Of a stretch of DNA of 64,000 nucleotides, positions 1 through 64,000 are shown piece by piece. Under the pieces are notes generated by a model. That model had not been told where the DNA came from. It saw nothing but the letters and a program-made list of their open reading frames with translations, and did not search any database. How positions within the stretch are numbered: position 1 is the stretch's first letter; the number at the start of each line of letters is the position of its first letter. The stretch is from Archaeoglobus sp. (GTDB lineage: Archaea > Halobacteriota > Archaeoglobi > Archaeoglobales > Archaeoglobaceae). The translations under genes and the position numbers were made by a program. The stretch is taken from assembly GCA_017656505.1 (NCBI GenBank), contig JACDNU010000005.1, positions 14,739 to 78,738 on the forward strand. The letters run 5' to 3'.

Positions 1-247
1 ATAGAGCGGCATCTCTCGTTATGAGCTTTCTACCCTTTTCGGTGAGTTCGTAATAGACCCATTTTCTACCGTTTTCAACTCTTTTCACCATACCAGTTTC
101 ACAGAGCTTTTCAAGATGATATGCAAGCGTGGGTTTGGAGTAACCGGTTATCTTGGCTAACTCAGAAATCGTGTATGGTCTAGACTTGAGCTGAGAGAGG
201 ATTCTACTCCGTGATGTTGTAAAAATATCTCTTAAGCTTCGAATCAC
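1..247 (-). CDS. winged-helix (ArsR/TrmB-like) transcriptional regulator, N-terminal part; gene continues past the left window edge
   Basis: Own minus-strand translation from GTG (245-247): VIRSLRDIFTTSRSRILSQLKSRPYTISELAKITGYSKPTLAYHLEKLCETGMVKRVENGRKWVYYELTEKGRKLITRDAAL. HTH plus wing pattern. Start codon uncertain. Confidence 0.55.
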   Translation of the reverse strand, partial: MIRSLRDIFTTSRSRILSQLKSRPYTISELAKITGYSKPTLAYHLEKLCETGMVKRVENGRKWVYYELTEKGRKLITRDAAL

Positions 248-302
248 AGAGTAAGCTGCTTTCTGATTAAAATAACGTTTTTGGTTATGGTAGAAAAAAT
301 AA

Positions 303-1481
<1,179 letters not shown>

Positions 1482-1564
1482 AGAGTCAAAAAACCAAAAA
1501 CCAAAATTGAACTGGGATTTCAAAACCCCTTTACCCTTTTATCTTCCCTTTCAATTATGTCCGT

Positions 1565-2239
1565 ATGCTTAAAAGATTCACAGCTTACGCCAACATAAGC
1601 GAGGTGACTAGCTACGCTTACTGCCCAAGGCTCTGCTACTTTCGTCAGAGATTCGGTGAAGGGCTGGGAGTTTTGAGCGCCGCCAAAGAGATCTATCTGA
1701 GTCTGAGGAAAGGATTAGATATAGAATGGGCGAAAAACAGATTCCTAAGCCTTGGAGGAGACGAGGAGGTTTTTGAGAGGGCACATGCAGAATTTAATTT
1801 CCTTAAGATTCCAAAACTCAAACCAATTGAGTGGGAGGTTAGCTTGCTTTCAAGAAAATACCGCCTTAAGGGTGTTGTTGATGAGATCGTTTACGATTCG
1901 GGAATTAGGCCCCTTGCTATCTCACTTAAAGCTCCAAAAGAGGGAGTTTGGTTCAAGGACGCGATAAAAGTAGCATCTCAGCTCATTCTTCTTAATGAGA
2001 GTAATTTTGCTGAAGAGAAGATCAAAAATGGTTTTGTCTACCACTGCTTCGATGGAGTTTTAAGAGAAGTAGAAGTTGACAGAAAACTGAGATTTCACGT
2101 GATGAAGCTAGTTGAAAGAGTTTTGAGGTTAAAAAGAGGATTTGTCCCCGAAAGAATCGAGGGAAAAAAGTGTTCAAATTGCACATACCTAGAGAATTGC
2201 AGAGCTACGAGCAGCACCTTTGCTTCGAAATTTTTATGA
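1565..2239 (+). CDS. stand-alone Cas4-like / RecB-family PD-(D/E)xK exonuclease with Fe-S cysteines
   Basis: 224 aa. N-terminal YAYCPRLCYF Cys, GVVDEI ... SLKAPK nuclease core, C-terminal CSNCTYLENC (CxxCx5C). No CRISPR array or other cas genes in the window. Confidence 0.7.
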   Translation: MLKRFTAYANISEVTSYAYCPRLCYFRQRFGEGLGVLSAAKEIYLSLRKGLDIEWAKNRFLSLGGDEEVFERAHAEFNFLKIPKLKPIEWEVSLLSRKYRLKGVVDEIVYDSGIRPLAISLKAPKEGVWFKDAIKVASQLILLNESNFAEEKIKNGFVYHCFDGVLREVEVDRKLRFHVMKLVERVLRLKRGFVPERIEGKKCSNCTYLENCRATSSTFASKFL

Positions 2240-2279
2240 TTTTAATTAAAACAAAAGTAAAATAGCCTAACTCGCTAAC

Positions 2280-3584
2280 TCATTTTAACTCATCGAAGGC
2301 CTTCTTTTGCTTGTACTTGGATATTGCTATTGCAGCTGCTCCACCACCGCCGATGAGAACTGCGATTACAGCACCAATAAGCACGAGTCTATCCCTCTGC
2401 TCGAAGAAGAATGGCTCGGGAGTAGGAGTTGGTGTGGGGGTTGGTGTGGGGGTGGGAGTTGGAGTTTCCTTCGCCTCGTCAATCTTCTTTCTGAGCTCAG
2501 CTATCAGCGAGTTTGCCTGCATGGTAAGGCTTGCGGTCTCATTTATGATGTTGTTTGATCTTTTTATGACATCATCAAACTTGTTCTTCTCAAGGTAATC
2601 AGCGGTTTTATCGTTTTTATCAATTAATGTTGTGTACTTGCTTTTGAGAGTTATGAGCTGGAATTCGTAGCTCGAAGTTGGTATTCCTTCATTCTTGGCC
2701 TCCTGAATCGTGTAGTCGAATTGTACTAAAGTAACTGAGAGCTTTTCAAGTTCTTCCCCAGCTTTTTCATAAATAAAGTTCGCCTTAGCTTTTGATAGCT
2801 CGAAAGCAGCTTTATCAAGCAATTCTTCAACATTCTTCAACTTCTCGTCTGAATCTATGTACTTTCCATCTTTGTAGTAATTCTCCGCAAGGGTTATGTT
2901 ATCCCTTGCCTTTTCCAAATAGTCTTTTGCATCAACCGTTACAGCACCCTCTTCCTCGAGCATAGTTGCGTTATCGCTTAAACTCTGGTATCTCTTCTTA
3001 ACCTCATCAAGATCCTTTGTGAATTGGTTGAGATTCAAGACGCGGATTTCAATGGATGGTAAGACGTTGTCGTCTGCATCAGAGACCTCAATCCAAAGTG
3101 CTTTCACGGTTTCAAGCCGTTTTTCGACAGAGGGGACTGTCCCTTTCACCTCAACCTCTATCTCATCAACCCCTCCCTGCGATCCCGTATCGCCTATGTG
3201 GAAGGACATCTTTATTGTCCCATCAAGGAGTTCACAAGAGTCCTCAGGATTCTGGCATCTGCCATTCAGATACTGATGCTGGATTGACGCTCCAGTTGTT
3301 AGAAAAACGGTTGCTCTGAGTGTTACTCCATCGAGAGACGAATAAACGTAGTAATATCTGTCGTCCAGTTTCACCTTCTTATCATCATCTGCTGGAACAA
3401 CGTAATAAAGAAACTCCAGTCTTTCCCCCGGGTTGTAGTATTCCTTCCCAACACCCTGTGGGTTTGGAGGGCCGAAATCCGATGCATTCAGGTGTTCTGC
3501 TGCCAAGGCAGTCGGAATAAGCGGAAACAACGATACGAGAAGCAAAATAATCAGGCAAATGAGTCCGAGCCTTGCAGCCTTCAT
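2280..3584 (-). CDS. secreted surface protein: signal peptide, beta-rich domain, long helical region, (TP)8 linker, C-terminal TM anchor
   Basis: 434 aa. N-terminal hydrophobic signal ending ALAAEH, TPTPTPTPTPTPTPTP linker, C-terminal LVLIGAVIAVLIGGGGAAAIAI followed by a basic tail. Starts 10 bp after the cetZ stop. Confidence 0.75.
   Translation of the reverse strand: MKAARLGLICLIILLLVSLFPLIPTALAAEHLNASDFGPPNPQGVGKEYYNPGERLEFLYYVVPADDDKKVKLDDRYYYVYSSLDGVTLRATVFLTTGASIQHQYLNGRCQNPEDSCELLDGTIKMSFHIGDTGSQGGVDEIEVEVKGTVPSVEKRLETVKALWIEVSDADDNVLPSIEIRVLNLNQFTKDLDEVKKRYQSLSDNATMLEEEGAVTVDAKDYLEKARDNITLAENYYKDGKYIDSDEKLKNVEELLDKAAFELSKAKANFIYEKAGEELEKLSVTLVQFDYTIQEAKNEGIPTSSYEFQLITLKSKYTTLIDKNDKTADYLEKNKFDDVIKRSNNIINETASLTMQANSLIAELRKKIDEAKETPTPTPTPTPTPTPTPEPFFFEQRDRLVLIGAVIAVLIGGGGAAAIAISKYKQKKAFDELK
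2418..2465 (-). repeat. coding hexanucleotide microsatellite encoding (Thr-Pro)x8
   Basis: Plus strand reads cccagtaggagttggtgtgggggttggtgtgggggtgggagttggagt; minus-strand codons alternate ACN/CCN. Confidence 0.9.
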
Positions 3585-3594
3585 GCTACCCTCC

Positions 3595-4776
3595 CTAGAA
3601 AAGGGGTTCTATGTCTTCATCAAACAAGGCAAGGGTCTTCTCAAGTCTGCTTTTTTCCGCTCCTTCAACCTCTTCCTTAGCTTCTGCAGCAAGTCTTTGA
3701 AGTTGCTTAACTCTCGGAATATCAGTTACATTTGCCAGCACAACCAAAGCTGCCACGTATTTAGTTCTTCTCGTCGGATAGTCGCCTGCTCTAACCTCCA
3801 CTCCTGAGATCTGCTCTTCGAGCCATAGCTTCGCCTTCTCTATCCCTTTCCTGTCAAGATGCTCTGGTGGGCCAGCTACAAGCACCAAAGCTTTCTCAGC
3901 ACTTCGAATATTGCACGGAACAGATAATCTGCCAAGGGCCGCTCTTCTAACGAGAGAGGCGATCTTCATCGACTTATCCTCATCATAGGTTCCTTTGTTC
4001 TCTTTCTTGAATATGCTCTTTAAGCTGAACTTCCTCTTCCTTTCCTGCGTTTCCGCCATTGACGTTGCGTAACCGATGGAGGAGATTCCCCCTCCCTTAA
4101 ACGTGTTGATAACTTCCGAGCTGTCTACAACCATCTCTCCAACCATTCCCTCTTCTATCGGCTCTCCAGCCCTTGCAAGAATCGCAAGCCTTCTTACGAT
4201 CTCCTCATTTATCTTCGCGAATGATTCCTTTAAACTCGTTCCTTCAAACTTCCAAGCCCCGTTGTCGATTAGGATGAGATTATCAACATACTTCAAAAGG
4301 GTGATTACACTCCTCGCAGCATTTAAGGAGTAAAGCTTCCCTTCTTCAGGGGCTGGGAGGATTCCTACAGCGTAAACGGGCTCAGAATACATTTCGCTAA
4401 GATATCTCGCCAAAACCGGGCTTCCACCGCTACCCGTTCCACCTCCGAGCCCGGTGATGATCAGAAAAGCATCAATATCATGGGTTCCTTTCTCATCTAT
4501 CGCATTCAATATCGTTTCGATCTCATCCTGAGCAATTTTCGCACCCATCTTGTTGTCGGTGCCTACTCCGTGCCCTTTGACAACAGTCTGACCGATGAGG
4601 ACCCTGTCCTTCATGGGTATATGATTAAGACCCATCAAGTCCGTTCTAGCGGTGTTCACAGCAAGAGTATGGAGTTTTATTCCCGCTCCTCTCTTTTTCT
4701 CGTTCTCGACAAATAAATCGAGGATCTTGCCTCCTGCCTGACCGAAACCAATTGCAAAGAATCTCATTTTTTCCAC
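3595..4776 (-). CDS. cetZ: CetZ-type (FtsZ/tubulin superfamily) cytoskeletal GTPase
   Basis: 393 aa. FAIGFGQAGGKI N-terminus, tubulin signature GLGGGTGSGG, acidic C-terminal tail. Confidence 0.85.
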   Translation of the reverse strand: MEKMRFFAIGFGQAGGKILDLFVENEKKRGAGIKLHTLAVNTARTDLMGLNHIPMKDRVLIGQTVVKGHGVGTDNKMGAKIAQDEIETILNAIDEKGTHDIDAFLIITGLGGGTGSGGSPVLARYLSEMYSEPVYAVGILPAPEEGKLYSLNAARSVITLLKYVDNLILIDNGAWKFEGTSLKESFAKINEEIVRRLAILARAGEPIEEGMVGEMVVDSSEVINTFKGGGISSIGYATSMAETQERKRKFSLKSIFKKENKGTYDEDKSMKIASLVRRAALGRLSVPCNIRSAEKALVLVAGPPEHLDRKGIEKAKLWLEEQISGVEVRAGDYPTRRTKYVAALVVLANVTDIPRVKQLQRLAAEAKEEVEGAEKSRLEKTLALFDEDIEPLF

Positions 4777-4972
4777 CTTTTCTTTGTTGTTATCCGATTT
4801 ACAATTTAAGGCTTTCTGTTAATGATAATGATGTATTTATAATCCAGCCTGAACTTAAAGTTTTTGGAAGTTTTTCTTGAAAATTTGAAAATTATTTTCT
4901 TTCATGCAAGAAAGACGTTGAATTAGGCCAATTTCCTGTTGACTTCTGACTCCAAAATGAGGGATTCTGTCG

Positions 4973-5965
4973 TCACCTAAATTCGTCAATTTCATAATCT
5001 TTCCAATCTCTAATGCCGATCAGAATCTCAAATTCCTGAGGTGAAAGGATCGGCTTTCCAAACCTTTCCGGATCGTCATAGGTTATTCTGGGGCAGGCTG
5101 TATTTACGTAAACTCCAAAGGGAAAGTTTTCGAGAGCTTCGGGATTTATGTCGTTGAAGTAAATGATCGTTGCCTTTATACCGTTTTTCTCTGCCTGATT
5201 TCTTAGTTTTCTGGCGATCGCCAGTCTTTTCTGCCCAGGTTTGGATGACACGATTATGCCCACACCTTTCTCAGCCACCTCCATCGCTTTGGATATTCTA
5301 AGGAATCTTTTCCTTATAAAATCATCAACGAATTCCTTCCCGAAGGTCCTGAACTCATTGCTCAAGGGATTCCAGAAGTAAACCTTCTTTCTCGTATAGA
5401 TTGCTGCTCCCCTTGCATGGAAATCGCCATCTCCAACGAAGAGGATAGCCCTTGCTTTCGACCTTACAACAGAATAGTTACAGCCAAGCACTTGTCCCGG
5501 AACTCTAACCCTTCCCCTTGGCTTCCCCAAATACACTTTTAAGCCTTTATCCTCGAGAAATTTTTTCAGCTCAGAAAATTTCCACGCGTAGTGGGCTGTA
5601 CCGGCCAAACTAATTTCTCTTTCTTCTATTCTTTCGAGATGATTTGAAATTAATTCGATGCTGAAATCGTAGTAATAGGGAGCAAAAATTACCTTTTTCA
5701 AAGATCTAATGGGGAGGTGTGCAAAATGCACCAAGACGTCAACTTCTTCTGCCAGCATCAAATCTACATCGCATGCTCCGTAGGCGGCGGAAGCTGAAAT
5801 GATTGTTTCAAAACCAAGCTTTTCAAACCTTTCAGCGATTTCTTTAGTGAAGAACTTCAAGCCATCGGGAAGCTGAATGCCGATAACCTTGGCCTTTCTC
5901 CTTTCGAGCTCATCGAATATTTCCTGGAAATTGATTTTCTCAAGCAATTTTTCAGAATTCTGCAT
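4973..5965 (-). CDS. dph2: diphthamide biosynthesis protein Dph2 (2-(3-amino-3-carboxypropyl)histidine synthase)
   Basis: 330 aa. VIGIQLPDGLK, YGACDVD and C-terminal NTACPRI motifs typical of archaeal Dph2. Confidence 0.8.
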   Translation of the reverse strand: MQNSEKLLEKINFQEIFDELERRKAKVIGIQLPDGLKFFTKEIAERFEKLGFETIISASAAYGACDVDLMLAEEVDVLVHFAHLPIRSLKKVIFAPYYYDFSIELISNHLERIEEREISLAGTAHYAWKFSELKKFLEDKGLKVYLGKPRGRVRVPGQVLGCNYSVVRSKARAILFVGDGDFHARGAAIYTRKKVYFWNPLSNEFRTFGKEFVDDFIRKRFLRISKAMEVAEKGVGIIVSSKPGQKRLAIARKLRNQAEKNGIKATIIYFNDINPEALENFPFGVYVNTACPRITYDDPERFGKPILSPQEFEILIGIRDWKDYEIDEFR

Positions 5966-5984
5966 AAATTTGAAAAATAAAGAA

Positions 5985-8246
5985 TCAGAGTTTTCTCAGT
6001 TTATCAAGCATTATCTTCCTTTCAACCCTGTAAATTGTTTCGCGTACCGCCTTAACAGCATCTTGGTTTGCAGAAACGCTGTCTATTCCCAGCTCCACCA
6101 GCTTCTCAACAACATGTGGATAGCTTCCAGCCTGTCCGCAGATCGAAGTCTTAACGCCATTCTCCTTGCAAACCTTTATGACCATTTCTATGAGCTTTAG
6201 CACTGCCGGATGGGTTTCATCAAAGAGGTACGCTACGTTCTCGTTGTTTCTGTCAACGGCAAGCGTGTACTGCGTTAGATCGTTCGTGCCGAAGGAAATG
6301 AAATCTATGCCCTCCTTCACCAGATCTTCGATTATCAAAGCCGATGCTGGAGTTTCGACCATGATTCCGAACTCTATCTTATTCAGGGGCAAACCTTCCT
6401 CGATAAGAATTCGCTTAGCTCTTCTAACTTCCTCAACATTCGAAACCAAGGGCAGCATTATCCCGACATTTGTCAGGCCTTCATCAACAAGCTTCTTTAT
6501 CGCCCTGAATTCAGCTCTCAAATGCTCCTCCTCGAAAAGGTCCCTTCTTATCCCTCTAAAGCCAAGCATCGGATTTGCCTCAATTGGCTCATCCTCTCCC
6601 CCTTCCATCGCTCTGAACTCATCCGTCGGGGCGTCGAGGGTTCTTATCCATACAGGTTTCGGATAAAAGGCTTCGAGGACTTTCTTCATCCCCTGATACA
6701 AAGCATCGACGTAAACATCCATCTGTCCCTCGCGAATGTACTTCATCGGATGCTTTTCCAAGCCAAGAACCATGTGCTCGATTCTGAAAAGGCCTACTCC
6801 ATCAGCCCCAGTTGCAGCAGCCCTCTCAGCAGCTTCAGGAATAGAAACGTTCACCTTGACTTCAGTTGCAGTTATAAGTGGTGCCGATGCTGCGACCTCA
6901 ATTCTCTCCTCTTTCTTGACCTCTTTAACCGCTCCAGCGTAAACAACGCCTTTCTCCCCATCTACCGTAACCGTCATTCCATCTTTAAGAATTTGCGTTG
7001 CTTTTTTGGTTCCAACCACTGCAGGAACACCCAATTCCCTCGAAACTATCGCCGCATGGCAGGTCATTCCACCCTCATCTGTTACGATTGCTGCTGCTCT
7101 CCTCATCGCCGGAACCATGTCCGGAGTTGTCATTGTTGTTACGAGAATGTCTCCCTCCTTAACCTTGGATATTTCCTTCTCGCCCTTAATCACCTTAACT
7201 TCTCCCGTTCCTATGCCGGGAGATGCTCCCAAACCCCTAACAAGGATTTCAGCTTCAGCAGCTTCCTCTTCCGCCACCTCAACGCCTCCTTCTTTCTTCT
7301 TTATTGTTGTTACGGGCCTGGATTGTACGATGTAGATTTTTCCATTCTCTATGGCCCATTCTACATCCTGAGGATTTCCGTAGTGGGATTCGATAATCTC
7401 GCCGATCTCAACAAGTCTAATAACCTCTTCATCACTAAGAACTCTCTCCTTTGATTTCTTTTCATCCAATTCGATTTCAACCGTTTTGCCATTCTTTTTC
7501 GTAATCATCATCGACTTTTCGCCTACCTTAACATCCACAATCTTTCTTTTCTTGCGATCAAAGATGTACGTGTCTGGAGTGACTCTACCGCTAACGATTG
7601 CCTCTCCCAAACCGAAAACAGCTTCGACAATTGTGAGGGGTTCTCCAGTGACAGGATGAGACGTGAACATCACGCCACTCTTCTCGCTGTTTACCATTTT
7701 CTGCACAACAACAGCGATGCTTACATCCTCATGCCTGAAGCCTTTCTGAACCCTATAATAGATTGCTCTGGGCGTGTAAAGACTGCTCCAGCATTTTCTT
7801 ACATAGCGTATAAGATTTCTACCATCAACATTCAGAAATGTATCCTGCTGCCCAGCAAAGCTCGCATCCGGCAGATCTTCTGCTGTTGCTGAGCTTCTAA
7901 CAGCCACATAAACCTTGGATCCTTCCATCCTAACTAGCTGCTCGTATGCTTTTTTGATTTCCATTTTAATGTCTTCTGGCACCGGAGTTGATTCGACCAG
8001 CTTCCTGATTCTTTGCGATACCTTTGAGAGGGTTTCAGTATCCTCAACGTCAAGATTTTCAAGCTCCTTTTCAATTTTCTCCTTTATTCCAGTCTTCTCA
8101 ATAAAATCGCGATAGGTTTTGCTGTCGATAACAAATCCATTGGGGACGGGGATTTCGTTCCTGAAAAGCTCTCCAAGATTTGCGCCCTTCCCTCCGACCA
8201 AAGGGATGTCTTGCTTACCAATCTCGTTGAACCATAGCACACCCAT
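5985..8246 (-). CDS. ppsA: phosphoenolpyruvate synthase (pyruvate, water dikinase)
   Basis: 753 aa. ATP-grasp N-terminus (GGKGANLGEL), phosphohistidine swivel motif GGMTCHAAIVSRELG, PEP-utilizing TIM barrel C-terminus (FISFGTNDLTQ). Confidence 0.95.
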   Translation of the reverse strand: MGVLWFNEIGKQDIPLVGGKGANLGELFRNEIPVPNGFVIDSKTYRDFIEKTGIKEKIEKELENLDVEDTETLSKVSQRIRKLVESTPVPEDIKMEIKKAYEQLVRMEGSKVYVAVRSSATAEDLPDASFAGQQDTFLNVDGRNLIRYVRKCWSSLYTPRAIYYRVQKGFRHEDVSIAVVVQKMVNSEKSGVMFTSHPVTGEPLTIVEAVFGLGEAIVSGRVTPDTYIFDRKKRKIVDVKVGEKSMMITKKNGKTVEIELDEKKSKERVLSDEEVIRLVEIGEIIESHYGNPQDVEWAIENGKIYIVQSRPVTTIKKKEGGVEVAEEEAAEAEILVRGLGASPGIGTGEVKVIKGEKEISKVKEGDILVTTMTTPDMVPAMRRAAAIVTDEGGMTCHAAIVSRELGVPAVVGTKKATQILKDGMTVTVDGEKGVVYAGAVKEVKKEERIEVAASAPLITATEVKVNVSIPEAAERAAATGADGVGLFRIEHMVLGLEKHPMKYIREGQMDVYVDALYQGMKKVLEAFYPKPVWIRTLDAPTDEFRAMEGGEDEPIEANPMLGFRGIRRDLFEEEHLRAEFRAIKKLVDEGLTNVGIMLPLVSNVEEVRRAKRILIEEGLPLNKIEFGIMVETPASALIIEDLVKEGIDFISFGTNDLTQYTLAVDRNNENVAYLFDETHPAVLKLIEMVIKVCKENGVKTSICGQAGSYPHVVEKLVELGIDSVSANQDAVKAVRETIYRVERKIMLDKLRKL

Positions 8247-8527
8247 CGTCTCACCTTGTGCTTTGGTTACCTTGAGATAATAAAAGACTTTTTATGGTAA
8301 GGTTAGTTTTTGGGTTGTCTTGGGTTGTCTTAGTTGTCTCGAGTGTTACTGTTTGTGTCTTTTTTGTCTGTTTGTTTGTTAACTTTTTACCTCTACTCTT
8401 AATACCACTTAATACCACTTTATTAATACCAAGTCCTGCTTTCCCGAGTAAATCGATGAAAGGGTAGAAGATTAGGGTAAAGTCAAAGTAGAAAAAAAAC
8501 TTTATAGTTAAAAAGGTAATATCGTTC

Positions 8528-9700
8528 ATGGATCCTGTAGAGGCCAGAAAATGGCTTCTTCTCTTCATAATTCTAGGCGGGTTGGGAACTGGTTTGATGG
8601 TGAATGCTCCAGCAATCTTCCTCGGCTACGGTTTTGCATATCTTACAATGCTTCTAGCTGCTTGGATTTTCAAACCGAGAGATGCTTTCATTGCTGTCCT
8701 AGGAGCAACTCTGGTAGCACTTCCCTTCTTAATTCTCCCTAAATCGGCTTTCGTGGAGGTTGCAGTGCTGAACGTTCTTGTAAGACCCATCGTCACCTAT
8801 CCGGCCTCGTTGATAAGATGGCGGAAGGGACTGATCGTTTCGACTCTCAGCCTAACGGCTTTGGAGGAATTACTTGCCTTAACCATTGCGATCCTTTACT
8901 ACGGCGACGATGGCATCCATACGGGGTTGGCAATCTTCGGAATTTTCCTAACTCCCTTTGCATACGTTATTTACGCTTCTTTAGAGAAAGAAGGGATCGA
9001 GAGACCAATGGGTGTTTTTGGTGGCCTAATTGCAAGCTTCGCCTTCTACTTCTCACTCTTTGCTTTTCCTGCCATGCTTACGACGATTCTTTCCATTATG
9101 GGTTTGCTGCTGTTCCTTTACTGGCTTTCAAGGGCAAAGTCAGCTGCATTAGCGGCAGTAGGAATCGTTATCGTTGTATTCGGGCTTCTCTTAGGGGGAA
9201 GCTCTCTCCAAGCAAATTTCAAAACCGGATTGTATCCTTTTGAGCCGAAAAGCTGGAGCGACGCCAGATGGATGCAGGAAAATTCCAGCTGCATTCAGAG
9301 GCCTGATGTTTTCGAGGGAACTCATACCCCTTCAAGACTCAGAATAGCCTCCACCTGCGTTGAAACCGTTGGAGTTGTTAGAATTCCCCCTTTCATCGCC
9401 GGAGACGGAGACTACTGCTTTGACATCCTGCCTGAGAACAAGGAATTGCTGGGAGTGGGAAACTACGTGCTAAGAAAGGGTGGTTTGCACATCGAGGTTG
9501 TTCCTGCTGATCAAGAGAGGGTGCTGGGGAAAATAGGAGGGGTTTGCCCAGGAGATGTTGTAAGGGTGAAAGGCGTGTGGGTTGTCGATACCGATCATGG
9601 GATGTGGGCAGAGATCCATCCGGCCGAAAAGATTGAGATCATAAAAGGCAGCAAAGAAAGGTGGCCTGATTGTGTGATGGGAAAGACGTTTGAAGAGTGA
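8528..9700 (+). CDS. polytopic membrane protein with C-terminal soluble Cys-containing domain, unknown function
   Basis: 390 aa. About 7-8 hydrophobic helices in the first 230 aa, then a hydrophilic domain. Confidence 0.6.
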   Translation: MDPVEARKWLLLFIILGGLGTGLMVNAPAIFLGYGFAYLTMLLAAWIFKPRDAFIAVLGATLVALPFLILPKSAFVEVAVLNVLVRPIVTYPASLIRWRKGLIVSTLSLTALEELLALTIAILYYGDDGIHTGLAIFGIFLTPFAYVIYASLEKEGIERPMGVFGGLIASFAFYFSLFAFPAMLTTILSIMGLLLFLYWLSRAKSAALAAVGIVIVVFGLLLGGSSLQANFKTGLYPFEPKSWSDARWMQENSSCIQRPDVFEGTHTPSRLRIASTCVETVGVVRIPPFIAGDGDYCFDILPENKELLGVGNYVLRKGGLHIEVVPADQERVLGKIGGVCPGDVVRVKGVWVVDTDHGMWAEIHPAEKIEIIKGSKERWPDCVMGKTFEE

Positions 9701-10017
9701 TTTCTGGTATTTTTAGTTTTTGGTTTACTCCGTTTTGTCCTTTTTTGACGAAATATCATTTGTTGCATTAAAAATACCTCCGTACTCTCCTCACCGGATG
9801 GTTTTCCCTCCAAAACCCCCTCTAACTCCTATCTAACCTCTACCTTAATCCCCGCTTTAACCTCTAATCCCGAATCCACTGTCCAAACCATAGCTTCACC
9901 TCTCCTCACTTTCTCTATCTCCTTCACTCAAGCAAATTCACATTCCAAAGGTTGCTTTCAAAATCCAAATTTGCTAGGAGGCAAAAATTTTTAATCCTCG
10001 CTGCTCAAGCGGCGGTG

Positions 10018-11601
10018 ATGAAGGTTCTCGTCTCAGATCCAATCCCGGATGAAGCAGTTTTGATGATGAAGAACGCCGGAATATGGGTAGATGTGATGAC
10101 TAATCTCTCTCAGGATGAGCTTATCAAAATAATCCCCGAATACGACGGCTTGATCGTCAGGAGTGGTACCAAGGTCACCAAAGAGGTAATTGAGGCTGCT
10201 AAGAAGCTAAAGATTATAGGCAGAGCGGGAGTTGGTGTGGATAACATCGATGTCGAGGCTGCGACCCAAAAAGGAATCGTGGTTGCAAACGCTCCCGGAG
10301 GAAATTCCGTTTCTACAGCTGAGCTTTCTCTTGCGATGATCTTTGCGGTTGCGAGAAAGATTCCGCAGGCTGTCCAGAGCGTTAAAACCGGTAAATGGGA
10401 GAGGAAAAAATTTTTAGGAACAGAGCTTAGAGGCAAAACTCTCGGCGTCGTTGGTTTAGGTAGGGTTGGATTCGAGGTTGCAAAGCGTGCAAGGGCTTTG
10501 GAAATGAGTGTCCTGGCTTATGATCCATACATTGGAGAAGATAAAGCTAAAGAAATCGGCGTCGAGCTGGTGGAGCTCGATGAGCTCATAAGAAGATCTG
10601 ACTTCATAACCATCCACGTTCCAAAAACTAAGGAAACGGAGGGCATGTTCTCAAAAAGGGAATTCGAGATGATGAAGGATGGAGCATACATAATAAACTG
10701 CGCCAGAGGAGGAATTGTTGATGAGAAGGCTCTTTACGAGGCTTTAAAAGATGGGAAGATTGCTGGAGCAGCTTTGGATGTTTACGAGACCGAACCTCCT
10801 TCTCCCGAAAATCCCCTTTTAAAGCTGGACAACGTCGTTACAACCCCACACATAGGGGCCTCAACTAAAGAGGCTCAGATAAGCGTAGGTCTTACAATAG
10901 CAGAAGAGATCCTTAACGTTTACAAAGGGCTGCCCGTAAGGAATGCGGTTAACCTCCCAAGCTTGGATCCAACAGTCTATCAGAAGATCTTTCCATTCAT
11001 GCTTCTCGCCGAGAAAATTGGCAAGATCGCATCTGCCAGACTCAACAACATCGTAAGGGCTGTTAGGATCACTTATAAAGGAAAAATCGCTGCTCTCGAT
11101 ACTGCTTACATTACAAGATCGCTGCTGATGGGTTTGCTGCGAGACATCCTTGGATCCAACATAAACTTAGTTTCATGCATGCCCATAGCAAAGGAGAGAG
11201 GGATTCGTGTTGAAGAGAGCAAAAGCGAAACGTCAGACTACTATGACAGCATATTAGAGGTTTTTGTGGAGAGCGACGACAGCTCGATCACGATTGAGGG
11301 CACCTGTTTCGGCAAAGAGGATTTCCGAGTGATCAAGATAGACAAATATAAGGTCGATTTCGTGCCGAAAGGAAACTACATAATCTCCCTCCACGAAGAT
11401 AAGCCGGGAGTCATAGGCAGGGTTGGGACGCTTTTCGGGAACAACAACATCAACATTGCTGGAATGATCGTCGGCAGACATGGGGGACCGGGAGGTGTTC
11501 AGCTCATGCTTTTGCTGGTTGATGACGTTCCACCAAAGGATGTGCTGGATGAGATGACGACACTCGACGGAATAATCGATGCAACTTACATCGAGCTTTG
11601 A
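10018..11601 (+). CDS. serA: D-3-phosphoglycerate dehydrogenase with C-terminal ACT domain
   Basis: In-frame ATG at 10018 (MKVLVSDPI) preceded by ggcggtg. NAD motif GVVGLGRVG, catalytic region TPHIGAST. The ORF track start at 9952 is a TTG extension. Confidence 0.9.
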
Positions 11602-11764
11602 TAGATTTTAGAGTTTAATATTTATTTTGATTTGTGACGTTTTCGGTACTTTCCGCTTCCCCTGTTTCTAGTTTCCTCTTTTCTTCCTGTTTTCTTTTTT
11701 CTTTTGTTTCATTCATTTCCCTTCTAAAGCCCCACAACACCACAACACTAAGACACTTACAACA

Positions 11765-13294
11765 CTATTCCTTTCCACTAGCAGACTTAATTTTTATAAT
11801 GAAAACAGTTCCGTCTGGCTTGTTATCCGCTACCTCAATGCTCCCACCATATTTTTCAATCACCTTTCTAACGATATGGAGCCCAAGCCCCGTGTTTCCA
11901 GTTTCCCCGAATTTGAACCCTTCCTCAAAAATATAATCTTTTATCTCATCGGGGATTCCCTTCCCAAAGTCCGCAAACCTTATCTCGCATTCCTCTCCTT
12001 TTCTCTCAATTGCTACTTCGATTTTCTCGCTTCTTCCATGTATTATCGCGTTGGTAACGAGGTTGTCGATTACCGAAGCGAACGCATCGTCTGCCTCAAT
12101 TTCACAATCTCCCTTTATGCTAAACTCAACACCGTAATTGCTTACCACTTCTTCAACCACCTTCCTTACGCTAATCCTTTTCCTTTCTCCTGCTGAAGTG
12201 CATCTCTCGAATTCCCGCATCCTGTTTATGAGATTCTCACATCTCTCTACAGCTCTGAAGATCGATTCAAGGTATTCTTTTGCTTCATCGCTAATTTTGG
12301 CCTTATCTTTAAGCAATTCAGCAGAACCCCAGATTATCGAGAGGTTGTTAACCATGTCGTGTCTCATGATCCGATTTATCAGCCTTAGTGTCTCGTTCGT
12401 ATATTTAAGCTCGTACGACCTCTTAACCTCCTCCAACATCTCGTTAATCCTCTCAGCAAGTTCCGAAAGTTCATCTCCCCCTTCAATCCTAACCTTTTCA
12501 TCAAAATTCCCAGTTTCTTTTATCCGAATTACAGAAGACGTTAGCTTTGAGATTCTAGAGAGGACGCTTCGATCAAGGATTAGAATGAAAGCAGTGATCA
12601 ACACAAGTCCGATAGAAAGAAGCGAGATTAGAACACTCCTCAAAATTTGTGTTCCTCCAGCATAAATTTCCCTTTCTATTCCGACTTCCAGATGGTATTT
12701 TGAAGATTCTGAGTTGTCCAGCCCTTTGAGCGGTATCAAACCGACAATATAGCTACTATTAACCAATCTCAACTCCAGGCCGTTAACTTTTCCTTCCTTT
12801 AATGCCACACTTTTGCCGGTTAGCTTGGCTATCTTCCCAAGCAACTTCTCGAGCTTCTCACCTATAATTAGCGTTTTGTTGTCACAGGAGTGCGCAGCGA
12901 TTAGGATTGGTTCATCCAAATAAACTATCCCGGATCCACCATCCAAGTTTTTAATGTGATTGGTGTTAATGTAATCGGTGGGAAATTTTGCGTAATTGGA
13001 ATATACCACCTCACCATGGCCCACAACCACCACGAGATCCTCATCGATTTTATCCGGTTTTATGCCGGAAGATGCATAAATTTTACATCTTTCTTCAAGC
13101 TTGGATAGTTCTTCATCAACCAATCTAGAGACTTCTACAGTATCTTTTAAAGCCTCATTCTCCTCTAAACCCTGAAAAAAGGCTGAAATGACATTATAGT
13201 TGAGAATTGAGATCCAAACAATCATAAACAAAAGTAGAGAAGTCGCAGTGATTATCGTTCTCTTTCTCAGAGACATAATCTTCGATATGTGCAA
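11765..13294 (-). CDS. membrane sensor histidine kinase (orphan; no response regulator adjacent)
   Basis: 509 aa. Two TM segments flank an extracytoplasmic domain. H-box IMRHDMVNNL, N-box LVTNAIIHG, G-boxes DFGKGIP and GNTGLGLHIV. Confidence 0.85.
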   Translation of the reverse strand: MHISKIMSLRKRTIITATSLLLFMIVWISILNYNVISAFFQGLEENEALKDTVEVSRLVDEELSKLEERCKIYASSGIKPDKIDEDLVVVVGHGEVVYSNYAKFPTDYINTNHIKNLDGGSGIVYLDEPILIAAHSCDNKTLIIGEKLEKLLGKIAKLTGKSVALKEGKVNGLELRLVNSSYIVGLIPLKGLDNSESSKYHLEVGIEREIYAGGTQILRSVLISLLSIGLVLITAFILILDRSVLSRISKLTSSVIRIKETGNFDEKVRIEGGDELSELAERINEMLEEVKRSYELKYTNETLRLINRIMRHDMVNNLSIIWGSAELLKDKAKISDEAKEYLESIFRAVERCENLINRMREFERCTSAGERKRISVRKVVEEVVSNYGVEFSIKGDCEIEADDAFASVIDNLVTNAIIHGRSEKIEVAIERKGEECEIRFADFGKGIPDEIKDYIFEEGFKFGETGNTGLGLHIVRKVIEKYGGSIEVADNKPDGTVFIIKIKSASGKE

Positions 13295-13321
13295 AACACT
13301 AAAATTTTACTGTTTTATATC

Positions 13322-13363
13322 ACGATTAATAATCCCCACCCCCTTCATTTCCTTTGGAGGTTA
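13322..13363. repeat. 42-bp dispersed repeat, copy A (inverted relative to copy B at 20052-20093)
   Basis: acgattaataatccccacccccttcatttcc is identical to the reverse complement of 20063-20093. The match extends to 42 bp with 2 mismatches. Confidence 0.9.
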
Positions 13364-13945
13364 GGAAAATAGCTGGTAGAATACTCCAGAAAGTAACGGA
13401 ACGCTTAGATTGTCGTTTACATAGAAATTTCTGACCTTTATAGGTTTAGACTCCATAAAAGCTCCAACAAAGCAGGCTAAGGCCAATACCCTAAGCTCGA
13501 GATCGAATTCCATTCCGATTTCTAGAGTTGAGATGATTGTGATAAAAAGAAAGGAAGATAGAAACATGGAGATGAATGGTGCGTTTCTCCACCGATTTCT
13601 AGGTTTGTTTTTCAGATACGTTTTTACCAAACCGGATACTCCGTCCCCAACACATCCGGTTAGAACCCCAACTACAGCCGCTTCAGCTGAAAAGAAGGCC
13701 GTAAGCAGCAGTGCAGCGATACCAAAATAAACATATGCTCCTATTCCTCTAATTTCATATGGGTTTAAAATCCATTCCGGCAAAATTCTGTACTTTCTCC
13801 TTAAAATCTCGATTAGTATAGATAATAACACTAAAACCGCTACGATCCCAAGAGTAACCGTTTTCCCTGCATAAGAATACAGCGGAAAGTATAAAACACC
13901 CAAAAAATGTATCGCTTTTCTCAGAATTTCCTCTTTCATCCCCAT
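13361..13945 (-). CDS. polytopic membrane protein, dolichol/phytol kinase-like (CTP-dependent kinase / cytidylyltransferase superfamily)
   Basis: 194 aa, about 6 TM segments, N-terminal RKAIHF motif. Confidence 0.5.
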   Translation of the reverse strand: MGMKEEILRKAIHFLGVLYFPLYSYAGKTVTLGIVAVLVLLSILIEILRRKYRILPEWILNPYEIRGIGAYVYFGIAALLLTAFFSAEAAVVGVLTGCVGDGVSGLVKTYLKNKPRNRWRNAPFISMFLSSFLFITIISTLEIGMEFDLELRVLALACFVGAFMESKPIKVRNFYVNDNLSVPLLSGVFYQLFS

Positions 13946-14085
13946 TCAAATACAAGTCATTCTAATCCTATTTTAATCCTATTTCGCTTTCTGCCAACCA
14001 TTACCAACCATCTCTTATTCTCCCCCCAACCACATTCAACCCCAACCCCAAAACATTAAATTAGCAGCTCGATGATGTTTTCCCA

Positions 14086-14991
14086 ATGAAATGCAGATGT
14101 GGAGAACGAGCATCATTCTGGTTAAAACCCTATAGAATCGCTTTATGTGAGGATTGTTATCCACAGTTTTACGTTAATTTGGTAAAGAAAAGCATAAAGA
14201 GATTTAATATTCTTAAAAAATCTGAGAAAATCCTAGCCTGTGTTTCTGGTGGTAAGGACAGTATTTCAATGGTTTACGCACTAAAAGAATTAGGGTATGA
14301 TTTAAAAGCATTCTTTATCGATTTAGGTGTTAAGAAGTACTCCAAAAAAGCTAAGAGTGTGTTCGAGGAGATTTCAGGACTTCTCAACCTCGATTCAGAG
14401 GTTGTTAGCCTTGAAGACTACGGATTGCGAATTGACGATTTAACGCTAAAGAAGATATGCTCTGCCTGTGGGACCTCTAAGCGACATCTCATTAACAGAT
14501 TTGCCCGAGAGAATGGGTTTGACGTGATTGCGACAGGCCATACTTGCGATGATATTGTTGTCTTTTTCTTTAAAAATATGCTCAGCGGTAATCTTGAGTA
14601 CATACCAAAACTGAAACCAAGATTAGAGGGTTTTGATGGTTTGATAACGAGAACAAAGCCTATTTTCGAGAGAACAGAGAAGGAAAATCAAATTCTAGTA
14701 GAGATCCTGAACTTTCCGTATCTGAAAGAATCTTGCCCTCATAAGCCAGATGATAAGTGGAAAGAGTTTATTCAAAAAATGGAAGATGAAAAGCCAGGCT
14801 TTGAACAGACTTTTTTAAGGGGTTTACTAAAGCTCATAGACAGATTAAACTCAAAAATAGAGGTGGATTCAAGCTCTCTCAAAAGATGCCGCTTGTGCGG
14901 GGAGATTTCGAACAAAGAAATTTGCTACTTTTGCAGGTTGGTTGAGAAATACGGGAAAATCTCAAATTCAAAAGTTTTGAGGAAAGAGTAG
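14086..14991 (+). CDS. PP-loop ATPase, Ncs6/NcsA(TtcA)-type tRNA 2-thiolation protein with N- and C-terminal zinc fingers
   Basis: 301 aa. CRCGE...CEDC, PP-loop SGGKDS, C-terminal CRLCG...CYFC. Confidence 0.75.
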   Translation: MKCRCGERASFWLKPYRIALCEDCYPQFYVNLVKKSIKRFNILKKSEKILACVSGGKDSISMVYALKELGYDLKAFFIDLGVKKYSKKAKSVFEEISGLLNLDSEVVSLEDYGLRIDDLTLKKICSACGTSKRHLINRFARENGFDVIATGHTCDDIVVFFFKNMLSGNLEYIPKLKPRLEGFDGLITRTKPIFERTEKENQILVEILNFPYLKESCPHKPDDKWKEFIQKMEDEKPGFEQTFLRGLLKLIDRLNSKIEVDSSSLKRCRLCGEISNKEICYFCRLVEKYGKISNSKVLRKE

Positions 14992-15272
14992 AATATAGCA
15001 GTGGTTGTAGTGTAGGGTGTGGTGTAGGGTTACGAGGCAGAGTTACGCAGATTACGCAGTAAAGTGATTATAAAGCACAATACCTCAGCTTGATAACATC
15101 AACTAGCTAATCAACTAATTTTGTTTTTGAATTTGTGAAAACTGGAAATTTTAACGAAAAGGATAGAAAAACGAAGAGAATAATATGAGTTTTTTGTCAA
15201 ACCTCCCTGCGAAACTCTCCGTTAAACTTTTCTCCAGACTCTCCGTCCTATATATGCTACATTCACCTTTGT

Positions 15273-16697
15273 TTATTCAATGGGTTCAAATAAAGCGTTA
15301 AAGTGTCTCAGAACTGGAGGTTCAAAAGTCATCCTCAAACCTTTGATCTCATGACGATTTCTGTAGAGCTCTCCTATTGAATTTGCGATATAAAAGATAT
15401 GATCTAATGTGTAGACCCGTCTCGGAATTGCAAGTCTAATGAGATCCAGCTTAGGCCAGATCCACTCCCCGTCCTTCTTCTCAGCAAACATTAAGCTACC
15501 GATTTCCACAGTTCTGATTGCTGAATACTCATATATCGCACAGGCAGTTGCATGAGATGGCCATTGTTCCCGCGGAAGATGGGATGCAAAGCTTAAACCA
15601 TCCAGATAGATTCCATGTCCGCCAAAAGGTTTTAGTAAAGGTACTCCTTGCTTTTCAAGCAATTTTCCAAGAAAGGCAACTTGTTCTATTCTTGAACGTA
15701 AATAGTGCTCGTTTAAAACTTCCCTTAACCCTTGGGCAAGAGCTTCTAAGTCTCTGCCTGCCAAACCTCCGTAGGTGGGAAAACCTTCCGTAACAACCAT
15801 GAGTTGCCTTATTTTCCAGTAAAGTTCCTTGTCATTCAAAGCGATAAAACCACCAATGTTCACCAAACCATCTTTCTTCCCACTCACCAAAACTCCATCT
15901 GCGAGGGAGAACATCTCCCTAGCTATCTCTTTTAGATCTCTATCTCCGTAACCTCTCTCTCTATTTTTTATAAAGTAAACATTTTCAGCAAACCTAGCAG
16001 CATCCAGAAAGAATGGTATGTTATTCTCTCGAGCAATCTCAGAAATTTGGCGAATGTTCTCCATGCTTACTGGCTGACCCCCTCCCGAGTTGTTGGTAAC
16101 AGTGAGAACTATAATTTTAACTTTTCCTTCATTCTCGGAAACGAAGCTTTCAAGCTTTTCAATATCGATGTTTCCTTTAAAGGGTAATTCTCTTTTGAGA
16201 TCGTAAGCCTCCTCTACAACCAAATCAACTGCTTTTGCCCCCCTCACCTCAACATTCGCTCTAGTCGTATCGAAAAACTGATTGCTCACCGCAAAATCCC
16301 CTTTTTTCAAGTCTAGGGCATTGAATGTGAGATATTCCGCTGCTCTTCCTTGGTGGGTTGGTATTACGTATTCATAGCCCATTACCTCATGAATTACCTC
16401 TTTCAACCTGAAAAAGCTTCTTGCAGAAGCGTAAGCTTCATCCCCTCGCATAAGTGCGCTCCATTGCTGATCGCTCATCGCAGAGGTGCCAGAATCCGTT
16501 AACAAATCTATGTAGATTTTTTCGGAAGGTATATTGAAGACGTTATATCCCGCCTCCTTTAAGATCTTCCTTCTCTCCTCGATAGGAGGGATTTCCGTAA
16601 ATTCAACCATTTTTATCTTATACGGTGGCGGAGTTGGTAAATCGGGGAAATCGGAGAGACTAGATAAACCGATCTTATTAAAATCCATTTTCCTCAC
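15273..16697 (-). CDS. beta-eliminating lyase (tryptophanase / tyrosine phenol-lyase family), PLP-dependent
   Basis: 474 aa. IDLLTDSGTSAMS, PTHQGRAAE and PLP-lysine context SGKKDGLVNIGG. Confidence 0.8.
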   Translation of the reverse strand: MRKMDFNKIGLSSLSDFPDLPTPPPYKIKMVEFTEIPPIEERRKILKEAGYNVFNIPSEKIYIDLLTDSGTSAMSDQQWSALMRGDEAYASARSFFRLKEVIHEVMGYEYVIPTHQGRAAEYLTFNALDLKKGDFAVSNQFFDTTRANVEVRGAKAVDLVVEEAYDLKRELPFKGNIDIEKLESFVSENEGKVKIIVLTVTNNSGGGQPVSMENIRQISEIARENNIPFFLDAARFAENVYFIKNRERGYGDRDLKEIAREMFSLADGVLVSGKKDGLVNIGGFIALNDKELYWKIRQLMVVTEGFPTYGGLAGRDLEALAQGLREVLNEHYLRSRIEQVAFLGKLLEKQGVPLLKPFGGHGIYLDGLSFASHLPREQWPSHATACAIYEYSAIRTVEIGSLMFAEKKDGEWIWPKLDLIRLAIPRRVYTLDHIFYIANSIGELYRNRHEIKGLRMTFEPPVLRHFNALFEPIE

Positions 16698-16963
16698 CTA
16701 TCTAACCAATCAAACAATTTGAAAATCCTTTATTCAGCTCTTTTTTAAATTTTATCTTTTTCTAGCTCTTTTAACAGGGTTTAATTCCATAATCCGGAAT
16801 TTTGCAGATTTTTAGCCTTTATTCATTTAATTCTGGATCTAATAAAGCTTGTAGGATTTTCCCTGTTTTATAGCTGTAATTCTAGTTTTTAGTCATAGGA
16901 TCTCAGAAATTTTTGGAGTGGGTTTACATAATTAAAAATGGGAAGTTTAAACTGATAAAACAA

Positions 16964-17500
16964 CTAAAAAGAATTCTTGTCCCCCTTCAGCATCGAAAGT
17001 ATCCTTTCCAAGAGATCTAGTAGTCTCTCTATCTCGTCTGGAGATCTTGCGTTAGTGAGGAGATCTAAAACATCATTTAACTTCAGCTCGAGCACGTTTC
17101 TTAACTTTTTATCGATTTTAATTTTAGTTTCAGTTTCCGTTTCAGTTTCAAGCGATTCCTTCACTTCCATCTCTAAATCCTTTGAACTTTTCACTTCACT
17201 TTTAGATTGAGATTTAGCTTGGATTTCTGGTAGTTCTGGTAATTCTTGTAGTTTTGGTGGTTCTAATTCTGATGATGTTAATGATTCTGCTGAGGTTTTT
17301 TCTTTGACAGTTTTATTTGCATTCTCTCTAACTCTACTTTCCAACTCACTCTCAAAAACAACCTCCCTTCCACACGAAGGACAAATCATCTTATCTTGAT
17401 ATTTGAAAATCGGGATCCCACAATCAGGACAGTGATAGGGAAGCATCTTTGCTCCTTTGTAAAGAAGTTTAATAGCTTCCGAAATTTTTTTATCCTCCAT
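16964..17500 (-). CDS. zinc-ribbon protein (UPF0148 / autoantigen p27-like) with acidic repeat-rich middle
   Basis: 178 aa. CPDCGIPIF...CPSCG ribbon. ELPELPE and ETETETE repeats encoded by DNA tandem repeats. Confidence 0.6.
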   Translation of the reverse strand: MEDKKISEAIKLLYKGAKMLPYHCPDCGIPIFKYQDKMICPSCGREVVFESELESRVRENANKTVKEKTSAESLTSSELEPPKLQELPELPEIQAKSQSKSEVKSSKDLEMEVKESLETETETETKIKIDKKLRNVLELKLNDVLDLLTNARSPDEIERLLDLLERILSMLKGDKNSF

Positions 17501-17555
17501 GCCATAAGGTTTGTGAAGCGATAATTAAAAGTTTCAGTTCTCGAGGTGATGGCCT

Positions 17556-17816
17556 ATGGCGGAGAATGTACCACAGGAAGTTTTGGATGTCCTAGACAGG
17601 ATTATACAGGATGATTCTGTTCCGAGAAACATAAGAAAGACGGCGGGTGAAATAAAAGAAAGTTTACTCCATGGAGAGGATACTTTAGCCGTAAGGGCTT
17701 CATCGGCTATTTCGATCCTTGAAGATATAGCCTCAGATCCAAATCTCCCGATGCACGTTCGAACTTTAATATGGAATGTTTCAAGCCAACTGGAGAGAAT
17801 ATCTGTGGATAGATAA
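17556..17816 (+). CDS. small conserved archaeal protein (UPF0147-like)
   Basis: 86 aa helical ORF. The overlapping antisense 97-aa ORF (17534-17827) looks non-coding. Confidence 0.6.
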   Translation: MAENVPQEVLDVLDRIIQDDSVPRNIRKTAGEIKESLLHGEDTLAVRASSAISILEDIASDPNLPMHVRTLIWNVSSQLERISVDR

Positions 17817-17989
17817 GCATAAGGCAAAATCAGTGAATTTATTTCATTTTCGTGTTAACCTACTTGTATTTGAGAGATTTGGCAGGATTTAGTAGTCTTG
17901 GATAGTTTTGGTAAATTTTTCAGTAAATTTTTGGGTGTTCCTTTAAAGTATCTGCTTTAAATTAGATAAAATAGAAAGTAAAAATGAAC

Positions 17990-18019
17990 AATTATTTGAA
18001 TGGAAATTATTTGAATGGA
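17990..18019. repeat. perfect 15-bp x2 tandem duplication straddling the glyS stop codon
   Basis: aattatttgaatgga occurs at 17990-18004 and 18005-18019. The second copy holds the last glyS codons plus TAA (18007-18009, minus strand). Confidence 0.95.
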
Positions 18020-19707
18020 ACTCCAAATTCCATTAAATCTCTCTCACTTTCAAGCAGTTCCCTCAAAACTCTCTCAAGCTCCCCTTCTTTGACCCTAATT
18101 TGTCTGGTTGAATCTCTATCCCTAATCGTAACGGTTGAATCTTCAAAGGTTTGGTGGTCTATCGTCACGCAAAATGGTGTGCCGATTTCGTCGTATCTTC
18201 TATACCTCCTTCCAATACTTCCAGAATCATCCTTTTCAGTGAAAAATCCTGCCTTTTTCAACTTTAAGGTTATTTCATCGGCTTTAGATACAAAGGGATC
18301 TCTGGAGAGGAGTGGGAGTACCGCAACCTGAACGGGAGACATCCACCTCTTAAGCCTTAAAACCCGTCTCTCTTCTCCGTCAACGATATCGGTATCGAAA
18401 GAATGTTCGAGAATGGAGTAGGTTATTCTGTCCAAGCCGAAAGATGGTTCTATTACATGGGGGATAACCCTCTCACCGTAAACAACTTCTTCTTTCTCTT
18501 CTATCTCGAAGAACGTGTCTTCTATTTCATACTTTTCCCCTTCAATTTCTAGAATTATCTTACCATCAGAAACTTCGCCGTTATACGCCTCGATAGCTTC
18601 TGCAATAGCTTTGGATTTTTCTCTGAATTTTGGACCGATTAGGTTCATTTTAGGAATGAACTTTTTTGCTTTTACTTTCACCGGCTCCTCATAGGGAATG
18701 AAGATGCTTAAATCCTCTTTACTATACTGATTGTGCCTTGTGAGATCGTAATCACCCCTATCAGCTATTCCCACAACCTCTATCCATCCGTAGGAAGTGT
18801 ACGCTTCCGCATCCCAACAGTCAACCGCATAATGAGCCCTCTCATCATCTTTATGCTGTCTAAATCTGAGCTTATCCTTTTTCAATCCCGCTTTAAGCAG
18901 GAATTCAGCCGTTCTGGCTATGAAGTAGGCTAGCAGTTCATGGGCTATTATGCCTTTCTCCACAGCCTCGCCAAGGGTGATGTTGTGCTCCCCATCCATC
19001 TTGTCGACCAATGTGATTGTAAAATCTCGATATTTCTCAAATTCTGGATGTCTCTTTTCTCCGGGGTGAACGAAGTACTCCAGCTCAGCTTGATTGAATT
19101 CTCTAAGCCTAATAACTCCCTGCCGAGGGCTGATCTCATTTCTGTAGGCTCTTCCTATCTGGCACACTCCAAATGGAAGTTTTTCTCTAAAGTAGTCGGC
19201 AAGCCTCTTAAAGTCAATAAAGATTCCCTGAGCTGTTTCAGGTCTAAGGTAGCCGTTCTTCCCCTTGCCCGGACCGATCTTGGTTGAGAACATCAGGTTA
19301 AAGTTCTCCGGCTCTTTAAACTTCCCGCCACACTCACATCGCAAGTCATAGGCGGAAAGTACTTCGTTAACGAACTCTATCGTTTCTTCAGTTTCTATTC
19401 CCAATTTCTCTTTGATGTAGTGGTCCGCCCGAAATATCTTACCGCATTTTTCACACTCTATCGCGACATCGGTGAAGGAAGAAACGTGGCCGGAAGCTAT
19501 GAAGATCTCCTCGATTCCAATGGTAGGGGTATCAATCTCAACCGCTCTCTCGCTTATTACGAAAAACTCCCTCCAGAGCTTTTCGAGATTTCTTCTCAAA
19601 CCATTTCCCAATGGACCATAGTCAACAAAGCCAGCCATTCCACCGTAAATCTCAAAAGACTGCCAGAGGTATCCTCTTCTTACTAGCATCTCTGTTATGT
19701 CTGTCAT
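18007..19707 (-). CDS. glyS: glycyl-tRNA synthetase (archaeal/eukaryal-type class II)
   Basis: Start chosen at ATG 19707 (MTDITEMLVRRGYLWQSFEIYGG), preceded by aaaggggga. Class II motifs present (FRNEISPR, GLDR). The track start at 19746 is an upstream extension. Confidence 0.9.
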   Translation of the reverse strand: MTDITEMLVRRGYLWQSFEIYGGMAGFVDYGPLGNGLRRNLEKLWREFFVISERAVEIDTPTIGIEEIFIASGHVSSFTDVAIECEKCGKIFRADHYIKEKLGIETEETIEFVNEVLSAYDLRCECGGKFKEPENFNLMFSTKIGPGKGKNGYLRPETAQGIFIDFKRLADYFREKLPFGVCQIGRAYRNEISPRQGVIRLREFNQAELEYFVHPGEKRHPEFEKYRDFTITLVDKMDGEHNITLGEAVEKGIIAHELLAYFIARTAEFLLKAGLKKDKLRFRQHKDDERAHYAVDCWDAEAYTSYGWIEVVGIADRGDYDLTRHNQYSKEDLSIFIPYEEPVKVKAKKFIPKMNLIGPKFREKSKAIAEAIEAYNGEVSDGKIILEIEGEKYEIEDTFFEIEEKEEVVYGERVIPHVIEPSFGLDRITYSILEHSFDTDIVDGEERRVLRLKRWMSPVQVAVLPLLSRDPFVSKADEITLKLKKAGFFTEKDDSGSIGRRYRRYDEIGTPFCVTIDHQTFEDSTVTIRDRDSTRQIRVKEGELERVLRELLESERDLMEFGVPFK

Positions 19708-20051
19708 TATATTCCCCCTTTCAATTATGAGATTTTTTACTCGCATCTAACGAACTCGGTTTTTAAATATTCGGAAGGTTGATTTTCGAAGTGGCTGATT
19801 TTTGAAGATAACCTTGAGGAGAAAACTATAATGTTACGATATTAAGTTTTCCAAATTATACCTTAGATTAGAAGATTAGATTATAAATTGCACTTAGATT
19901 ACTTAGATTATCAACGTACTTTCTACTGATCTGAATTACAAAAGCCGTTAGAGCCGATATTTTTCATTGCAACTTAGTCTCTACTTTAAAAATTAAATAA
20001 AACTCTCTCTCAACTTCAAATCTGAACTTGCTAAACTTCGCCCGACTTACA

Positions 20052-20093
20052 TAACTTCCAAGGGAAATGAAGGGGGTGGGGATTATTAATCGT
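20052..20093. repeat. 42-bp dispersed repeat, copy B (inverted relative to 13322-13363)
   Basis: See copy A. The sequence taacttccaagggaaatgaagggggtggggattattaatcgt lies in the divergent glyS / TPP-enzyme spacer. Confidence 0.9.
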
Positions 20094-20344
20094 TATAGTT
20101 TGTGGTAGATGAATGTAGGTGGATCTTATCTTGCTTTTGCTTTTACCTAAAACTTTAACATCAACATTTTTGAATACTTCTCGAGATTTCTCGTAAAATT
20201 GAAGATTGAATCTCTAGAGTTATTATCACTTTATTATCACTTAAAGTAATCTTACATTTGTCTAAAATCATCCAAATCATCCAAATGGCCTACCCCAATT
20301 TCTTTATTAATGATTGTGCAAATTATTTTTATGGAGGTGGATTG

Positions 20345-22084
20345 ATGGCGGAAAAGGCGGAAAAGGCGGAAATTTCTGGGGGAGAAGTTCTGGTTAGGTG
20401 TCTCATTGAAGAGGGTGTGAAATATGTTTTTGGAGTTCCTGGAGCACAGCTACTCACTTTTCTGGATGCTATTAAAAGAATTGGTGGAGAGCATGGATTA
20501 GAATTCGTGGGCTGCAGACATGAGCAGGCAGCAGCAAACATGGCAGATGCCTGGGCCAGGATGACAGGGGAGCCGGGAGTTTGTGTAGGAACAGTCGGCC
20601 CAGGAGGAGCAAATCTCGTTCCTGGAGTTTATCCTGCTTGGGCTGATGGAATACCAATGATCGTTTTGACAGCTCAAAATCAGACTTGGAGAAGTTATCC
20701 TGATCATGGATCCATGCAAGCTTTAGATCAATTCCACCTTTTCAAGCCGATAACAAAATGGAATGCTGTGGTATCGAGTTGGGAGAGAATTCCCGAGCTC
20801 GTTCAGCATGCCTTCAGAGTTGCAACGTCTGGCAGGCCAGGCCCTGTGCATTTAGATCTGCCATCCGATGTGCTTTTTAATGGGAAAGAGGAGAATCTGG
20901 TAAAGTTGCAGCCACCTCATCGCTATAGGGCAACCAAAATGCCTGTGGGGGATCCAGAGTTAATTGAAAAGGCAGCTGAAATGCTCGTAAATGCTGAATT
21001 TCCGCTAATCCATGCTGGAGGAGGAGTTTTAAGGGCTAAAGCGTGGGATGAGCTTAGAATGCTTGCGGAACATCTCGCTGCGGTTGTTACAACCACCCTT
21101 GGAGCGAGAGGAGTAATTCCCGAGGATCATCCCCTTTCTATAATCCCAGGAAGCCCGGCAGCTATAATGGCCCAGAATGAGGCAGATTTGGTTCTGGTTG
21201 TGGGGAGCAGAATGGGTGACGTTGACTTCTGGGGAAAACCGCCAGCTTGGGGGGATCCAGACAAGCAGAAAACAATTCAAATAGATGTTGATGCTGAGAT
21301 GATAGCTCTAAATCGGCCTGTAGACCTTGCGATAGTTGGAGATGCGAAGGCTACACTATCAAAACTTTTAGAGACTGTCAGAAATAGAACAGAAAAAAGA
21401 GAAAACAAGAAGATTGAGAATTATAAGGAAATACAGAAAGCCTGGATCCAGAATTTTTTGAAGCAAGCTGAAAGTGAGGGCGAAATCCATCCGCTCAGGC
21501 TGATGAAGGAAGTCAGGGAGTTCTATCCGAGGGATGCGATCGCATGCATCGATGGCGGAAATACGCCGGTATGGGCATTCTATCTGCACAGAATTTACGA
21601 GCCCAACACTTTTCTATGGGCTGCAGATTCAGGCCATTTAGGAGTAGGTTTGCCGTATGCGATTTCAGCAAAGCTGGCCTCACCGGATAAGCAGGTTTAT
21701 TTGATTACCGGAGATGGAGCTTTCGGAACGGCCATTCAGGAAATGGAGACAGCAGCAAGGCTCGGAGTGAAGATCACAGTAATTGTGTCAAACGATAGGG
21801 CATGGGGGATGATTAAAGGATCGCAAAAACTCTCATTCGGTGAAAGATATATCGGCGTTGACTTCAGCGATGCAAGATACGGTGAGATCGCAAAGGCCAT
21901 GGGCTGGTATGGTGAGAGGGTGGAGAATCCCGAGGATATTGCAGCTGCCCTCGAGAGAGCTGAAAGCAGCAAAAAGCCCGCGTTGCTTGACGTAGTAGTC
22001 TCACAGGAGCAGAATCTAACGCCGCCGGATCTCGCAACTCTCGGAATGATCTGGCTTGAGGGATGTACACCTCCTGAGGTTTAA
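20345..22084 (+). CDS. thiamine-pyrophosphate enzyme, acetolactate synthase large subunit-like
   Basis: ATG 20345 preceded by ggaggtgg. GVPGAQLL, HEQAAA and the TPP-binding motif GDGAFG...N are present. The 5' end carries a 9-bp x3 repeat encoding AEKAEKAE. Confidence 0.85.
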   Translation: MAEKAEKAEISGGEVLVRCLIEEGVKYVFGVPGAQLLTFLDAIKRIGGEHGLEFVGCRHEQAAANMADAWARMTGEPGVCVGTVGPGGANLVPGVYPAWADGIPMIVLTAQNQTWRSYPDHGSMQALDQFHLFKPITKWNAVVSSWERIPELVQHAFRVATSGRPGPVHLDLPSDVLFNGKEENLVKLQPPHRYRATKMPVGDPELIEKAAEMLVNAEFPLIHAGGGVLRAKAWDELRMLAEHLAAVVTTTLGARGVIPEDHPLSIIPGSPAAIMAQNEADLVLVVGSRMGDVDFWGKPPAWGDPDKQKTIQIDVDAEMIALNRPVDLAIVGDAKATLSKLLETVRNRTEKRENKKIENYKEIQKAWIQNFLKQAESEGEIHPLRLMKEVREFYPRDAIACIDGGNTPVWAFYLHRIYEPNTFLWAADSGHLGVGLPYAISAKLASPDKQVYLITGDGAFGTAIQEMETAARLGVKITVIVSNDRAWGMIKGSQKLSFGERYIGVDFSDARYGEIAKAMGWYGERVENPEDIAAALERAESSKKPALLDVVVSQEQNLTPPDLATLGMIWLEGCTPPEV

Positions 22085-22164
22085 AAGCCGTACTTTTTCT
22101 GAGGTTTGATGAGGTTTGAGGGGTAGGCTATGCAAAGCATATGTAAACAATTTCGGTGTAAATC

Positions 22165-23402
22165 ATGAGGGCTGTTGTGGCGAATTTCAGCTTAACTAGG
22201 GCTGCGATAACTCTAATCCTGTCTAAAATATCCAAAAGTGCCTTTTACGGCCCATTTTCTATTTTATCCTACCATGCCGACTATCCAGAGCCCAAGCTGC
22301 TAAGCGAGGAGTGGGTTAAGGTTAAGACCTCTCTTTGCGGAATATGCGGTTCTGATTTGAGGTTGATAATGCTGGAAGAAAGCTTCTATCTCTATCCCCT
22401 CACATCATTTCCGCTTATACTCGGTCATGAGGTTGTTGGAAGGGTAGAAGAAGTAGGAAAGAAGGTTGATGGGATAGAGGAGGGTGAGAGAGTTGTAATC
22501 GATAATGTTCTTCCTTGTAAGGTTAGAGGGCTGGAAGGGGAAGAGGAGTGTCCTAGTTGTAAGGAAGGAAGATATTCGATCTGCTACAACTTCGATAGAG
22601 GAGCGATCTCGCCGGGAATCTTTACGGGTTTCTGCAGAGACACCGGTGGCGGGTGGAGTGATTATTTCGTTGCACATGAACACCAGCTGATAAAGGTGCC
22701 GGAAAACCTGAGCGATGAAAAGGCCGTTTTTGCGGAGCCGTTTGCAGTCTGCCTTCATGCGGTGCTGAAAGCCCATCCTAAAGAGGAAGACGTGGTTGCA
22801 ATTATCGGCTGTGGAATGATGGGTATAGGGATTGCAGCAGCTCTGAGGGCGTTGGGTTCAAAGGGGAAATTGTGGGCATAGATCTCAGCAAATTTCAGCT
22901 TGAAATGGCGAAGAAGTTTGGAGTGAGCAAAACGATTTGCTTAGGAGAGGGAGAAAAAGCAATCGAGGGGATAGCTGAGCTTACTGGGGGCAGGGTGTAC
23001 TCTCCACCCCGCGAGAAACCGATGTTCGTAGGGGGTGGAGCTGACATCGTTTTTGAGTGCGTTGGTAGATCGCAAACGGTGGACGACTCCTTGAGAATAG
23101 TAAAGCCTGGAGGGAAAGTGATTTTGTTGGGCACGGCTGGAAAGTTATCGGGAGTTGATTTTGCTCCGGTCTTCTCGAAGGAGGTTGAGATAAAAGGGGT
23201 CTTTGGATCCGAGGTGGAAAAAGTTGGAGAACAAAGAAAGAGAGCCTTTGAGCTGGCCATAGAGCTATTTCAGAAAGGCGTTGACTTCTCTCCCTTGCTG
23301 ACTCACAAGTTTCCTTTGGAGAGGTATAAGGAAGCTTTATGGGCTGCGATGAACAAGGATAAGTCTAAGGCAATTAAGGTTGCATTTTCTTTTGAAAGTT
23401 AG
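22165..23402 (+). pseudogene. Zn-dependent alcohol/threonine dehydrogenase-family gene split into two ORFs (22165-22881, 22872-23402) by a -1 frame change at 22860-22866
   Basis: ORF1 has the catalytic Zn site (CGICGSD, GHE) and the start of the Rossmann fold (AIIGCGMMG...LGSKG). ORF2 continues in the -1 frame with (E)IVGIDLSKFQLEMAKKFG and the rest of the fold. The junction sequence is tcA AAG GGG aaa. Confidence 0.8.
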
Positions 23403-23661
23403 TTTGATTGCTTGGGAGCTTAATTTGATTGCTTGGAAGCCGAATTTGAATGATAAAATTGTTTAAAGCAATGTTAAATCAGTTCTATTTTTAAACACAA
23501 GATTTATGACGGATTGTTTAATAGCCTGTTAAATTTGTAAATTCGTTAAATTGTTAAAAATAGCCATACAGATTAGGGGGTGGGGTATCAAATAATGTAT
23601 CAAATAGTCCAATCAAATAATCCATCAACGTCCTTTACCGTGACTTTTGAATCTCTAACCC

Positions 23662-24549
23662 TTACCTCAATCCCTCCTCTAAAGACCTCAAAGCTTGAAG
23701 CAATTGTGTTTCCCATCTAACGTGCCTCTTGAAATGCTCGTTAGGATCCTTTGTCAGCGTGTACACCCAGTAAAGACCGAAAAAGCCCAGTGTAACAATG
23801 GAAAGCACGACATAAAGAACGGTGTTGCGATTCGGTACGCATGCACTATCATAAAAGAAATGGTTTTCGTCGACGAGAATCGAAGAAACCACGTCCAGAA
23901 AATGATCTTCCCTCCTTTCATGCCTCCAGAAATCTTTGTTTAGAAAATGATAGACGTAGAGGAGAAGTATCCCGCCCACGTATGGAACAAACTGGATCAG
24001 AGCCCAAAGGACGGCGTTCTTTTCCTCTTCCTCTGCCTCAATCTCATTCAGTAGCGATTCAAGCCTGTTAAGTTGGTTCAAAGTTCCATCCTCAGGTGAT
24101 TTAGCCCTCAAATAACCGATTATGGCTCTGAAAAGAAGTCTCTGTCTCTTGAAATGCTCGTTTCTTCTGGAAACCCACTTGTAAATCACGTAAATGTTCA
24201 AAGCAAGGCCAGCAAGCATAATAAAGAGTATTAACAGAATGGCAACAACTCCCAACTCATCAATAGCATCTGCCGAAGAGTGGGAATAGGGGTAGGTAGA
24301 ATAGGTAGAGTAGGATTGAGGGTAGCTTGAAGTGTACGAATAAGAGTCAAATGCGTTAATGTTCGATGAAGTGGCAATAAATACTAGGGTAAAGAATAAA
24401 ATACCAATTATGACCAGCAGAACGGGTATAAATGGTAGCCATACCGGCATAATGTAGTCTGTGAAGATTCTACGGTTCATGTATTCCTCAATCGTACCTA
24501 AATCTGTCATGGGATAACTTCTTGATATATTTTTAAAAAACATTTTCAT
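23662..24549 (-). CDS. membrane protein with internally duplicated DUF4234-like module and Ser/Tyr-rich loop
   Basis: 295 aa. The motif YxW..(x)NEHFKR occurs twice, each after a TM hairpin. Low-complexity stretch SYSYTSSYPQSYSTYSTYPYS. Confidence 0.6.
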   Translation of the reverse strand: MKMFFKNISRSYPMTDLGTIEEYMNRRIFTDYIMPVWLPFIPVLLVIIGILFFTLVFIATSSNINAFDSYSYTSSYPQSYSTYSTYPYSHSSADAIDELGVVAILLILFIMLAGLALNIYVIYKWVSRRNEHFKRQRLLFRAIIGYLRAKSPEDGTLNQLNRLESLLNEIEAEEEEKNAVLWALIQFVPYVGGILLLYVYHFLNKDFWRHERREDHFLDVVSSILVDENHFFYDSACVPNRNTVLYVVLSIVTLGFFGLYWVYTLTKDPNEHFKRHVRWETQLLQALRSLEEGLR

Positions 24550-24644
24550 TTAGATGAGGATTATGGCTGGAAAAGTCAGCAATTGGTATGGATCTTGTAA
24601 ACCGTTACACTCAATCTTATTACTCAACTCATCACTTTATCGTC

Positions 24645-25760
24645 TCAATTTTTCGAAGCCTCTCTAAGCTTCTCCGCTGGTTTGTAGATCTCCGCTCCTC
24701 TTTCGCGATAAAGTCTCTCCAACAACTCTAAAATCGTATTGTAGCCGAGCATCTCCGCAACCTCGAAAACACCTAAAGGCGAACCCGTTGCCAATTTATA
24801 TGCCTCGTTTATTGTCTCTTTATCAGCTATCCCCTCTTCAAGCTCAAGAAAAGCCTCGTTCACGACAGCGGAGATTATGGGGGTTATATCGTATGGCCTT
24901 GCGTCTGGAATCATCGCTTTTCCCTCAACCCATTTATAGAACCCCTCTCCTGACTTCTTTCCAAGCTTGTTCCATTCAAGCATCCTTTCAAGGAAGAATG
25001 CCATTCCCTTTGGCGGCTCGAATTTCCTGCCATAACTCTCTTTGAAGCTATTGAGAACGTCTATCACAACATCTATGCCTATAAGGTCGAGAAGCTCGAA
25101 AAAGCCATAGGGTGAGCCTAATGCTTTTAAGGCGGCATCGATTTCTTCAGGACGAGCATGCATGAGTTCCCAAGCACCAGCCACTCCCGCCACGCCTAGA
25201 AATCTGTTGAATATATGCCCTCTACATTCTTTCTTGAGTAATACTGGTTCTTTCCCTATTTTTCTGGCAACCTCGATAGCTTTACCAATCGCATCCTCTG
25301 AGGCGAAATCTCCGGCTATCTCAACTATTTTCATCAGAATAGGAGGATTTGAGAAGTGGAATAGAACGAGCCTCTCAGGCTTTTTTAGGCCAGCAGCAAC
25401 CTCCGATGGTTTAAAGGATGACGTGTTTGTTGCAAGTACGCAATCATCACTTACCAAGCTCTCAATTTTTTTCATAACCTTTATTTTCAAATCAAGCTTT
25501 TCGGGTATGGCTTCGACGATAAAGTCGCAATCCCCAACATCTTCGAGATTCGTCGTGTACTTTATCTTTGAGATAATCTCATCTCTCCTTTTCAATCCCG
25601 CTTGCTCGATCTGTTCAAGATCCTCTCCCTCATGCCTTTTTCTTGCCTTTTCAAGCGCATCATCGTTAACATCAACCAAAACCACATCATAGCCTGCATT
25701 TGCAAACAGGGCAGCTATCGCAGCCCCCATAGTTCCGGCGCCAATAACTCCCGTTTTCAT
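24645..25760 (-). CDS. 3-hydroxyacyl-CoA dehydrogenase (NAD-binding plus C-terminal dimerisation domains)
   Basis: ATG at 25760 (MKTGVIGAGTMG) preceded by ggagg. Contains NTSS, a typical HBD-family motif. Confidence 0.85.
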   Translation of the reverse strand: MKTGVIGAGTMGAAIAALFANAGYDVVLVDVNDDALEKARKRHEGEDLEQIEQAGLKRRDEIISKIKYTTNLEDVGDCDFIVEAIPEKLDLKIKVMKKIESLVSDDCVLATNTSSFKPSEVAAGLKKPERLVLFHFSNPPILMKIVEIAGDFASEDAIGKAIEVARKIGKEPVLLKKECRGHIFNRFLGVAGVAGAWELMHARPEEIDAALKALGSPYGFFELLDLIGIDVVIDVLNSFKESYGRKFEPPKGMAFFLERMLEWNKLGKKSGEGFYKWVEGKAMIPDARPYDITPIISAVVNEAFLELEEGIADKETINEAYKLATGSPLGVFEVAEMLGYNTILELLERLYRERGAEIYKPAEKLREASKN

Positions 25761-25921
25761 GCAAAACCTCCAGGGATTTGGTTCCACCGGTATCTACCAA
25801 CTATCTTCCTCAAAATTTTATAGTTTTTTGTTTCTTTTAAATTTGCCCTCATCCTTTATAATTTGGATTTAAAAATTAGAATTCAGAATCACTTCAGCGA
25901 TTAAATAGATAATGACTACTC

Positions 25922-26257
25922 TTACGCCCTAAAATCTTCCCCTTCACCTTTCCGAGATTCGCCCAGCTTGATAATCTCTTTTAACTTTTCAACCTCCTCG
26001 ATATACTTTGTGTAGCCCTTTTCGGTAATTTTCACGATTGTTCTAGGGCCCCTATGTGTTATTATCTTCTTTCTTTCGACGTAACCCTTGTCTTCGAGTC
26101 TTTTCAGGTGGGTGCTCAAACTACCCCATTGTATTCCGCTTGCTTTGGAGAGTTCAGCTTCCGCAAGCTGCCTTAAGGTAAAGAGAAGCGTCATGATAAC
26201 GAATCTTTTTGGATTTACTATGTCATCATCTAGGTCATTTAAGCCTGCCACCCTCAT
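25922..26257 (-). CDS. winged-helix transcriptional regulator
   Basis: Start taken at internal ATG 26257 (MRVAGLNDL...) to avoid a 65-nt overlap with the upstream gene. HTH-wing region SKASGIQWGSLSTHLKRLEDKGYVERKK. Confidence 0.65.
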   Translation of the reverse strand: MRVAGLNDLDDDIVNPKRFVIMTLLFTLRQLAEAELSKASGIQWGSLSTHLKRLEDKGYVERKKIITHRGPRTIVKITEKGYTKYIEEVEKLKEIIKLGESRKGEGEDFRA

Positions 26258-26294
26258 CCCTTTCTTGCCGATTTTTGCCTTTTCTACTATTTTC

Positions 26295-26912
26295 TTACTC
26301 TTGTATAACTTTTTGTGCTCCAAAGAATCCCCGAAGGGAAGCTGCAAGATAGATCGCAATCATCATCGAGATTGTGAGTAGGTTAGAGCCGAGAATAATT
26401 TGATCGTTAATTTCGAGGCGGGAAAGAGGAATTAGTACAATTGATGTGAGGAGCATCAGAGCGCCAGAGAAGGTTAGGTTTCTTACAACCAGCTGCGAAT
26501 TTCTCTCTACATAGATTCCCCATAGGAGTAGTCCGGCACCCAAAGATGGATACCAGATGATAGAGAAATAGAAAGCTCCGAGGATTAGTATTTGGGGTAG
26601 AAGGGCATAAGAGATAATGAAAGGTATAAACATTAGCAGCAGACCTAGGTGCCAGCGTTTTCTTATGCTTTTCTCTAAAGGAACAAACTTCTCAAATCTC
26701 CTGAAAAGAAGTCCACTGATAAATCCTGCCATAATCAGCATGGCAGAATTGATTGTCCAATCAGCAACTCCAACCAGCTGCATAGCTCCAGCGAAAAGCA
26801 GGGCTGAGCCGAAAACCATCCCAAACATCGCCCACATAAGAGAGGCTATTACGTTGTATCTGAACTTCTCCAGTTTTGTTGCAATGTCGGCCAGTCTTTC
26901 AGCATCTTCCAT
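26295..26912 (-). CDS. polytopic membrane protein, unknown function (co-oriented with the wHTH regulator)
   Basis: 205 aa, about 6 TM segments. Confidence 0.6.
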   Translation of the reverse strand: MEDAERLADIATKLEKFRYNVIASLMWAMFGMVFGSALLFAGAMQLVGVADWTINSAMLIMAGFISGLLFRRFEKFVPLEKSIRKRWHLGLLLMFIPFIISYALLPQILILGAFYFSIIWYPSLGAGLLLWGIYVERNSQLVVRNLTFSGALMLLTSIVLIPLSRLEINDQIILGSNLLTISMMIAIYLAASLRGFFGAQKVIQE

Positions 26913-27179
26913 GACGCCACATCAACTTTTTTGTTTAAAAATCGGTAACAAACTCTCAAATTAAGAGTGAGTTGGAATTCATTAGTGCTGCTTTGTTTTA
27001 GATTATCTATGACTTCTATGGTCTGGATATGCTTGATATTCATACTTGATATCCTACCTCTACATCCCATATCTAACGAGCGACGAAATGTAAATTATTG
27101 CGAGATGCAAAATACAAAAGCATGTAACCGAACACATGTAACCGAAAAATCTTAATTTTAGCTAACAAACAGAGGAGGC

Positions 27180-27713
27180 ATGGAAAAAAGCGGTGAAGAG
27201 CTTGCACTTAAAAAATTAGAAAGGCTATTGGAGAAATTGTTGAAGGAGTTGGAGTATCAGCTCATCAAAAATTATGAAATTAGGAAAATTGACCCCTCGG
27301 AACTTGAGCTTGACATAAGGACGAGATGGAAATGCATGTTTGGATGTGGCTATTATGGAAAGAGAAAATCGTGTCCGCCTTTCGTTCCTGAAATAGATGA
27401 GGCTGAGAAATTTCTGAAAAGTTACAGATCAGCATTCTTGTTCATGGTAAAATTTGAAAGTTATGATGAGTACATGGATTTAAAAAGGCAGATTCAGAAG
27501 TTTTTGGTTGAAATTGAGGGGAGACTCGTAAAAGACTATCCTATGGCCTTTACACTCTTCCCTGGGGGCTGTGATCTCTGCGATGAGTGCGAATTCCCGA
27601 ACTATGAAAAATGCCAGGCAAGACCTGCAGTCTCCTCGATGGGGATAAGGATCGCAGATTTGGGTGTTGAACTTGGTGATAAATGGCTTGTAAGCGTGAT
27701 TTTGCTGGAATAG
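27180..27713 (+). CDS. DUF2284-like Cys-rich metal-binding protein
   Basis: 177 aa. CMFGCGYYGKRKSCPP and GGCDLCDEC motifs. Confidence 0.7.
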   Translation: MEKSGEELALKKLERLLEKLLKELEYQLIKNYEIRKIDPSELELDIRTRWKCMFGCGYYGKRKSCPPFVPEIDEAEKFLKSYRSAFLFMVKFESYDEYMDLKRQIQKFLVEIEGRLVKDYPMAFTLFPGGCDLCDECEFPNYEKCQARPAVSSMGIRIADLGVELGDKWLVSVILLE

Positions 27714-27854
27714 GCGAAAAATTTTAGAGATTTTGGGGTTTTGAGATTTTGAATAGGAATAAACAATCAAATGTTCAAACTTTTTTCATTCCTCTACAAA
27801 AACCACACAATCTTTTTAAAGCAAGCTGCTGCTAGTCTCTTGTCTGGTGATCTC

Positions 27855-28712
27855 ATGTTTGGGAAGATTCTCTTACCAACGGATTTTTCTGAATATTCCT
27901 GGAAGACGATGGAATGCGGCTTGGAATTGGCAGCAGTTGGAGCAAAAGAAGTTGTTCTCCTGCATGTTGTTGAAATCCCGGCCGAAATCCTCACTAGAGT
28001 TGGGTTGGCGGACTTTGAATCCATTGAAAATATAGAGGAGAGGATTACAGAGTCGGTGATTGATGAGCTAAAACAGCGAGCAAAGTTGTTTGAGGAGAAA
28101 AGCATCGCAACCAAAGAAATTGTTGTAGTTAGCGAGGGAAAGACATCAGATGCGATTCTCGAAACGGCGGAAAAAGAGAATGTCGACCTAATACTTATAG
28201 GGTCCAGAGGAACTGGCTGGCTTAGTAGAAAGTTGCTTGGAAGTGTCTCTGATGAAGTTCTTATACGATCTAGGAAGCCTGTCTTACTGGCTAAATTCAA
28301 GATTGTCGAAAAAGAGGGAGAGTATTACTTTAAAATGCCCCATTCAAGGCTTTTTGAAAGAATAGTCTATGCATGTGACCTCTCCACGATATGCATGGAG
28401 GTGGTCGAACAGGTTAGGCTTATGGCCTCGCAAACTAAGGGTGAGGTGATTTTGCTCTATGTCGAAGAGTTCGGGGAGGATCCTGGGGTGAAGGAGAGGA
28501 TTAAAACTTTAGAGAAAACTTTTGAGGGAATAAATTTCAGAAGCCTAATAGTTCAGGGAACTCCACGGAAGGAGATACTAAGGGTGTCGAAGGATGAAAA
28601 TGCATCGCTCCTCGTACTTTCTTCAAGCGGGAGGGGAGGATCGTTATTTGGTGGAACGGTAGATGCTGTAGCAAGAAGGGCGGAGATTCCCGTGCTTGTG
28701 CTGAAATCTTAG
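27855..28712 (+). CDS. tandem universal stress protein (2 x UspA domains)
   Basis: ATG 27855 (MFGKILLPTDFSE) preceded by ggtga. Two Usp repeats, each ending in G(S)RG...GS motifs. Confidence 0.85.
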   Translation: MFGKILLPTDFSEYSWKTMECGLELAAVGAKEVVLLHVVEIPAEILTRVGLADFESIENIEERITESVIDELKQRAKLFEEKSIATKEIVVVSEGKTSDAILETAEKENVDLILIGSRGTGWLSRKLLGSVSDEVLIRSRKPVLLAKFKIVEKEGEYYFKMPHSRLFERIVYACDLSTICMEVVEQVRLMASQTKGEVILLYVEEFGEDPGVKERIKTLEKTFEGINFRSLIVQGTPRKEILRVSKDENASLLVLSSSGRGGSLFGGTVDAVARRAEIPVLVLKS

Positions 28713-28864
28713 TATTTAAAGTTGGGTTTGTTTTTGTTTTAGAGTGTAATTTCAGATTTCACGGCAGACATAGTATCAATGAGTTTGACGGTGAATTAGG
28801 TGAGTGAATTAAAGGATAAAAACAACGTGAAATTTTGAAATTCAGTATAAACAAGAGGGTGGCA

Positions 28865-29677
28865 ATGAAAGTAACTAGAAGGAAGTTCTTGACAGGAGCT
28901 TTTGCTGGTATCTCAGCGATCCTTTTATCGGACGCTTTATTATACGAGCCAAGAATTCTTATCTCTGTCGAGAAGCTCGAGGTATCTGGATCGGTGGAAG
29001 AACGATTTAGAATTGTTCAGATCAGCGACATCCACCTCGGTAATGTAACTCCAATATGGAATGCTCTTTCCGTTATAAAAAGGCTTAAGCCCGACGTGGT
29101 AGTTGTTACGGGGGACGTATTTAGCTCTCCAGAAAAGCTTGATGAGGGTGTTGAGCTGGTAGAAGAGTTATCGGATTTAGCACCAACTCTTATCGTATAT
29201 GGGAATTGGGATTACTGGTCTGGAGTTGATTTGGAGGAGTTTGAAGTTAGGGTTGGCAGTAATGCAAAAGATGCTAAAATTTTGAAGAACAGCTATGTGA
29301 TGATGAATAGAGTTTGTTTTGCCGGTGTTGACGATCCGTATACTGGCAGAGATGTTCTTGAAAAGGCCATCTCAATACGTGAAGGATTTAAAGGATTTAC
29401 TGTACTTCTTGCTCACTCTCCCCAGATAATCGGTAAAGCTGAGGGAAGGGTTGATCTTGTACTTTCGGGCCACACTCATGGTGGACAGGTGACCATTCCA
29501 GGAATAGGGCCGCTTTACGTTCCTTTACCGAAAGAATACCGAAAATACAAAAGCGGGCTTTATAAGGTTGGGAATACGCTCCTATATGTTAACAGAGGGA
29601 TTGGAACTAGTGTTTTTCCAGCAAGGTTTGCTTGTCCGCCGGAGGTAACTTTGATAAGTTTGCATCCGGGTGATTGA
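28865..29677 (+). CDS. Tat-signal metallophosphoesterase (YkuE-like)
   Basis: ATG 28865 preceded by gagggtgg. RRKFLTGA twin-arginine signal. DIHLG, TGD, GNWD and GHTHGGQ motifs. Confidence 0.85.
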   Translation: MKVTRRKFLTGAFAGISAILLSDALLYEPRILISVEKLEVSGSVEERFRIVQISDIHLGNVTPIWNALSVIKRLKPDVVVVTGDVFSSPEKLDEGVELVEELSDLAPTLIVYGNWDYWSGVDLEEFEVRVGSNAKDAKILKNSYVMMNRVCFAGVDDPYTGRDVLEKAISIREGFKGFTVLLAHSPQIIGKAEGRVDLVLSGHTHGGQVTIPGIGPLYVPLPKEYRKYKSGLYKVGNTLLYVNRGIGTSVFPARFACPPEVTLISLHPGD

Positions 29678-29760
29678 TACTTTTGGCTGTTCCACTCCAA
29701 TTTGTATTTATGTGAAAAGATTTATTAGTGTTAAAAATTACAATTTTTGAAGGTGAGAAA

Positions 29761-30036
29761 ATGGGTGAAAAGCGGGAAGTTCAGTGGTACGAAATAGTAG
29801 ATAGCCCACCTACTGAACCTTTTGAGGCTTTGGTTGAAGTATATTTTCAAACAAAAGGTTACATTACCTCTTCAAATAAGTGGTTCTGGGTTCAAGAGAG
29901 AGGTAAAACGCAAAGGGGTTATAGAGACATCGATATTTTGGCTATTAACGGTGAGGAGACCCTTATCGTGTCGGTGACAACAAATCTTAAAGATAAAATA
30001 GGCAATCCAGAGAAACTGATTAGAGACTTTGAATAA
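29761..30036 (+). CDS. small protein, possible PD-(D/E)xK-like core (weak), first of a TAATG-overlapping pair
   Basis: ATG 29761 preceded by aaggtgag. Strand-like segments YRDIDILAINGEETLIVSVTT. No confident family assignment. Confidence 0.45.
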   Translation: MGEKREVQWYEIVDSPPTEPFEALVEVYFQTKGYITSSNKWFWVQERGKTQRGYRDIDILAINGEETLIVSVTTNLKDKIGNPEKLIRDFE

Positions 30037-30329
30037 TGGAGAGTTATCTAGAAAGAGCATATAAGTGGCTTATTGAAGGAAGAAAAGTGAAGAGAGTGTT
30101 AGTGTATGCCCATGGATACAAGAAACCCAGTAAAAAATTTGAAGAACGAAGAAAAGAGATAGAAAGGGAGAGAATCAAGTTGATTGGCCCTCAAAGAGAA
30201 ATACTCAAGGCAATAGAAAATTGGGTGAGAGAGAAGCATCGTGAGCTTGGCAATCAAACAGAATCAATAGGCATTAAAACAAACAATCTAATCATCAAAA
30301 TGATTGAATTTTTGGAAAAAGGAAAGTAA
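30036..30329 (+). CDS. small basic/helical protein, second of the TAATG-overlapping pair
   Basis: 97 aa. Its start codon shares one base with the upstream stop (gaaTAATGgag). Confidence 0.45.
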   Translation: MESYLERAYKWLIEGRKVKRVLVYAHGYKKPSKKFEERRKEIERERIKLIGPQREILKAIENWVREKHRELGNQTESIGIKTNNLIIKMIEFLEKGK

Positions 30330-30376
30330 AGGGCAATAAACACCTTCTAAAAACACTAGGATACCATATTAATTTA

Positions 30377-30817
30377 TCAAAAACATAAAAATGCGGCCGC
30401 CGGGATTTGAACCCGGGTTAGAGGCTCGGGAAGCCCCTGTCCTGCCGCTAGACTACGACCGCTTGTGATGTTATTTTCTCCTTTATGAATATAATGGTTT
30501 CCCTTGAACAATTTCTCTCTTTCCAACCTCTCTATTCTCTCCTCAAGCAGTCTCAACCTCTTTTCAATATCCCCACTTGCCTTTTGTTGCACACTTGTTA
30601 TATCCAGATCCTCACTATCACTGAACACTACTCTTATCTCGTTCTCGCCCTCTTCAAATATGTATGCGTATTTCCCCATCTTGTCTTTTAACTTTACCGG
30701 TAGTCTTATTATTGCCAATTCCGCCCCCTTTCTTGGGCTTATCTTCCCAACCTTTACCCTTCCAATGTACCTTCCCATAGTGTGCACTTGTTGTTCAACA
30801 TATTTAACTATTTCCAA
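30377..30817 (-). CDS. int(N): N-terminal fragment of the partitioned SSV-type integrase; the frame runs through attL into the tRNA gene
   Basis: TTG start at 30817. Sequence reads ...IEKRLRLLEERIERLEREKLFKGNHYIHKGENN-ITSGRSLAAGQGLP, then the tRNA-encoded tail EPLTRVQIPAAAFLCF. The 14 aa encoded by the repeat are identical to those entering int(C). Confidence 0.8.
   Translation of the reverse strand: MEIVKYVEQQVHTMGRYIGRVKVGKISPRKGAELAIIRLPVKLKDKMGKYAYIFEEGENEIRVVFSDSEDLDITSVQQKASGDIEKRLRLLEERIERLEREKLFKGNHYIHKGENNITSGRSLAAGQGLPEPLTRVQIPAAAFLCF
30392..30462 (-). tRNA. tRNA-Gly (anticodon CCC)
   Basis: Hand-folded from the minus strand: GCGGUCG UA GUCU AGCGGCA GGAC A GGGGC UUCCCGA GCCUC UAAC CCGGG UUCAAAU CCCGG CGGCCGC A. 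7-bp acceptor stem with one G-U, canonical T-loop. CCA is not encoded. Confidence 0.9.
30426..30469. repeat. attL: 44-bp direct repeat (tRNA nt 1-37 plus 7 nt of 5' flank)
   Basis: tcgggaagcccctgtcctgccgctagactacgaccgcttgtgat is identical to 39896-39939. Confidence 0.95.
30482..30494 (-). promoter_or_regulatory. element-borne TATA-like box positioned upstream of the intact tRNA-Gly
   Basis: Minus strand reads ttatattcataaa. Its ttatattc core (30487-30494) is separated from tRNA position +1 by 24 nt. It lies inside int(N) coding sequence. Confidence 0.35.
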
Positions 30818-30830
30818 AATCGATTACCCT

Positions 30831-31151
30831 CTACCTGCCCCTAAAAACAAGAAAACTACTCCCAATTAAAAGAACACCAGGAATAATCCACAATATGTGT
30901 GTTGTGATAAATCCACCTACTCCACCTAACAACATTAAAGCGCTAGCAGCCTTGTTGTTCTTGTCTACAATTATGCCACCAATAATACCTAGTATTCCAA
31001 ATATTACTGTTACAATGCCAAATAAAACAAGAAATAATCCACCCGGTGCAAAGATTATTGTACCTACCGCACCAATTAACAATGTAAAAAACCCAATTAA
31101 CACTCCAACAATTCCACCAACAATCCCCAATAATTTTTCAATTCTGCCCAT
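30831..31151 (-). CDS. small 4-TM membrane protein (DUF4064-like), paralog 1
   Basis: 106 aa. GIIGGIIVDKNNKAASALMLLGG aligns with GIIGGAIANRNNKAAGVLMLISG of the 31417-31746 product. Confidence 0.75.
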   Translation of the reverse strand: MGRIEKLLGIVGGIVGVLIGFFTLLIGAVGTIIFAPGGLFLVLFGIVTVIFGILGIIGGIIVDKNNKAASALMLLGGVGGFITTHILWIIPGVLLIGSSFLVFRGR

Positions 31152-31327
31152 GTCCCCAAATATTTTTTAAAGTTTTTTACTTGTCTTCTTACTCAACTAT
31201 CAAAGCTTTCCTTAACTCATTGTTATAATTTTCTACAACCTTACTTGTTTCAATCAATGAAAGTATCTCTTTCACTCTTATCTCATTTTTAACCTCAATT
31301 TCCTTCCCTAACCTACCCTTAAATTTC

Positions 31328-31353
31328 AATACCCCTTGGATCCACAGGCATTC
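31328..31353. promoter_or_regulatory. 26-bp element-internal repeat, copy 1 (operator-like, TGGATCCA palindromic core)
   Basis: aataccccttggatccacaggcattc is identical to 34482-34507. Confidence 0.6.
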
Positions 31354-31416
31354 AAATAATATCCCTTGTTCAATCGTGTTAAGATCTTCTCTTCAATACG
31401 TCCATTTTTATAAGAT

Positions 31417-31746
31417 TTATTTCGATCTGAACGCTAAAGCTCCACCCACAATCAGGAGAATGCCCGGTATTATCCAAAAAGCTGAGACCGCTATAAATCC
31501 CAATATCCCACTGATCAACATTAGAACACCCGCAGCCTTATTGTTTCTATTCGCAATCGCTCCACCAATGATCCCAATCACGCCTAAAATTACAGCTCCA
31601 AAGCCAAGACCTGTTACAGTTTCGGCACCATGTACTCCCAATACCGCTCCAAAACCCCCAACAAACATCGCAAATATACCAATAAGAATTCCGAAGATAC
31701 CACCTATCAATCCTAAAACTAATTCTGCTGTTCTTCCCATATTCAA
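31417..31746 (-). CDS. small 4-TM membrane protein (DUF4064-like), paralog 2
   Basis: 109 aa. See paralog 1. Confidence 0.75.
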   Translation of the reverse strand: MNMGRTAELVLGLIGGIFGILIGIFAMFVGGFGAVLGVHGAETVTGLGFGAVILGVIGIIGGAIANRNNKAAGVLMLISGILGFIAVSAFWIIPGILLIVGGALAFRSK

Positions 31747-31770
31747 ACCTCCTTAAAAATAAAAATTAAA

Positions 31771-33114
31771 CTATATCCATGCCCAACCCTCTGCGAGAAC
31801 ATGGTCATCATCAACGAATCTCACTCTAACACTTGGCATCGTCTCAAAATACTCGTACTCAGACAATTCGATCGTTTTTTTCTCCCCCGGCTCTATAATT
31901 TCTCTAACATATCCAAGATACTCCCAAGAACCTCCACCATATTTTACCTCAACTTTACCAAGATATATTGGCCAGTTTCCCTTATTTGTAGCATAAAATA
32001 TCACTTTTTTGATTACAAACTCCCCAAAAGAAGTACCACCCTCAATTTTTCCACGTTCAATTTCAATTTTCGGCTCCATTTGTTTTAAATGCCCAACTTC
32101 ACCCTTCCATACTGCAATTTGCGACCCAAAGCTTGGGTTATACTTAACAAATATTTTCTGAGCATTTTTCGGTACTTCGAAACCCACAACTAAATTTCTA
32201 TATTCTTTGGGGTATAGCTTGCCACTCCCGGTACTCCAAATCTCTGCATCATATCTTCTTCCTGATTCATCGGTTAACCAAAAGTCTGAAGTACTAATGT
32301 ATTCTTTCTCCGATCCAGTGTTCTCAACTTTTACAGTTGCAACAATGAATACGCTATCCTCCTCAGCCCAACGGTTTCCAAATTCATCAGCAATTACATT
32401 TGTTTTTATAGCTTTGACAGTCACATTCAAGTTGGATGTTTTATAACTCTCCCCTAATTCTAACTCTACTACTTCTTGTTCACTCGGTTTAGGTGTTGGT
32501 GTTCGTGTACCAATTATTTCCGGTTTTATTCTTACTCCAAAATCTTCTTTAGCCTCAATTACTCTCCCATCCGGTAAGTGAACTTTCACGTAAAGTATTC
32601 CAAATTCGTCGTCAGATTCTTTTGCCTTTATATCCTCAAATGGAACTCTTATTCCTGCACTCAGAAACATATTTCCATCTTTCCAGCTCGTTATCATTGC
32701 TTTTCCTTGGTAGATTAGCCTCCCTTTAACGGGTTTGAAATTTTCATATTCTTTAGTATAGATCTCTATGTCTACAGGTAGCGATACCCCTTCAAACATA
32801 ACTGTGTCGTCTTTCTCATCTTTAAGAGTAACATAGACAACAATCCCATCATCTTCAGCATCTTCATCCCAATTTTTCGTAAATGTAGTTATGTGCCCAG
32901 ATTTTGCCGTCTTAAGCAATTTGAGTTGTTTTTCCTTTTCTGAATCAACCATTTGAGTTTTCGAATCTGTTTGAGGGGTGCTAGTTGTTTCTTTTGCGTA
33001 TTTAGGGGGCTCCTTTTCCGCACAACCAGCCAATGCAACCAATAAGAGAACCAAGACAAAAACCACAAACCCCACGCTTATTCTCACAATACCACCCCCC
33101 TTCGACAGGTGCAT
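31771..33114 (-). CDS. secreted lipoprotein-like protein with Ig-like (DUF4352-like) domain(s)
   Basis: 447 aa. Signal peptide with lipobox-like LAGC. Segment VFIVATVKVENTGSEKEYISTSDFWLTDESGRRYD resembles DUF4352. Confidence 0.7.
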   Translation of the reverse strand: MHLSKGGGIVRISVGFVVFVLVLLLVALAGCAEKEPPKYAKETTSTPQTDSKTQMVDSEKEKQLKLLKTAKSGHITTFTKNWDEDAEDDGIVVYVTLKDEKDDTVMFEGVSLPVDIEIYTKEYENFKPVKGRLIYQGKAMITSWKDGNMFLSAGIRVPFEDIKAKESDDEFGILYVKVHLPDGRVIEAKEDFGVRIKPEIIGTRTPTPKPSEQEVVELELGESYKTSNLNVTVKAIKTNVIADEFGNRWAEEDSVFIVATVKVENTGSEKEYISTSDFWLTDESGRRYDAEIWSTGSGKLYPKEYRNLVVGFEVPKNAQKIFVKYNPSFGSQIAVWKGEVGHLKQMEPKIEIERGKIEGGTSFGEFVIKKVIFYATNKGNWPIYLGKVEVKYGGGSWEYLGYVREIIEPGEKKTIELSEYEYFETMPSVRVRFVDDDHVLAEGWAWI

Positions 33115-33235
33115 TTTAGGTTAATTCTATAAAATATAAAGCTTTCTGACAAACAAAATTTATCACCATTATATTTTTCAATCAATCAATCCATTCTTTT
33201 CTAGTCAACTTTGCGCCTTTTTATTCCCCTTTTCT

Positions 33236-33751
33236 CTATTCTATTATTCTCCCATTAATCAATATTGGCAACCTCCAAGTTCCGTAATCTGTTCTCTCCC
33301 AGTAACTATCCAGAACCGCCTCGAAAGTAATCTTGTCCCCTTTAGGGTAGGACGTAAGTTTCTCCTTCTGATCAGGCAGTAATTTAACTACAACTGTACT
33401 TGATGCTGCAACGCCCGTAAACCTCACAATCATCTTGTCCCCTTTTTCTGATACCGAGTCAACCTGACCGCTCCATTTTACGCACTTCCCTTTATATTCC
33501 TTGAACTTCTCTTTCTTCTGCAATGACGTGTACTTACTATAAGGCGAGAACATCTTCCAAAAATCATAAAATTTCAAATCGATGCATTCCATGTTTTCAG
33601 TTGCCGTAGGTGTTGCAGTCTGCGTTTTATTTCCCCCACCAAACAAAATCCCCAACACAATCAAAGCAACAAAAATGTAAACAACATACCCAAACCAACG
33701 CACAATCCTCCTCTTACTCCCTATCAACGGTAATTTCTGCCTTACCCCCAT
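33236..33751 (-). CDS. N-terminally TM-anchored extracytoplasmic protein, unknown function
   Basis: 171 aa. One TM segment (VVYIFVALIVLGILFGG), then a beta-rich domain. Confidence 0.65.
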   Translation of the reverse strand: MGVRQKLPLIGSKRRIVRWFGYVVYIFVALIVLGILFGGGNKTQTATPTATENMECIDLKFYDFWKMFSPYSKYTSLQKKEKFKEYKGKCVKWSGQVDSVSEKGDKMIVRFTGVAASSTVVVKLLPDQKEKLTSYPKGDKITFEAVLDSYWERTDYGTWRLPILINGRIIE

Positions 33752-33772
33752 GACGTATATCTGATTTTTCTG

Positions 33773-33780
33773 TTATATAG
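33773..33780. promoter_or_regulatory. TATA box (ttatatag) in the 61-bp divergent spacer of the element
   Basis: About 25 nt from ATG 33751 (minus-strand gene, leaderless-compatible) and 33 nt from ATG 33813 (plus-strand gene). Confidence 0.4.
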
Positions 33781-33812
33781 TTTTTACCCAACATATTAGT
33801 ATCTAATGTTCA

Positions 33813-34040
33813 ATGTCAATTGTAAGCAAAACAAAACTCGCAATTCTAAAAGAACTATCAAAACAACCACTTCATGGTTATGCTCTTTCTAAAAAGCTCA
33901 ATGTTACCATTTCCTCCGTCTATGCCCACCTTTCTGAACTTGAGGAGTATGGTTTCGTTACCCACCAAACGTCAGATAGGCGCAAACTCTACTCCCTCAC
34001 AACTAAAGGTAAAAAATTGCTTCAATTATTATCAAAATAA
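33813..34040 (+). CDS. small winged-helix regulator (PadR/ArsR-like); only plus-strand gene of the element
   Basis: 75 aa. LAILKELSKQPLHGYALSKKLNVTISSVYAHLSELEEYGFV. Confidence 0.75.
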   Translation: MSIVSKTKLAILKELSKQPLHGYALSKKLNVTISSVYAHLSELEEYGFVTHQTSDRRKLYSLTTKGKKLLQLLSK

Positions 34041-34086
34041 TTTCCCATCCCACTATCCCTTGCTCCTCTCAATTTTATTCACAATG

Positions 34087-34473
34087 CTATTCAACCGGTA
34101 TCCGATTCTCTGGGGATATATCCCACCACTTACTGGGACTTTCGATCTCATAAACTGCTCTTGGGTATAGAGCAACACATACGTACCCGTGGACTGGGCA
34201 GTCATTGCGTATAACAGGTGGGTGAGGGCATATACATTTACCCTCTCTCCTCACAAAAGCGTAGCCAATAAACACTTGGAAAGGCATATCCGGATGGGGA
34301 CCATGAACCTCCCATACCGCTTCCGTATCCATAACTAACCCCCGTTTTTTCAGTCTTCTTTTAATCTTCCTAACTATTTCAACATCGTAATCCAAATCAA
34401 GAAACCCCATCTCAACCACCCCCATCAACTTCTTTATTTTGTGATTTTTTATTTTTTCCATACTCTCTTTCAT
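34087..34473 (-). CDS. hypothetical Cys/His-containing protein of the element
   Basis: 128 aa. GKCICPHPPVIRNDCPVHGYVC. Its ATG lies 9 nt downstream of 26-bp repeat copy 2. Confidence 0.6.
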   Translation of the reverse strand: MKESMEKIKNHKIKKLMGVVEMGFLDLDYDVEIVRKIKRRLKKRGLVMDTEAVWEVHGPHPDMPFQVFIGYAFVRREGKCICPHPPVIRNDCPVHGYVCVALYPRAVYEIESPSKWWDISPENRIPVE

Positions 34474-34481
34474 CCATAATT

Positions 34482-34507
34482 AATACCCCTTGGATCCACA
34501 GGCATTC
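34482..34507. promoter_or_regulatory. 26-bp element-internal repeat, copy 2
   Basis: Identical to 31328-31353. Confidence 0.6.
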
Positions 34508-34518
34508 GATACTTGCAT

Positions 34519-34776
34519 TTACCACACCTGTCCATTCATTCTGAATCTCTTCCCGAAACTTTCAACAACCCACCAGTCAATATTCCCATTCCAGCTTTCC
34601 CCGCCTTGCCTCAATAACAGCATCGCATCAGCAATAAACATCGCATCCCAATCCCTATTCTCTTCCACTGCCTTCTTGAATTCATTATACAACCCGTCCA
34701 GCCTACCCTCTTTTTTCTTTATCGCCTTCTCCATTCTCTCTTTCCCGCCTTGAACTAACTCTTTTATTTTCACCAT
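34519..34776 (-). CDS. hypothetical protein of the element
   Basis: 85 aa. Its start overlaps the TerL-like stop by 7 nt. Confidence 0.55.
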   Translation of the reverse strand: MVKIKELVQGGKERMEKAIKKKEGRLDGLYNEFKKAVEENRDWDAMFIADAMLLLRQGGESWNGNIDWWVVESFGKRFRMNGQVW

Positions 34777-36248
34777 AAAGCCCCAGCCCCAACAAGCTCA
34801 TCTAAATTCATAAAATCAGCAACCGAGCACCTACCACTATTGAAGCCATACAGACTCAGAGCCAGAGCGTCAACAATGTCGCTCTCAAAATTTCTCAGCT
34901 TTATTACATCTTTCCCGCCATCTGCCCTATATTTCACCTTGAAAGCGTTAAATTGTTGCCTTAGCCGTTCATCTCTCAATAGAAATAGTCCACCCTCCTC
35001 GATCTGATATTTCAAATTGTCATACAAATTAAATCTCTCTTTTCTCTTGCCAAAATTAAATCCAACCACGCTAATACCCTTATCCTCTAATCTTTCTTTT
35101 AGTACGTCATGCACCCCACTACCAAGCCCGGTCTCGTCTATCACTACTTTACTCGCCTTGAATTTCTTAACCAAGTTCTCCAGCCAGCCAAGCTGCCAAC
35201 TTAATCCTTTTTTTGAAACAGTTCGGTAATCTATCATGTAATAGCTCCCTTCTAATCGACCCAAAACCACCACCGCAGTCTTTGAACTTCCATGCCTCGC
35301 AATATCGCAGCCCAGCACTATCTCGTCAAAGTAATTCAAACTCTTGTTATCATAGCTCTTCTTTTCTACCACCATCTTCTCTCTTACCCTTGCCATATCA
35401 AAAAAGTCATCTTCTGAAATATCTCTCCATTGGCAATTATACCAAATGTCAAATTCGTCCTCACTTAATTGCTTTCTCACAAAATCAACTTCATCCTTGC
35501 TCATTATTCCCTCTTTCACAGCATCTCGCCAAGTTATCCGGTATTTTTCAAAATCGCCACTGTTCCAAGCATCCCAAAGGTAGGAATCTTTAATGTGCGG
35601 CGTTCCAATCGTAAATAACAAGTTTTTACCTTCTTTTTTCGTCATCAGCATTCTTAAAATTCTCTGTTTGATTACATCTCTTGGTGTCGAACCCGCCTCG
35701 TCAACAATAACCACATCCGCACCGTATCCCAAAAGTCCCTCAGGGTTGGTTGCACTCAAACATAAAATCTTACTCCCGTTCTTAAGCTCTATCCGCCCAT
35801 TATGCCTCTGGATTCTTCTAACCGCTCTCCATAATTTCTTGTTTCTCCATAAGTAGCCATCAATCCTCTCAAAAATCCCCTCAATCGCCTGTCTGTATAT
35901 TGGTGCAATTATCACAATCTGCGTTGCTGGTCTCAATAAAGCAAGCAATAGCCCTAACACACTAACAAGTTCAGTCTTGCCCCCCCTTGTGCAACTTATA
36001 ATACAATATTTTCCACTTCCACTCCCCAAGCCAAAAGCATCCCTCAAAACTGTTTCTGAAATCTGTCGCTGGTATTTCGTCAATTCTAATGGCTGTCCGT
36101 CTGGTCGTATCAGATTGGCAGATATCCACGAATTCAAAATCCTCTCAATCCGAGCCTCACTAAGTCGAATCGCTTTCATTTTCTCAATCAATATTTCTCT
36201 TTTATTCAATCTCTTCAAATAAATCGGGTATGCCATCGTCATCCTCAT
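34770..36248 (-). CDS. terminase large subunit-like ATPase/nuclease
   Basis: 492 aa. Walker A CTRGGKT, Walker B VVIVDEAG, TIGTP coupling-like motif. RNaseH-like nuclease acidic motifs LGCDIARHGSSKTAVVV, VVIDETGLG, SDIVDALALS. True start may be an internal Met. Confidence 0.75.
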   Translation of the reverse strand: MRMTMAYPIYLKRLNKREILIEKMKAIRLSEARIERILNSWISANLIRPDGQPLELTKYQRQISETVLRDAFGLGSGSGKYCIISCTRGGKTELVSVLGLLLALLRPATQIVIIAPIYRQAIEGIFERIDGYLWRNKKLWRAVRRIQRHNGRIELKNGSKILCLSATNPEGLLGYGADVVIVDEAGSTPRDVIKQRILRMLMTKKEGKNLLFTIGTPHIKDSYLWDAWNSGDFEKYRITWRDAVKEGIMSKDEVDFVRKQLSEDEFDIWYNCQWRDISEDDFFDMARVREKMVVEKKSYDNKSLNYFDEIVLGCDIARHGSSKTAVVVLGRLEGSYYMIDYRTVSKKGLSWQLGWLENLVKKFKASKVVIDETGLGSGVHDVLKERLEDKGISVVGFNFGKRKERFNLYDNLKYQIEEGGLFLLRDERLRQQFNAFKVKYRADGGKDVIKLRNFESDIVDALALSLYGFNSGRCSVADFMNLDELVGAGALW

Positions 36249-36384
36249 TATTTTTCAAATCTACTCTCAACTCGCTCAATATTCGATTGTAAGTCTCAAT
36301 TGCTCTTATGTCCCCATTCTCAACATGCTCCTCTAAAGCCTCCAGCAATTTTCTTCTCTCCTTTACTATTTCATCAATATTCAA
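36202..36384 (-). CDS. small acidic helical protein
   Basis: 60 aa. 4-nt start/stop overlap with the upstream RHH gene. Sits where phages place a small terminase subunit, but there is no sequence support for that role. Confidence 0.45.
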   Translation of the reverse strand: MNIDEIVKERRKLLEALEEHVENGDIRAIETYNRILSELRVDLKNNEDDDGIPDLFEEIE

Positions 36385-36716
36385 TTTTGAGCCTCCTCGC
36401 TCAGCAGTTTTTTTATTAGCACCTGAATCATCTTAGATCGTGATATGCCGATTTCTCCACATAGATCTCCGAAACGCTCCCAAACATCTCGCTCCACAAA
36501 GAATGTAGTCTTTCTCCAATTACCCCCTTTAGCAAAAACTTCGCCGTCCTCGCCACACATCTCCAAAAAACTCGATATCGTAGCCCGGATTACCTCGCTC
36601 TTCTCAAGTTTATTCGAAATTGCAAACCGATCAAGCTCATCAGCAAGTTCTGGATCGATCGACATACTCACAAGTTTCGCATCTTTCAGCTTTTTCAGTC
36701 TGCCCATTTGTATCAC
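36381..36716 (-). CDS. tandem ribbon-helix-helix (CopG-like) DNA-binding protein
   Basis: 111 aa. Two RHH-like units (KLVSMSIDPELADELDRFAI...VIRATISSFL and KTTFFVERDVWERFGDLCG...MIQVLIKKLL). Confidence 0.65.
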   Translation of the reverse strand: MIQMGRLKKLKDAKLVSMSIDPELADELDRFAISNKLEKSEVIRATISSFLEMCGEDGEVFAKGGNWRKTTFFVERDVWERFGDLCGEIGISRSKMIQVLIKKLLSEEAQN

Positions 36717-38257
36717 CCCACCCTCACCAAATTAAACTCATCTCGCACTTTCTTTTTCTTGCCTGCCGAACCATTAGCATCCCCTACTAAAACCGCAATC
36801 TCACGCCTCAATCGCTCCTTTTTTGCTTCTGCGCGTTGAATTCGATCAACCTCGCCAATCGTCATCTCTCCCTGTAAGGCCTTTTGTAACACTTCTTTAA
36901 TCGTCATATCCTTCTTCGCTTCCAACGCTCGCAACTCTTTCTCCAATCTTCTTATTTTGCCGATATTATCCAACGTTTTAATAATCTCACTCATATCTGC
37001 TCCTTTTAACGCAGCTTTAGCCAAATCTCTGCTCTTACCGTATTTCTGTGCTAATCTAACCTCCTTTCGAACGCCTTGAGCCATCTTTTCAAGTCTTTTG
37101 CCCACTTTATCCAATCGACTTATCTCATCTTGGTATAACGAAACCGTTTCAATCAACTGTTTGACGGCGTCCGCCAGCATGGCCACTTTTGAAAGCAGCT
37201 CATCAACTTTCTCATTTAAAAAACTCTCATTCAAATTCTCACCCCCCATAACTTTTCCAACAAGGCCAAAACGGCCACTTTCATCTAAAACAAACATCTT
37301 CCAACCCATCTTCTTACTGAACTCGCTTACTATACTCCCAACATTTCTTCCAATATTCTTGCCAATGACCTTAACTAAGTCTAAAACTTTCCTGCAACCC
37401 TTCAATATCGATTTAAAGCCTGATTTCACCCGTGATTGACCACCACCCTGATCTTGGAATTCCAAATCATCATCAATACACAACTCAAAAGCCTCAACCT
37501 CAATTAGCGCATCTATTAATGCAAATATATCGTTCTGATTGCCTTTTTCCTGCTTTGCTCGCCTCAATGCAAAGAGTATGTTTCTTATCGGATACCCAAG
37601 CAACTTATTAAGCAAAAGCCCAATCTTCAAAATAGCTCGTTCAAGATATTCACGCCAATTCTTTCTCGTAACTTTCTTATGACCGAGTGATAGGTAATTA
37701 ATGTCTGCCTCTTCCAGCAATTCCTTAGCGCCCTTGGTTCTTCTTAAATCCACACTATGGTGCAATATCTTTATCCCATCTTTCCCATATTTAGAAACTG
37801 CCTTTTCAAACCTTGGAATCACTCGTTTCTCTACAACTGTACGGTCAATCTGTCCGCTGCCCCAGTTACGGGATTCTATGTAAATTGGTGTTCCGTTATA
37901 TTCGCACCTTACATCAACTCCATTCCCAATCTCCAGCCCAACATGCTCAATATTGTCCAAACCCAAATACTGGCAAGCTTGCTCATCCAAAAGTTCCTGA
38001 TGCAACCCATCTTTGATATCGTGAGCGCTTACTTTAACCCCCAATTTTTTTGCGTAATTTCGAACAGTATTAGGATCAACAACAACCCCAAAGAGCTTAT
38101 CTAGCTCTCTAGCCGCCCCAGTATAGCCAAATTTATTAATTAGTTCTCTAATTAGTTTTTTTAATTCATTTTTTGGAAGGGGAATGTCATCTAACTTACT
38201 CGGTCTGCCCCGCCCTTCTTTTTTCCTCTTTCTATTATTCGATATTGTATCGACCAT
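36713..38257 (-). CDS. multi-domain protein: AT-hook, HTH, possible PD-(D/E)xK-like core, long C-terminal coiled coil
   Basis: ATG at 38257 (the track TTG at 38299 is an extension). KKEGRGRPSKL AT-hook, GYTGAARELDKLFG..NTVRNYAKKLG HTH, GVDVRCEYNGTPIYIESRNW. About 200 aa of heptad-rich sequence. Confidence 0.65.
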   Translation of the reverse strand: MVDTISNNRKRKKEGRGRPSKLDDIPLPKNELKKLIRELINKFGYTGAARELDKLFGVVVDPNTVRNYAKKLGVKVSAHDIKDGLHQELLDEQACQYLGLDNIEHVGLEIGNGVDVRCEYNGTPIYIESRNWGSGQIDRTVVEKRVIPRFEKAVSKYGKDGIKILHHSVDLRRTKGAKELLEEADINYLSLGHKKVTRKNWREYLERAILKIGLLLNKLLGYPIRNILFALRRAKQEKGNQNDIFALIDALIEVEAFELCIDDDLEFQDQGGGQSRVKSGFKSILKGCRKVLDLVKVIGKNIGRNVGSIVSEFSKKMGWKMFVLDESGRFGLVGKVMGGENLNESFLNEKVDELLSKVAMLADAVKQLIETVSLYQDEISRLDKVGKRLEKMAQGVRKEVRLAQKYGKSRDLAKAALKGADMSEIIKTLDNIGKIRRLEKELRALEAKKDMTIKEVLQKALQGEMTIGEVDRIQRAEAKKERLRREIAVLVGDANGSAGKKKKVRDEFNLVRVG

Positions 38258-38365
38258 AATATCAACTCCACTAACCAGTGCAACGGTAGTCAGCCCCAAA
38301 ATAGCCTCCTGCGGGGCCCACTCCTCCTAAACGTTCACTCTATTCTACATCAACTTTTATATTTC

Positions 38366-38375
38366 GATATATATC
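38366..38375. promoter_or_regulatory. 10-bp perfect AT-rich palindrome gatatatatc upstream of the element's long operon (TATA box and/or unwinding element)
   Basis: Read directly. Lies 67 nt upstream of TTG 38299 and 109 nt upstream of ATG 38257. Confidence 0.35.
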
Positions 38376-38656
38376 TGTTACTAATATAGTATCAGTTGAG
38401 GCGATATTTAAGTTTTTCTCGGTTGTGCATGCTCCATTTTCCAAAATCGGTTTACAGGTTATTTATCTGCCAGTTGCAAAATATATAAACGTTTCTATTT
38501 CTCAAATTACATTGTCAAATAGCATCCCTATTTTTCTTACAATGTAAAGTAAAAGATTATCAAAATTTTACAAAAATCCAAACCCATCTTTTTATTTGTA
38601 TTACATTCATCAATAATTTCCCTCCGCCCAATACCTACAGTATACTAAGCCCTCAG

Positions 38657-38946
38657 TCGGTATTCACGCCTCCACATTATCGTAAATATACCAACCATCC
38701 CCATCCTCCCATGCCCCTCTTATTATATCGGTATTTTGCCCACCTGATCTCTTCTGTCGGTATTGTTTTCCCGAATTCACGCCGTTATCTTTCAGTATAT
38801 GGTTTCGCCGGTGTTCAGCTTGCCCAATTACTTCCACAATCCAATATAAGATTTTATCTTCCTGTTCCATAATTATTCCGGTATCTGTTTAGCTTGCCGC
38901 ATTTCCGATTTCCCCGCACTCCCACCATCTCCTCAATTTCGGTATT
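38657..38946. repeat. iteron-like array: five same-orientation copies of (T/C)CGGTAT(T/C)
   Basis: TCGGTATT at 38657, 38728, 38757 and 38939; CCGGTATC at 38878. The copies fall in different reading frames of the two weak minus-strand ORFs here. Confidence 0.6.
38664..38870 (-). CDS. questionable small ORF inside the iteron region
   Basis: 68 aa (MEQEDKILYWIVEVIGQAEH...). Composition is protein-like, but the ORF is riddled with the DNA-level repeat. Confidence 0.3.
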   Translation of the reverse strand: MEQEDKILYWIVEVIGQAEHRRNHILKDNGVNSGKQYRQKRSGGQNTDIIRGAWEDGDGWYIYDNVEA

Positions 38947-39108
38947 TTTCAGCATCCCAGCCCCCCAAACCTCAATTTTCTTATATATACGGCGCCGGGC
39001 AAAGTAACAAAATAGATAGTAAGTACAATAGAGTGGGTGGTGGGTGTTAATAATAAAACAAATCATTAAGGCTAAACGTACTTTACTTACTAACAATACA
39101 TGAAAAAA

Positions 39109-39939
39109 TTAATTGATGATGGTTTGTAACGTTGGTGCAACTTTTTTGTATTCCCGTAATGCGTTGTTCATGAGCTCAAGATAGTGTGTTGCTAGGGTTG
39201 ATTTAGTAGAGTGTCCCATCAAAAATTCAATTGTTGGTTGTGTAACGCCAAGCTGTAACAGTTTATTTGCGAACCAGTTCCTGCAATGTTTTGGTTTCAT
39301 TTTATGTGTCCAGTTCTTGTAGAGTATGCGCTCACTAATGTAAATTTGATCTAATTGCTTTGCAAAGCTTGCTGGCATGAATAGCTTGTTTGCTCGCTTA
39401 TTGTGTCTGATCCAGTTCATATCATAAAATGCCACGCCATCAACAAAGTGCAGCTTGCTCGGTTCAAATTCTGTTAGCACCTTTATACCCTCTATAACCC
39501 TGCATCCTGAGTACAGCATTAGCTTGATCAGTGTTTTGACTCTATGATCCTTTATTGCAGCAAGGGTTTCTTTAACCTCGGTATCGGTTGGCAGGTATAC
39601 GTCAAAGCCAGTCCTTTTCAATTTAAGAACGCTCTTCAGTTCAGCAGCTTGTTCTTTAGTAACGATCCCCTTCTGCATGCAGTAATTGATTAAGTTCCTT
39701 AGACTCCGAGCGTACCAGTTCCAACTTTTTACGTGCTTGGCAATCTCAAGAATGTCATCAATATTTCTAATTACGGTACCACTCAAATACCGGTTCAAAT
39801 CGTTAATGTAATGGCGTGCAGTACCCTTTTCTACTCTGGCATGTATCCACTTTACGAAATCTTGCTTTACAGCATCGTAATCAATTAAAACAGCATCGGG
39901 AAGCCCCTGTCCTGCCGCTAGACTACGACCGCTTGTGAT
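39109..39939 (-). CDS. int(C): catalytic C-terminal portion of the partitioned SSV-type tyrosine integrase (no start codon of its own upstream of attR)
   Basis: The frame is open from the stop at about 39955 through attR: KTITSGRSLAAGQGLP-DAVLIDYDAVKQDFVKWIHARVEKGTARHYINDL-NRYLSG... Candidate catalytic residues lie in YSGCRVIEG, KHCRNWF, LMGHS and ATHYL. Confidence 0.8.
   Translation of the reverse strand: MTSGRSLAAGQGLPDAVLIDYDAVKQDFVKWIHARVEKGTARHYINDLNRYLSGTVIRNIDDILEIAKHVKSWNWYARSLRNLINYCMQKGIVTKEQAAELKSVLKLKRTGFDVYLPTDTEVKETLAAIKDHRVKTLIKLMLYSGCRVIEGIKVLTEFEPSKLHFVDGVAFYDMNWIRHNKRANKLFMPASFAKQLDQIYISERILYKNWTHKMKPKHCRNWFANKLLQLGVTQPTIEFLMGHSTKSTLATHYLELMNNALREYKKVAPTLQTIIN
39896..39939. 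repeat. attR: 44-bp direct repeat containing a 5' half-copy of tRNA-Gly (39896-39932)
   Basis: Identical to 30426-30469. Not followed by the tRNA 3' half. Confidence 0.95.
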
Positions 39940-39959
39940 TGTTTTCTTAGGTATCTATG

Positions 39960-39967
39960 TAAATAAA
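39960..39967 (-). promoter_or_regulatory. probable native tRNA-Gly TATA box, now stranded next to the half-tRNA at attR
   Basis: Minus strand reads tttattta, with 27 nt between it and position +1 of the tRNA half-copy. Confidence 0.4.
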
Positions 39968-40130
39968 CATTACTGTAATTACTGTAGTTAAATTTATCAC
40001 ACTCAAACCTTCCACCATCTTTCTGCTTTCTCAATTTTTCTGTACACCATGGTGCACTACCGCTCTACTCTGTTGCCCTTTCCGATCTACCCTAGCTGAT
40101 TTACCCTGATATTCTGTTCTCCCAAATGTT

Positions 40131-40412
40131 TCACTTTAAAGTTTCCCTTATGTACATCTTAACACATGCTCGGTTTTCAAGTATGTGTAGCAAAATGAGA
40201 ACTACTGCGATGATAGTCGTGTATGTGTGTAAATCTTTCCAGAAGTCTTTATCGAACCCTAATATGATGAGCTGCCCGGCTCTCGGTCCGCGAGGCCAGA
40301 AGTAAAGCAGCAAACCAGTAAACATCGTTACTATTCCTCCAGCGAGCATCGTATAGAATAATAGGATTCTCTTCAACTTTCTAAGGCTCATGCTCCAATT
40401 AGTTTTCATCAC
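40131..40412 (-). CDS. small 3-TM membrane protein (DUF4405-like)
   Basis: 93 aa. His-containing TM helices. Confidence 0.55.
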   Translation of the reverse strand: MMKTNWSMSLRKLKRILLFYTMLAGGIVTMFTGLLLYFWPRGPRAGQLIILGFDKDFWKDLHTYTTIIAVVLILLHILENRACVKMYIRETLK

Positions 40413-40851
40413 TTAAAAGGATTGGGATTCATTTGCAAGTTTTTCAAATATCACTTATTGCAGTCTATTCAATATTTAAATTTAAACAGAAATCCTCAGA
40501 GTGTAGGCTCTCTCCACCTCTCCGAACTTCTTCTTATTTACGGGATGTATGTTAATCCTGTTATCATCCGTAAGACTCTTGACGAGCGAGGAATACCATT
40601 CACCTCCAAAAACTCCTTTGTATCATTTTTTATGATTTAACTTTTTTGAGAAGTTTACGACTCCCCTTATGATTTTCCCCTCTAACGGGGAAACTTTTCC
40701 TAAAAACTTTCTTCATTAGAAAGAAATCCAAAGATGAGATAACCAAGAACTCGATGGAATTGAGTTTGTGCAAGCAGCCAATGTAACAAAAACCAACAAA
40801 AACCAAAAATAAAAAGAGGTTTTTTAAATCCTGCCAAATTTTAATTTTTGA

Positions 40852-42123
40852 GTGATGTTCATGTCTGAATTCAGATCGATTGAATCATCCGATGTAGAAT
40901 CTGTGGAGTCGGGATACAGGAAAATAGAATGGGCAGAGAGGCACATGAAAGTTCTCGCTAAAATTAGAGAGGAATTCGCCAAGGAAAAACCCTTAGAGGG
41001 ATTTAAAATCGGAATGGCTTTGCATGTGGAAGCGAAGACTGCTGTGCTGGTTAAAACCCTCATTGAAGGAGGAGCGGATGTGGCGATAACGGGCTGCAAC
41101 CCCCTCAGCTCCCAGGATGATGTATCCAACGCTTTGAGGGATATGGGAATCAAATGCTTTTCAAGGAGGGGGATGAGCGAGGAAGAATACTATTCTGCCC
41201 TCAACCGAGTTTTGGATACTAAACCAGATGTTGTTATAGATGATGGAGCCGATTTGATCTTTCTTCTTCACGGAGAGAGGTATGAAGTCGCGGACAAAAT
41301 ACTTGGGGCGAGCGAAGAAACGACAACTGGGATAATAAGACTGAGGGCAATGGAAAGGGAAGGCGTTCTGAAATTCCCGGTAATCGATGTAAACGATGCT
41401 TTGACAAAGTTCCTTTTTGACAACAGATACGGCACCGGACAATCCACCTGGGATGGAGTTCTTAGGGCAACGAACCTCCTAATTGCCGGGAAGAAGGTTG
41501 TTGTCGCTGGTTATGGCTGGTGTGGGAGAGGTATAGCGATGAGAGCCCGTGGCTTAGGAGCGAAGGTTATCATAACGGAGGTCGATGAGATCAGAGCGTT
41601 GGAAGCGATTATGGATGGGTACGAAGTGATGCCCATGCTTGAGGCTGCAAAAGTGGGAGACATCTTCATAACAGCTACCGGAGATAAGGACGTAATAAGG
41701 GCAGAACACTTCAAGCTGATGAAGGATGGAGCGATTCTCGCGAATTCCGGCCATTTCAACGTGGAGATAAACATCCCCGAGCTTGAAAGCCTCAGCAAAT
41801 CAAGCAGAAAAGCGAGAGAAGGCGTGACAGAATACGATCTCGGCGACAAGAAACTTTACCTTCTCGCTGAAGGGAGGTTGGTTAACTTGGTAGCGGGAGA
41901 CGGACATCCGGTTGAAGTTATGGACATGAGTTTCTCCGATCAGGCTTTATCTGCTCGCTACATAATCGAGAACCATGAAAAGCTTGAAAATAAAGTTTAC
42001 AGATTGCCTGAGGAGCTTGACAGGAAGGTTGCAAGGCTGAAACTTCAAACGCTGGGTGTAAAGATAGATTCGCTCACGGAGGAGCAGAAGAGGTATCTTT
42101 CCGATTGGAGGGAAGGAACTTAG
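40852..42123 (+). CDS. ahcY: S-adenosyl-L-homocysteine hydrolase
   Basis: 423 aa. NAD motif [14 protein letters not shown] and overall AdoHcyase pattern. Start ambiguous (GTG 40852, ATG 40855 or ATG 40861). Confidence 0.95.
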
Positions 42124-42224
42124 GGAATCTGGTAGGAACTTAGTTTTCGGTTATTCAACCTTAATTTTCACTTTGGGGGCTATAGCTTTAATAAGTTCTA
42201 AAAAAACTTAAGACTTACAATCCA

Positions 42225-43913
42225 TCATTTCGACTCCTTCAACAAACACCTCAAACTCCTCATTCTATTTATAGCGGCTGCAAGCTCCAAAGCTCTAAAT
42301 TCTGCGAATTCCGTAAGTGGAGCGAGAATGTCCAGTCCTTTCTTCCGAATTTCTCCCATTACAGCATCAACAACCTCTTTCAAGGTTCTTTCCCCGTCCA
42401 TGTACTTCATCGCTTTTTTAATCGCGTAAGCAATCGCTCTTGTTTGCTGCACCTCAAAAATCTGCTCAACGAAGCTAAGATCGATGAGTTCTCTGCCAAA
42501 AAGTATCGTTCTCTTGCCTTTAACGGAAATCTTTATTCTATCTCCCCTTGATTTGATCTCTAACAAAGGAATCCTTGGCTTTAACTCCTTGAAATCCTCA
42601 GGAACCTCCTTTTTCCTCAATTTAGATTTTTCCGCTATGAGTTTGGCTTTATCCGTGAAATCGTGTGGTTTGTAATTTATCATGCAGATCACAGCATCGG
42701 CAACATCGAAGTAGTCTCCACTTCCTCCCATGACTATTACGGTCGAAACTCCCCGCTCGTAAAGCTGTCTCACCCTATCGATGAAAGGAGTAATCGGCTC
42801 GATCTCTTTCGGAACGAGTTCCTGCATTCTAAAGTCTCTTATCATGAAATTTGTAGCTGAAGTATCTTCATCGATCAACAAAACCTCAGCACCCGCCTCT
42901 ATAGCCTCGATGATGTTTGCAGCCTGAGAAGTGCTGCCGCTCGCGTTCTCGGTGGAAAAAGTTCTCGTATCCTGGCCGAAGGGAAGATCGCTTATGAAAG
43001 CAGAAATATCCACTTTCTCAATCCTTCTACCATCTTCAGCCCTTATCTTCACCGCCGCTGGATTGGTAACGACGAATTCTCTCCCATCCCCCGGAATGTG
43101 ATTGTAGATTCCCGCCTCCAAAGCCTTGAGCAGCGTAGACTTGCCGTGGTAGCCCCCTCCAACGATGAGCGTTACCCCCTTTCTTATCCCCATTCCAGCA
43201 ATCTCCCCTCTGTTTGGCAGCTCAACGGAAACTCTCAGCGAGGGGGGAGATTCGAAGGGAATAGCATTTTCCAAAGGTCTCTCATCTATCCCGCTTTTTC
43301 TGGGCAAAATCGAACCGTCTGCAACGAATGCTATCAGGTTTAAGGATGGAAGCAAACTCCGAAGAAAATCCGCATCCTCAGCAGTTTTAATATGCTCGTA
43401 GACCTTCTCACGATCTAAATTCTTAAACCTTAAAGCCGCAGCAATCTTAGGAATTCTTTCCGTAAAAATTCTTTCAGCCTCTGCAGCAAGAATTCTCCTG
43501 CCCTGAGCGGGCAGGCCAACTCTAAATCTAACTTCAATCCATTTCTCGTTTGCAAAGGCGGAATTCCTCTCCAGAATTTTCTGGCTTGGTTTTTCCACCC
43601 TCATCAGTCCGCTGTAACCGCTGCCAGCTTTTCTGCTGTGCTTTCTTGCCTCCTCATAAAGAACTCGCGTTAGAAAATCCCTTAGAGCAACCTCTCTGCT
43701 TCTGGAGCTGAAAGTTTCAGCCGGAAATCTCGCAACTTTCTGCGGGATCCTGATTCTTATATTGCTGGGGCTTGCGAAGGGATCTCCCTGCACGCGATCG
43801 ATGAAGAGTGTGAAGTTGGGAAATTCGTAGCTACCCTTCAAAATCTGATAGCTCTTGTATCCCTTTCCATTTATTTTCCTCAGCTTTCTCAACAGCTCAT
43901 CCAATCCTAACAC
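42225..43913 (-). CDS. ABC-class ATPase of unknown function (COG3044-like)
   Basis: 562 aa. Walker A GGGYHGKST, Walker B LLIDEDTSATNFM. Confidence 0.7.
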   Translation of the reverse strand: MLGLDELLRKLRKINGKGYKSYQILKGSYEFPNFTLFIDRVQGDPFASPSNIRIRIPQKVARFPAETFSSRSREVALRDFLTRVLYEEARKHSRKAGSGYSGLMRVEKPSQKILERNSAFANEKWIEVRFRVGLPAQGRRILAAEAERIFTERIPKIAAALRFKNLDREKVYEHIKTAEDADFLRSLLPSLNLIAFVADGSILPRKSGIDERPLENAIPFESPPSLRVSVELPNRGEIAGMGIRKGVTLIVGGGYHGKSTLLKALEAGIYNHIPGDGREFVVTNPAAVKIRAEDGRRIEKVDISAFISDLPFGQDTRTFSTENASGSTSQAANIIEAIEAGAEVLLIDEDTSATNFMIRDFRMQELVPKEIEPITPFIDRVRQLYERGVSTVIVMGGSGDYFDVADAVICMINYKPHDFTDKAKLIAEKSKLRKKEVPEDFKELKPRIPLLEIKSRGDRIKISVKGKRTILFGRELIDLSFVEQIFEVQQTRAIAYAIKKAMKYMDGERTLKEVVDAVMGEIRKKGLDILAPLTEFAEFRALELAAAINRMRSLRCLLKESK

Positions 43914-44002
43914 CTCTGGTTTCTTAGGTTAAATCTCAGATGTCTCGGCTATCTCAGCTTACCATAAGAAAAACTTTTTTACACCCCAGCCTACTTTGCG
44001 GT

Positions 44003-45436
44003 ATGCAAATTCTGGAAAGCGATGTTGTAATAGGTTTGGAAGTTCACGTTCAGCTTAATCGATTGAAAACCAAGCTTTTCTGTTCATGTTCAACAGCCTA
44101 TCATGAAAGCGAACCTAATACGCATGTGTGTCCTGTCTGCCTCGGCATGCCGGGAGCAATGCCTGTAATAAACAAGGAGGCTGTAAAAGCGGCGATAAAG
44201 GTTGCTCTCGCTTTAAACGCTGAGGTTCAACCCTTCACAGTTTTCGACAGAAAAAATTACTTCTATCCGGACTTGCCGAAAGGCTTCCAGATAAGTCAGT
44301 ACGATCGCCCCCTGGCGTGGGGAGGCCATCTAACAATTGAAACGGAGCAGGGTGAAAAGAAAATAACCCTCAAACGAATTCACATGGAAGAAGATCCGGG
44401 GAAGTTAACCTATAAAGGCTCCATAACCACCGCCAGCTATTCCTTAATCGATTACAACCGCTCGGGAGTACCGTTACTAGAGGTCGTAACGGAGCCGGTA
44501 ATGGAGTCGCCAAAGGAGGCAAGGGAGTTCCTCAACAAACTCAGGATAGTTCTGGAGTATTTGGATGTATTCGACGGCTCGCTTGAAGGAGCCATGCGAG
44601 TTGATGCAAACATCTCTCTCAGGGGAGGGGGCAGGGTAGAGATAAAGAACATATCGAGCTTTAAAGGAGTGGAGAGGGCTTTAACTTACGAGATAACTCG
44701 GCAGAAGAATTTGTTGAGGAGAGGGAGAGAGGTAGTAAGGGAAACCAGGCACTTCGACGAGATAAATAACATTACAGTCTCTCTAAGAACGAAAGAGGAG
44801 GAGCAGGACTATCGCTATTTCCCGGAGCCAGACCTCGTTCCGATCTATACTGAAGAGCTAATTGAAGCTGCTAAGGCGGAGATTCCCGAGATGCCGGAGC
44901 AGAAGAGGGAGCGCTTTATCTCGCAATATGGATTGAACCTCGTGATGGCAAAGATGCTCGTTCTCGATCCTAAAATGGCCGACTACTTCGAAGAGGTTGC
45001 GAAAAGCATTGATGCTAAAAGAGCTGCCAGCTGGGTTGTTGATGTTTTAAGGGGAGAGCTCAACTACAGAAGCAAGGATTTCCGTTTTGCATTTGAAAGG
45101 TTCCCGCCCCCCGATTTCTCAAAGCTTCTCAGTTATTTTGAGGAGGAAAAGATAACTGAGAAGGGTGTCGTTGAGGTTATAAGGACGAAGCTCGATGAAG
45201 GAGGGGAAATAGACGAAATAATCGAAAGAAAGGGATTGTTCGCCATTAAAGAGGAAGACAAAATAAGGGAGATTTGCAGGGAAGTAATCGAGAAAAATCC
45301 GAAGGCGGTGCAGGATTACTTCAATGGCAAAAAGCAGGCGATTAACTTCTTGGTTGGGCAAGTAATGAAAGCAACTCGCGGTAGAGCGGATCCGGCTGAG
45401 TGTCTCGAGATAATCAAAGAGCTGTTAGAGGAGTAA
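44003..45436 (+). CDS. gatB: aspartyl/glutamyl-tRNA amidotransferase subunit B
   Basis: ATG 44003 ([19 protein letters not shown]). C-terminal YqeY-like tail [13 protein letters not shown]. Confidence 0.9.
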
Positions 45437-45460
45437 GGAAGCGGGATTGGGAAAGATAAC

Positions 45461-47527
45461 ATGGCAAAGGGATGGCTAATCATTACCGAGAAAGAGAATA
45501 CGGCCCGAAGAATAAGCTCCATTCTCTTTCAAAACGTGAAAAGAACGAGAAAGCTGGGGATTAACGTTTACCAATCAAATAACACTTACGTTCTGGGCTT
45601 GAAGGGCCATATAATCCAGCTTGACTTTCCTTCCGAATACAATAACTGGGGCAAAATACCGTTAAATTCCCTTCTAAGGGCTGAAATCGTTAAAAAAATC
45701 ACCCAGAAAAACCTTGCAAAGATTCTCTCTGATTTAGCGAAGAAGATAGACCGCGTTACAATAGCAACCGACTACGATCGGGAAGGAGAGCTGATTGGAG
45801 TCGAAGCTTTGGGGATAATTAGGAAGGCAAACCCGAACGTTGAGGTTGACAGAGCGAAGTATTCTGCCATAACTCCTGCAGATATAAAGCAAGCATTCTC
45901 AAAGCTAACGAAAGTTGACTTCAATCTCGCGAAATCGGCTGAGACGAGACAGAAAATAGATCTAATATGGGGAGCAGTCCTGACACGATTGCTTTCAGTA
46001 TCTTCCGGCAGGCTTGGAAAGGATTTCCTGAGCGTTGGCAGAGTTCAATCGCCCACTCTTCGCCTGATCGTGGAGAGAGAAGAGGAAATAAAGAATTTCA
46101 AACCAAAGAAATACTGGGAAATCTTCGCTGACTTCAGGAAAAATTCCGATATTTTCACCTGCAAACATGTTAAACGATTCGACGATAAAAAAGAGGCTGA
46201 AAAAGCATTCAAGAAGATCAGCAGCCAAGCTGAAGTCCTTAAATTCGAGAAAAAGGTGAAAAATGAGAGACCGCCAATACCCTTCAACACCACTGAATTT
46301 CTGAGGGAAGCGTCGCGCTTCATGAGCCCGAACAAAGCCATGAGCATCGCCGAATCTCTTTACATGGCCGGTTACATCTCCTATCCGAGAACAGACAATA
46401 CCGTTTATCCGAAAACGATCAATCTTAAGGCAATTGCAAGGAAATTCGTTGAGAGCGAATTCAAGAAAGAGGCAAATCTCGTTTTGTCGCAGCCAAAGCT
46501 AAGGGCAACAAGGGGGAAAAGGGAAACGAAAGATCATCCACCAATCTATCCAACTTCCGTTGCCTCAAAAGAAGATTTGAAAAAGGATGAATGGCGAATC
46601 TACGAGCTCATCGTTAGGAGATTTCTCGCAACGCTTTCGCCAGATGCAGTATGGGAACACAAAAGCGGTTTGCTGGAGTCGAATGGAGAGAGATTTGCTT
46701 TTAACGTGAAGAAAATCTTGGATCCGGGGTGGAGGGAGGTTTATCCCTACTACAGAGCTGAGGAAGGCTACGTTCCGGATCTCAGAATGGGAGAAATAAT
46801 TGAAATCGTCGATAAAAGGCTGGAGGAGAAGGAAACGAAGCCACCACCCCGGTATTCAACTGGAAACCTAATCCAGCTGATGGAGAAGCTTGGTTTGGGA
46901 ACAAAGTCAACCAGGCACGAGATTCTGAACAAGCTTTACTCGAGGCGCTACGTCTTCGGAAATCCCCTTCGCCCTTCAGAAGTCGCCTTTGCGGTAATCG
47001 ATGCCCTGAAGAAGAATGCTGAGCTAATAACCCTTCCTGAGATGACGGCAAAGCTGGAAAGGGAGATGGATGAGATAGCTGAGGGAAAGTTGGACGATAC
47101 AAAGGTAGTTGAGGAATCCATAGTTTTCCTCGAACAAATCCTGTCCGAAATTGATCTGGCCGAGCTTTCCAGAAACCTGAAAGAAGGGGTAAGAAAGGAT
47201 AAGGTAGTAGGAAAATGTCCCGAATGCGGGAAAGATCTCGTAATTCGAAAGTCTAAGGATTCGAAAAGATTCGTTGGATGCACAGGATTCCCAAAATGCA
47301 GATTCACCCTTCCTCTGCCCCAGAATGGGAGCATTTATCTCACCTCGAAGGAATGTGAGAAGCATGGGATTAAGAAAATAAAGATAAGAACGAAAAAGGG
47401 GTACTGGGATCTGGGCTGCGTTTACTGTAACTATCTTGAGTGGCGGGAAAGTAGAGGCAAGGAAGAAGCTAAGAAAGTTGAAAAGGCTAAAGAAAAGCTA
47501 AGAAAGCCGAGAAAGCTAACAAGATAA
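45461..47527 (+). CDS. topA: type IA DNA topoisomerase (archaeal topoisomerase I/III-like) with C-terminal zinc ribbons
   Basis: 688 aa. Toprim ATDYDREGE, active-site region GYISYPRTDN, CPECGKDL...GCTGFPKC ribbon. Confidence 0.9.
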   Translation: MAKGWLIITEKENTARRISSILFQNVKRTRKLGINVYQSNNTYVLGLKGHIIQLDFPSEYNNWGKIPLNSLLRAEIVKKITQKNLAKILSDLAKKIDRVTIATDYDREGELIGVEALGIIRKANPNVEVDRAKYSAITPADIKQAFSKLTKVDFNLAKSAETRQKIDLIWGAVLTRLLSVSSGRLGKDFLSVGRVQSPTLRLIVEREEEIKNFKPKKYWEIFADFRKNSDIFTCKHVKRFDDKKEAEKAFKKISSQAEVLKFEKKVKNERPPIPFNTTEFLREASRFMSPNKAMSIAESLYMAGYISYPRTDNTVYPKTINLKAIARKFVESEFKKEANLVLSQPKLRATRGKRETKDHPPIYPTSVASKEDLKKDEWRIYELIVRRFLATLSPDAVWEHKSGLLESNGERFAFNVKKILDPGWREVYPYYRAEEGYVPDLRMGEIIEIVDKRLEEKETKPPPRYSTGNLIQLMEKLGLGTKSTRHEILNKLYSRRYVFGNPLRPSEVAFAVIDALKKNAELITLPEMTAKLEREMDEIAEGKLDDTKVVEESIVFLEQILSEIDLAELSRNLKEGVRKDKVVGKCPECGKDLVIRKSKDSKRFVGCTGFPKCRFTLPLPQNGSIYLTSKECEKHGIKKIKIRTKKGYWDLGCVYCNYLEWRESRGKEEAKKVEKAKEKLRKPRKLTR

Positions 47528-47537
47528 AGACCACAAA

Positions 47538-48680
47538 TTAAAGGTTAATCCTGCATATCAGGTGGCCCATCTTCTCTTTCTTCGTCTTCAGATATTCGAG
47601 GTTCTCCGATGAGGGCTCAACTTCGATCTCCATTCTTTTAACAGCGAAATCGTATTTTTTCAGTTCTTCGATTTTAAGGGGGTTGTTCGTCATCAGAATT
47701 ATGTTCTTTATGCCTAAATCCATGAGAATCTGTGCTGCAATGCCGTAACTCCTCAAATCGGGCGGGAAACCGAGTTCGATGTTTGCCTCAACCGTATCTT
47801 TACCTTCTTCCTGCAATCTATAGGCCATGAGTTTGTTGATAAGACCAATGCCTCTCCCCTCATGTCCCCGCATGTAAATCAAAACGCCCTTTCCTTCCTT
47901 ATCGATTATCTTAAGGGCGTTTTCAAGCTGATCTCCGCAATCACATCGCAAAGAATGGAAGACATCACCAGTTAAACACTCTGAATGAATCCTTACTAGG
48001 CACTCTCCCTCTGAAACCCTGCCTTTAACAAGGGCGATTATCTCACCGATCGGAGTTTTGTAACCAACAGCTTTAAAAGTCCCGTAGAACTTTGTTGGGA
48101 GAGTCGCCTCCACCGCCCTCTCAATGAGCTTCTCGTTTTTCAGGCGGTAAAATATGAGATCCTTGATTTTTATTAGAGGAAGCCCCTTTTCTCCAGCAAA
48201 TTTAATCGCATAGTCGATATCGGCTATTTCTCCGCTTGGAGTGATAAGGTTGGAGTAAACGCTTGCAGCCAAAAAACCAGTCATTCTCGCCAAATCTAAG
48301 GCAGCCTCTCCAAATCCTGGCCTCTCGAGAACTCCCCCCTCCTTTGCCTCTTCAACGAAGATTCTTCCCGGATATACTATTTCATCGACAGAAATTCTCC
48401 CTTTCACGAGGTTTCTCACGAACCAAGCCTTCTCCTCCGCCGACACGCCATTTGTTTTGAAGTCAACTGGGATTGAGTTCTCGCCATAGAAGCGAAATCT
48501 GTTCAAACCTAGCTTGGAAATCAGCTTCCATGGGATTGCGAGCCTGATCTCATCGCAGTTTTTCATCATAAAAGCGATCTCATTTCCGCTAACAATTTCA
48601 GCCGGAAACGAGAGAACAGCTTTTTGATCATCAAGGATAACACAAATTTTGCTTGGAGGAATCTTGAGGTTGGGCATCAT
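47538..48680 (-). CDS. ribA: GTP cyclohydrolase II with N-terminal DHBP-synthase-like domain
   Basis: 380 aa. VRIHSECLTGDVFHSLRCDCGDQL zinc/GTP motif. Confidence 0.8.
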   Translation of the reverse strand: MMPNLKIPPSKICVILDDQKAVLSFPAEIVSGNEIAFMMKNCDEIRLAIPWKLISKLGLNRFRFYGENSIPVDFKTNGVSAEEKAWFVRNLVKGRISVDEIVYPGRIFVEEAKEGGVLERPGFGEAALDLARMTGFLAASVYSNLITPSGEIADIDYAIKFAGEKGLPLIKIKDLIFYRLKNEKLIERAVEATLPTKFYGTFKAVGYKTPIGEIIALVKGRVSEGECLVRIHSECLTGDVFHSLRCDCGDQLENALKIIDKEGKGVLIYMRGHEGRGIGLINKLMAYRLQEEGKDTVEANIELGFPPDLRSYGIAAQILMDLGIKNIILMTNNPLKIEELKKYDFAVKRMEIEVEPSSENLEYLKTKKEKMGHLICRINL

Positions 48681-48743
48681 AGAACTGGTTTTGAAGGAGA
48701 TGTATTTATAATTTTTGAGAAGATTCTCAATAATGTTAATTCA

Positions 48744-48935
48744 TTATAGATTTCTTTCGTCTCTGCTCTTATCCATTTTCTCCGCCTCTATCAGCTCTTT
48801 CAACTCCCCCTCATCCACCTCAAGAATGTAGGATCCAACGTATCCGCATTTCTTGCAGTGATACTTTCCTGTGTATCCTCCTGCATCCAATTCTATTTCC
48901 GTTGACTTGCAAACCGGACAGACGAGAATTCTCAT
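48744..48935 (-). CDS. small zinc-ribbon protein
   Basis: 63 aa. CPVCKS...CKKCG. Confidence 0.6.
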   Translation of the reverse strand: MRILVCPVCKSTEIELDAGGYTGKYHCKKCGYVGSYILEVDEGELKELIEAEKMDKSRDERNL

Positions 48936-49198
48936 CTTTGAAGATTGGGCTGAGAAAAGATAAAGTTAGTGGTTCTCAAAGGCTAAGAGGTTTGAATTAA
49001 TGTTTGAAAAAGTGTTTTGAAAGTTTGAATTAAAATAATTAAAAGGATGTGGAGGTGGGATGGGAAGGCGAGAAGGATGCGATCTCAACTATTTTTTCTT
49101 TTTTAAGTATATAAAATCTGCCCTTATGAGATTTTGCCCGTCTCATCATCATACGATTTCCAAAATGATTATAGTCGCTTGTGAAGAACTTTTTGGAG

Positions 49199-49339
49199 AT
49201 GAAAGTTGTCTATGTTTCGGTTCCGCTTTATTCCGACAAACTTCAGGAACTTAAACTCAAATCGGGAAAAAAGAAAACCAAGGAAGCCCTAGCGATCGCA
49301 GTTTTGCATTACCTTTCGTGCAATCAAGAAACCGAATAG
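49199..49339 (+). CDS. 46-aa ribbon-helix-helix-like ORF (below the ORF-track size cutoff)
   Basis: Own translation: MKVVYVSVPLYSDKLQELKLKSGKKKTKEALAIAVLHYLSCNQETE. Strand-helix-helix pattern. ggag lies directly before the ATG. Confidence 0.35.
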   Translation: MKVVYVSVPLYSDKLQELKLKSGKKKTKEALAIAVLHYLSCNQETE

Positions 49340-49403
49340 AGCGGAGTAATTTAATTAGACAGGAGCTAGAATCTGAACCGGAATACTACAATTAAAACGA
49401 AAA

Positions 49404-51392
49404 TTAAAACACTATTATTTTAGTAAAGAAGATGTAACCGAGCAGCACGAAAACGATCACATGCTTCAAACCTGATTCGATTTTACCCTCCCCCATCACG
49501 CCAGCTGTCAGTCCTGAGAAAAATCCTACCATCAGGGTGGTTTGGTAGAAGGTATCCCTTAGCGTAGTAAAATCAACCCCGGCAATAATTCCAGGCGGTA
49601 GATTCTCGATGCTGTGGAAGATCGAGATTATGTTGTTGAGCAGCACATAGGTTGTGTAGAGAAAGACGAAGAACGCAATGTAGATTATAATCGTATACAT
49701 GCTCATCTGCCCCCTAATTCTGTCTTTAGCCTCAATTTCCATCTCAGAGTAGATGGAAGCAGTGTATAAGGCATCCCTTATACTCGGAGTAGATTCGATT
49801 GCCTTCACGACTAAAGATACCACTCTTGACACAACGCCACTCCTCACTCTCGTTTCGAGCTTCCTTAGAGCCTCTGTAACGAGTTCCCCCCATTCAACGT
49901 CCCTCTTAACTTTTGTGATCTCTTTGTTAAGCGTTCCGATCTCCATCGTTGTAACGTACCTCAAAGCCTCGACAACGTTCAAGCCAGCCTCATTCAATCC
50001 GGCAAGCTGTCTCAGAAAGTCGGGGATCTGGTTCTCAACGCTCCTTATCACTCTCTCCCTGTACTCGACGAAGAATATCAACGGCAGGAAGAGGGCTATT
50101 ATCGTCCCGATTAGCACCGATTCCAAATCGATCCTGCCATAGCTGAGGGTAAAGAAAACGAGGGGTGGAATCACTAGGTAGAGGGACACCGCCCTTATGG
50201 TTAAAGAATACACGACTTCTCTAAAGGGAAGGAGAAGGAAACTCTTAAATCTGTTCAGAGCCCGTCTGTACTTTTTAACCTTGAACTCTCCTCCTTCTGC
50301 TCCATTAACTCTAACTCCAAGATCTTCGATAACTCTTTCCTCCCTAACAAACGATGCCTTTGGTTCTTTGGGCATCATGCTGAGAACCATATATATGATC
50401 ATGATCGAGCCAACTGGCAGAAGTGTGAAAAGAGCAATCTTAAAGCCTGTTAGCACGCCGCCCTGCAAAATTTGAAAGACAACGAGAACGGTGAGGAAGA
50501 ATAGAGGAGTGACTATGAACATCGCAAGATAGATCTCGGCGATAAGCTGGAGGGTCTCAAAGAATAGGCTGTGATATTTCTCTCTCTCCTCGAGAAGCTG
50601 TTCGGATTTGAGTTTGAGGTATTCTACAACATCTCCTCCACTTTCAACGACGTTCAAGAAGTTATCGAGGAAGTTGTAGAATCTGTCTGAGGGTGTGGTC
50701 TGCTGCACGTATCTCATTGCAGTCGCCATATCCTCGCCAAAGATCTCCATAAGCTCGACAATTTTCCCGAACTCCTTGCTCATTTCATCGAATATGTGTC
50801 TGTTCTCCGCTATGAACTTGAATGCTGCAGAGAGTTGCACGCCCCCTCTAGCCATTCCGAGCAACATGTTTACAGTATGCGGTAAGGCACTCTCGATCTT
50901 TCCTTTCCTCAAATTCGACATGTAGTAGGGGTAGGAGAGTATCGAATTCCTTATGAAGAAGTAAGCAAAGAGGGAGAATAGGACAATTGATAGAGCAAGA
51001 TAGAATTCCGGATATTGGGAAAAGGGGTAGTAGATTCTTATTGGGATGCCAAAGTAATCGAAAGCTTCTATGGGTAGAATAACTCTGCCGAACAAGTACC
51101 CGAGCATGGCTCCAGGGATTATAGAGAGTAAGGCATAAAACTGGGCGATCGCCATGAATCGTGGAACCGAAACTGGAATTCTGGATTTCTCTATGGCCTT
51201 CTCAATCCCGCTGTACCTTCCGGGATTTCTGTCGTACCTCTTTCTGTAGAATCTAATGAACACTTTGGGAACGAATAGTCTGATTTTTTCCTGAGTTAAT
51301 TGGTTTACTCTCTCTTCCCTTAATTTAAGCCCCCTTTCAACCTCCCTCTTTATCCTCTCTCCCCTTTTCTCTCTCCTGAACCTCATGCTCAA
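49404..51392 (-). CDS. FlaJ/TadC-family polytopic membrane platform protein (type IV filament assembly)
   Basis: 662 aa, two T2SF-like repeats with multiple TM segments. 4-nt overlap with the upstream ATPase gene. Confidence 0.8.
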   Translation of the reverse strand: MSMRFRREKRGERIKREVERGLKLREERVNQLTQEKIRLFVPKVFIRFYRKRYDRNPGRYSGIEKAIEKSRIPVSVPRFMAIAQFYALLSIIPGAMLGYLFGRVILPIEAFDYFGIPIRIYYPFSQYPEFYLALSIVLFSLFAYFFIRNSILSYPYYMSNLRKGKIESALPHTVNMLLGMARGGVQLSAAFKFIAENRHIFDEMSKEFGKIVELMEIFGEDMATAMRYVQQTTPSDRFYNFLDNFLNVVESGGDVVEYLKLKSEQLLEEREKYHSLFFETLQLIAEIYLAMFIVTPLFFLTVLVVFQILQGGVLTGFKIALFTLLPVGSIMIIYMVLSMMPKEPKASFVREERVIEDLGVRVNGAEGGEFKVKKYRRALNRFKSFLLLPFREVVYSLTIRAVSLYLVIPPLVFFTLSYGRIDLESVLIGTIIALFLPLIFFVEYRERVIRSVENQIPDFLRQLAGLNEAGLNVVEALRYVTTMEIGTLNKEITKVKRDVEWGELVTEALRKLETRVRSGVVSRVVSLVVKAIESTPSIRDALYTASIYSEMEIEAKDRIRGQMSMYTIIIYIAFFVFLYTTYVLLNNIISIFHSIENLPPGIIAGVDFTTLRDTFYQTTLMVGFFSGLTAGVMGEGKIESGLKHVIVFVLLGYIFFTKIIVF

Positions 51393-52972
51393 ACCTTGAC
51401 GTATTCAGGAACAAGTTCTTTGAACGCGGCATCGGGATTTCTGTAGTATGCATGAATTCTCTTCGTAACCTCTTTGAAACTCCTGATTCCCTTATCCTTC
51501 ATTGCATCGAGATACAGCTTCCTTCTATTCAGCTCTGCCCTCACCGCCTCAAGATCCCCACCCATCGCCTCTGCAATCTTTTCTATTTTCTTCGAGGCAG
51601 CTACCTGAACGTGGGTGCCCAAAGCAGGGTCCCACCGATAAACCTGATTTACGAGAAGGTTTTTGTCAACGGTGTCGACTCCCAAAACCTCGTTGAACTC
51701 TTTGGTGTACCTCTTTCTTAATCCTCCCTTCACCCACATGAATTGAACCAGGGCTATATCAAGGAACTGAAGCATGCTTCTTGGAATATTCAAAGGCTCA
51801 CTTTCAAGTCTGTAAATCATCTGGTTTATGTCTCCCGCATGAAGGGTTGAGTAAGCGGCATGCCCGGTTGACATAGCTTGGAAGAGCGTCAAAGCCTCTC
51901 TCCCTCTGACCTCTCCAACCACTATGTAGTCAGGCCTCTGCCTTAAAGCGGCTCTTAACAGATCGTACATGTCAATTTCTTCTCCTCCAACACCCTCTCT
52001 AGTAACGCCTGAGATCCAGTTGTTGTGGTAAAGTTTAATCTCTCTTGTGTCTTCGATTGAGATTATCTTCGCCTCGGGAGGAACGAACATCAGAATCGAG
52101 TTGAGCGTGGTTGTTTTACCGCTGGCAGTCTCACCAACGATAAGGGCTGAAAGCTTGTGCTCAATCGCAAGCCATAGGTATGCCATAATCTCTGAGGGAA
52201 TCGTACCAAAGTAAATCAGATCTATCGGCGTTAAAGGCTCGGCCGTGAACTTCCTGATAGTAAAGGATGACCCTCTGGGGGTTATTTCAGTTCCAAAAGT
52301 TGCTTGCAATCTGCTTCCGTCAGGCAGGGTGGCGTCCAGCAAAGGATTCGCGATTGAAAGGTACTTCCCACTTTTCTGTGCAAGTTTTAGGGTCAGCTTA
52401 TCAACAGCCTCCTTTGGAAGCGAGACGTTCGTCTCGAGATTTCCGTACTTCATGTGATAAACGTAGATTGGAATGTCATAGCCATCGCATGAAATATCTT
52501 CGATATAGGTATCGTTGACGAAGGGATCGATCACGCTATAGCCGAAGAACTCCCGGAAGAGATAGTAAAGCATTTTCGTGTAGAGTCTATTAGAAACCTC
52601 TATTGCGTACTCCTCAAGAATGTGATCGAGGTTTGCGAGCAGAACATCAACTTTGGATGGCAAGTCAACGGAAAAATCCCTTAAAATTAGAACTCTTCTG
52701 AGATCGGAAAATATCGAGCTGAGAAGCAGACTCTCATCCTTCGTCAATTCAGGCTCAACTATTCTGTAGCTAAGCCTGAAAGTCTCGCTATCCTCAACTA
52801 TGAGGGTGTGAGCAAAGAGATCGATAACCCAATAATCGTCAACTACCCTCTGATTCTCCTTCAACTGAACTTCGGGGAGGATATCCTTTGCATCCACGAT
52901 AATTTCTTTCTCTTTTAAAACTTCACGAAGGATATCGTAGTGTAGGCCAATTTTCTGATATTCCTCAGTCAT
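51389..52972 (-). CDS. FlaI/PilB/VirB11-family secretion ATPase
   Basis: 527 aa. Walker A GETASGKTT, IISIEDTREI, Walker B/His box PDYIVVGEVRG...STGH. Confidence 0.9.
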   Translation of the reverse strand: MTEEYQKIGLHYDILREVLKEKEIIVDAKDILPEVQLKENQRVVDDYWVIDLFAHTLIVEDSETFRLSYRIVEPELTKDESLLLSSIFSDLRRVLILRDFSVDLPSKVDVLLANLDHILEEYAIEVSNRLYTKMLYYLFREFFGYSVIDPFVNDTYIEDISCDGYDIPIYVYHMKYGNLETNVSLPKEAVDKLTLKLAQKSGKYLSIANPLLDATLPDGSRLQATFGTEITPRGSSFTIRKFTAEPLTPIDLIYFGTIPSEIMAYLWLAIEHKLSALIVGETASGKTTTLNSILMFVPPEAKIISIEDTREIKLYHNNWISGVTREGVGGEEIDMYDLLRAALRQRPDYIVVGEVRGREALTLFQAMSTGHAAYSTLHAGDINQMIYRLESEPLNIPRSMLQFLDIALVQFMWVKGGLRKRYTKEFNEVLGVDTVDKNLLVNQVYRWDPALGTHVQVAASKKIEKIAEAMGGDLEAVRAELNRRKLYLDAMKDKGIRSFKEVTKRIHAYYRNPDAAFKELVPEYVKV

Positions 52973-53095
52973 TCAAACCCATTTTAGGCTAATTGGATAA
53001 ATATTTTACTAATAATAATGGTGAGATTGCTTGATTTAGCTAACGTCTCCACTTGAGCTGGGAAAAAAGATGTAGGAGATTGAATTAAAAATTGA

Positions 53096-54154
53096 TTATG
53101 TGAAGTAGTCCTTTGCGGTCTCCAAAGCAGCGGCAACCAGCCTTGCACCATTGGTGAGATCGTTGAGATCCAAAACCTCGACAGGCGAATGGATGTATCT
53201 GGCTGGCACGCTTATAACTCCAGCAGGAATGCCTGCTTTGGTTAGATGAATCGCTGTAGCATCTGTAGTTCCGCCGTCTGCGACCTCCATCTGGTAGGGA
53301 ATCTTGTACTTCTCAGCCGAGCTTTTAAGCCATCCGATAACCTTTTTTGAGGCAATCAAACCCCTTCCAGATGCGTCAACAACCGTTATCGCTGGCCCAG
53401 AACCAAGCTTAACATCCATGTAAGCACTCTCAGCTCCAGGAAAATCCGCTGCAACACACACATCTGTTGCTATGGCAGCATCCGGCTCAATTGCAAAGGC
53501 AGATGTTCTTGCTCCCTTCAATCCCACCTCTTCTTGAACTGTGCCTACTGCGTAGATCGTTGCATCGCTTTTCGTTTGCTTTATTGCTTCAATCATCATT
53601 GCAACTCCCGCTCTGTTATCGAAAGCTTTTCCCGTAACTCTACTCCCTTTAAGCTCCCTGAACTCCCTATCGAGGGTTATTGGAGTCCCAACATCTATTC
53701 CCATCTCCAGAACCTCTTCCTTTGATGAAGCCCCCACATCTATGAACATATCGCGAAGCTCGATAACCTTCTTCCTCTCCTCATCCTTCATCAGATGAGG
53801 GGGCTTACACCCGAGAACACCGTAAACCTTCCCTTTCTCTCCATGCAACACCGCTCGCTGATTGAGAGCCGTCTGATCGAACCATCCGCCCAGCGTTGAG
53901 AAGCGAATAAATCCTTTGTCGTCGATGTACTTAACAATGAATCCTATCTCATCGATGTGTGATGCGATCATGAGTTCAAGATCGCTCCCGTTTTTTACAC
54001 ACACAACGTTTCCCATCGAATCTATTCTGATCTCGTCAACGAATTCCTCCAGCTCTTCCTTCACTATTTCCCTTATCTCATCTTCAAAACCGCTTACGCC
54101 ATGAGCGTTGCTCAGTTTCCTGAGCAGCTCCTTTGCAGTTTCTAAATCCATCAA
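53096..54154 (-). CDS. M42-family (TET/FrvX-like) aminopeptidase
   Basis: 352 aa. SHIDEIGF, FDNRAG, QEEVGLKGA motifs. Confidence 0.85.
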   Translation of the reverse strand: MMDLETAKELLRKLSNAHGVSGFEDEIREIVKEELEEFVDEIRIDSMGNVVCVKNGSDLELMIASHIDEIGFIVKYIDDKGFIRFSTLGGWFDQTALNQRAVLHGEKGKVYGVLGCKPPHLMKDEERKKVIELRDMFIDVGASSKEEVLEMGIDVGTPITLDREFRELKGSRVTGKAFDNRAGVAMMIEAIKQTKSDATIYAVGTVQEEVGLKGARTSAFAIEPDAAIATDVCVAADFPGAESAYMDVKLGSGPAITVVDASGRGLIASKKVIGWLKSSAEKYKIPYQMEVADGGTTDATAIHLTKAGIPAGVISVPARYIHSPVEVLDLNDLTNGARLVAAALETAKDYFT

Positions 54155-54174
54155 AACACCTCCTTAGTATTGCC

Positions 54175-54753
54175 CTATTCGAGTATCGCATGTCTCTCTT
54201 TCAGATCTTCCTCATCAAGCCCTTTCATGTTGAGGAGTTCGGCAACCAGAGCGTCGAGGAAAATCAGCGATGTCAGCTCGAACATCGTGCCTAAAGGAGC
54301 GAGCTTTGAGATCTTCTCATCTTTTTCTGTTTTGACCTTTCCTTTAAGCGTAACGACCACATCACTAAGCTTTGCAAGGCTGGAGTTTCTGTTGCTTGTA
54401 AGAGCAGCAACCTTGGATCCAACCATTGACTTCGCTTTCATCGCGATGTTTATAACGGAGCTCGTCTCACCCGAGCCAGAAATAGCAATTAGCAGATCCT
54501 CCTTTCGGATTTTTGGAGTTACCGTTTCGCCAACAACATAAACCGAGTAGCCCAGATGCATGAGTCTCATTGCAAACGCCTTAGCAACGAACCCGCTCCT
54601 CCCTGCACCCATGATAAATATCGTCTTGGATGAATTTATCGACGTTATGAGTTCCTCAATTTGAGAAACGTCCAGATCTTCCCTAAGGTTCCTTATATGG
54701 TTCTCTAAGTTCTTTAAAAACTCGATTATCAGTTCTCCCGTCAGAACTATCAC
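54175..54753 (-). CDS. SIS-domain sugar-phosphate isomerase, 6-phospho-3-hexuloisomerase-like
   Basis: 192 aa. GAGRSG, ISGSGETS motifs. Confidence 0.7.
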   Translation of the reverse strand: MIVLTGELIIEFLKNLENHIRNLREDLDVSQIEELITSINSSKTIFIMGAGRSGFVAKAFAMRLMHLGYSVYVVGETVTPKIRKEDLLIAISGSGETSSVINIAMKAKSMVGSKVAALTSNRNSSLAKLSDVVVTLKGKVKTEKDEKISKLAPLGTMFELTSLIFLDALVAELLNMKGLDEEDLKERHAILE

Positions 54754-54902
54754 CCCGGGCTACTCACGGCTTCTTATGGCTTCTCATAGCTTCTCATAGA
54801 CTACTCGAGCCACCTTAATCTTTACTCTTGCTGCAATTTAAGGTTTTTTATTCTTACCTCATCAATAAAAAAAGTCCAATTCCACGCGCAAATTTAGCAA
54901 TC

Positions 54903-55715
54903 TCATTTGAGAAATGCGGAAAGGATTGTGGAGGTTAGCTCCTCCGTCACCTCCTCGCTCGAACCACCGGAAAGGATTATGAGGGTTTTGGTTTTTGGTA
55001 TCTCCTCTCTTATAAGCTCGGCAATTCTTTTGAAGCAATCCGTTGATAGATTCAGATCTGAAAGCTCCCCCTCGTGGGCATCCTGGCCAACATACCAAAT
55101 GAGGACATCAGGAGAAAACTTCTTCATTGTGTTTAATGCCTCTTTTATGCAATCTACATATTCTTCTTCATCTTCGAAACCAAAACAGATTCTTCTACCG
55201 TCGGACGATTTCCCCACCTTTCCGCAGAAGCAGAAGTACATCGAGTTGGTATCATAGGCGATGTATTCGAAAACCCCTTCTCCATGATGACTGTCGGTGT
55301 CGAGGATTGAAATCTTTTTGAAACCTACTTCTCTCAAAACTTTGATCGCCAGATTGACATCATTTATGAAGGAATAACCACTGAACTTCTCTTTTGTTGC
55401 ACCATGTCCGGTTCCAGAGGTGGGAACGAAAACGAAATCATGCTCATTGAGAAGTTTTGCAGCTGTAAAAACAGCCCATGCTGATTTAAAGGTGGAGGAG
55501 GACGCGAAAAATCTTTTAACTCTCTCGATCATGTCCCGAGAATGGATCTCGTAGAGGATCTTTTCATCGAATTTGAAGACCTCAGGTTTTACATAATCGA
55601 GCTTGAAACTCTTAATTGCCCTCTCAAAGCCTATAAGCCTTTTTGAAATCGCAAGATTCGTCTCCTTGATTTCTGGAGAGTAAACGATAGCGAATTTCAG
55701 TTTTATAGATGTCAT
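54903..55715 (-). CDS. short histone deacetylase/acetoin-utilisation (HDAC) family hydrolase
   Basis: DTDSHHGEG metal motif. Start preferred at ATG 55715 (MTSIKLKFAIVYSPE); the track alternative is 55748. Confidence 0.7.
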   Translation of the reverse strand: MTSIKLKFAIVYSPEIKETNLAISKRLIGFERAIKSFKLDYVKPEVFKFDEKILYEIHSRDMIERVKRFFASSSTFKSAWAVFTAAKLLNEHDFVFVPTSGTGHGATKEKFSGYSFINDVNLAIKVLREVGFKKISILDTDSHHGEGVFEYIAYDTNSMYFCFCGKVGKSSDGRRICFGFEDEEEYVDCIKEALNTMKKFSPDVLIWYVGQDAHEGELSDLNLSTDCFKRIAELIREEIPKTKTLIILSGGSSEEVTEELTSTILSAFLK

Positions 55716-55768
55716 CACCCTTCTGTTGTAGAAACTCCTAAATATCATTTTTGTAGAGATGGGATAGC

Positions 55769-57574
55769 ATGAACGATAATCGTAATTCTCGAACCTCAGA
55801 GGAGTTCGTAAACGTCACTTTTCTACCTTCTGGAAAAAGATTGAAGGTGAAAAAGTATTTTACAATCCTTCAGGCAGCTCAGGAAGCTGGTGAGGGTATA
55901 AGGAGCATTTGCGGTGGGAAAGGGAGTTGTGGAAAGTGCAAGGTTGTACTTCAGAAGGGGGAGGTTGAGAAGAATCCCGAGCCGCATGAGAAATTCATTA
56001 AGGAAGGAGAGAATGCGATACTCGCTTGCCAGTCGAAAATTCTGACGGATGTGGAAGTCTTCATCCCGGTTGAGTCCAGATTAGAAAAACAGCAGATTCT
56101 TGCGGAGTTTATCGTTAAGGAGAAGGATTTGAGGCCGATAATTAGGAAAGAATTTTATGAGGATGCTTTTCTTCCTGAAATTATATCACAAAAGGGTTAC
56201 AAGCTTGTTTTCAGTCCTGGGGTTGAAGAAGGAGGCCTTACCCTTGTGCTCAGAAACAACGAGGTTATTTCGGTTGAAGAAGGGGATACGAGGGATGAAG
56301 TCTTTGGTGTTGCTGTTGACGTTGGAACGACAACTGTGGTGGTATCGCTTGTTGACTTGAAGGATGGAAAGGTGGTTGACATCACTTCTGACTACAATGG
56401 CCAGATAATTTATGGCGAGGAAGTACTTTCAAGGGTTGAGTTTGCAAGGAGTAGAAAGGATGGCATGGACATCCTCCAGAAATCGATAATATCCACGCTG
56501 AACAATCTAATAGGGAGGATAATGGGTGGTTTATCCTCTGAAAGAATTTACGATGTTGTGATATCAGGAAACACACTTATGACCCATTTCTTCTTCAAGA
56601 GAGACATAGAGTATCTCTTTCAAACATCCGATCCAAAGCTCGAAAGGAAACCCTTCGTCGCAGAGGCGAGAGAACTCGGATTGAAAGTAAATCCCGAGGC
56701 GAAGGTTTTTGGCTTGCCACCCGTTGGGAAGTACGTTGGTGGGGATATAGTCGGTGATGTTCTCACGTCAGGCATAGCAAGCTCAAGCGAGATCTCGCTT
56801 ATGGTAGATCTCGGAACAAACGGTGAGATTGTTATAGGGAGCGAAGGATGGCTGATCTCAACATCGGTAGCCTCAGGCCCCGCTTTTGAAGGATACGAGA
56901 TCAAGAACGGCAGTAGAGCTGTGGAAGGGGCGATAGATCACGTAAAAATTGTTAATCCGGAGAGGGAGCCTGAGTATACCGTCATAGGAAATGTAAAACC
57001 GGCAAGCATCTGCGGAAGCGGGCTAATAGATTTGCTGGCAGAGCTTTTCAAGCATGGAATAGTGGATTTTACTGGAAGCTTGCAACCAAATCCGAGGGTT
57101 AGGAAGGGAGATGAGGGGAAGGAGTATGTTGTCGTTGAGGCTGAAAAAACCTCTGTTGGCAGGGACATAGTTTTCACCCAGAACGACATCGACACGCTCG
57201 TAAAATCGAAGGCAGCTGTTTGCGCTGGCATGAGCGTTTTGCTGAAAAAAGCAGGGATAGATATTGCCGACATTCAAAGATTCTACATAGCAGGAGCTTT
57301 CGGCTACTACATAAACATCGAAAATTCCTTTACAATTGGATTGTTTCCAGAGTTTCCCAATGCAGAAGTCCTTCAGATAGGAAACGGGGCTTTGGCTGGA
57401 GCCTACATAGCCTTAACCTCCGAAAGCAAGCGAAAGCTCACGGAGAAAATAGCCAGAATCATGACGTACTTCGATCTCAGTACAGATCCGAACTTCATGG
57501 AGGAATACAACGCCGCCCTCTCGATTCCAGGCAATCCAGAACTCTTTCCGACAATTTATTCAAAGTATGTTTGA
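55769..57574 (+). CDS. 2Fe-2S ferredoxin-domain plus ASKHA ATPase (corrinoid reductive activase, RACo-like)
   Basis: 601 aa. [12 protein letters not shown] cluster motif, ASKHA phosphate motif [11 protein letters not shown]. Confidence 0.7.
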
Positions 57575-57582
57575 GAGGTATC

Positions 57583-58215
57583 ATGACTGGGTTAATCCTT
57601 GCTTTGGATGTTTTGGATGAGGAAAAGGCATTGAAGATTATAAGCAAAATTGATAGGTGGATTGATTTTGTTAAGGTGAATTATCCTCTCGTGCTTTCTG
57701 CTGGGGTTGGAGTAATAGGGAAGCTTGCCAAATATAAACCGGTAATAGCGGACTTCAAGATCGCTGACATCCCGTATACAAGCTCCTTGATAGCAAAAAC
57801 AGCATTTGAAAACGGGGCGTTTGCCATAATCTGTCATGGATTCGTGGGAAGTGATACCCTCAAAGCGGTAAAGGATGTCGCACGTGAATACGGGGGAGAG
57901 GTTTATGTGGTGACGGAACTCTCCAGTCCGGGAGGAGAAGAGTTCCTCCAAAAGGTCTCAAATTCAATTGCGGAACTCGCCAAGGAAATTGGTTGCGACG
58001 GATTAGTAGCTCCGGGAACAAGGCCTGAGAGGGTGAAGGAGCTGAGGAGAATAGCGGAGGGTTTGAAAATAATCTGTCCGGGTGTGGGTGCACAGGGTGG
58101 GAGGGTTGAGAGCTTAAAGGGCTTGGCAGATTACGTTATAGTTGGCAGGAGCATTTACATGGCAAAGGATCCTGAAAAAGAGGCAAGAAGGTTTTATGAG
58201 TTGCTTAAGGGGTGA
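57583..58215 (+). CDS. pyrF: orotidine 5'-phosphate decarboxylase
   Basis: ATG 57583 ([10 protein letters not shown]), 9 nt after the upstream stop. ADFKIADIP motif. The track ORF start at 57220 overlaps the upstream gene. Confidence 0.85.
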
Positions 58216-58219
58216 TGAA

Positions 58220-59104
58220 ATGCTAGACCTCATACCACAAGGCAGAATTTTTTTTGTGAAGATGCATGGTAACGGAAATGATTTCGTTCTTTTTGATGAA
58301 TTCGAGCAGGAAATCATCCCAGAAAGAATCAAGCCCGAGCTCGTCAGACTTGTTTGTGATAGAAGATTTGGTATTGGTGCTGATGGAGTTCTCTTCGTTC
58401 AACCTTCCGCTGTTGCTAATGCAAGATTCAGGTATTTCAACAGTGATGGAAGTGAAGCTGAGATGTGCGGGAACGGTATAAGGTGCTTTTCCCGCTACAT
58501 CGTTGAGGAAGGATACGCCAATCCTGGGAACATTAGAGTTGAGACTTTGGTTGGCATTCTCGATCTGAGGGTTGAAGCTGGGAAAGAGTACAAGGTAAAG
58601 GTGAACATGGGTACTGTGAAGACATCTCCAAAGGAAATTCCTGCGAAAAAAGAACTCTGGGGAGAGGAAATGGAAGTTAAAGGTAAAAAGTTGAAGGTTT
58701 ACGCGGTTAACAGCGGAGTTCCGCACGTCGTAATATTTTTGGATGAAAATGAGCTTGGAAGTCTCGACATCATTCCGATTTCGAGAGAGATAAGGTACAA
58801 CGATCTCTTTCCAGAGGGAACGAACGTGAATTTCGTCAGCGTTTCAAGGGGCGAGATAAAGATAAGAACGTATGAGAGGGGTGTAGAAGATGAAACGCTG
58901 AGCTGTGGAACGGGAAGTGTCGCCTCGGCATACGTGGCGTTGAAAAAAGGCCTAGTTTCGGAACCCGTGAGGGTTCATACTAGGGGGGGAGACCTCATCA
59001 TTGAGTTCAAAAATGGGAACGCCCTCATGACGGGTGGGGCAGCTAGAGTTTTTGATGGCATGCTTAACCTCTCCGAACTGGGAAATCTCCATGAAAGATT
59101 CTAA
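58220..59104 (+). CDS. dapF: diaminopimelate epimerase
   Basis: ATG 58220. HGNGNDFVL, catalytic Cys motifs CGNGIRC and SCGTGSVAS. Confidence 0.9.
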   Translation: MLDLIPQGRIFFVKMHGNGNDFVLFDEFEQEIIPERIKPELVRLVCDRRFGIGADGVLFVQPSAVANARFRYFNSDGSEAEMCGNGIRCFSRYIVEEGYANPGNIRVETLVGILDLRVEAGKEYKVKVNMGTVKTSPKEIPAKKELWGEEMEVKGKKLKVYAVNSGVPHVVIFLDENELGSLDIIPISREIRYNDLFPEGTNVNFVSVSRGEIKIRTYERGVEDETLSCGTGSVASAYVALKKGLVSEPVRVHTRGGDLIIEFKNGNALMTGGAARVFDGMLNLSELGNLHERF

Positions 59105-59858
59105 GAAGATCAAATTCAAAAATAGGTTGGTTCTTTCTGCCATGGCCGGAATTAACGATCATAAATTCTGTTCAAGATTTCCTGCCGGTATGGTTGTTCT
59201 TGGAGGATTCAGTGCTGACAAAAAGGCGATGGAGGCCTCGAAAAAAGCTCGGCTAAGGGGTAGGAAGGAATTCATTTTTGAGGATCCGTTGGAGGGGATT
59301 AGGGGAGAAATAGAAGGATTAATCCAGAATTACGATAGGATGTTTGCCGTGAATGTTAGATCTGCGTCAGAAAAAGGTTATTTGAAGGTAGCGGAAATTG
59401 TCAGTGATTTTGGAGGGTTTATTGAAATCAACGCCCATTGCAGACAGCCGGAATTTCTTGAAATTGGATGCGGTCAGAGTTTGCTTGGAGACCCTCGCTT
59501 AATTTCGATTGTTGAGGAAGTCTCTGGAGTTTGCCCGACCATCGTGAAGATAAGGGGTGGGTTGCCGCTGGATTACAAGAAGCTTGCCGAGAATTTGAAA
59601 GAGGCGGGATGCCTCATCCTGCATGTTGATGCGATGATACCCGGAGGAAAAGCTGACTTTGGATTAATCAGAGAAATTTCGGAAGGAATTTTTACGATAG
59701 GAAACAACTCCGTTGTAGACGTTAAATCGGCGAAGAAAATGATTGAGAGCGGAGCTAAACTTGTCTCAGCTGCAAGGGCCGTTCTGAAGGATGAGAAGTT
59801 TTTTGATAGGTTGTTGGTGGATGAATTACTTTCTTCCTCTGTGAGCTTGGTCTATTAA
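59091..59858 (+). CDS. Dus-like TIM-barrel flavoprotein family member
   Basis: ATG 59091 overlaps the dapF end by 14 nt. LSAMAGINDHKF, IEINAHCRQP and VKIRGG resemble dihydrouridine synthase motifs. Confidence 0.55.
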   Translation: MKDSKKIKFKNRLVLSAMAGINDHKFCSRFPAGMVVLGGFSADKKAMEASKKARLRGRKEFIFEDPLEGIRGEIEGLIQNYDRMFAVNVRSASEKGYLKVAEIVSDFGGFIEINAHCRQPEFLEIGCGQSLLGDPRLISIVEEVSGVCPTIVKIRGGLPLDYKKLAENLKEAGCLILHVDAMIPGGKADFGLIREISEGIFTIGNNSVVDVKSAKKMIESGAKLVSAARAVLKDEKFFDRLLVDELLSSSVSLVY

Positions 59859-59938
59859 CCGTAGATAAATAAGTCTCAATATTAACTTTAAACCGAACTT
59901 TCAGAAAGCTTATTAGCTGTCAGCTTAAATTCTGCCCG

Positions 59939-60802
59939 ATGAGGATCTCTCCGAGATGTCCATCATGCTTGCTTAACAGAGTATACATGGAAGCTACGTT
60001 ATCAACGAACGATCAGAAAAAGATAGACAAAGCCGTGGAAGAGGCTTTGAAGATTATAGCAGAAGAGTATCCTAGGAAAGGAATAAATGCGATCATAGCA
60101 ACTAGAATGCATCGCAGGGTTTACGAAGTTCTGGGAGATGAAGATCCCTACAAAAAGCTGAAAGATCAAGCAAACAAGATAACGATGCAGTATTTACCTG
60201 AAATAAAAAAGGCAATTGAAAATAGCAAAGATAGATTTAAAGCTGCAGCAAAAGCATCTATCATCGCGAACACCTTCGACTACGGAGTTATGGGTCATGA
60301 GGTTAGTGACTCGAAATTCCTTGAATTCTTTCTGGAGAAGTTCGAAGAGAGGCTTAAGATCGACGATTTGGACTTGATAATGGAGAAATGCAGGGGGAAG
60401 GTGGTCTATTTAACGGATAACTGCGGTGAGATAGTTGTTGACAGGCTTTTCATGGAAGAAATTAAGAAGCTGTGTGAAAGGCTTACGGTGGTTGTGAGGG
60501 GGAGGCCGATAATAAGCGATGCAACCTATGAGGATGCGATTTTCGCTGGAGTTGATAAGGTTGCAGATGAAATTCTGACAAATGGAAAGGGAGCGATCGG
60601 GATATTTGAACCGGAACTTCCGGAAGAGACTAGAAAAAGAATTTATGAAGCTGACATTATAGTTGCCAAGGGAATGGCGAACTACGAATGCCTTTCGGAA
60701 TCGACTCTGCCAATTGCTTTCTTGCTAACCGCAAAATGTGAGCCGGTAGCGAAATCCATAGGGGTTGACGTGGGAGACATGGTTGCCATGTTGAAGGGTT
60801 GA
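59939..60802 (+). CDS. DUF89 (ARMT1-like damage-control phosphatase) family protein
   Basis: 287 aa. N-terminal CPSCLL, DNCGEIVVD, KGMANYE motifs. Confidence 0.7.
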   Translation: MRISPRCPSCLLNRVYMEATLSTNDQKKIDKAVEEALKIIAEEYPRKGINAIIATRMHRRVYEVLGDEDPYKKLKDQANKITMQYLPEIKKAIENSKDRFKAAAKASIIANTFDYGVMGHEVSDSKFLEFFLEKFEERLKIDDLDLIMEKCRGKVVYLTDNCGEIVVDRLFMEEIKKLCERLTVVVRGRPIISDATYEDAIFAGVDKVADEILTNGKGAIGIFEPELPEETRKRIYEADIIVAKGMANYECLSESTLPIAFLLTAKCEPVAKSIGVDVGDMVAMLKG

Positions 60803-60812
60803 GGAGATTTGG

Positions 60813-61439
60813 ATGGAGATGGATGAACAAGTTGAGTTAAATCTTAGAGAAAGAACCCTTATAGATTTATTTTCTGCTTTTGAAGGAGCTTACGGTCCCT
60901 CTTTTGAGTGCAAGTACTATCCATGCCACTTCTCTGGCCAAGACTGCACTTTCTGCTACTGTCCCTTCTATCCCTGCTTGAATTACGATATGGGTGGCGA
61001 GATCAAGCTTACCTCTGAAGGAAAATTCGTGTGGAGCTGTCAGGATTGCTGGTTAATCCACGACAAGAAGTTTGCGGAGGATGTAATCCTAGCATTAAGC
61101 AGATTTCCCAGACAGAGGCTTGTTGAGGAAGATTGGTTTTTCTTTAACTCTATTTTGCAGGAACTTATTTACGGGGAGGTAGTTGTTAAACCTGAGGAAG
61201 GTAATTACAATCTTATGGAGGCTGTTCTCGCTGAGAAGGAATGCGAAGAATGCGAAGATCGCGATACAGAAATCCTAGCTGTAAGGCTTGATAATTTTAG
61301 CATTGGTTCGGTGAGAAGAATAACCAATTTGGAAGAAGCGGAAAATGAGGTTTTAATCCCGCTTAAGGAGAAGAACAGATACTATGGGTTTATGGATGGA
61401 GCCTATGTTGTGTGTAGAGGGAGTCTTAGATTGATTTAG
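60813..61439 (+). CDS. cysteine-rich small-domain protein
   Basis: 208 aa. YYPCHFSGQDCTFCYCPFYPC cluster. Confidence 0.55.
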   Translation: MEMDEQVELNLRERTLIDLFSAFEGAYGPSFECKYYPCHFSGQDCTFCYCPFYPCLNYDMGGEIKLTSEGKFVWSCQDCWLIHDKKFAEDVILALSRFPRQRLVEEDWFFFNSILQELIYGEVVVKPEEGNYNLMEAVLAEKECEECEDRDTEILAVRLDNFSIGSVRRITNLEEAENEVLIPLKEKNRYYGFMDGAYVVCRGSLRLI

Positions 61440-61453
61440 ACTAATTAGGTCAA

Positions 61454-62482
61454 TCAAGCGATAGGGAATCTCAGCAGCGCTGCAATTCCGCCCAAAGCAT
61501 TAAGCTGCTTACCGGGCTCAAATTCTGAGCTGACGATCAGAATTCTCCCAACCTTCTCGACCTCTTCGAGGAAGGAATCCACATCCCACTTCTCCCTTTC
61601 CTTCAAGAGGTATTCATCTGTGAGCAGCAAAACATCTATTGCTCCATAGCTGAAAGCTTTTTCAACCTCTTTCAATCCGTAAACTGCTTTTCCATCCTTT
61701 GAGATTTCTGCAAGGAGTTTTTCGATGTATTCTGTTTCCTCAGCAAGCCTCAAATCACCCACGATTTTCGAAATTATCCCCCTTTTCAGAACCTCAACGA
61801 ACCCCCTTCTTCCCGTAGAAGAAACATCTGCTTTAACGAGTTTTTTAGCCAGCAAAGCCTCCCTCTGCCTTACAAACTCTATGAAGTCCTCCTTTGCAAA
61901 TCCCGGGCCTGCTATGACAGCATACCTGAAATCCATGCTTTTGAGTGTGGAAAGAAGCTCTCCAAAAAACTCATTTCTGTAGTCAGCCAAGCCCTTCCCA
62001 TAGCTTCTGCTGATCGTTGCTATCTCTTCAACCCCCCACTCTCTAAGCGCCCCGATAACAGCTTCGCCCTCTTCTATAACCACTATGATTATTTCGGGCC
62101 TCTTTGAAGCTTCAATAGCCCTCTCTATTCTGCGAAGCTGCTCAGCCCTCCATCTCTTTATTATGCTAACCTCTGTCCCAATTCCGATATTCAGCGTGTG
62201 GTGGCCGGAATCCTCGATGCCAGCAACTATGATTCCGGAAACTCTCAATCTGTTGGCGAACTTGTGAAATTCCACTTTTTCAACCTTTATTCCCAGTCTT
62301 ACGGTGATCTTCTCCTTATCACTTCTCAGCTTATCGCTGCTCTCACTTATCCTCTTTGTATAAGCGAAAACAACGTCTCCCGGCTCGATTATGTGTTTAA
62401 GGTGCCAGATATCATCTAGATTCTCTGGAATAAGCTTTATTTCCCCTTCATTGCCTTTAAGTCGTTCCTCAACAACCTTCAT
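61454..62482 (-). CDS. pelA: Pelota (Dom34) ribosome rescue factor
   Basis: 342 aa. IPENLDDIWHLKHIIEPGD N-terminus and eRF1-like domains. Confidence 0.9.
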   Translation of the reverse strand: MKVVEERLKGNEGEIKLIPENLDDIWHLKHIIEPGDVVFAYTKRISESSDKLRSDKEKITVRLGIKVEKVEFHKFANRLRVSGIIVAGIEDSGHHTLNIGIGTEVSIIKRWRAEQLRRIERAIEASKRPEIIIVVIEEGEAVIGALREWGVEEIATISRSYGKGLADYRNEFFGELLSTLKSMDFRYAVIAGPGFAKEDFIEFVRQREALLAKKLVKADVSSTGRRGFVEVLKRGIISKIVGDLRLAEETEYIEKLLAEISKDGKAVYGLKEVEKAFSYGAIDVLLLTDEYLLKEREKWDVDSFLEEVEKVGRILIVSSEFEPGKQLNALGGIAALLRFPIA

Positions 62483-63705
62483 TTCCTCACCTTCGGGGCT
62501 TTTTTAGCTCTAATCTTTCTCTCTGCCAGTTCCCGCTTGTAGTAGCTTATAGGATGATAGATACCCTTGCATGACTCATCGGAGAAGCAGTTGTGATATG
62601 TCTTCATGGTCTCGCATGAAGGTGTTTCGTATTCAGTTCCTTTCGCTCCGGCTATGTGCTCAACTTGATACCGAGTTTTATCCTCATCAAAGTCTGGAGC
62701 GGTCTTGTAGAGGCTGATGATTTCATCAACATCCATTCCAAGGTTGAGGAGAAAGGAGGTGAGGGCAAATCTAGCTGTATGAGGCAAATTCACGCCTGCA
62801 CGCAAGTCAGCCAGAATTTTTCTCATACACGGCGGGAATTTTGAAATCTCGATTTTTTCAAAGCTAATCTTTGGTAAACTTTCTCTCTTCCTCGCTGCCT
62901 TAGCTTTGAGCACATCAATGTCTTTTTTTGCGATTTCAGGCACAAATGCAAGTTCCTTCTGAGAAAGCTTGATTCTGAGATGCTCCTCAAGGATTCTGTT
63001 AAAGTCTGTTCGATTGAGGGAGATGTATCCCCGCTTCAGCTCTCTGTTCAGCAATCTCCAGTTCGGTGATTTCAGCCGAACAGCAACTTTCAGATATGAA
63101 GAAACATGCACCTTAATCTGCGATTTAGATTCCGATCTTAATTCTGATCTAAACTTTGGTCTAAACTCTGACTTAACGGCTAGGTCTGAGGCTAAAAGCT
63201 TTAATATCAGAGGGTTTTCGAGCACAAAGCTCTTAGAATACCTCTCAGCTTCCTTTATTGCATACCTCCTCCGAACCCAGTCGTCAAGATTTGAAACAAG
63301 AATTCTCGAGTAAAGATAGCTGACGGCTGAGATTATCGCATCCTTTTTCCTTTTTCGGTAGAACTCCGTTGGGTGTTCAAGGAGACAATTTCTAAAACAC
63401 TCGCTGCATGAAATGCATTCCTCGCTTAAAAACTCCTTTTCGCACTTTTTGAAACATGCCACATCGCAGTCAATACATAAAAAATCCTCGTGGATAGGAC
63501 GAGTTTGAAACTCTTTTTCCTCTATTATTGCCTCCACAATTTCTCTTCCTTTCTCAATCCCCTCAGCTAAAACTCGATTGCTGGTTTCGAAGATTCTTTC
63601 AAACCCTCCAAATTCGTGTTCAAGGAAAATTCCTGTAATCTTCAAAAACGGGTACCTTGTTATGAGGGGAAGAAAGGGCAGAAAGGGTTTAGGGGATTTG
63701 GGCAT
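62479..63705 (-). CDS. priL: DNA primase large subunit PriL, with an extra N-terminal Cys-rich insertion
   Basis: 408 aa. FPPCMRKIL, PHTARFALTSFL, YETPSCETM, HNCFSDESC (Fe-S domain). 4-nt overlap with pelota. Confidence 0.85.
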   Translation of the reverse strand: MPKSPKPFLPFLPLITRYPFLKITGIFLEHEFGGFERIFETSNRVLAEGIEKGREIVEAIIEEKEFQTRPIHEDFLCIDCDVACFKKCEKEFLSEECISCSECFRNCLLEHPTEFYRKRKKDAIISAVSYLYSRILVSNLDDWVRRRYAIKEAERYSKSFVLENPLILKLLASDLAVKSEFRPKFRSELRSESKSQIKVHVSSYLKVAVRLKSPNWRLLNRELKRGYISLNRTDFNRILEEHLRIKLSQKELAFVPEIAKKDIDVLKAKAARKRESLPKISFEKIEISKFPPCMRKILADLRAGVNLPHTARFALTSFLLNLGMDVDEIISLYKTAPDFDEDKTRYQVEHIAGAKGTEYETPSCETMKTYHNCFSDESCKGIYHPISYYKRELAERKIRAKKAPKVRK

Positions 63706-63753
63706 GGGTCAGGGGGTAATATCTTATTTAGATTGTTCTTATTTATCTTGTTC

Positions 63754-64000
63754 CTATTCCGCCTCGATCCTTGGGGCGAGGATGTATTCCACCTTCACTT
63801 TCCCGCCCGCAACCTCGAAAGTCATTCTTCCGGGATAGTCGTTTCCGAGCCTAATCGTGAGCACGTCTCCAGGCGAGGCAACTTTAACGAATTCCTTCAG
63901 GTATTCTAGCGAGAACATGCTTCTAGCTTCCATTCCATTAAATTCCGCAAGCTCAGCCTCGCTGAGATGGAAGGTTATTCTGTCAACATCTCCCTCTGCC
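63754..64000 (-). CDS. pcn: PCNA sliding clamp, C-terminal part (gene runs off the right edge)
   Basis: Own minus-strand translation ends ...MTFEVAGGKVKVEYILAPRIEAE*, with the stop at 63754-63756. Confidence 0.8.
   Translation of the reverse strand, partial: AEGDVDRITFHLSEAELAEFNGMEARSMFSLEYLKEFVKVASPGDVLTIRLGNDYPGRMTFEVAGGKVKVEYILAPRIEAE

Follow-up and report, generated by a model that had tools for sequence, protein, structure and literature searches.

Genes and features of the element

The window, a stretch of 64,000 nucleotides from an Archaeoglobus sp. contig, contains a perfect 44-bp direct repeat, TCGGGAAGCCCCTGTCCTGCCGCTAGACTACGACCGCTTGTGAT, in two exact copies. The repeats and the DNA that they flank carry the following features.

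30392..30462, minus strand: intact tRNA-Gly(CCC) (ARAGORN; Rfam RF00005, 61.5 bits, gathering score 29)
30426..30469, no strand: 44-bp att core at the left end, attL (exact repeat)
30470..30778, minus strand: int(N), N-terminal part of an SSV-type integrase, from an ATG at 30778 (translation and joining)
30831..31151, minus strand: DUF4064-like small membrane protein, copy a (PF13273, 1e-6, with 29.3 bits below the gathering score of 32.1; phrog_6780, 1e-12)
31328..31353, no strand: 26-bp perfect direct repeat, copy 1, an imperfect palindrome at the distal cassette boundary
31417..31746, minus strand: DUF4064 small membrane protein, copy b (PF13273, 1e-12; phrog_6780, 2.5e-24)
31771..33114, minus strand: predicted lipoprotein/surface protein with DUF4352, 447 aa (PF11611, 4e-15; phrog_806, 3e-15)
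33236..33751, minus strand: membrane-anchored Sie-like/tRNA_anti-like OB fold protein, 171 aa (phrog_8545, superinfection exclusion, 2.6e-7; Pfam PF12869, 2.4e-4)
33813..34040, plus strand: PadR-type winged-helix regulator, 75 aa (Pfam PF03551, 1.8e-11)
34087..34473, minus strand: 128-aa protein, 100% identical in the relatives L001 and L002
34482..34507, no strand: second copy of the 26-bp perfect direct repeat, immediately 3' of the TerL-p85 genes
34519..34776, minus strand: p85, small conserved backbone protein directly downstream of TerL
34770..36248, minus strand: large terminase (TerL), N-terminal ATPase and C-terminal RNase H-like nuclease (Pfam, phrog_2, AF2)
36202..36384, minus strand: p60, small acidic helical backbone protein directly upstream of TerL
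36381..36716, minus strand: tandem ribbon-helix-helix (RHH; CopG/Arc-like) DNA-binding protein, 111 aa (Pfam RHH_1, 3e-6; phrog_876, 4.5e-10)
36713..38299, minus strand: p528, with HTH, PD-(D/E)xK (Mrr-like) nuclease and a long helical/coiled-coil C-terminal half (alignment, AF2)
38300..38663, no strand: AT-rich non-coding region upstream of the backbone operon (sequence)
38664..39096, minus strand: two small overlapping ORFs of 68 aa and 80 aa, 84-100% identical in L001
39109..39895, minus strand: int(C), C-terminal part of the integrase with the entire catalytic domain (Pfam PF16795; SSV1 integrase structures)
39896..39939, no strand: 44-bp att core at the right end, attR, which is an orphan 5' half-tRNA (exact repeat)

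Insertion site and partitioned integrase

The repeat was recovered at 30426-30469 and 39896-39939, as originally predicted. No third copy occurs in the window even at three mismatches, an independent repeat search agrees, and none is expected by chance (0 in 100 shuffles); the 44-mer is thus not a dispersed repeat. Its position relative to the tRNA called at 30392-30462 (minus strand) makes it tRNA nt 1-37 plus 7 nt of 5' flank, and sequence identity ends abruptly at both of its borders. The left copy lies within the tRNA-Gly(CCC), on which ARAGORN and Rfam agree. The right copy is the orphan half-tRNA already suspected, and to its right the native upstream region of the tRNA, TTTATTTACATA, has been left in place.

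In the integrated state, the int(N) ORF (30817..30377, minus strand) reads ...HKGENNITSGRSLAAGQGLP and continues into the tRNA, while the frame that enters from attR, KKTITSGRSLAAGQGLPDAVLIDYDAV..., has no start codon until a TTG at 39798. When the N-half, one repeat copy and the C-half are joined, an uninterrupted open frame of 392 codons results. The original prediction had given the same total; its division into 130 + 33 + 229 aa did not hold, the parts here being 116 aa, 44 nt and 262 aa. The frame is 392 aa long from a TTG at its N-terminal end and 379 aa from the ATG at 30778, and the latter is probably the true start, because in relative L018 a stop codon lies shortly before the corresponding Met. 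The rejoined ORF matches Pfam PF16795 'Archaeal phage integrase' at 3.2e-33 and structures of the SSV1 integrase catalytic domain (3UXU, 3VCF, 4DKS) at about 1e-13. In the alignment to the SSV1 integrase the catalytic Arg, the Arg of (H)xxR and the Tyr all line up, and the proposal of an SSV-type tyrosine recombinase with attP inside int, split on integration, is borne out by these matches and by one frame running across a single repeat copy. Of the checks suggested beforehand, each that could be run turned out in its favour.

The two halves differ in their similarity to L001, with 74% amino acid identity for int(N) and 28% for int(C), and have different histories, as described for hybrid suicidal integrases. 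Their dN/dS values are 0.23-0.31 for int(N) and 0.25 for int(C) (against L025). A TATA-like box, ATTATATTCATAAA, lies in the last int(N) codons, about 21-34 nt upstream of the tRNA, and is a candidate tRNA promoter.

The segment 30426-39939 is almost certainly a site-specifically integrated Archaeoglobus element, 9,470 bp long with one repeat copy, that inserted into the 5' half of tRNA-Gly(CCC) when the 44-bp attP inside its own SSV-type integrase gene recombined with an identical attB. With the same near certainty, int(N) and the intact tRNA came to lie at attL, and int(C) and the orphan half-tRNA at attR. Excision would rebuild the 379/392-aa integrase gene. Public data yielded neither a clean empty site, which the original prediction had proposed to look for, nor a circular attP junction, nor an integrase gene of full length. 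Strains that are 91-97% identical have an element at the same site (L025-L027), which fits long residence as well as activity.

Large terminase and the backbone operon

The original prediction had recognised no described virus or plasmid family in the cargo. The family does appear to be undescribed; the large terminase, the feature that makes the element stand out, had been overlooked. In the NCBI annotation, TerL begins at Met24 and has 469 aa. It matches Pfam Terminase_6N, Terminase_6C and TerL_ATPase, phrog_2 at 1.6e-32, and PDB profiles of the P74-26, G20c and T4 terminases. The catalytic motifs are invariant across 19 homologues, down to 34% identity, and comprise Walker A (R88, G90, K91), Walker B (D183, E184), T216-P217 and the nuclease residues D315, D371, D457 and D460. 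The AF2 model (pLDDT 82) was aligned by Foldseek to full-length T4 gp17, HK97, D6E and Sf6 TerL at 1e-16 to 1e-20, the best viral structural match being HGTV-1 TerL at 2.7e-31. With a dN/dS of 0.17-0.22 and both ATPase and nuclease motifs intact, TerL looks complete and functional as judged from sequence and model.

TerL is accompanied by p60, conserved in all family members, and by p85, which is present 3' of TerL at every locus covering that position except L023 and has no database match (Pfam, PHROG and further search). No small terminase is recognisable in the element. The idea that p60 is a truncated small terminase was rejected (HMM E = 2.5, hhalign probability 2.8%), and p60 shows no significant similarity to the gene that precedes TerL in viral contigs. 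The first gene of the backbone operon encodes p528, whose C-terminal half is conserved. Its nuclease domain has a D...ExK motif, aligned as GVD(V/I)...E(S/C/V/I)KNW, and a profile search collected about 60 HTH-nuclease proteins, part of which match Pfam Mrr_cat. The p528 model reaches pLDDT 70-90 over residues 20-220; its best fold match is 1Y88 (AF1548), followed by restriction and nicking endonucleases and Hjc, all of these fold matches being weak (E >= 6e-3).

Upstream of this operon, the region 38300..38663 contains a TATA-like box and the paired near-palindromes TTACATTGTAA / GACAATGTAA. It is a candidate promoter/operator and possibly an ori or pac site. Over the segment 38408-39108, identity to L001 is 94%, whereas the adjoining genes are far more diverged. 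Family searches with the 68-aa and 80-aa ORFs gave no match.

Accessory cassette

The 26-bp repeats bound a nested accessory cassette of 3,154 bp. The position of copy 2 is conserved in L001, L002, L003 and L012, and L003 has a single repeat copy and lacks the cassette. The 447-aa DUF4352 protein begins with a hydrophobic segment followed by a Cys. The PadR gene is the sole plus-strand gene of the element and is 75-96% conserved in relatives, and the 128-aa protein has no Pfam, PHROG or PADLOC match.

A family of related elements in Archaeoglobales

A search for the same gene set in other archaeal genomes, as suggested beforehand, showed that it recurs in other Archaeoglobales contigs, with tRNA-derived direct repeats and split integrase halves at the flanks. 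The backbone consists of the integrase, the HTH-PD-(D/E)xK nuclease, the RHH protein, p60, TerL and p85, and its order is the same in L001, L003, L004/5, L007, L009-11, L012, L013, L018, L023 and L028. The elements measure 5.5-9.5 kb, with at least one larger. Where both ends lie on the contig, the flanking repeats could be determined: 56 bp around 7.36 kb in L007, and about 60 bp around 5.52 kb, in tRNA-Pro, in L009-11. Insertion took place in the tRNA genes for Gly(TCC), Gly(CCC), Thr(GGT) and Pro(TGG) and in one further tRNA gene. In the 5.5-kb members, the integrase, TerL and a 368-aa HTH-nuclease are accompanied only by five small proteins (63-149 aa), which leaves no room for structural or replication genes. 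The cargo is variable, with exclusion-like membrane proteins here and a type I R-M system in L028.

No capsid, portal, tail, protease, Rep, primase or MCM was matched by Pfam or PHROG among all ORFs of the window and the larger unknown proteins of the relatives. As a positive control, PHROGs readily detect portal, protease and head genes beside the nearest TerLs outside the family, which are 36% identical and lie on IMG/VR contigs of 12 to more than 60 kb (L014-L017, L032). Those contigs encode a portal (4e-42), a protease, a major head protein (5e-35), PolB and more. The IMG/VR search returned these 36% TerL relatives only, with no p528 homologue, and no DNA of the element was seen in this viral-fraction collection.

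A possible satellite of head-tailed viruses

A TerL packaging motor without capsid genes points to a probable parasite of head-tailed archaeal viruses. Our preferred reading, to which we give about an even chance or slightly less, is an undescribed family of 5.5-9.5-kb capsid-less elements that are satellites ('hitchers') of such viruses. Infection by a helper, or its induction, would lead to excision, and the element's own terminase would cut its DNA, probably as concatemers, and pump it into procapsids that the helper supplies. The guiding role of a small terminase would perhaps fall to the HTH-nuclease and RHH proteins. Particles would carry the element to new cells, where the rebuilt integrase would insert it into a tRNA gene, and the variable cargo, a 3.15-kb membrane/exclusion-like cassette here and type I R-M in the relative, may repay the host for carriage.

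There is no candidate helper virus among the findings, which we count against the satellite reading. The missing replication gene and small terminase are likewise counted against it, as are the lack of element DNA in IMG/VR and the negative results for a circular attP junction, a full-length integrase gene and a clean empty site.

Alternative explanations

The element could instead be an autonomous integrative plasmid or cryptic element that spreads without a helper virus, its terminase-like ATPase-nuclease being diverted from capsid packaging to, for example, the processing or resolution of replication intermediates or the loading of DNA into vesicles. We consider this unlikely. TerL retains both catalytic sets in the full two-domain fold of a packaging terminase, a combination that we know only from capsid packaging, and no replication initiator, primase, helicase or partition gene was found in any family member. 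In its favour are the lack of an identified helper, of a recognisable small terminase and of any trace in IMG/VR, and plasmids account for many of the archaeal integrative elements that carry suicidal integrases (PMC7253208).

A mobile anti-virus island is less probable still. TerL and the HTH-nuclease would then mainly sabotage the packaging of head-tailed viruses, as a portal decoy or by cutting concatemers, and the membrane proteins would block superinfection, so that the host benefits and self-packaging is not needed. Bacterial satellites are known to be rich in defence genes and to disturb the packaging of their helpers, and the exclusion-like cargo (the 'Sie-like' phrog_8545 protein and the DUF4352 lipoprotein) and the type I R-M of L028 would suit such a role. 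However, PADLOC recognises none of the element's proteins as a known defence protein, strict conservation of the ATPase and nuclease residues would be needless in a pure decoy, and interference and self-packaging can coexist in known satellites.

Decay of a head-tailed provirus through deletion of its structural genes is very improbable. It would account for a TerL, the hallmark of Caudoviricetes, whose nearest outside relatives lie in complete-looking tailed-virus contigs, and deletion between short repeats does occur in the family, as at the 26-bp repeat cassette. The same compact backbone is nevertheless found at 51-83% TerL identity and in at least five different tRNA sites; proviruses decaying separately would not all arrive at a single gene set. 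The two att copies match perfectly and the integrase frame is unbroken; all genes tested, including both integrase halves and TerL, are under purifying selection (dN/dS 0.17-0.34), which argues, as the original prediction did, for a complete rather than decayed element.

To our knowledge, TerL-driven packaging occurs only together with a portal. A minimal virus whose own capsid and portal are too divergent to be recognised is an equally remote prospect: no function is known for p60, p85 or the C-terminal half of p528, and the 9.5-kb ArcVen-P3, a proposed very small virus, shares size, host order and split integrase (PMC4158269), but the gene content of the 5.5-kb members is too small for an HK97-type capsid, portal and tail, and the p528 model indicates HTH, nuclease and coiled coil, with no capsid fold.

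Comparison with known systems

Like SSV-type (type I, 'suicidal') elements such as SSV1, pTN3 and those related to pT26-2 (She et al., 2001; Badel et al., 2020, PMC7253208), the element has attP in int, and insertion into a tRNA splits the gene into int(N) and int(C) at its ends. Integrated pT26-2-related elements occur in Thermococcales and Archaeoglobales, and AveSNP6_IE1 is a precedent for the use of a tRNA 5' end (PMC7253208). Described carriers of SSV-type integrases are fuselloviruses, pT26-2- or pAMT11/TKV1-like plasmids and unclassified elements, none reported with a TerL (PMC7253208), and our literature text searches returned no report of an element combining the two.

ArcVen-P3, a putative provirus of Archaeoglobus veneficus SNP6, likewise has perfect tRNA-derived direct repeats (Makarova et al., 2014, PMC4158269). 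Its description, with an FtsK-like packaging ATPase and a sphaerolipovirus-type single jelly-roll capsid protein (PMC4158269), sets it apart from our element, which has a Caudoviricetes-type TerL and no recognisable capsid. Head-tailed proviruses have been reported in Archaeoglobi (PMC11705971). Head-tailed archaeal viruses (Caudoviricetes, e.g., HGTV-1) share the TerL fold and motifs and also have the portal, protease, major head protein and PolB that the element family lacks.

The archaeal satellites pSSVx, pSSVi, the haloarchaeal SRCEs and the Asgard NMV2S are small, with an incomplete morphogenetic module, as here. Riding in helper virions has been proposed or shown for them, and none encodes a terminase. 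The first three are parasites of spindle-shaped viruses, whereas the helper proposed here is head-tailed; NMV2S is a circular plasmid-like element on a 3.8-kb scale with a helicase-primase.

The bacterial satellites PICI/SaPI, cf-PICI, PICMI, P4 and PLE are also small integrase islands in tRNA or other conserved sites, with an incomplete virion gene set, a packaging-related gene and variable defence/exclusion cargo. The minimal size of PICMIs, about 5.5 kb, is similar to that of the smallest family members. PICIs bring a TerS or Rpp, and cf-PICIs are known to bring a TerL only along with capsid and portal genes. We know of no other described bacterial satellite with a TerL, so the mechanism proposed here would have no exact precedent. 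Unlike these satellites, the element is archaeal and uses an SSV-type integrase, with no Rep/primase and no recognisable TerS; what it brings is the large terminase.

The insertion site

The original prediction described a perfect 44-bp direct repeat at the two ends of the element, and the 64-kb window does contain exactly two copies of it, attL at 30426–30469 and attR at 39896–39939. With up to three mismatches allowed there is no third copy in the window, as a dispersed repeat would have, and 0 were seen in 100 shuffles; a second, independent repeat search returned the same 44-bp pair with a spacing of 9,470 bp. According to both ARAGORN and Rfam, the window holds a single tRNA, tRNA-Gly(CCC), on the minus strand at 30392–30462. 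By these coordinates, attL is made of tRNA nucleotides 1–37 plus 7 nt of 5′ flank and attR is an orphan 5′ half-tRNA, as had been proposed. The target is that of an SSV-type element, a tRNA gene with direct repeats that are part of tRNA-Gly(CCC).

The flanks of the element carry ordinary archaeal genes, including those for S-adenosylhomocysteinase, GatB and a topoisomerase. Two adjacent small plus-strand ORFs (29728–30329; 102 and 97 aa) separate a metallophosphoesterase-like gene from the tRNA 3′ end; neither has a Pfam match. The GC content of the element is 37–42%, slightly under that of the flanks, and its GC skew is strongly negative throughout (−0.3 to −0.5 over 30500–39000) because coding is almost uniformly on the minus strand.

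With the 5′ half of the tRNA serving as att, the sequence upstream of the intact tRNA copy comes from the element. A TATA-like ATTATATTCATAAA lies ~21–34 nt upstream of the intact tRNA, within the coding sequence of int(N), the N-terminal part of the integrase gene (30470–30505), and the native upstream sequence TTTATTTACATA stays at the orphan half-tRNA (39940–39975). The element appears to supply a replacement promoter for tRNA-Gly(CCC).

A partitioned SSV-type integrase

A minus-strand ORF that starts at 30817 (TTG) or 30778 (ATG) runs through the left repeat into the tRNA, and a start-less frame enters from the right repeat and reaches its stop at 39109. These are int(N) and int(C), and both half-frames encode ITSGRSLAAGQGLP across the repeat. 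Joined over one repeat copy they give one open frame of 392 codons, the length predicted, or of 379 codons from the ATG at 30778, which is the likelier start because in a relative, at locus L018, a stop codon closely precedes the corresponding Met. Both halves stay in the same frame through the 44-bp repeat, which places attP inside int, and the integrase halves of another relative (L005) are likewise in one frame through its att.

The joined ORF is a tyrosine recombinase of the SSV type. It matches Pfam PF16795 ("Archaeal phage integrase") at 3.2e-33 and 115 bits (cutoff 27), and the catalytic-domain structures of the SSV1 integrase (3UXU, 3VCF, 4DKS) match its residues 216–375 at ~1e-13. The catalytic residues align with those of SSV1, namely R (SGCRV), the Arg of (H)xxR (HCRN) and Y (THY). 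What defines SSV-type "suicidal" integrases is an attP within int, so that an element inserted in a tRNA gene has int(N) at one end and int(C) at the other (PMC7253208). The att inside int, the tRNA target, PF16795 and the SSV1 structures together support the predicted integrated element with a partitioned SSV-type integrase. The dN/dS is 0.25 for int(C) against L025, an attR junction in a close strain, and 0.23–0.31 for int(N) against three related elements (L001, L003 and L012); such ratios indicate purifying selection on each part of the integrase. We take it as shown that this is a mobile element of the suicidal-integrase kind, integrated site-specifically and intact.

Compared with L001, int(N) is 74% and int(C) 28% identical, and the target of L001 is tRNA-Gly(TCC), not Gly(CCC). 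This is the pattern of hybrid genes and switched targets that has been described for suicidal integrases (PMC7253208).

Gene order and cargo

Every gene of the element but one is encoded on the minus strand. Read from attR, the order is as follows.

39896–39939, attR, orphan 5′ half-tRNA
39109–39895, minus, int(C)
two small ORFs, then a 364-bp AT-rich non-coding region
36713–38299, minus, p528, an HTH-nuclease
36381–36716, minus, RHH protein
36202–36384, minus, p60
34770–36248, minus, TerL, the large terminase
34519–34776, minus, p85
31354–34507, a 3.15-kb block with p128 (34087–34473, minus), a divergent PadR regulator, a Sie-like membrane protein, a DUF4352 lipoprotein and a DUF4064 membrane protein (DUF4064b)
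a second DUF4064-like membrane protein
30470–30778, minus, int(N)
30426–30469, attL, part of the intact tRNA-Gly(CCC)

TerL and p528 are 100% identical to NCBI proteins labelled "MAG: Archaeoglobus sp." (tags H0Z28_02670 and H0Z28_02685). Exact-sequence look-ups of the AhcY, TerL and P0001 proteins of the window gave no record. The 364-bp region holds a TATA-like box and paired near-palindromes. These lie upstream of p528 at 38500–38580 (minus strand), where the near-palindromes read TTACATTGTAA ... GACAATGTAA and the TATA-like box GTTTATATATTTT, and they are likely the operator/promoter of the backbone operon. A scan for sigma-70 promoters and terminators performed no better than on shuffles, its model being uninformative for an archaeon.

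The 3,154-bp block is bracketed by a perfect 26-bp direct repeat (31328–31353 and 34482–34507; minus strand GAATGCCTGTGGATCCAAGGGGTATT), which is an imperfect palindrome. The related element L003 has one 26-bp copy, and there p85 directly adjoins the sequence beyond the second copy. Because L003 has a single repeat copy without the block, the cassette behaves as an inserted or deleted unit. The 26-bp motif is kept just downstream of TerL–p85 in L001, L002, L003 and L012, and may serve in recombination, as an operator or in packaging.

The large terminase and its neighbours

TerL matches Pfam Terminase_6N, Terminase_6C and TerL_ATPase, and PHROG phrog_2 at 1.6e-32. It has the two-domain layout of the family: an ASCE ATPase carrying the Walker A and B motifs at the N-terminus and an RNase H-like nuclease with catalytic Asp residues at the C-terminus. 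Across 19 aligned homologues, with identities as low as 34%, R88, G90 and K91 of Walker A, D183 and E184 of Walker B, T216-P217 and the acidic nuclease residues D315, D371, D457 and D460 are invariant or nearly so. The profile of this alignment matches the solved ATPase/nuclease domains of the Thermus phage P74-26 and G20c terminases and of T4 gp17. The AlphaFold model (pLDDT 82) gives full-length Foldseek matches to the T4 gp17, HK97, D6E and Sf6 terminases (1e-16 to 1e-20), and the best match among viral models is the TerL of an archaeal virus, Halogranum tailed virus 1 (2.7e-31). Its dN/dS against relatives is 0.17–0.22. TerL is a real terminase and, judged from sequence and model, looks functional.

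The p528 protein consists of an N-terminal HTH, a PD-(D/E)xK nuclease domain with a conserved D...ExK motif, and a long, helical, strongly conserved C-terminal half; its homologues match Pfam Mrr_cat. The full-length AF2 model is poor (pLDDT 55) and usable only for the HTH-nuclease half, whose best fold match is AF1548 (1Y88), followed by restriction and nicking endonucleases and Hjc, all of them weak. No homologue of p528 was found in IMG/VR.

One candidate for a truncated small terminase was p60, whose MAFFT alignment with the 130–167-aa gene that lies upstream of TerL in viral contigs looked suggestive. The p60 HMM met this viral gene at E = 2.5 (842 ORFs) and hhalign gave a probability of 2.8%, and the candidate was dropped for lack of support. 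Profile searches of the PDB with p60, with p85 and with the protein encoded upstream of the viral TerL returned noise only.

Beyond the family of the element, the nearest TerLs (33–36% identity) are on IMG/VR viral contigs of 12–60 kb. These contigs encode a family B DNA polymerase, a helicase, a Cas4-like nuclease and glycosyltransferases, and a portal (4e-42), a head-maturation protease and a major head protein (5e-35) ~6–8 kb from TerL. By this gene content they are bona fide head-tailed viruses. No member of the element family was found in IMG/VR itself.

A family of elements in Archaeoglobales

TerL homologues of 51–83% identity occur only in Archaeoglobales or unclassified archaeal contigs, and a scan of GTDB genomes with the TerL profile returned only two MAGs, from Archaeoglobales or unclassified archaea, and nothing from a cultured host. 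The search for the same gene set in other genomes, called for with the original prediction, was successful: the split integrase, HTH-nuclease, RHH protein, p60, TerL and p85 recur wherever sequence suffices. Repeat-bounded sizes are given for loci with both element ends on the contig. L007 is 7.36 kb long and bounded by a 56-bp tRNA-derived direct repeat; L009–L011 are 5.52 kb long and lie in tRNA-Pro(TGG), with tRNA-derived direct repeats at both ends. L001 and L003 end in tRNA-Gly(TCC) and L004 in tRNA-Thr(GGT); in all, the tRNA targets of the relatives are Gly(TCC), the 3′ half of Gly(CCC), Pro(TGG), Thr(GGT) and one further tRNA. The smallest members (5.5 kb) encode the integrase, a 368-aa HTH-nuclease, TerL, five proteins of 63–149 aa and nothing else. 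PHROG scans of the larger unknown proteins of the relatives revealed no structural genes.

L018 (GCA_002010125.1, MTMK01000065.1; 8690–9105 and 300–400) uses the same tRNA-Gly(CCC), with the 3′ half as att and in the opposite orientation to the tRNA; therefore, two integrase lineages of the family target opposite halves of one tRNA gene. The cargo differs from member to member. Behind the backbone of L028 (GCA_054032555.1, JBPNPJ010000002.1; 7156–21413) is a complete type I restriction-modification system, comprising HsdM, HsdS, HsdR and a 520-aa protein, which adjoins a type III-A CRISPR-Cas locus with Csx1 and Csx3.

Identity to the relatives is uneven. Between 38408 and 39108, a stretch that covers the regulatory region and both small ORFs, identity to L001 is 94%, and the p128 proteins of L001 and L002 are 100% identical to that of the element; in contrast, TerL, p528 and int(C) are 83, 50 and 28% identical to L001. 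The family is strongly mosaic, which indicates recent exchange of modules between elements.

Search for excision and for an empty site

From the element ends, the expected attP junction is ...AAAGGAGAAAATAAC-ATCACAAGCGGTCGTAGTCTAGCGGCAGGACAGGGGCTTCCCGA-TGCTGTTTTAATTGATTACG... and the expected attB, on the plus strand, is ...CCGGGTTAGAGGC-[44-mer]-TGTTTTCTTAGGTATC.... The attP junction was not found in the public data examined. A full-length integrase was not found among public proteins, which included only C-halves of 225–301 aa. In L005 the contig ends do join into an intact integrase ORF, yet this is no evidence of a circle because a k=31 assembly graph must break within the 45-nt att, and L005 was rejected as a circular form. 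Terminal overlaps of at least 16 nt were present in none of the contigs tested.

An exact scan of metagenome contigs for the 44-mer gave four loci (L024–L027), none of them a clean empty site. Three of them mark ends of the same or a sister element in strains 91–97% identical, L025 and L026 its attR junction and L027 its attL junction. Occupation of the same site in these strains is compatible with long vertical residence. The conservation of the orphan attR in diverged strains is unusable as evidence of selection because the search demanded the exact 44-mer (ascertainment bias). L024 has an uninterrupted tRNA-Gly(CCC) in a distant genome; it was rejected as an empty site, its far side not being syntenic and its 5′ flank agreeing with the attR-distal flank of the window for only 6 nt further. 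On the 5′ side of this tRNA, in a distant Archaeoglobales (Ga0209426_1000019, 44–1258), there is an HNH endonuclease gene and a gene for a 299-aa protein with a weak restriction-endonuclease-like match, and the pair may be another mobile insertion at the same tRNA.

A possible satellite of a head-tailed virus

Whether the element is a satellite of a head-tailed virus is, in our judgement, close to evenly balanced. It is the explanation we favour for a compact element that keeps a catalytically complete packaging motor but no shell to fill. In the proposed cycle, excision would rebuild the integrase gene, and the terminase of the element would cut element DNA and translocate it into procapsids made by a helper. 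HNH nucleases assist HK97-type terminases, and by analogy the HTH-nuclease and/or the RHH protein may give the site recognition normally provided by a small terminase. Concatemers would be expected because the genome is only 5.5–9.5 kb, and exclusion-like or restriction cargo would benefit the carrier cell. Several points count against this: no helper is identified and IMG/VR holds no family member; the attP junction, a full-length int and a clean empty site were not found; and there is no recognisable replication function or small terminase, the assignment of p60 as TerS having failed.

Among the alternatives, an autonomous element with an exapted terminase is unlikely and a defence island that sabotages packaging more doubtful still; a decayed provirus and a minimal virus with unrecognised structural proteins are both very improbable. 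Pfam and PHROG scans of the element turned up no genes for a capsid, portal, protease or tail, nor for Rep, a primase, a helicase or partition, and a PADLOC scan recovered no known defence system. Of the provirus triad of Caudoviricetes (HK97-fold MCP, portal, TerL), TerL alone is present in the element, and no portal, MCP or protease match was seen in its relatives. The same library readily finds portal, protease and head genes in the IMG/VR relatives, a positive control for their absence in the element family. With no structural genes detected and the smallest members at 5.5 kb, the element agrees with a virus satellite in lacking the means to build its own virion, bearing in mind that divergent archaeal structural proteins can evade profile searches.

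Comparison with known systems

The integration mechanism is textbook for hyperthermophilic archaea; what deserves attention is the cargo and the family. Archaeoglobales commonly carry suicidal integrases, which are present in half of the closed genomes with up to five in one genome; hybrid int(N)/int(C) genes and one 5′-end target are among them (PMC7253208). The split integrase, hybrid int and 5′-end target of the element are thus already known. ArcVen-P3 of A. veneficus is a 9.5-kb provirus with a split integrase, an FtsK-type ATPase and a jelly-roll capsid protein (PMC4158269), and, as judged from its description, it differs from the element in cargo. The hallmarks of pRN, pSSVx, pT26-2, pTN3 and the fuselloviruses are the prim-pol RepA, an MCM or SF3 helicase, VP1/VP3 and the pT26-2 core genes. 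Pfam and PHROG scans found no domain of these kinds in any ORF; judged by domains, the element is a member of none of these groups.

Bacterial PICI/SaPI elements carry an integrase, a master repressor, a primase-replicase with ori, and TerS or another packaging-redirection gene. The present element differs in its archaeal host and SSV-type integrase, with no primase, Rep or TerS found; it is not a PICI member and may be PICI-like in action. None of the archaeal satellites described to date (pSSVx, pSSVi, haloarchaeal SRCEs, Asgard NMV2S) has a terminase, and a full-text search of open-access papers and preprints returned no terminase-bearing small element in Archaeoglobales. To our knowledge, archaeal satellites that parasitise head-tailed viruses and bring a packaging motor of their own have not been described. 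We tentatively propose, with somewhat more doubt than belief, that these are the first recognised archaeal satellites of head-tailed viruses. As minimal integrative elements of 5.5–9.5 kb with their own complete TerL and an HTH-nuclease, and without capsid, portal or TerS, they would capture helper procapsids at packaging, a strategy so far undescribed among satellites, and would shuttle exclusion and restriction cargo among hyperthermophilic Archaeoglobales.

Head-tailed viruses of hyperthermophilic Euryarchaeota are only now being found, and a catalytically intact TerL, kept by purifying selection in a family that lacks capsid genes, suggests that Archaeoglobales have a helper virus still to be discovered. 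Should the satellite reading be right, the virion would be hijacked in a new way, via the motor and not via the recognition subunit or the capsid size. The elements move defence and exclusion genes (membrane-protein cassette, type I restriction-modification) among vent archaea. Compact as they are, with a backbone of about six genes, a 44-bp att and candidate cis sites that are conserved, they offer a tractable test system for terminase–portal specificity and the reconstitution of suicidal integrases. The new part is the capsid-less, TerL-centred backbone, which is carried by a known integration system.

Follow-up and report, generated by a model that had tools for sequence, protein, structure and literature searches.

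The 64-kb window (the whole stretch of DNA analysed, 64,000 nucleotides) contains a 9,470-bp element delimited by an exact 44-nt direct repeat, the two copies of which (30426-30469 and 39896-39939) are 100% identical. The features of the element and its target are as follows.

30392-30462, minus strand: tRNA-Gly(CCC), the integration target (ARAGORN; Rfam tRNA, 61.5 bits)
30426-30469, no strand: attL, left copy of the 44-nt repeat, covering the 5′ 37 nt of tRNA-Gly(CCC)
30470-30817, minus strand: Int(N), N-terminal piece of a split SSV-type integrase (ORF analysis)
30831-31151, minus strand: 106-aa multi-pass membrane protein, DUF4064-like, cargo (36% identity to the DUF4064 (PF13273) proteins of related elements L003 and L004)
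31417-31746, minus strand: 109-aa multi-pass membrane protein, DUF4064-like, cargo (52% identity to the L003/L004 DUF4064 protein)
31771-33114, minus strand: 447-aa predicted lipoprotein with a DUF4352 domain, cargo (PF11611, 4e-15; hydrophobic N-terminal signal ending LAGC)
33236-33751, minus strand: 171-aa protein, membrane-anchored at its N terminus, with an OB-like (tRNA_anti-like) domain, cargo (phrog_8545, PF12869)
33813-34040, plus strand: 75-aa PadR/ArsR-type winged-helix regulator (Pfam PadR, 1.8e-11)
34087-34473, minus strand: 128-aa protein with several Cys and His residues, a single-subgroup gene (no family match in Pfam, PHROGs or PADLOC)
34519-34776, minus strand: p85, 85-aa helical protein, core gene (7-nt overlap between its start and the TerL stop)
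34770-36248, minus strand: large terminase (TerL), N-terminal ASCE ATPase and C-terminal RNase H-like nuclease (Pfam, PHROGs, AF2)
36202-36384, minus strand: 60-aa acidic helical protein, core gene (overlaps the TerL start)
36381-36716, minus strand: 111-aa tandem ribbon-helix-helix (RHH) DNA-binding protein (Pfam RHH_1, PHROGs)
36713-38299, minus strand: protein X, with an AT-hook-like motif, HTH, PD-(D/E)xK-like nuclease domain and C-terminal coiled coil (alignment, AF2)
38300-39108, minus strand: AT-rich spacer between integrase and X (sequence inspection)
39109-39895, minus strand: Int(C), catalytic C-terminal integrase fragment (PF16795, 1.3e-33; phrog_5127, 3.3e-41)
39896-39939, no strand: attR, right copy of the 44-nt repeat (repeat search, spacing 9470)

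The left att copy makes tRNA-Gly(CCC) whole. The Int(N) frame (ORF 30377-30817) extends through att into the tRNA, the Int(C) frame is open as far as att, and joining the element ends in silico produces an unbroken 394-codon SSV-type integrase frame, as end joining also does in L004. Homologues of Int(N) form the opposite end of related elements. The integrase is of the SSV ('suicidal') type, integration by which disrupts the integrase gene and promotes decay of the integrated copy (PMC7253208). The first-pass annotation had described a 9.5-kb element with an SSV-type integrase, and the repeat borders and the PF16795 match bear this out; the location given there, 34087-38257, holds for the core operon, but not for the whole element, which spans 30426-39939.

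ORF 34770-36248 (492 aa) is a true and complete two-domain TerL. All of the motifs listed previously are present (CTRGGKT, VVIVDEAG, TIGTP, LGCDIARHG..TAVVV, VVIDETGLG and SDIVDALALS), and three Pfam families are matched above their curated cut-offs (Terminase_6N 1.5e-9, Terminase_6C 7.3e-8, TerL_ATPase 2.6e-6); phrog_2, 'terminase large subunit', is matched at 1.6e-32. A family profile searched against the PDB matches the TerL ATPase of the Thermus phage P74-26 and the P74-26 and G20c TerL nuclease domains. The best 40 PDB matches to the AF2 model (pLDDT 81.8) are all full-length TerLs (T4 gp17, HK97, D6E and Sf6; E 9e-20 to 1e-16), and the top-scoring predicted viral structure is a TerL from an archaeal virus, Halogranum tailed virus 1 (2.7e-31); the protein stays inside the terminase family. 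Across 19 TerL sequences there is no variation in Walker A, Walker B, the coupling motif or the acidic residues of the nuclease (D315, D371, D457 and D460). Also conserved is the C-terminal tail past the nuclease domain, a region implicated in portal docking in characterised TerLs. Most TerL pairs have saturated synonymous sites with protein identity still >50%, and the remaining pairs give dN/dS of 0.06-0.22; TerL is thus under strong purifying selection, with its catalytic motifs intact. The next-nearest TerLs (33-36% identity) lie on 25-60 kb IMG/VR viral contigs, which also encode DNA polymerase, ParB-like nuclease, glycosyltransferases and a tail-fibre-related RNA ligase, or next to QueD/FolE/ParB genes. 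The TerL of the element is probably of viral origin, and no close relative of it was found inside a complete virus.

TerL lies in a tightly packed operon, and the start/stop overlaps of 4-7 nt reported earlier are real at all three junctions (4 nt at 36713/36716 and 36381/36384, 7 nt at 34770/34776). Moreover, the three upstream proteins are as claimed. Protein X, the AT-hook/HTH/coiled-coil protein, has a probable ATG start at 38257 (514 aa in the NCBI annotation) and a GRGRP AT-hook-like motif. Across eight homologues E102, D129, E142 and N145 are invariant and position 144 is K or R, whilst the AF2 model has an alpha-beta-beta-beta-alpha-beta core at residues 100-230 (pLDDT 62-90 per 10-residue block), for which the best Foldseek matches, every one with a weak E-value, are AF1548 (prob 0.96), Hjc, the nuclease domain of MspJI, and RecU. 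Only seven cluster representatives of X were found among 1.84 billion, and X and the small core proteins are essentially without relatives outside the element family. The RHH protein matches RHH_1 (3.3e-6) at residues 16-52 and an Arc-like phrog at 71-108, with Arc/CopG-like phrogs spanning both halves; other members carry single-RHH homologues of 45-63 aa. In the members examined, homologues of the acidic protein (60-93 aa) sit immediately upstream of TerL, a position that makes it a small-terminase candidate. The earlier suggestion that the RHH and 60-aa proteins take this role was drawn from position only and is not supported as put: when the 60-93 aa protein was aligned by hhalign to the TerS-like proteins that related viruses encode, the match was non-significant (probability 4.6%); no small-terminase homologue was recognisable in the element. 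Homologues of p85 (84-111 aa; p85 itself has no family match in Pfam, PHROGs or PADLOC) follow TerL in the members examined, immediately so in all but L024, which has a 136-aa OB-fold ORF in between. The position of the 128-aa protein is filled in other members by an unrelated protein of ~125 aa.

The spacer between integrase and X holds five ATACCG(A/G) repeats, all on one strand, and a GC-rich TTTGCCCGGCGCC box adjoining a TATA-like run, as well as two short ORFs of 68 and 80 aa, both doubtful. It is ~95% identical to that of L001 across ~700 nt, whilst the proteins on either side share 29% (integrase) and 50% (X) identity. The spacer is a candidate cis-acting region (pac, ori or operators), and no pac site was identified in the element.

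At the cargo end, the regulator gene is divergent from the membrane-protein operon, and the regulator is 76-96% identical between elements whose TerLs are just 57-83% identical. The 171-aa protein matches the 'superinfection exclusion Sie-like' phrog_8545 (2.6e-7) and, under the curated cut-off, PF12869 (2.4e-4). This anchored protein, DUF4064 proteins and the DUF4352 lipoprotein occur as a set in seven of nine elements; the lipoprotein homologues are 289-447 aa elsewhere in the family, and L013 and L009 (as far as the latter is sequenced) are without one. At this position L009 carries a type I restriction-modification system and a PLD-like candidate defence gene (PDC-S05 match), adjoining a type III CRISPR-Cas locus. 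It appears that the variable end carries host-protective (defence- or exclusion-type) cargo, as bacterial satellites do, with the PadR-regulated cassette resembling superinfection-exclusion genes.

Searches of every ORF of the element with Pfam, PHROGs and PADLOC detected no family of capsid, portal, protease or replicase proteins, in agreement with the first-pass annotation. Nor could a gene for a capsid, portal, protease, tail or replicase protein be detected among the proteins of related elements, and no fragments of structural genes were found in the element or its relatives. With no replicase found, TerL and X are the sole enzymes besides the integrase. The remainder of the window comprises housekeeping genes, and no helper virus was identified. 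No close family members were recovered among IMG/VR viral contigs, and there is therefore no sign that element DNA was ever encapsidated.

Approximately 15 related TerL clusters (51-83% identity) were found, solely in Archaeoglobales MAGs or metagenome contigs. In every case with sufficient flanking sequence, the TerL lies within the same kind of small element and not in a fragment of a large provirus, with the shared order Int, X, RHH, small acidic protein, TerL, p85-like, variable cargo, IntN. The att repeats give sizes of 5,520, 7,357, 8,687 and 9,470 bp, and at least four different tRNA genes are targeted (Gly(CCC), Gly(TCC), Thr(GGT) and Pro(TGG)). The capsid-less layout is kept in at least nine independent elements, and gene and spacer comparisons indicate that modules have been swapped between them. 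The 5.5-kb L013 consists of Int, X, a coiled-coil protein, three small proteins, TerL and a p85-like gene and nothing more, so that there is no space for structural genes. Judged by sequence comparison, these are an undescribed family of small (5.5-9.5 kb) tRNA-inserting Archaeoglobales elements with an intact TerL as their hallmark; the literature searched contained no description of it.

The best reading, held with middling confidence, is of a satellite-like element that packages itself into the procapsids of a helper tailed virus. It is favoured because of the conserved capsid-less layout, the purifying selection on TerL, its kin on viral contigs and the defence-type cargo. Upon helper infection or induction the element would excise, restoring the integrase gene. 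The RHH protein, the 60-93 aa acidic protein and/or X may then mark a site on element DNA, probably in the integrase-X spacer, and the element's TerL would dock on the portal of the helper's empty procapsids, cut element concatemers and pump the DNA in. Packaging would probably be headful, with several element copies per head, since the element is far smaller than typical tailed-virus genomes. The element would spread via helper virions, diverting capsids from the helper. Helper dependence, the identity of the DNA-recognising proteins, the way in which DNA is packaged and any interference with the helper are inferred. Helpers are plausible, since hyperthermophilic vent archaea are known to have head-tailed viruses (PMC12934983). 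Counted against the satellite reading are the lack of a helper, of a small-terminase homologue and of a replication module, and the absence from IMG/VR. Bacterial satellites usually have a replication module. The described ones known to carry a TerL gene, the capsid-forming PICIs, have capsid and portal genes as well, and we know of no characterised TerL-only satellite. If it is a satellite, the element exploits another tailed virus's heads using its own packaging motor.

Of the first-pass annotation, the factual core stands and its satellite reading is favoured, but its two other proposals are weakened. One of these, which we consider unlikely, is an integrative plasmid with a virus-derived TerL exapted for a capsid-free task such as cutting concatemers to unit length, resolving or processing DNA with X, or another ATP-driven DNA transaction. 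This is consistent with the failure to find helper, portal or capsid anywhere (Pfam, PHROGs, related-element proteins), with an enzyme set of integrase, TerL and X that includes no replicase, with the near-confinement of X and the small core proteins to the family and with the family's absence from IMG/VR. However, the motifs of both activities, including the coupling motif and C-terminal tail, are kept as in packaging enzymes, the small DNA-binding genes overlapping the TerL start mirror the terminase operons of tailed viruses, and we know of no capsid-independent TerL function. The other, an autonomous minimal virus whose virion would be unconventional (such as a membrane vesicle or pleomorphic particle of DUF4064 proteins and DUF4352 lipoprotein loaded by TerL), is improbable. 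The membrane cassette present in seven of nine elements bears a superficial likeness to the pleolipovirus set of membrane protein, spike and NTPase. However, L013 and L009 (the latter as far as sequenced) retain TerL and the core without it, it moves as a module with its own divergent PadR regulator like an accessory cassette, and its 171-aa protein matches a superinfection-exclusion family. Moreover, all characterised TerLs, to our knowledge, act at a portal vertex.

Somewhat less likely than exaptation is anti-viral interference without self-transfer, whereby, when a head-tailed virus infects, TerL and X would hijack or poison its procapsids or terminase, or cut its DNA, protecting the host population whilst the element spreads rarely or otherwise. 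This overlaps the satellite model, because satellites too interfere with their helpers. Other protective cargo in the family (the Sie-like cassette; the L009 restriction-modification system and PLD-like candidate beside CRISPR-Cas) fits it, and defence aimed at terminase and packaging has documented bacterial precedents. However, PADLOC models match none of TerL, X and p85, and the elements are clearly mobile, as the att sites are intact, the integrase genes can be restored, four tRNA targets are used and modules have been exchanged. The fragmented TerL of L008, and the decay of integrated copies promoted by a split integrase (PMC7253208), would suit a decayed head-tailed provirus that had lost its structural genes. 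Such an origin is highly improbable: structural-gene fragments were not found, the att repeats are exact, the integrase frame is restorable, four targets are used and TerL dN/dS is far under 1. At least nine elements, with TerLs down to 51% identity and saturated synonymous sites, share one compact gene set, and this family comparison effectively refutes decay.

The TerL gene sits inside an integrated element whose borders are marked by an exact 44-nt direct repeat (30426-30469 and 39896-39939). The left copy forms the 5′ part of tRNA-Gly(CCC) at 30392-30462, the sole non-coding RNA match returned by Rfam at a permissive threshold. An integrase fragment adjoins each repeat: Int(C) at 39109-39895 lies next to the right copy (PF16795, 1.3e-33; phrog_5127, 3.3e-41) and Int(N) at 30470-30817 lies next to the left copy, its ORF running into the tRNA. 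Joining the ends in silico at one copy of the repeat gave a 9,470-bp circle with a single integrase frame of 394 codons, and the frame was likewise restored in L004, a contig carrying a related element. As SSV-type 'suicidal' integrases are defined by just this restoration, the borders of the element are certain. Judged by its sequence, the integrase is an SSV / pT26-2-type tyrosine recombinase with the att site inside the integrase gene. A 15-nt terminal overlap of contig L004 had suggested a free circular form; it was dismissed as evidence of excision because a k=31 graph (the value assumed for the assembler of this contig) breaking at the 45-nt att repeat gives exactly 15 nt.

Integration is at the 5′ half of the tRNA-Gly(CCC) gene (window 30392-30469 and 39896-39960). 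The tRNA is therefore now preceded by Int(N) DNA, and the sequence that originally preceded it is found 9.5 kb off, from 39940. Among Archaeoglobales elements, a tRNA 5′ end as integration site is reported as an exception (AveSNP6_IE1; PMC7253208). Counts from a scan for bacterial-type promoters and terminators were those of chance, such models not covering archaeal promoters. All genes of the element bar one, the PadR-type regulator, are on the minus strand, and their order from the right-hand end is as follows.

39109-39895, minus strand, Int(C), catalytic fragment of the integrase
38300-39108, minus strand, spacer of ~800 nt
36713-38299, minus strand, protein X, 514 aa from the ATG at 38257 and 528 aa if the first in-frame start is used
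36381-36716, minus strand, tandem RHH protein, 111 aa
36202-36384, minus strand, acidic helical protein, 60 aa
34770-36248, minus strand, TerL, 492 aa
34519-34776, minus strand, p85, 85 aa
34087-34473, minus strand, p128, 128 aa
33813-34040, plus strand, PadR-type regulator, 75 aa
33236-33751, minus strand, p171, membrane-anchored and OB-like, 171 aa, with a match to a superinfection-exclusion PHROG
next, minus strand, DUF4352 lipoprotein (Pfam), 447 aa
next, minus strand, two DUF4064-like membrane proteins
30470-30817, minus strand, Int(N), integrase fragment

In both motif content and predicted fold, ORF 34770-36248 is a genuine two-domain large terminase. All of the motifs listed by the first-pass annotation are present in the 492-aa product, and the overlaps of 4-7 nt that it described between the genes of the operon were confirmed in the sequence. 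Its placement of the protein in the terminase family is borne out by Pfam, PHROGs, a PDB profile search and AlphaFold2 alike. Three Pfam families matched above their curated cut-offs (Terminase_6N PF03237, 1.5e-9; TerL_ATPase PF03354, 2.6e-6; Terminase_6C PF17289, 7.3e-8). PHROG 2, 'terminase large subunit', matched at 1.6e-32, and the family profile matched the ATPase domain of P74-26 TerL in the PDB at 1.2e-8, with further PDB matches to the nuclease domains of the TerLs of the Thermus phages G20c and P74-26. The AlphaFold2 model, built from 19 sequences, has a pLDDT of 81.8; its top 40 Foldseek matches in the PDB are all full-length TerL proteins (T4 gp17, HK97, D6E, Sf6), with E-values spanning 9e-20 to 1e-16 (T4 gp17, 8.9e-20; HK97, 2e-19). 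The best match among predicted viral structures (BFVD) is the TerL of an archaeal virus, Halogranum tailed virus 1, HGTV-1 (2.7e-31).

A closer look at the 19 TerL sequences found the ATPase motifs TRxGK[ST], VDEA and TP (Walker A, Walker B and the coupling motif) to be invariant, together with the nuclease residues D315, D371, D457 and D460. The enzyme looks fully functional, with the motifs of both domains intact. Where measurable, dN/dS of TerL is 0.06-0.22; the other pairs are saturated at synonymous sites, yet retain >50% protein identity. Searches with tblastn reached annotated terminases in 512 phage records, with identities of 23-26% among the matches listed and <60% in all. The protein itself is 100% identical to NCBI H0Z28_02670, and its upstream neighbour is 100% identical to H0Z28_02685, both on a 91-kb contig; the window derives from an Archaeoglobus sp. 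MAG.

Relatives of this TerL form a family. In 5.8 billion proteins, ~15 clusters were found at 51-83% identity, all of the named ones being Archaeoglobus or Archaeoglobales MAGs, with four further clusters at 33-35%. When one genome per GTDB species was scanned, the TerL family turned up in two uncultured MAGs only, so it seems absent from the cultured Archaeoglobales genomes of PMC7253208. Genomic context was retrieved for nine family proteins. Where the flank suffices, the common order is Int, X, RHH, small acidic protein, TerL, p85-like protein, variable genes and Int(N). On such contigs, the homologous operons whose cataloguing the first-pass annotation had proposed lie in the same small element and are not fragments of large proviruses. 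The elements measure 5,520 (L013), 7,357 (L011), 8,687 (L019) and, in the window, 9,470 bp from att to att, and the tRNA targets in the family include Gly(CCC), Gly(TCC), Thr(GGT) and Pro(TGG). The smallest, at 5.5 kb, has no free coding space and consists of integrase, X, a coiled-coil protein, three small proteins, TerL and a p85-like protein. In one MAG contig (L008, 9953-11369) TerL is broken up over three or four ORFs that do not share a frame, which reflects either decay of this copy or a fault in the assembly. No description of this TerL-bearing family was found in the literature searched.

The first-pass annotation had seen no capsid, portal or protease gene, and this held for every ORF of the window element when searched against Pfam, PHROGs and PADLOC; tail genes were absent too. 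The same searches returned no capsid, portal, protease or tail family among 20 proteins from related elements. Structural genes were sought here by sequence families and, for protein X, by a structure model; a very divergent structural protein could still hide among the small core proteins. Protein X, the sole portal-sized unknown at 528 aa, was rejected as a portal or capsid protein, its model being that of an HTH, a nuclease-like domain and a coiled coil. Since the same capsid-less set recurs across the family, including its 5.5-kb member, capsid and portal are missing family-wide and not just undetected in one copy. Moreover, the saturated synonymous sites, low dN/dS and invariant catalytic residues of TerL rule out a recent loss of these genes. 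Helicase, primase, Rep and polymerase domains were not found in any family member, nor was a pac or cos site identified in the element. No helper was found in the window, where 19 of 20 larger ORFs scanned outside the element belong to housekeeping families, and no CRISPR array was found there. The twentieth, a 434-aa ORF beside a CetZ tubulin-like gene (2280-3584, minus strand), is without a Pfam match at E <= 1e-5.

Protein X carries an AT-hook-like GRGRP motif and an HTH. Between residues 100 and 230 its model shows an alpha-beta-beta-beta-alpha-beta core (pLDDT 62-90 per 10-residue block), and E102, D129, E142 and N145 are invariant, with K or R at 144. The Foldseek neighbours of this core are AF1548 of Archaeoglobus, archaeal Hjc, the MspJI nuclease domain and RecU, all members of the PD-(D/E)xK nuclease superfamily, whose expected topology the predicted core has. 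With weak Foldseek E-values (0.06-1.8), the domain is called only a probable PD-(D/E)xK nuclease; the Pfam family Mrr_cat_2 matched at an E-value of only 0.045, in 2/8 members. The C-terminal coiled coil is a separate gene in some members. The HTH-nuclease part of X has just seven cluster representatives among 1.84 billion, and X is therefore specific to this element family. The RHH protein and the acidic protein (60-93 aa) sit where tailed viruses place the small terminase, a position that the first-pass annotation had pointed out. A small-terminase role did not gain support: when the profile of the acidic-protein family was compared with profiles of the TerS-like proteins upstream of TerL in the nearest viral contigs, the probability was 4.6%, non-significant, and the role is therefore a guess from position. 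The small acidic protein had no match in IMG/VR, and no relatives of the p85-like proteins were detected outside the family.

A search of IMG/VR with the TerL profile found no close family member. Outside the family, the nearest TerLs (33-36% identity, the best at 36%) come from large IMG/VR contigs of 25-60 kb, whose other genes include a family B-like DNA polymerase, a ParB-like nuclease, glycosyltransferases, a nucleotide-sugar epimerase and a tail-fibre-associated RNA ligase. These contigs are taken to be ordinary large dsDNA viruses, the stretches retrieved lying outside their capsid and portal genes. One more relative is on a short contig beside QueD, FolE and ParB-N genes. As its nearest relatives are in viral contigs, the element TerL appears to derive from a viral terminase; with no close relative inside a full virus, no helper can be named. 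Small genes surround the viral TerL in the nearest conventional viral contigs (L016 9484-9987 and 11359-11634, L017 9510-9962, L006 3751-4131). In each, the gene before TerL encodes a protein of 126-167 aa, probably with an HTH at its N-terminus and helical towards its C-terminus, which is likely to be the small terminase; after TerL, L016 has a 91-aa protein that looks like an RHH by sequence. The nearest viruses thus also have small DNA-binding genes at this position.

Beyond the p85-like gene, the content varies among members. Most carry a cassette of PadR regulator, 171-aa anchored protein, DUF4064 and DUF4352. One member, on contigs L009/L010, instead has a 370-aa unknown protein, type I restriction-modification (HsdM, HsdS, HsdR) and a 520-aa PLD-like protein, which matches the PADLOC candidate defence family PDC-S05; in L009 this cargo region spans 11673-20830. 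The far (right) border of the L009/L010 element was not found, so these cargo genes are only presumed to lie inside it. Next to this element is a type III CRISPR-Cas locus that includes Csx1 and Csx3.

The description of the family is solid, and from it we infer a mechanism. The best reading is that the element is a satellite, its own TerL packing it into procapsids made by a head-tailed helper virus. It is best because the element is mobile, compact and conserved, has protective cargo and no virion genes, and because its sole non-integrase enzymes are a functional-looking terminase and a probable nuclease. We nevertheless put the chance of it at about even, since neither a pac site nor a small terminase was identified, a replication module is missing and the dependence on a helper is presumed. 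The element TerL would pump element DNA into the helper's procapsids. Packaging would probably proceed via concatemers, with several element copies per head, since elements of 5.5-9.5 kb fall far short of the usual genome size of tailed viruses (25-60 kb in the related contigs). An overlapping reading, in which interference with packaging serves as defence and there is no self-transfer, seems improbable to us.

An integrative plasmid whose TerL has been exapted for a capsid-independent role is unlikely, if a little more credible than defence by interference. A further proposal is that TerL acts without an HK97-type capsid or portal, either loading vesicles or particles made with the element's own membrane proteins, or serving as a translocase-nuclease for replication or resolution; this we consider rather doubtful. 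More doubtful again is that the element is a virus in its own right, with an unconventional particle based on membrane, a reading weakened by the two members from which the membrane cassette is missing. The element might finally be the remnant of a provirus, which is very improbable: the synonymous saturation, dN/dS of 0.06-0.22 and invariant catalytic residues all count against decay.

To our knowledge, the capsid-forming phage-inducible chromosomal islands of bacteria (cf-PICIs) are the only well-described satellites with their own TerL. Besides TerL, they code for capsid, portal, protease and head-tail connectors, and they take only tails from the helper; what the bacterial satellites described so far contribute is a small terminase, modifiers of capsid size or a complete capsid set. 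Like PICIs and cf-PICIs, the present elements are small, with an integrase at one end, viral packaging genes and accessory or defence cargo. PICIs and cf-PICIs depend on helper parts, as the present family presumably would. In contrast to cf-PICIs, its TerL comes without capsid, portal, protease or connectors, neither a primase/replicase module nor a recognisable TerS was found, the host is archaeal, and the integrase is SSV-type with att inside its gene. No sequence homology to cf-PICIs was detected beyond TerL and integrase. Published work on bacterial satellites of this sort includes de Sousa et al. 2023 (PMC10085698) and a preprint by Alqurainy et al. (10.1101/2022.09.08.507074). Fold, domain order and full catalytic motifs are shared with Caudoviricetes TerLs (HGTV-1, P74-26/G20c, HK97, T4 gp17), as are small DNA-binding genes upstream, which in the element overlap the TerL start. 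Unlike in Caudoviricetes, TerL is followed by the 85-aa protein and not by a portal, and identity to isolated viruses is 23-26%.

According to two papers (10.1101/2025.02.15.638363; 10.64898/2026.08.12.739948), the only archaeal satellites described or proposed to date are pSSVx, pSSVi, the haloarchaeal SRCE and the Asgard NMV2S. The first three exploit spindle-shaped viruses and pair plasmid replicons with an AAA+ ATPase, a spindle-virus capsid protein or both. NMV2S is a proposed Asgard satellite of a siphovirus; its genes include those for a helicase-primase, an Arc-like protein and a Cas4-like nuclease, and no terminase is mentioned for it. All are thought to ride in helper particles and, like the present family, are archaeal and without a full virion module; unlike it, none has been described with a TerL. 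The family also resembles the pT26-2/SSV-type elements of Thermococcales and Archaeoglobales (Badel et al. 2020, PMC7253208) in integrase class, att within the integrase gene, tRNA targets and hyperthermophilic euryarchaeal hosts. The word 'terminase' is absent from the main text of that element catalogue (PMC7253208).

We infer that the novelty lies in a satellite-like archaeal integrative element with a 'terminase-only' strategy. If satellites, these would be the first archaeal candidates encoding their own packaging motor; NMV2S is the only other one proposed for a head-tailed virus. The strategy too would be new, the element supplying TerL alone and the helper the whole capsid and tail. 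The family further gives a concrete handle on undiscovered head-tailed viruses of Archaeoglobales, through portals matching this TerL, and it shows that small mobile elements with protective cargo exist in hyperthermophilic archaea. Should TerL instead work capsid-free, the view of terminases as strictly capsid-portal enzymes would be overturned; vesicle loading or a capsid-free translocase-nuclease would make it the first terminase acting outside the capsid-portal context.

Comparison of the window element with its relative on contig L001 indicates that modules are exchanged between elements. The p128, PadR and p171 proteins are 95-100% identical, against 83% for TerL, 50% for X and 29% for the integrase. 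The spacer (38300-39108, minus strand) shares ~95% DNA identity with L001 3829-4682 over ~700 nt, of which a stretch of ~240 nt is fully identical. A first impression of strong selection on a non-coding element was given up for recent module exchange, the better explanation because p128, PadR and p171 are also near-identical in the two. The spacer contains five same-strand ATACCG(A/G) repeats and a GC-rich TTTGCCCGGCGCC box beside a TATA-like run, with a similar GC box in the spacers of three relatives (L011, L004, L019). Its role might be that of a pac site, an origin or an array of operators.

An exact 26-nt repeat occurs at 34482-34507 and 31328-31353, reading GAATGCCTGTGGATCCAAGGGGTATT on the minus strand with a TGGATCCA palindrome. 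One copy is just past the p85 stop, before the 128-aa gene, and the other is between the DUF4064 genes; the first is kept at the same place in three related elements (L001, L002, L007). The repeat may be an operator or a site of module exchange. The PadR-type regulator is 76-96% identical across elements (L001, L003, L007, L008, L011), against 57-83% for TerL. Its gene and the membrane-protein operon are transcribed divergently, 62 nt apart, and the regulator may be the cassette's own repressor or an element-wide switch.
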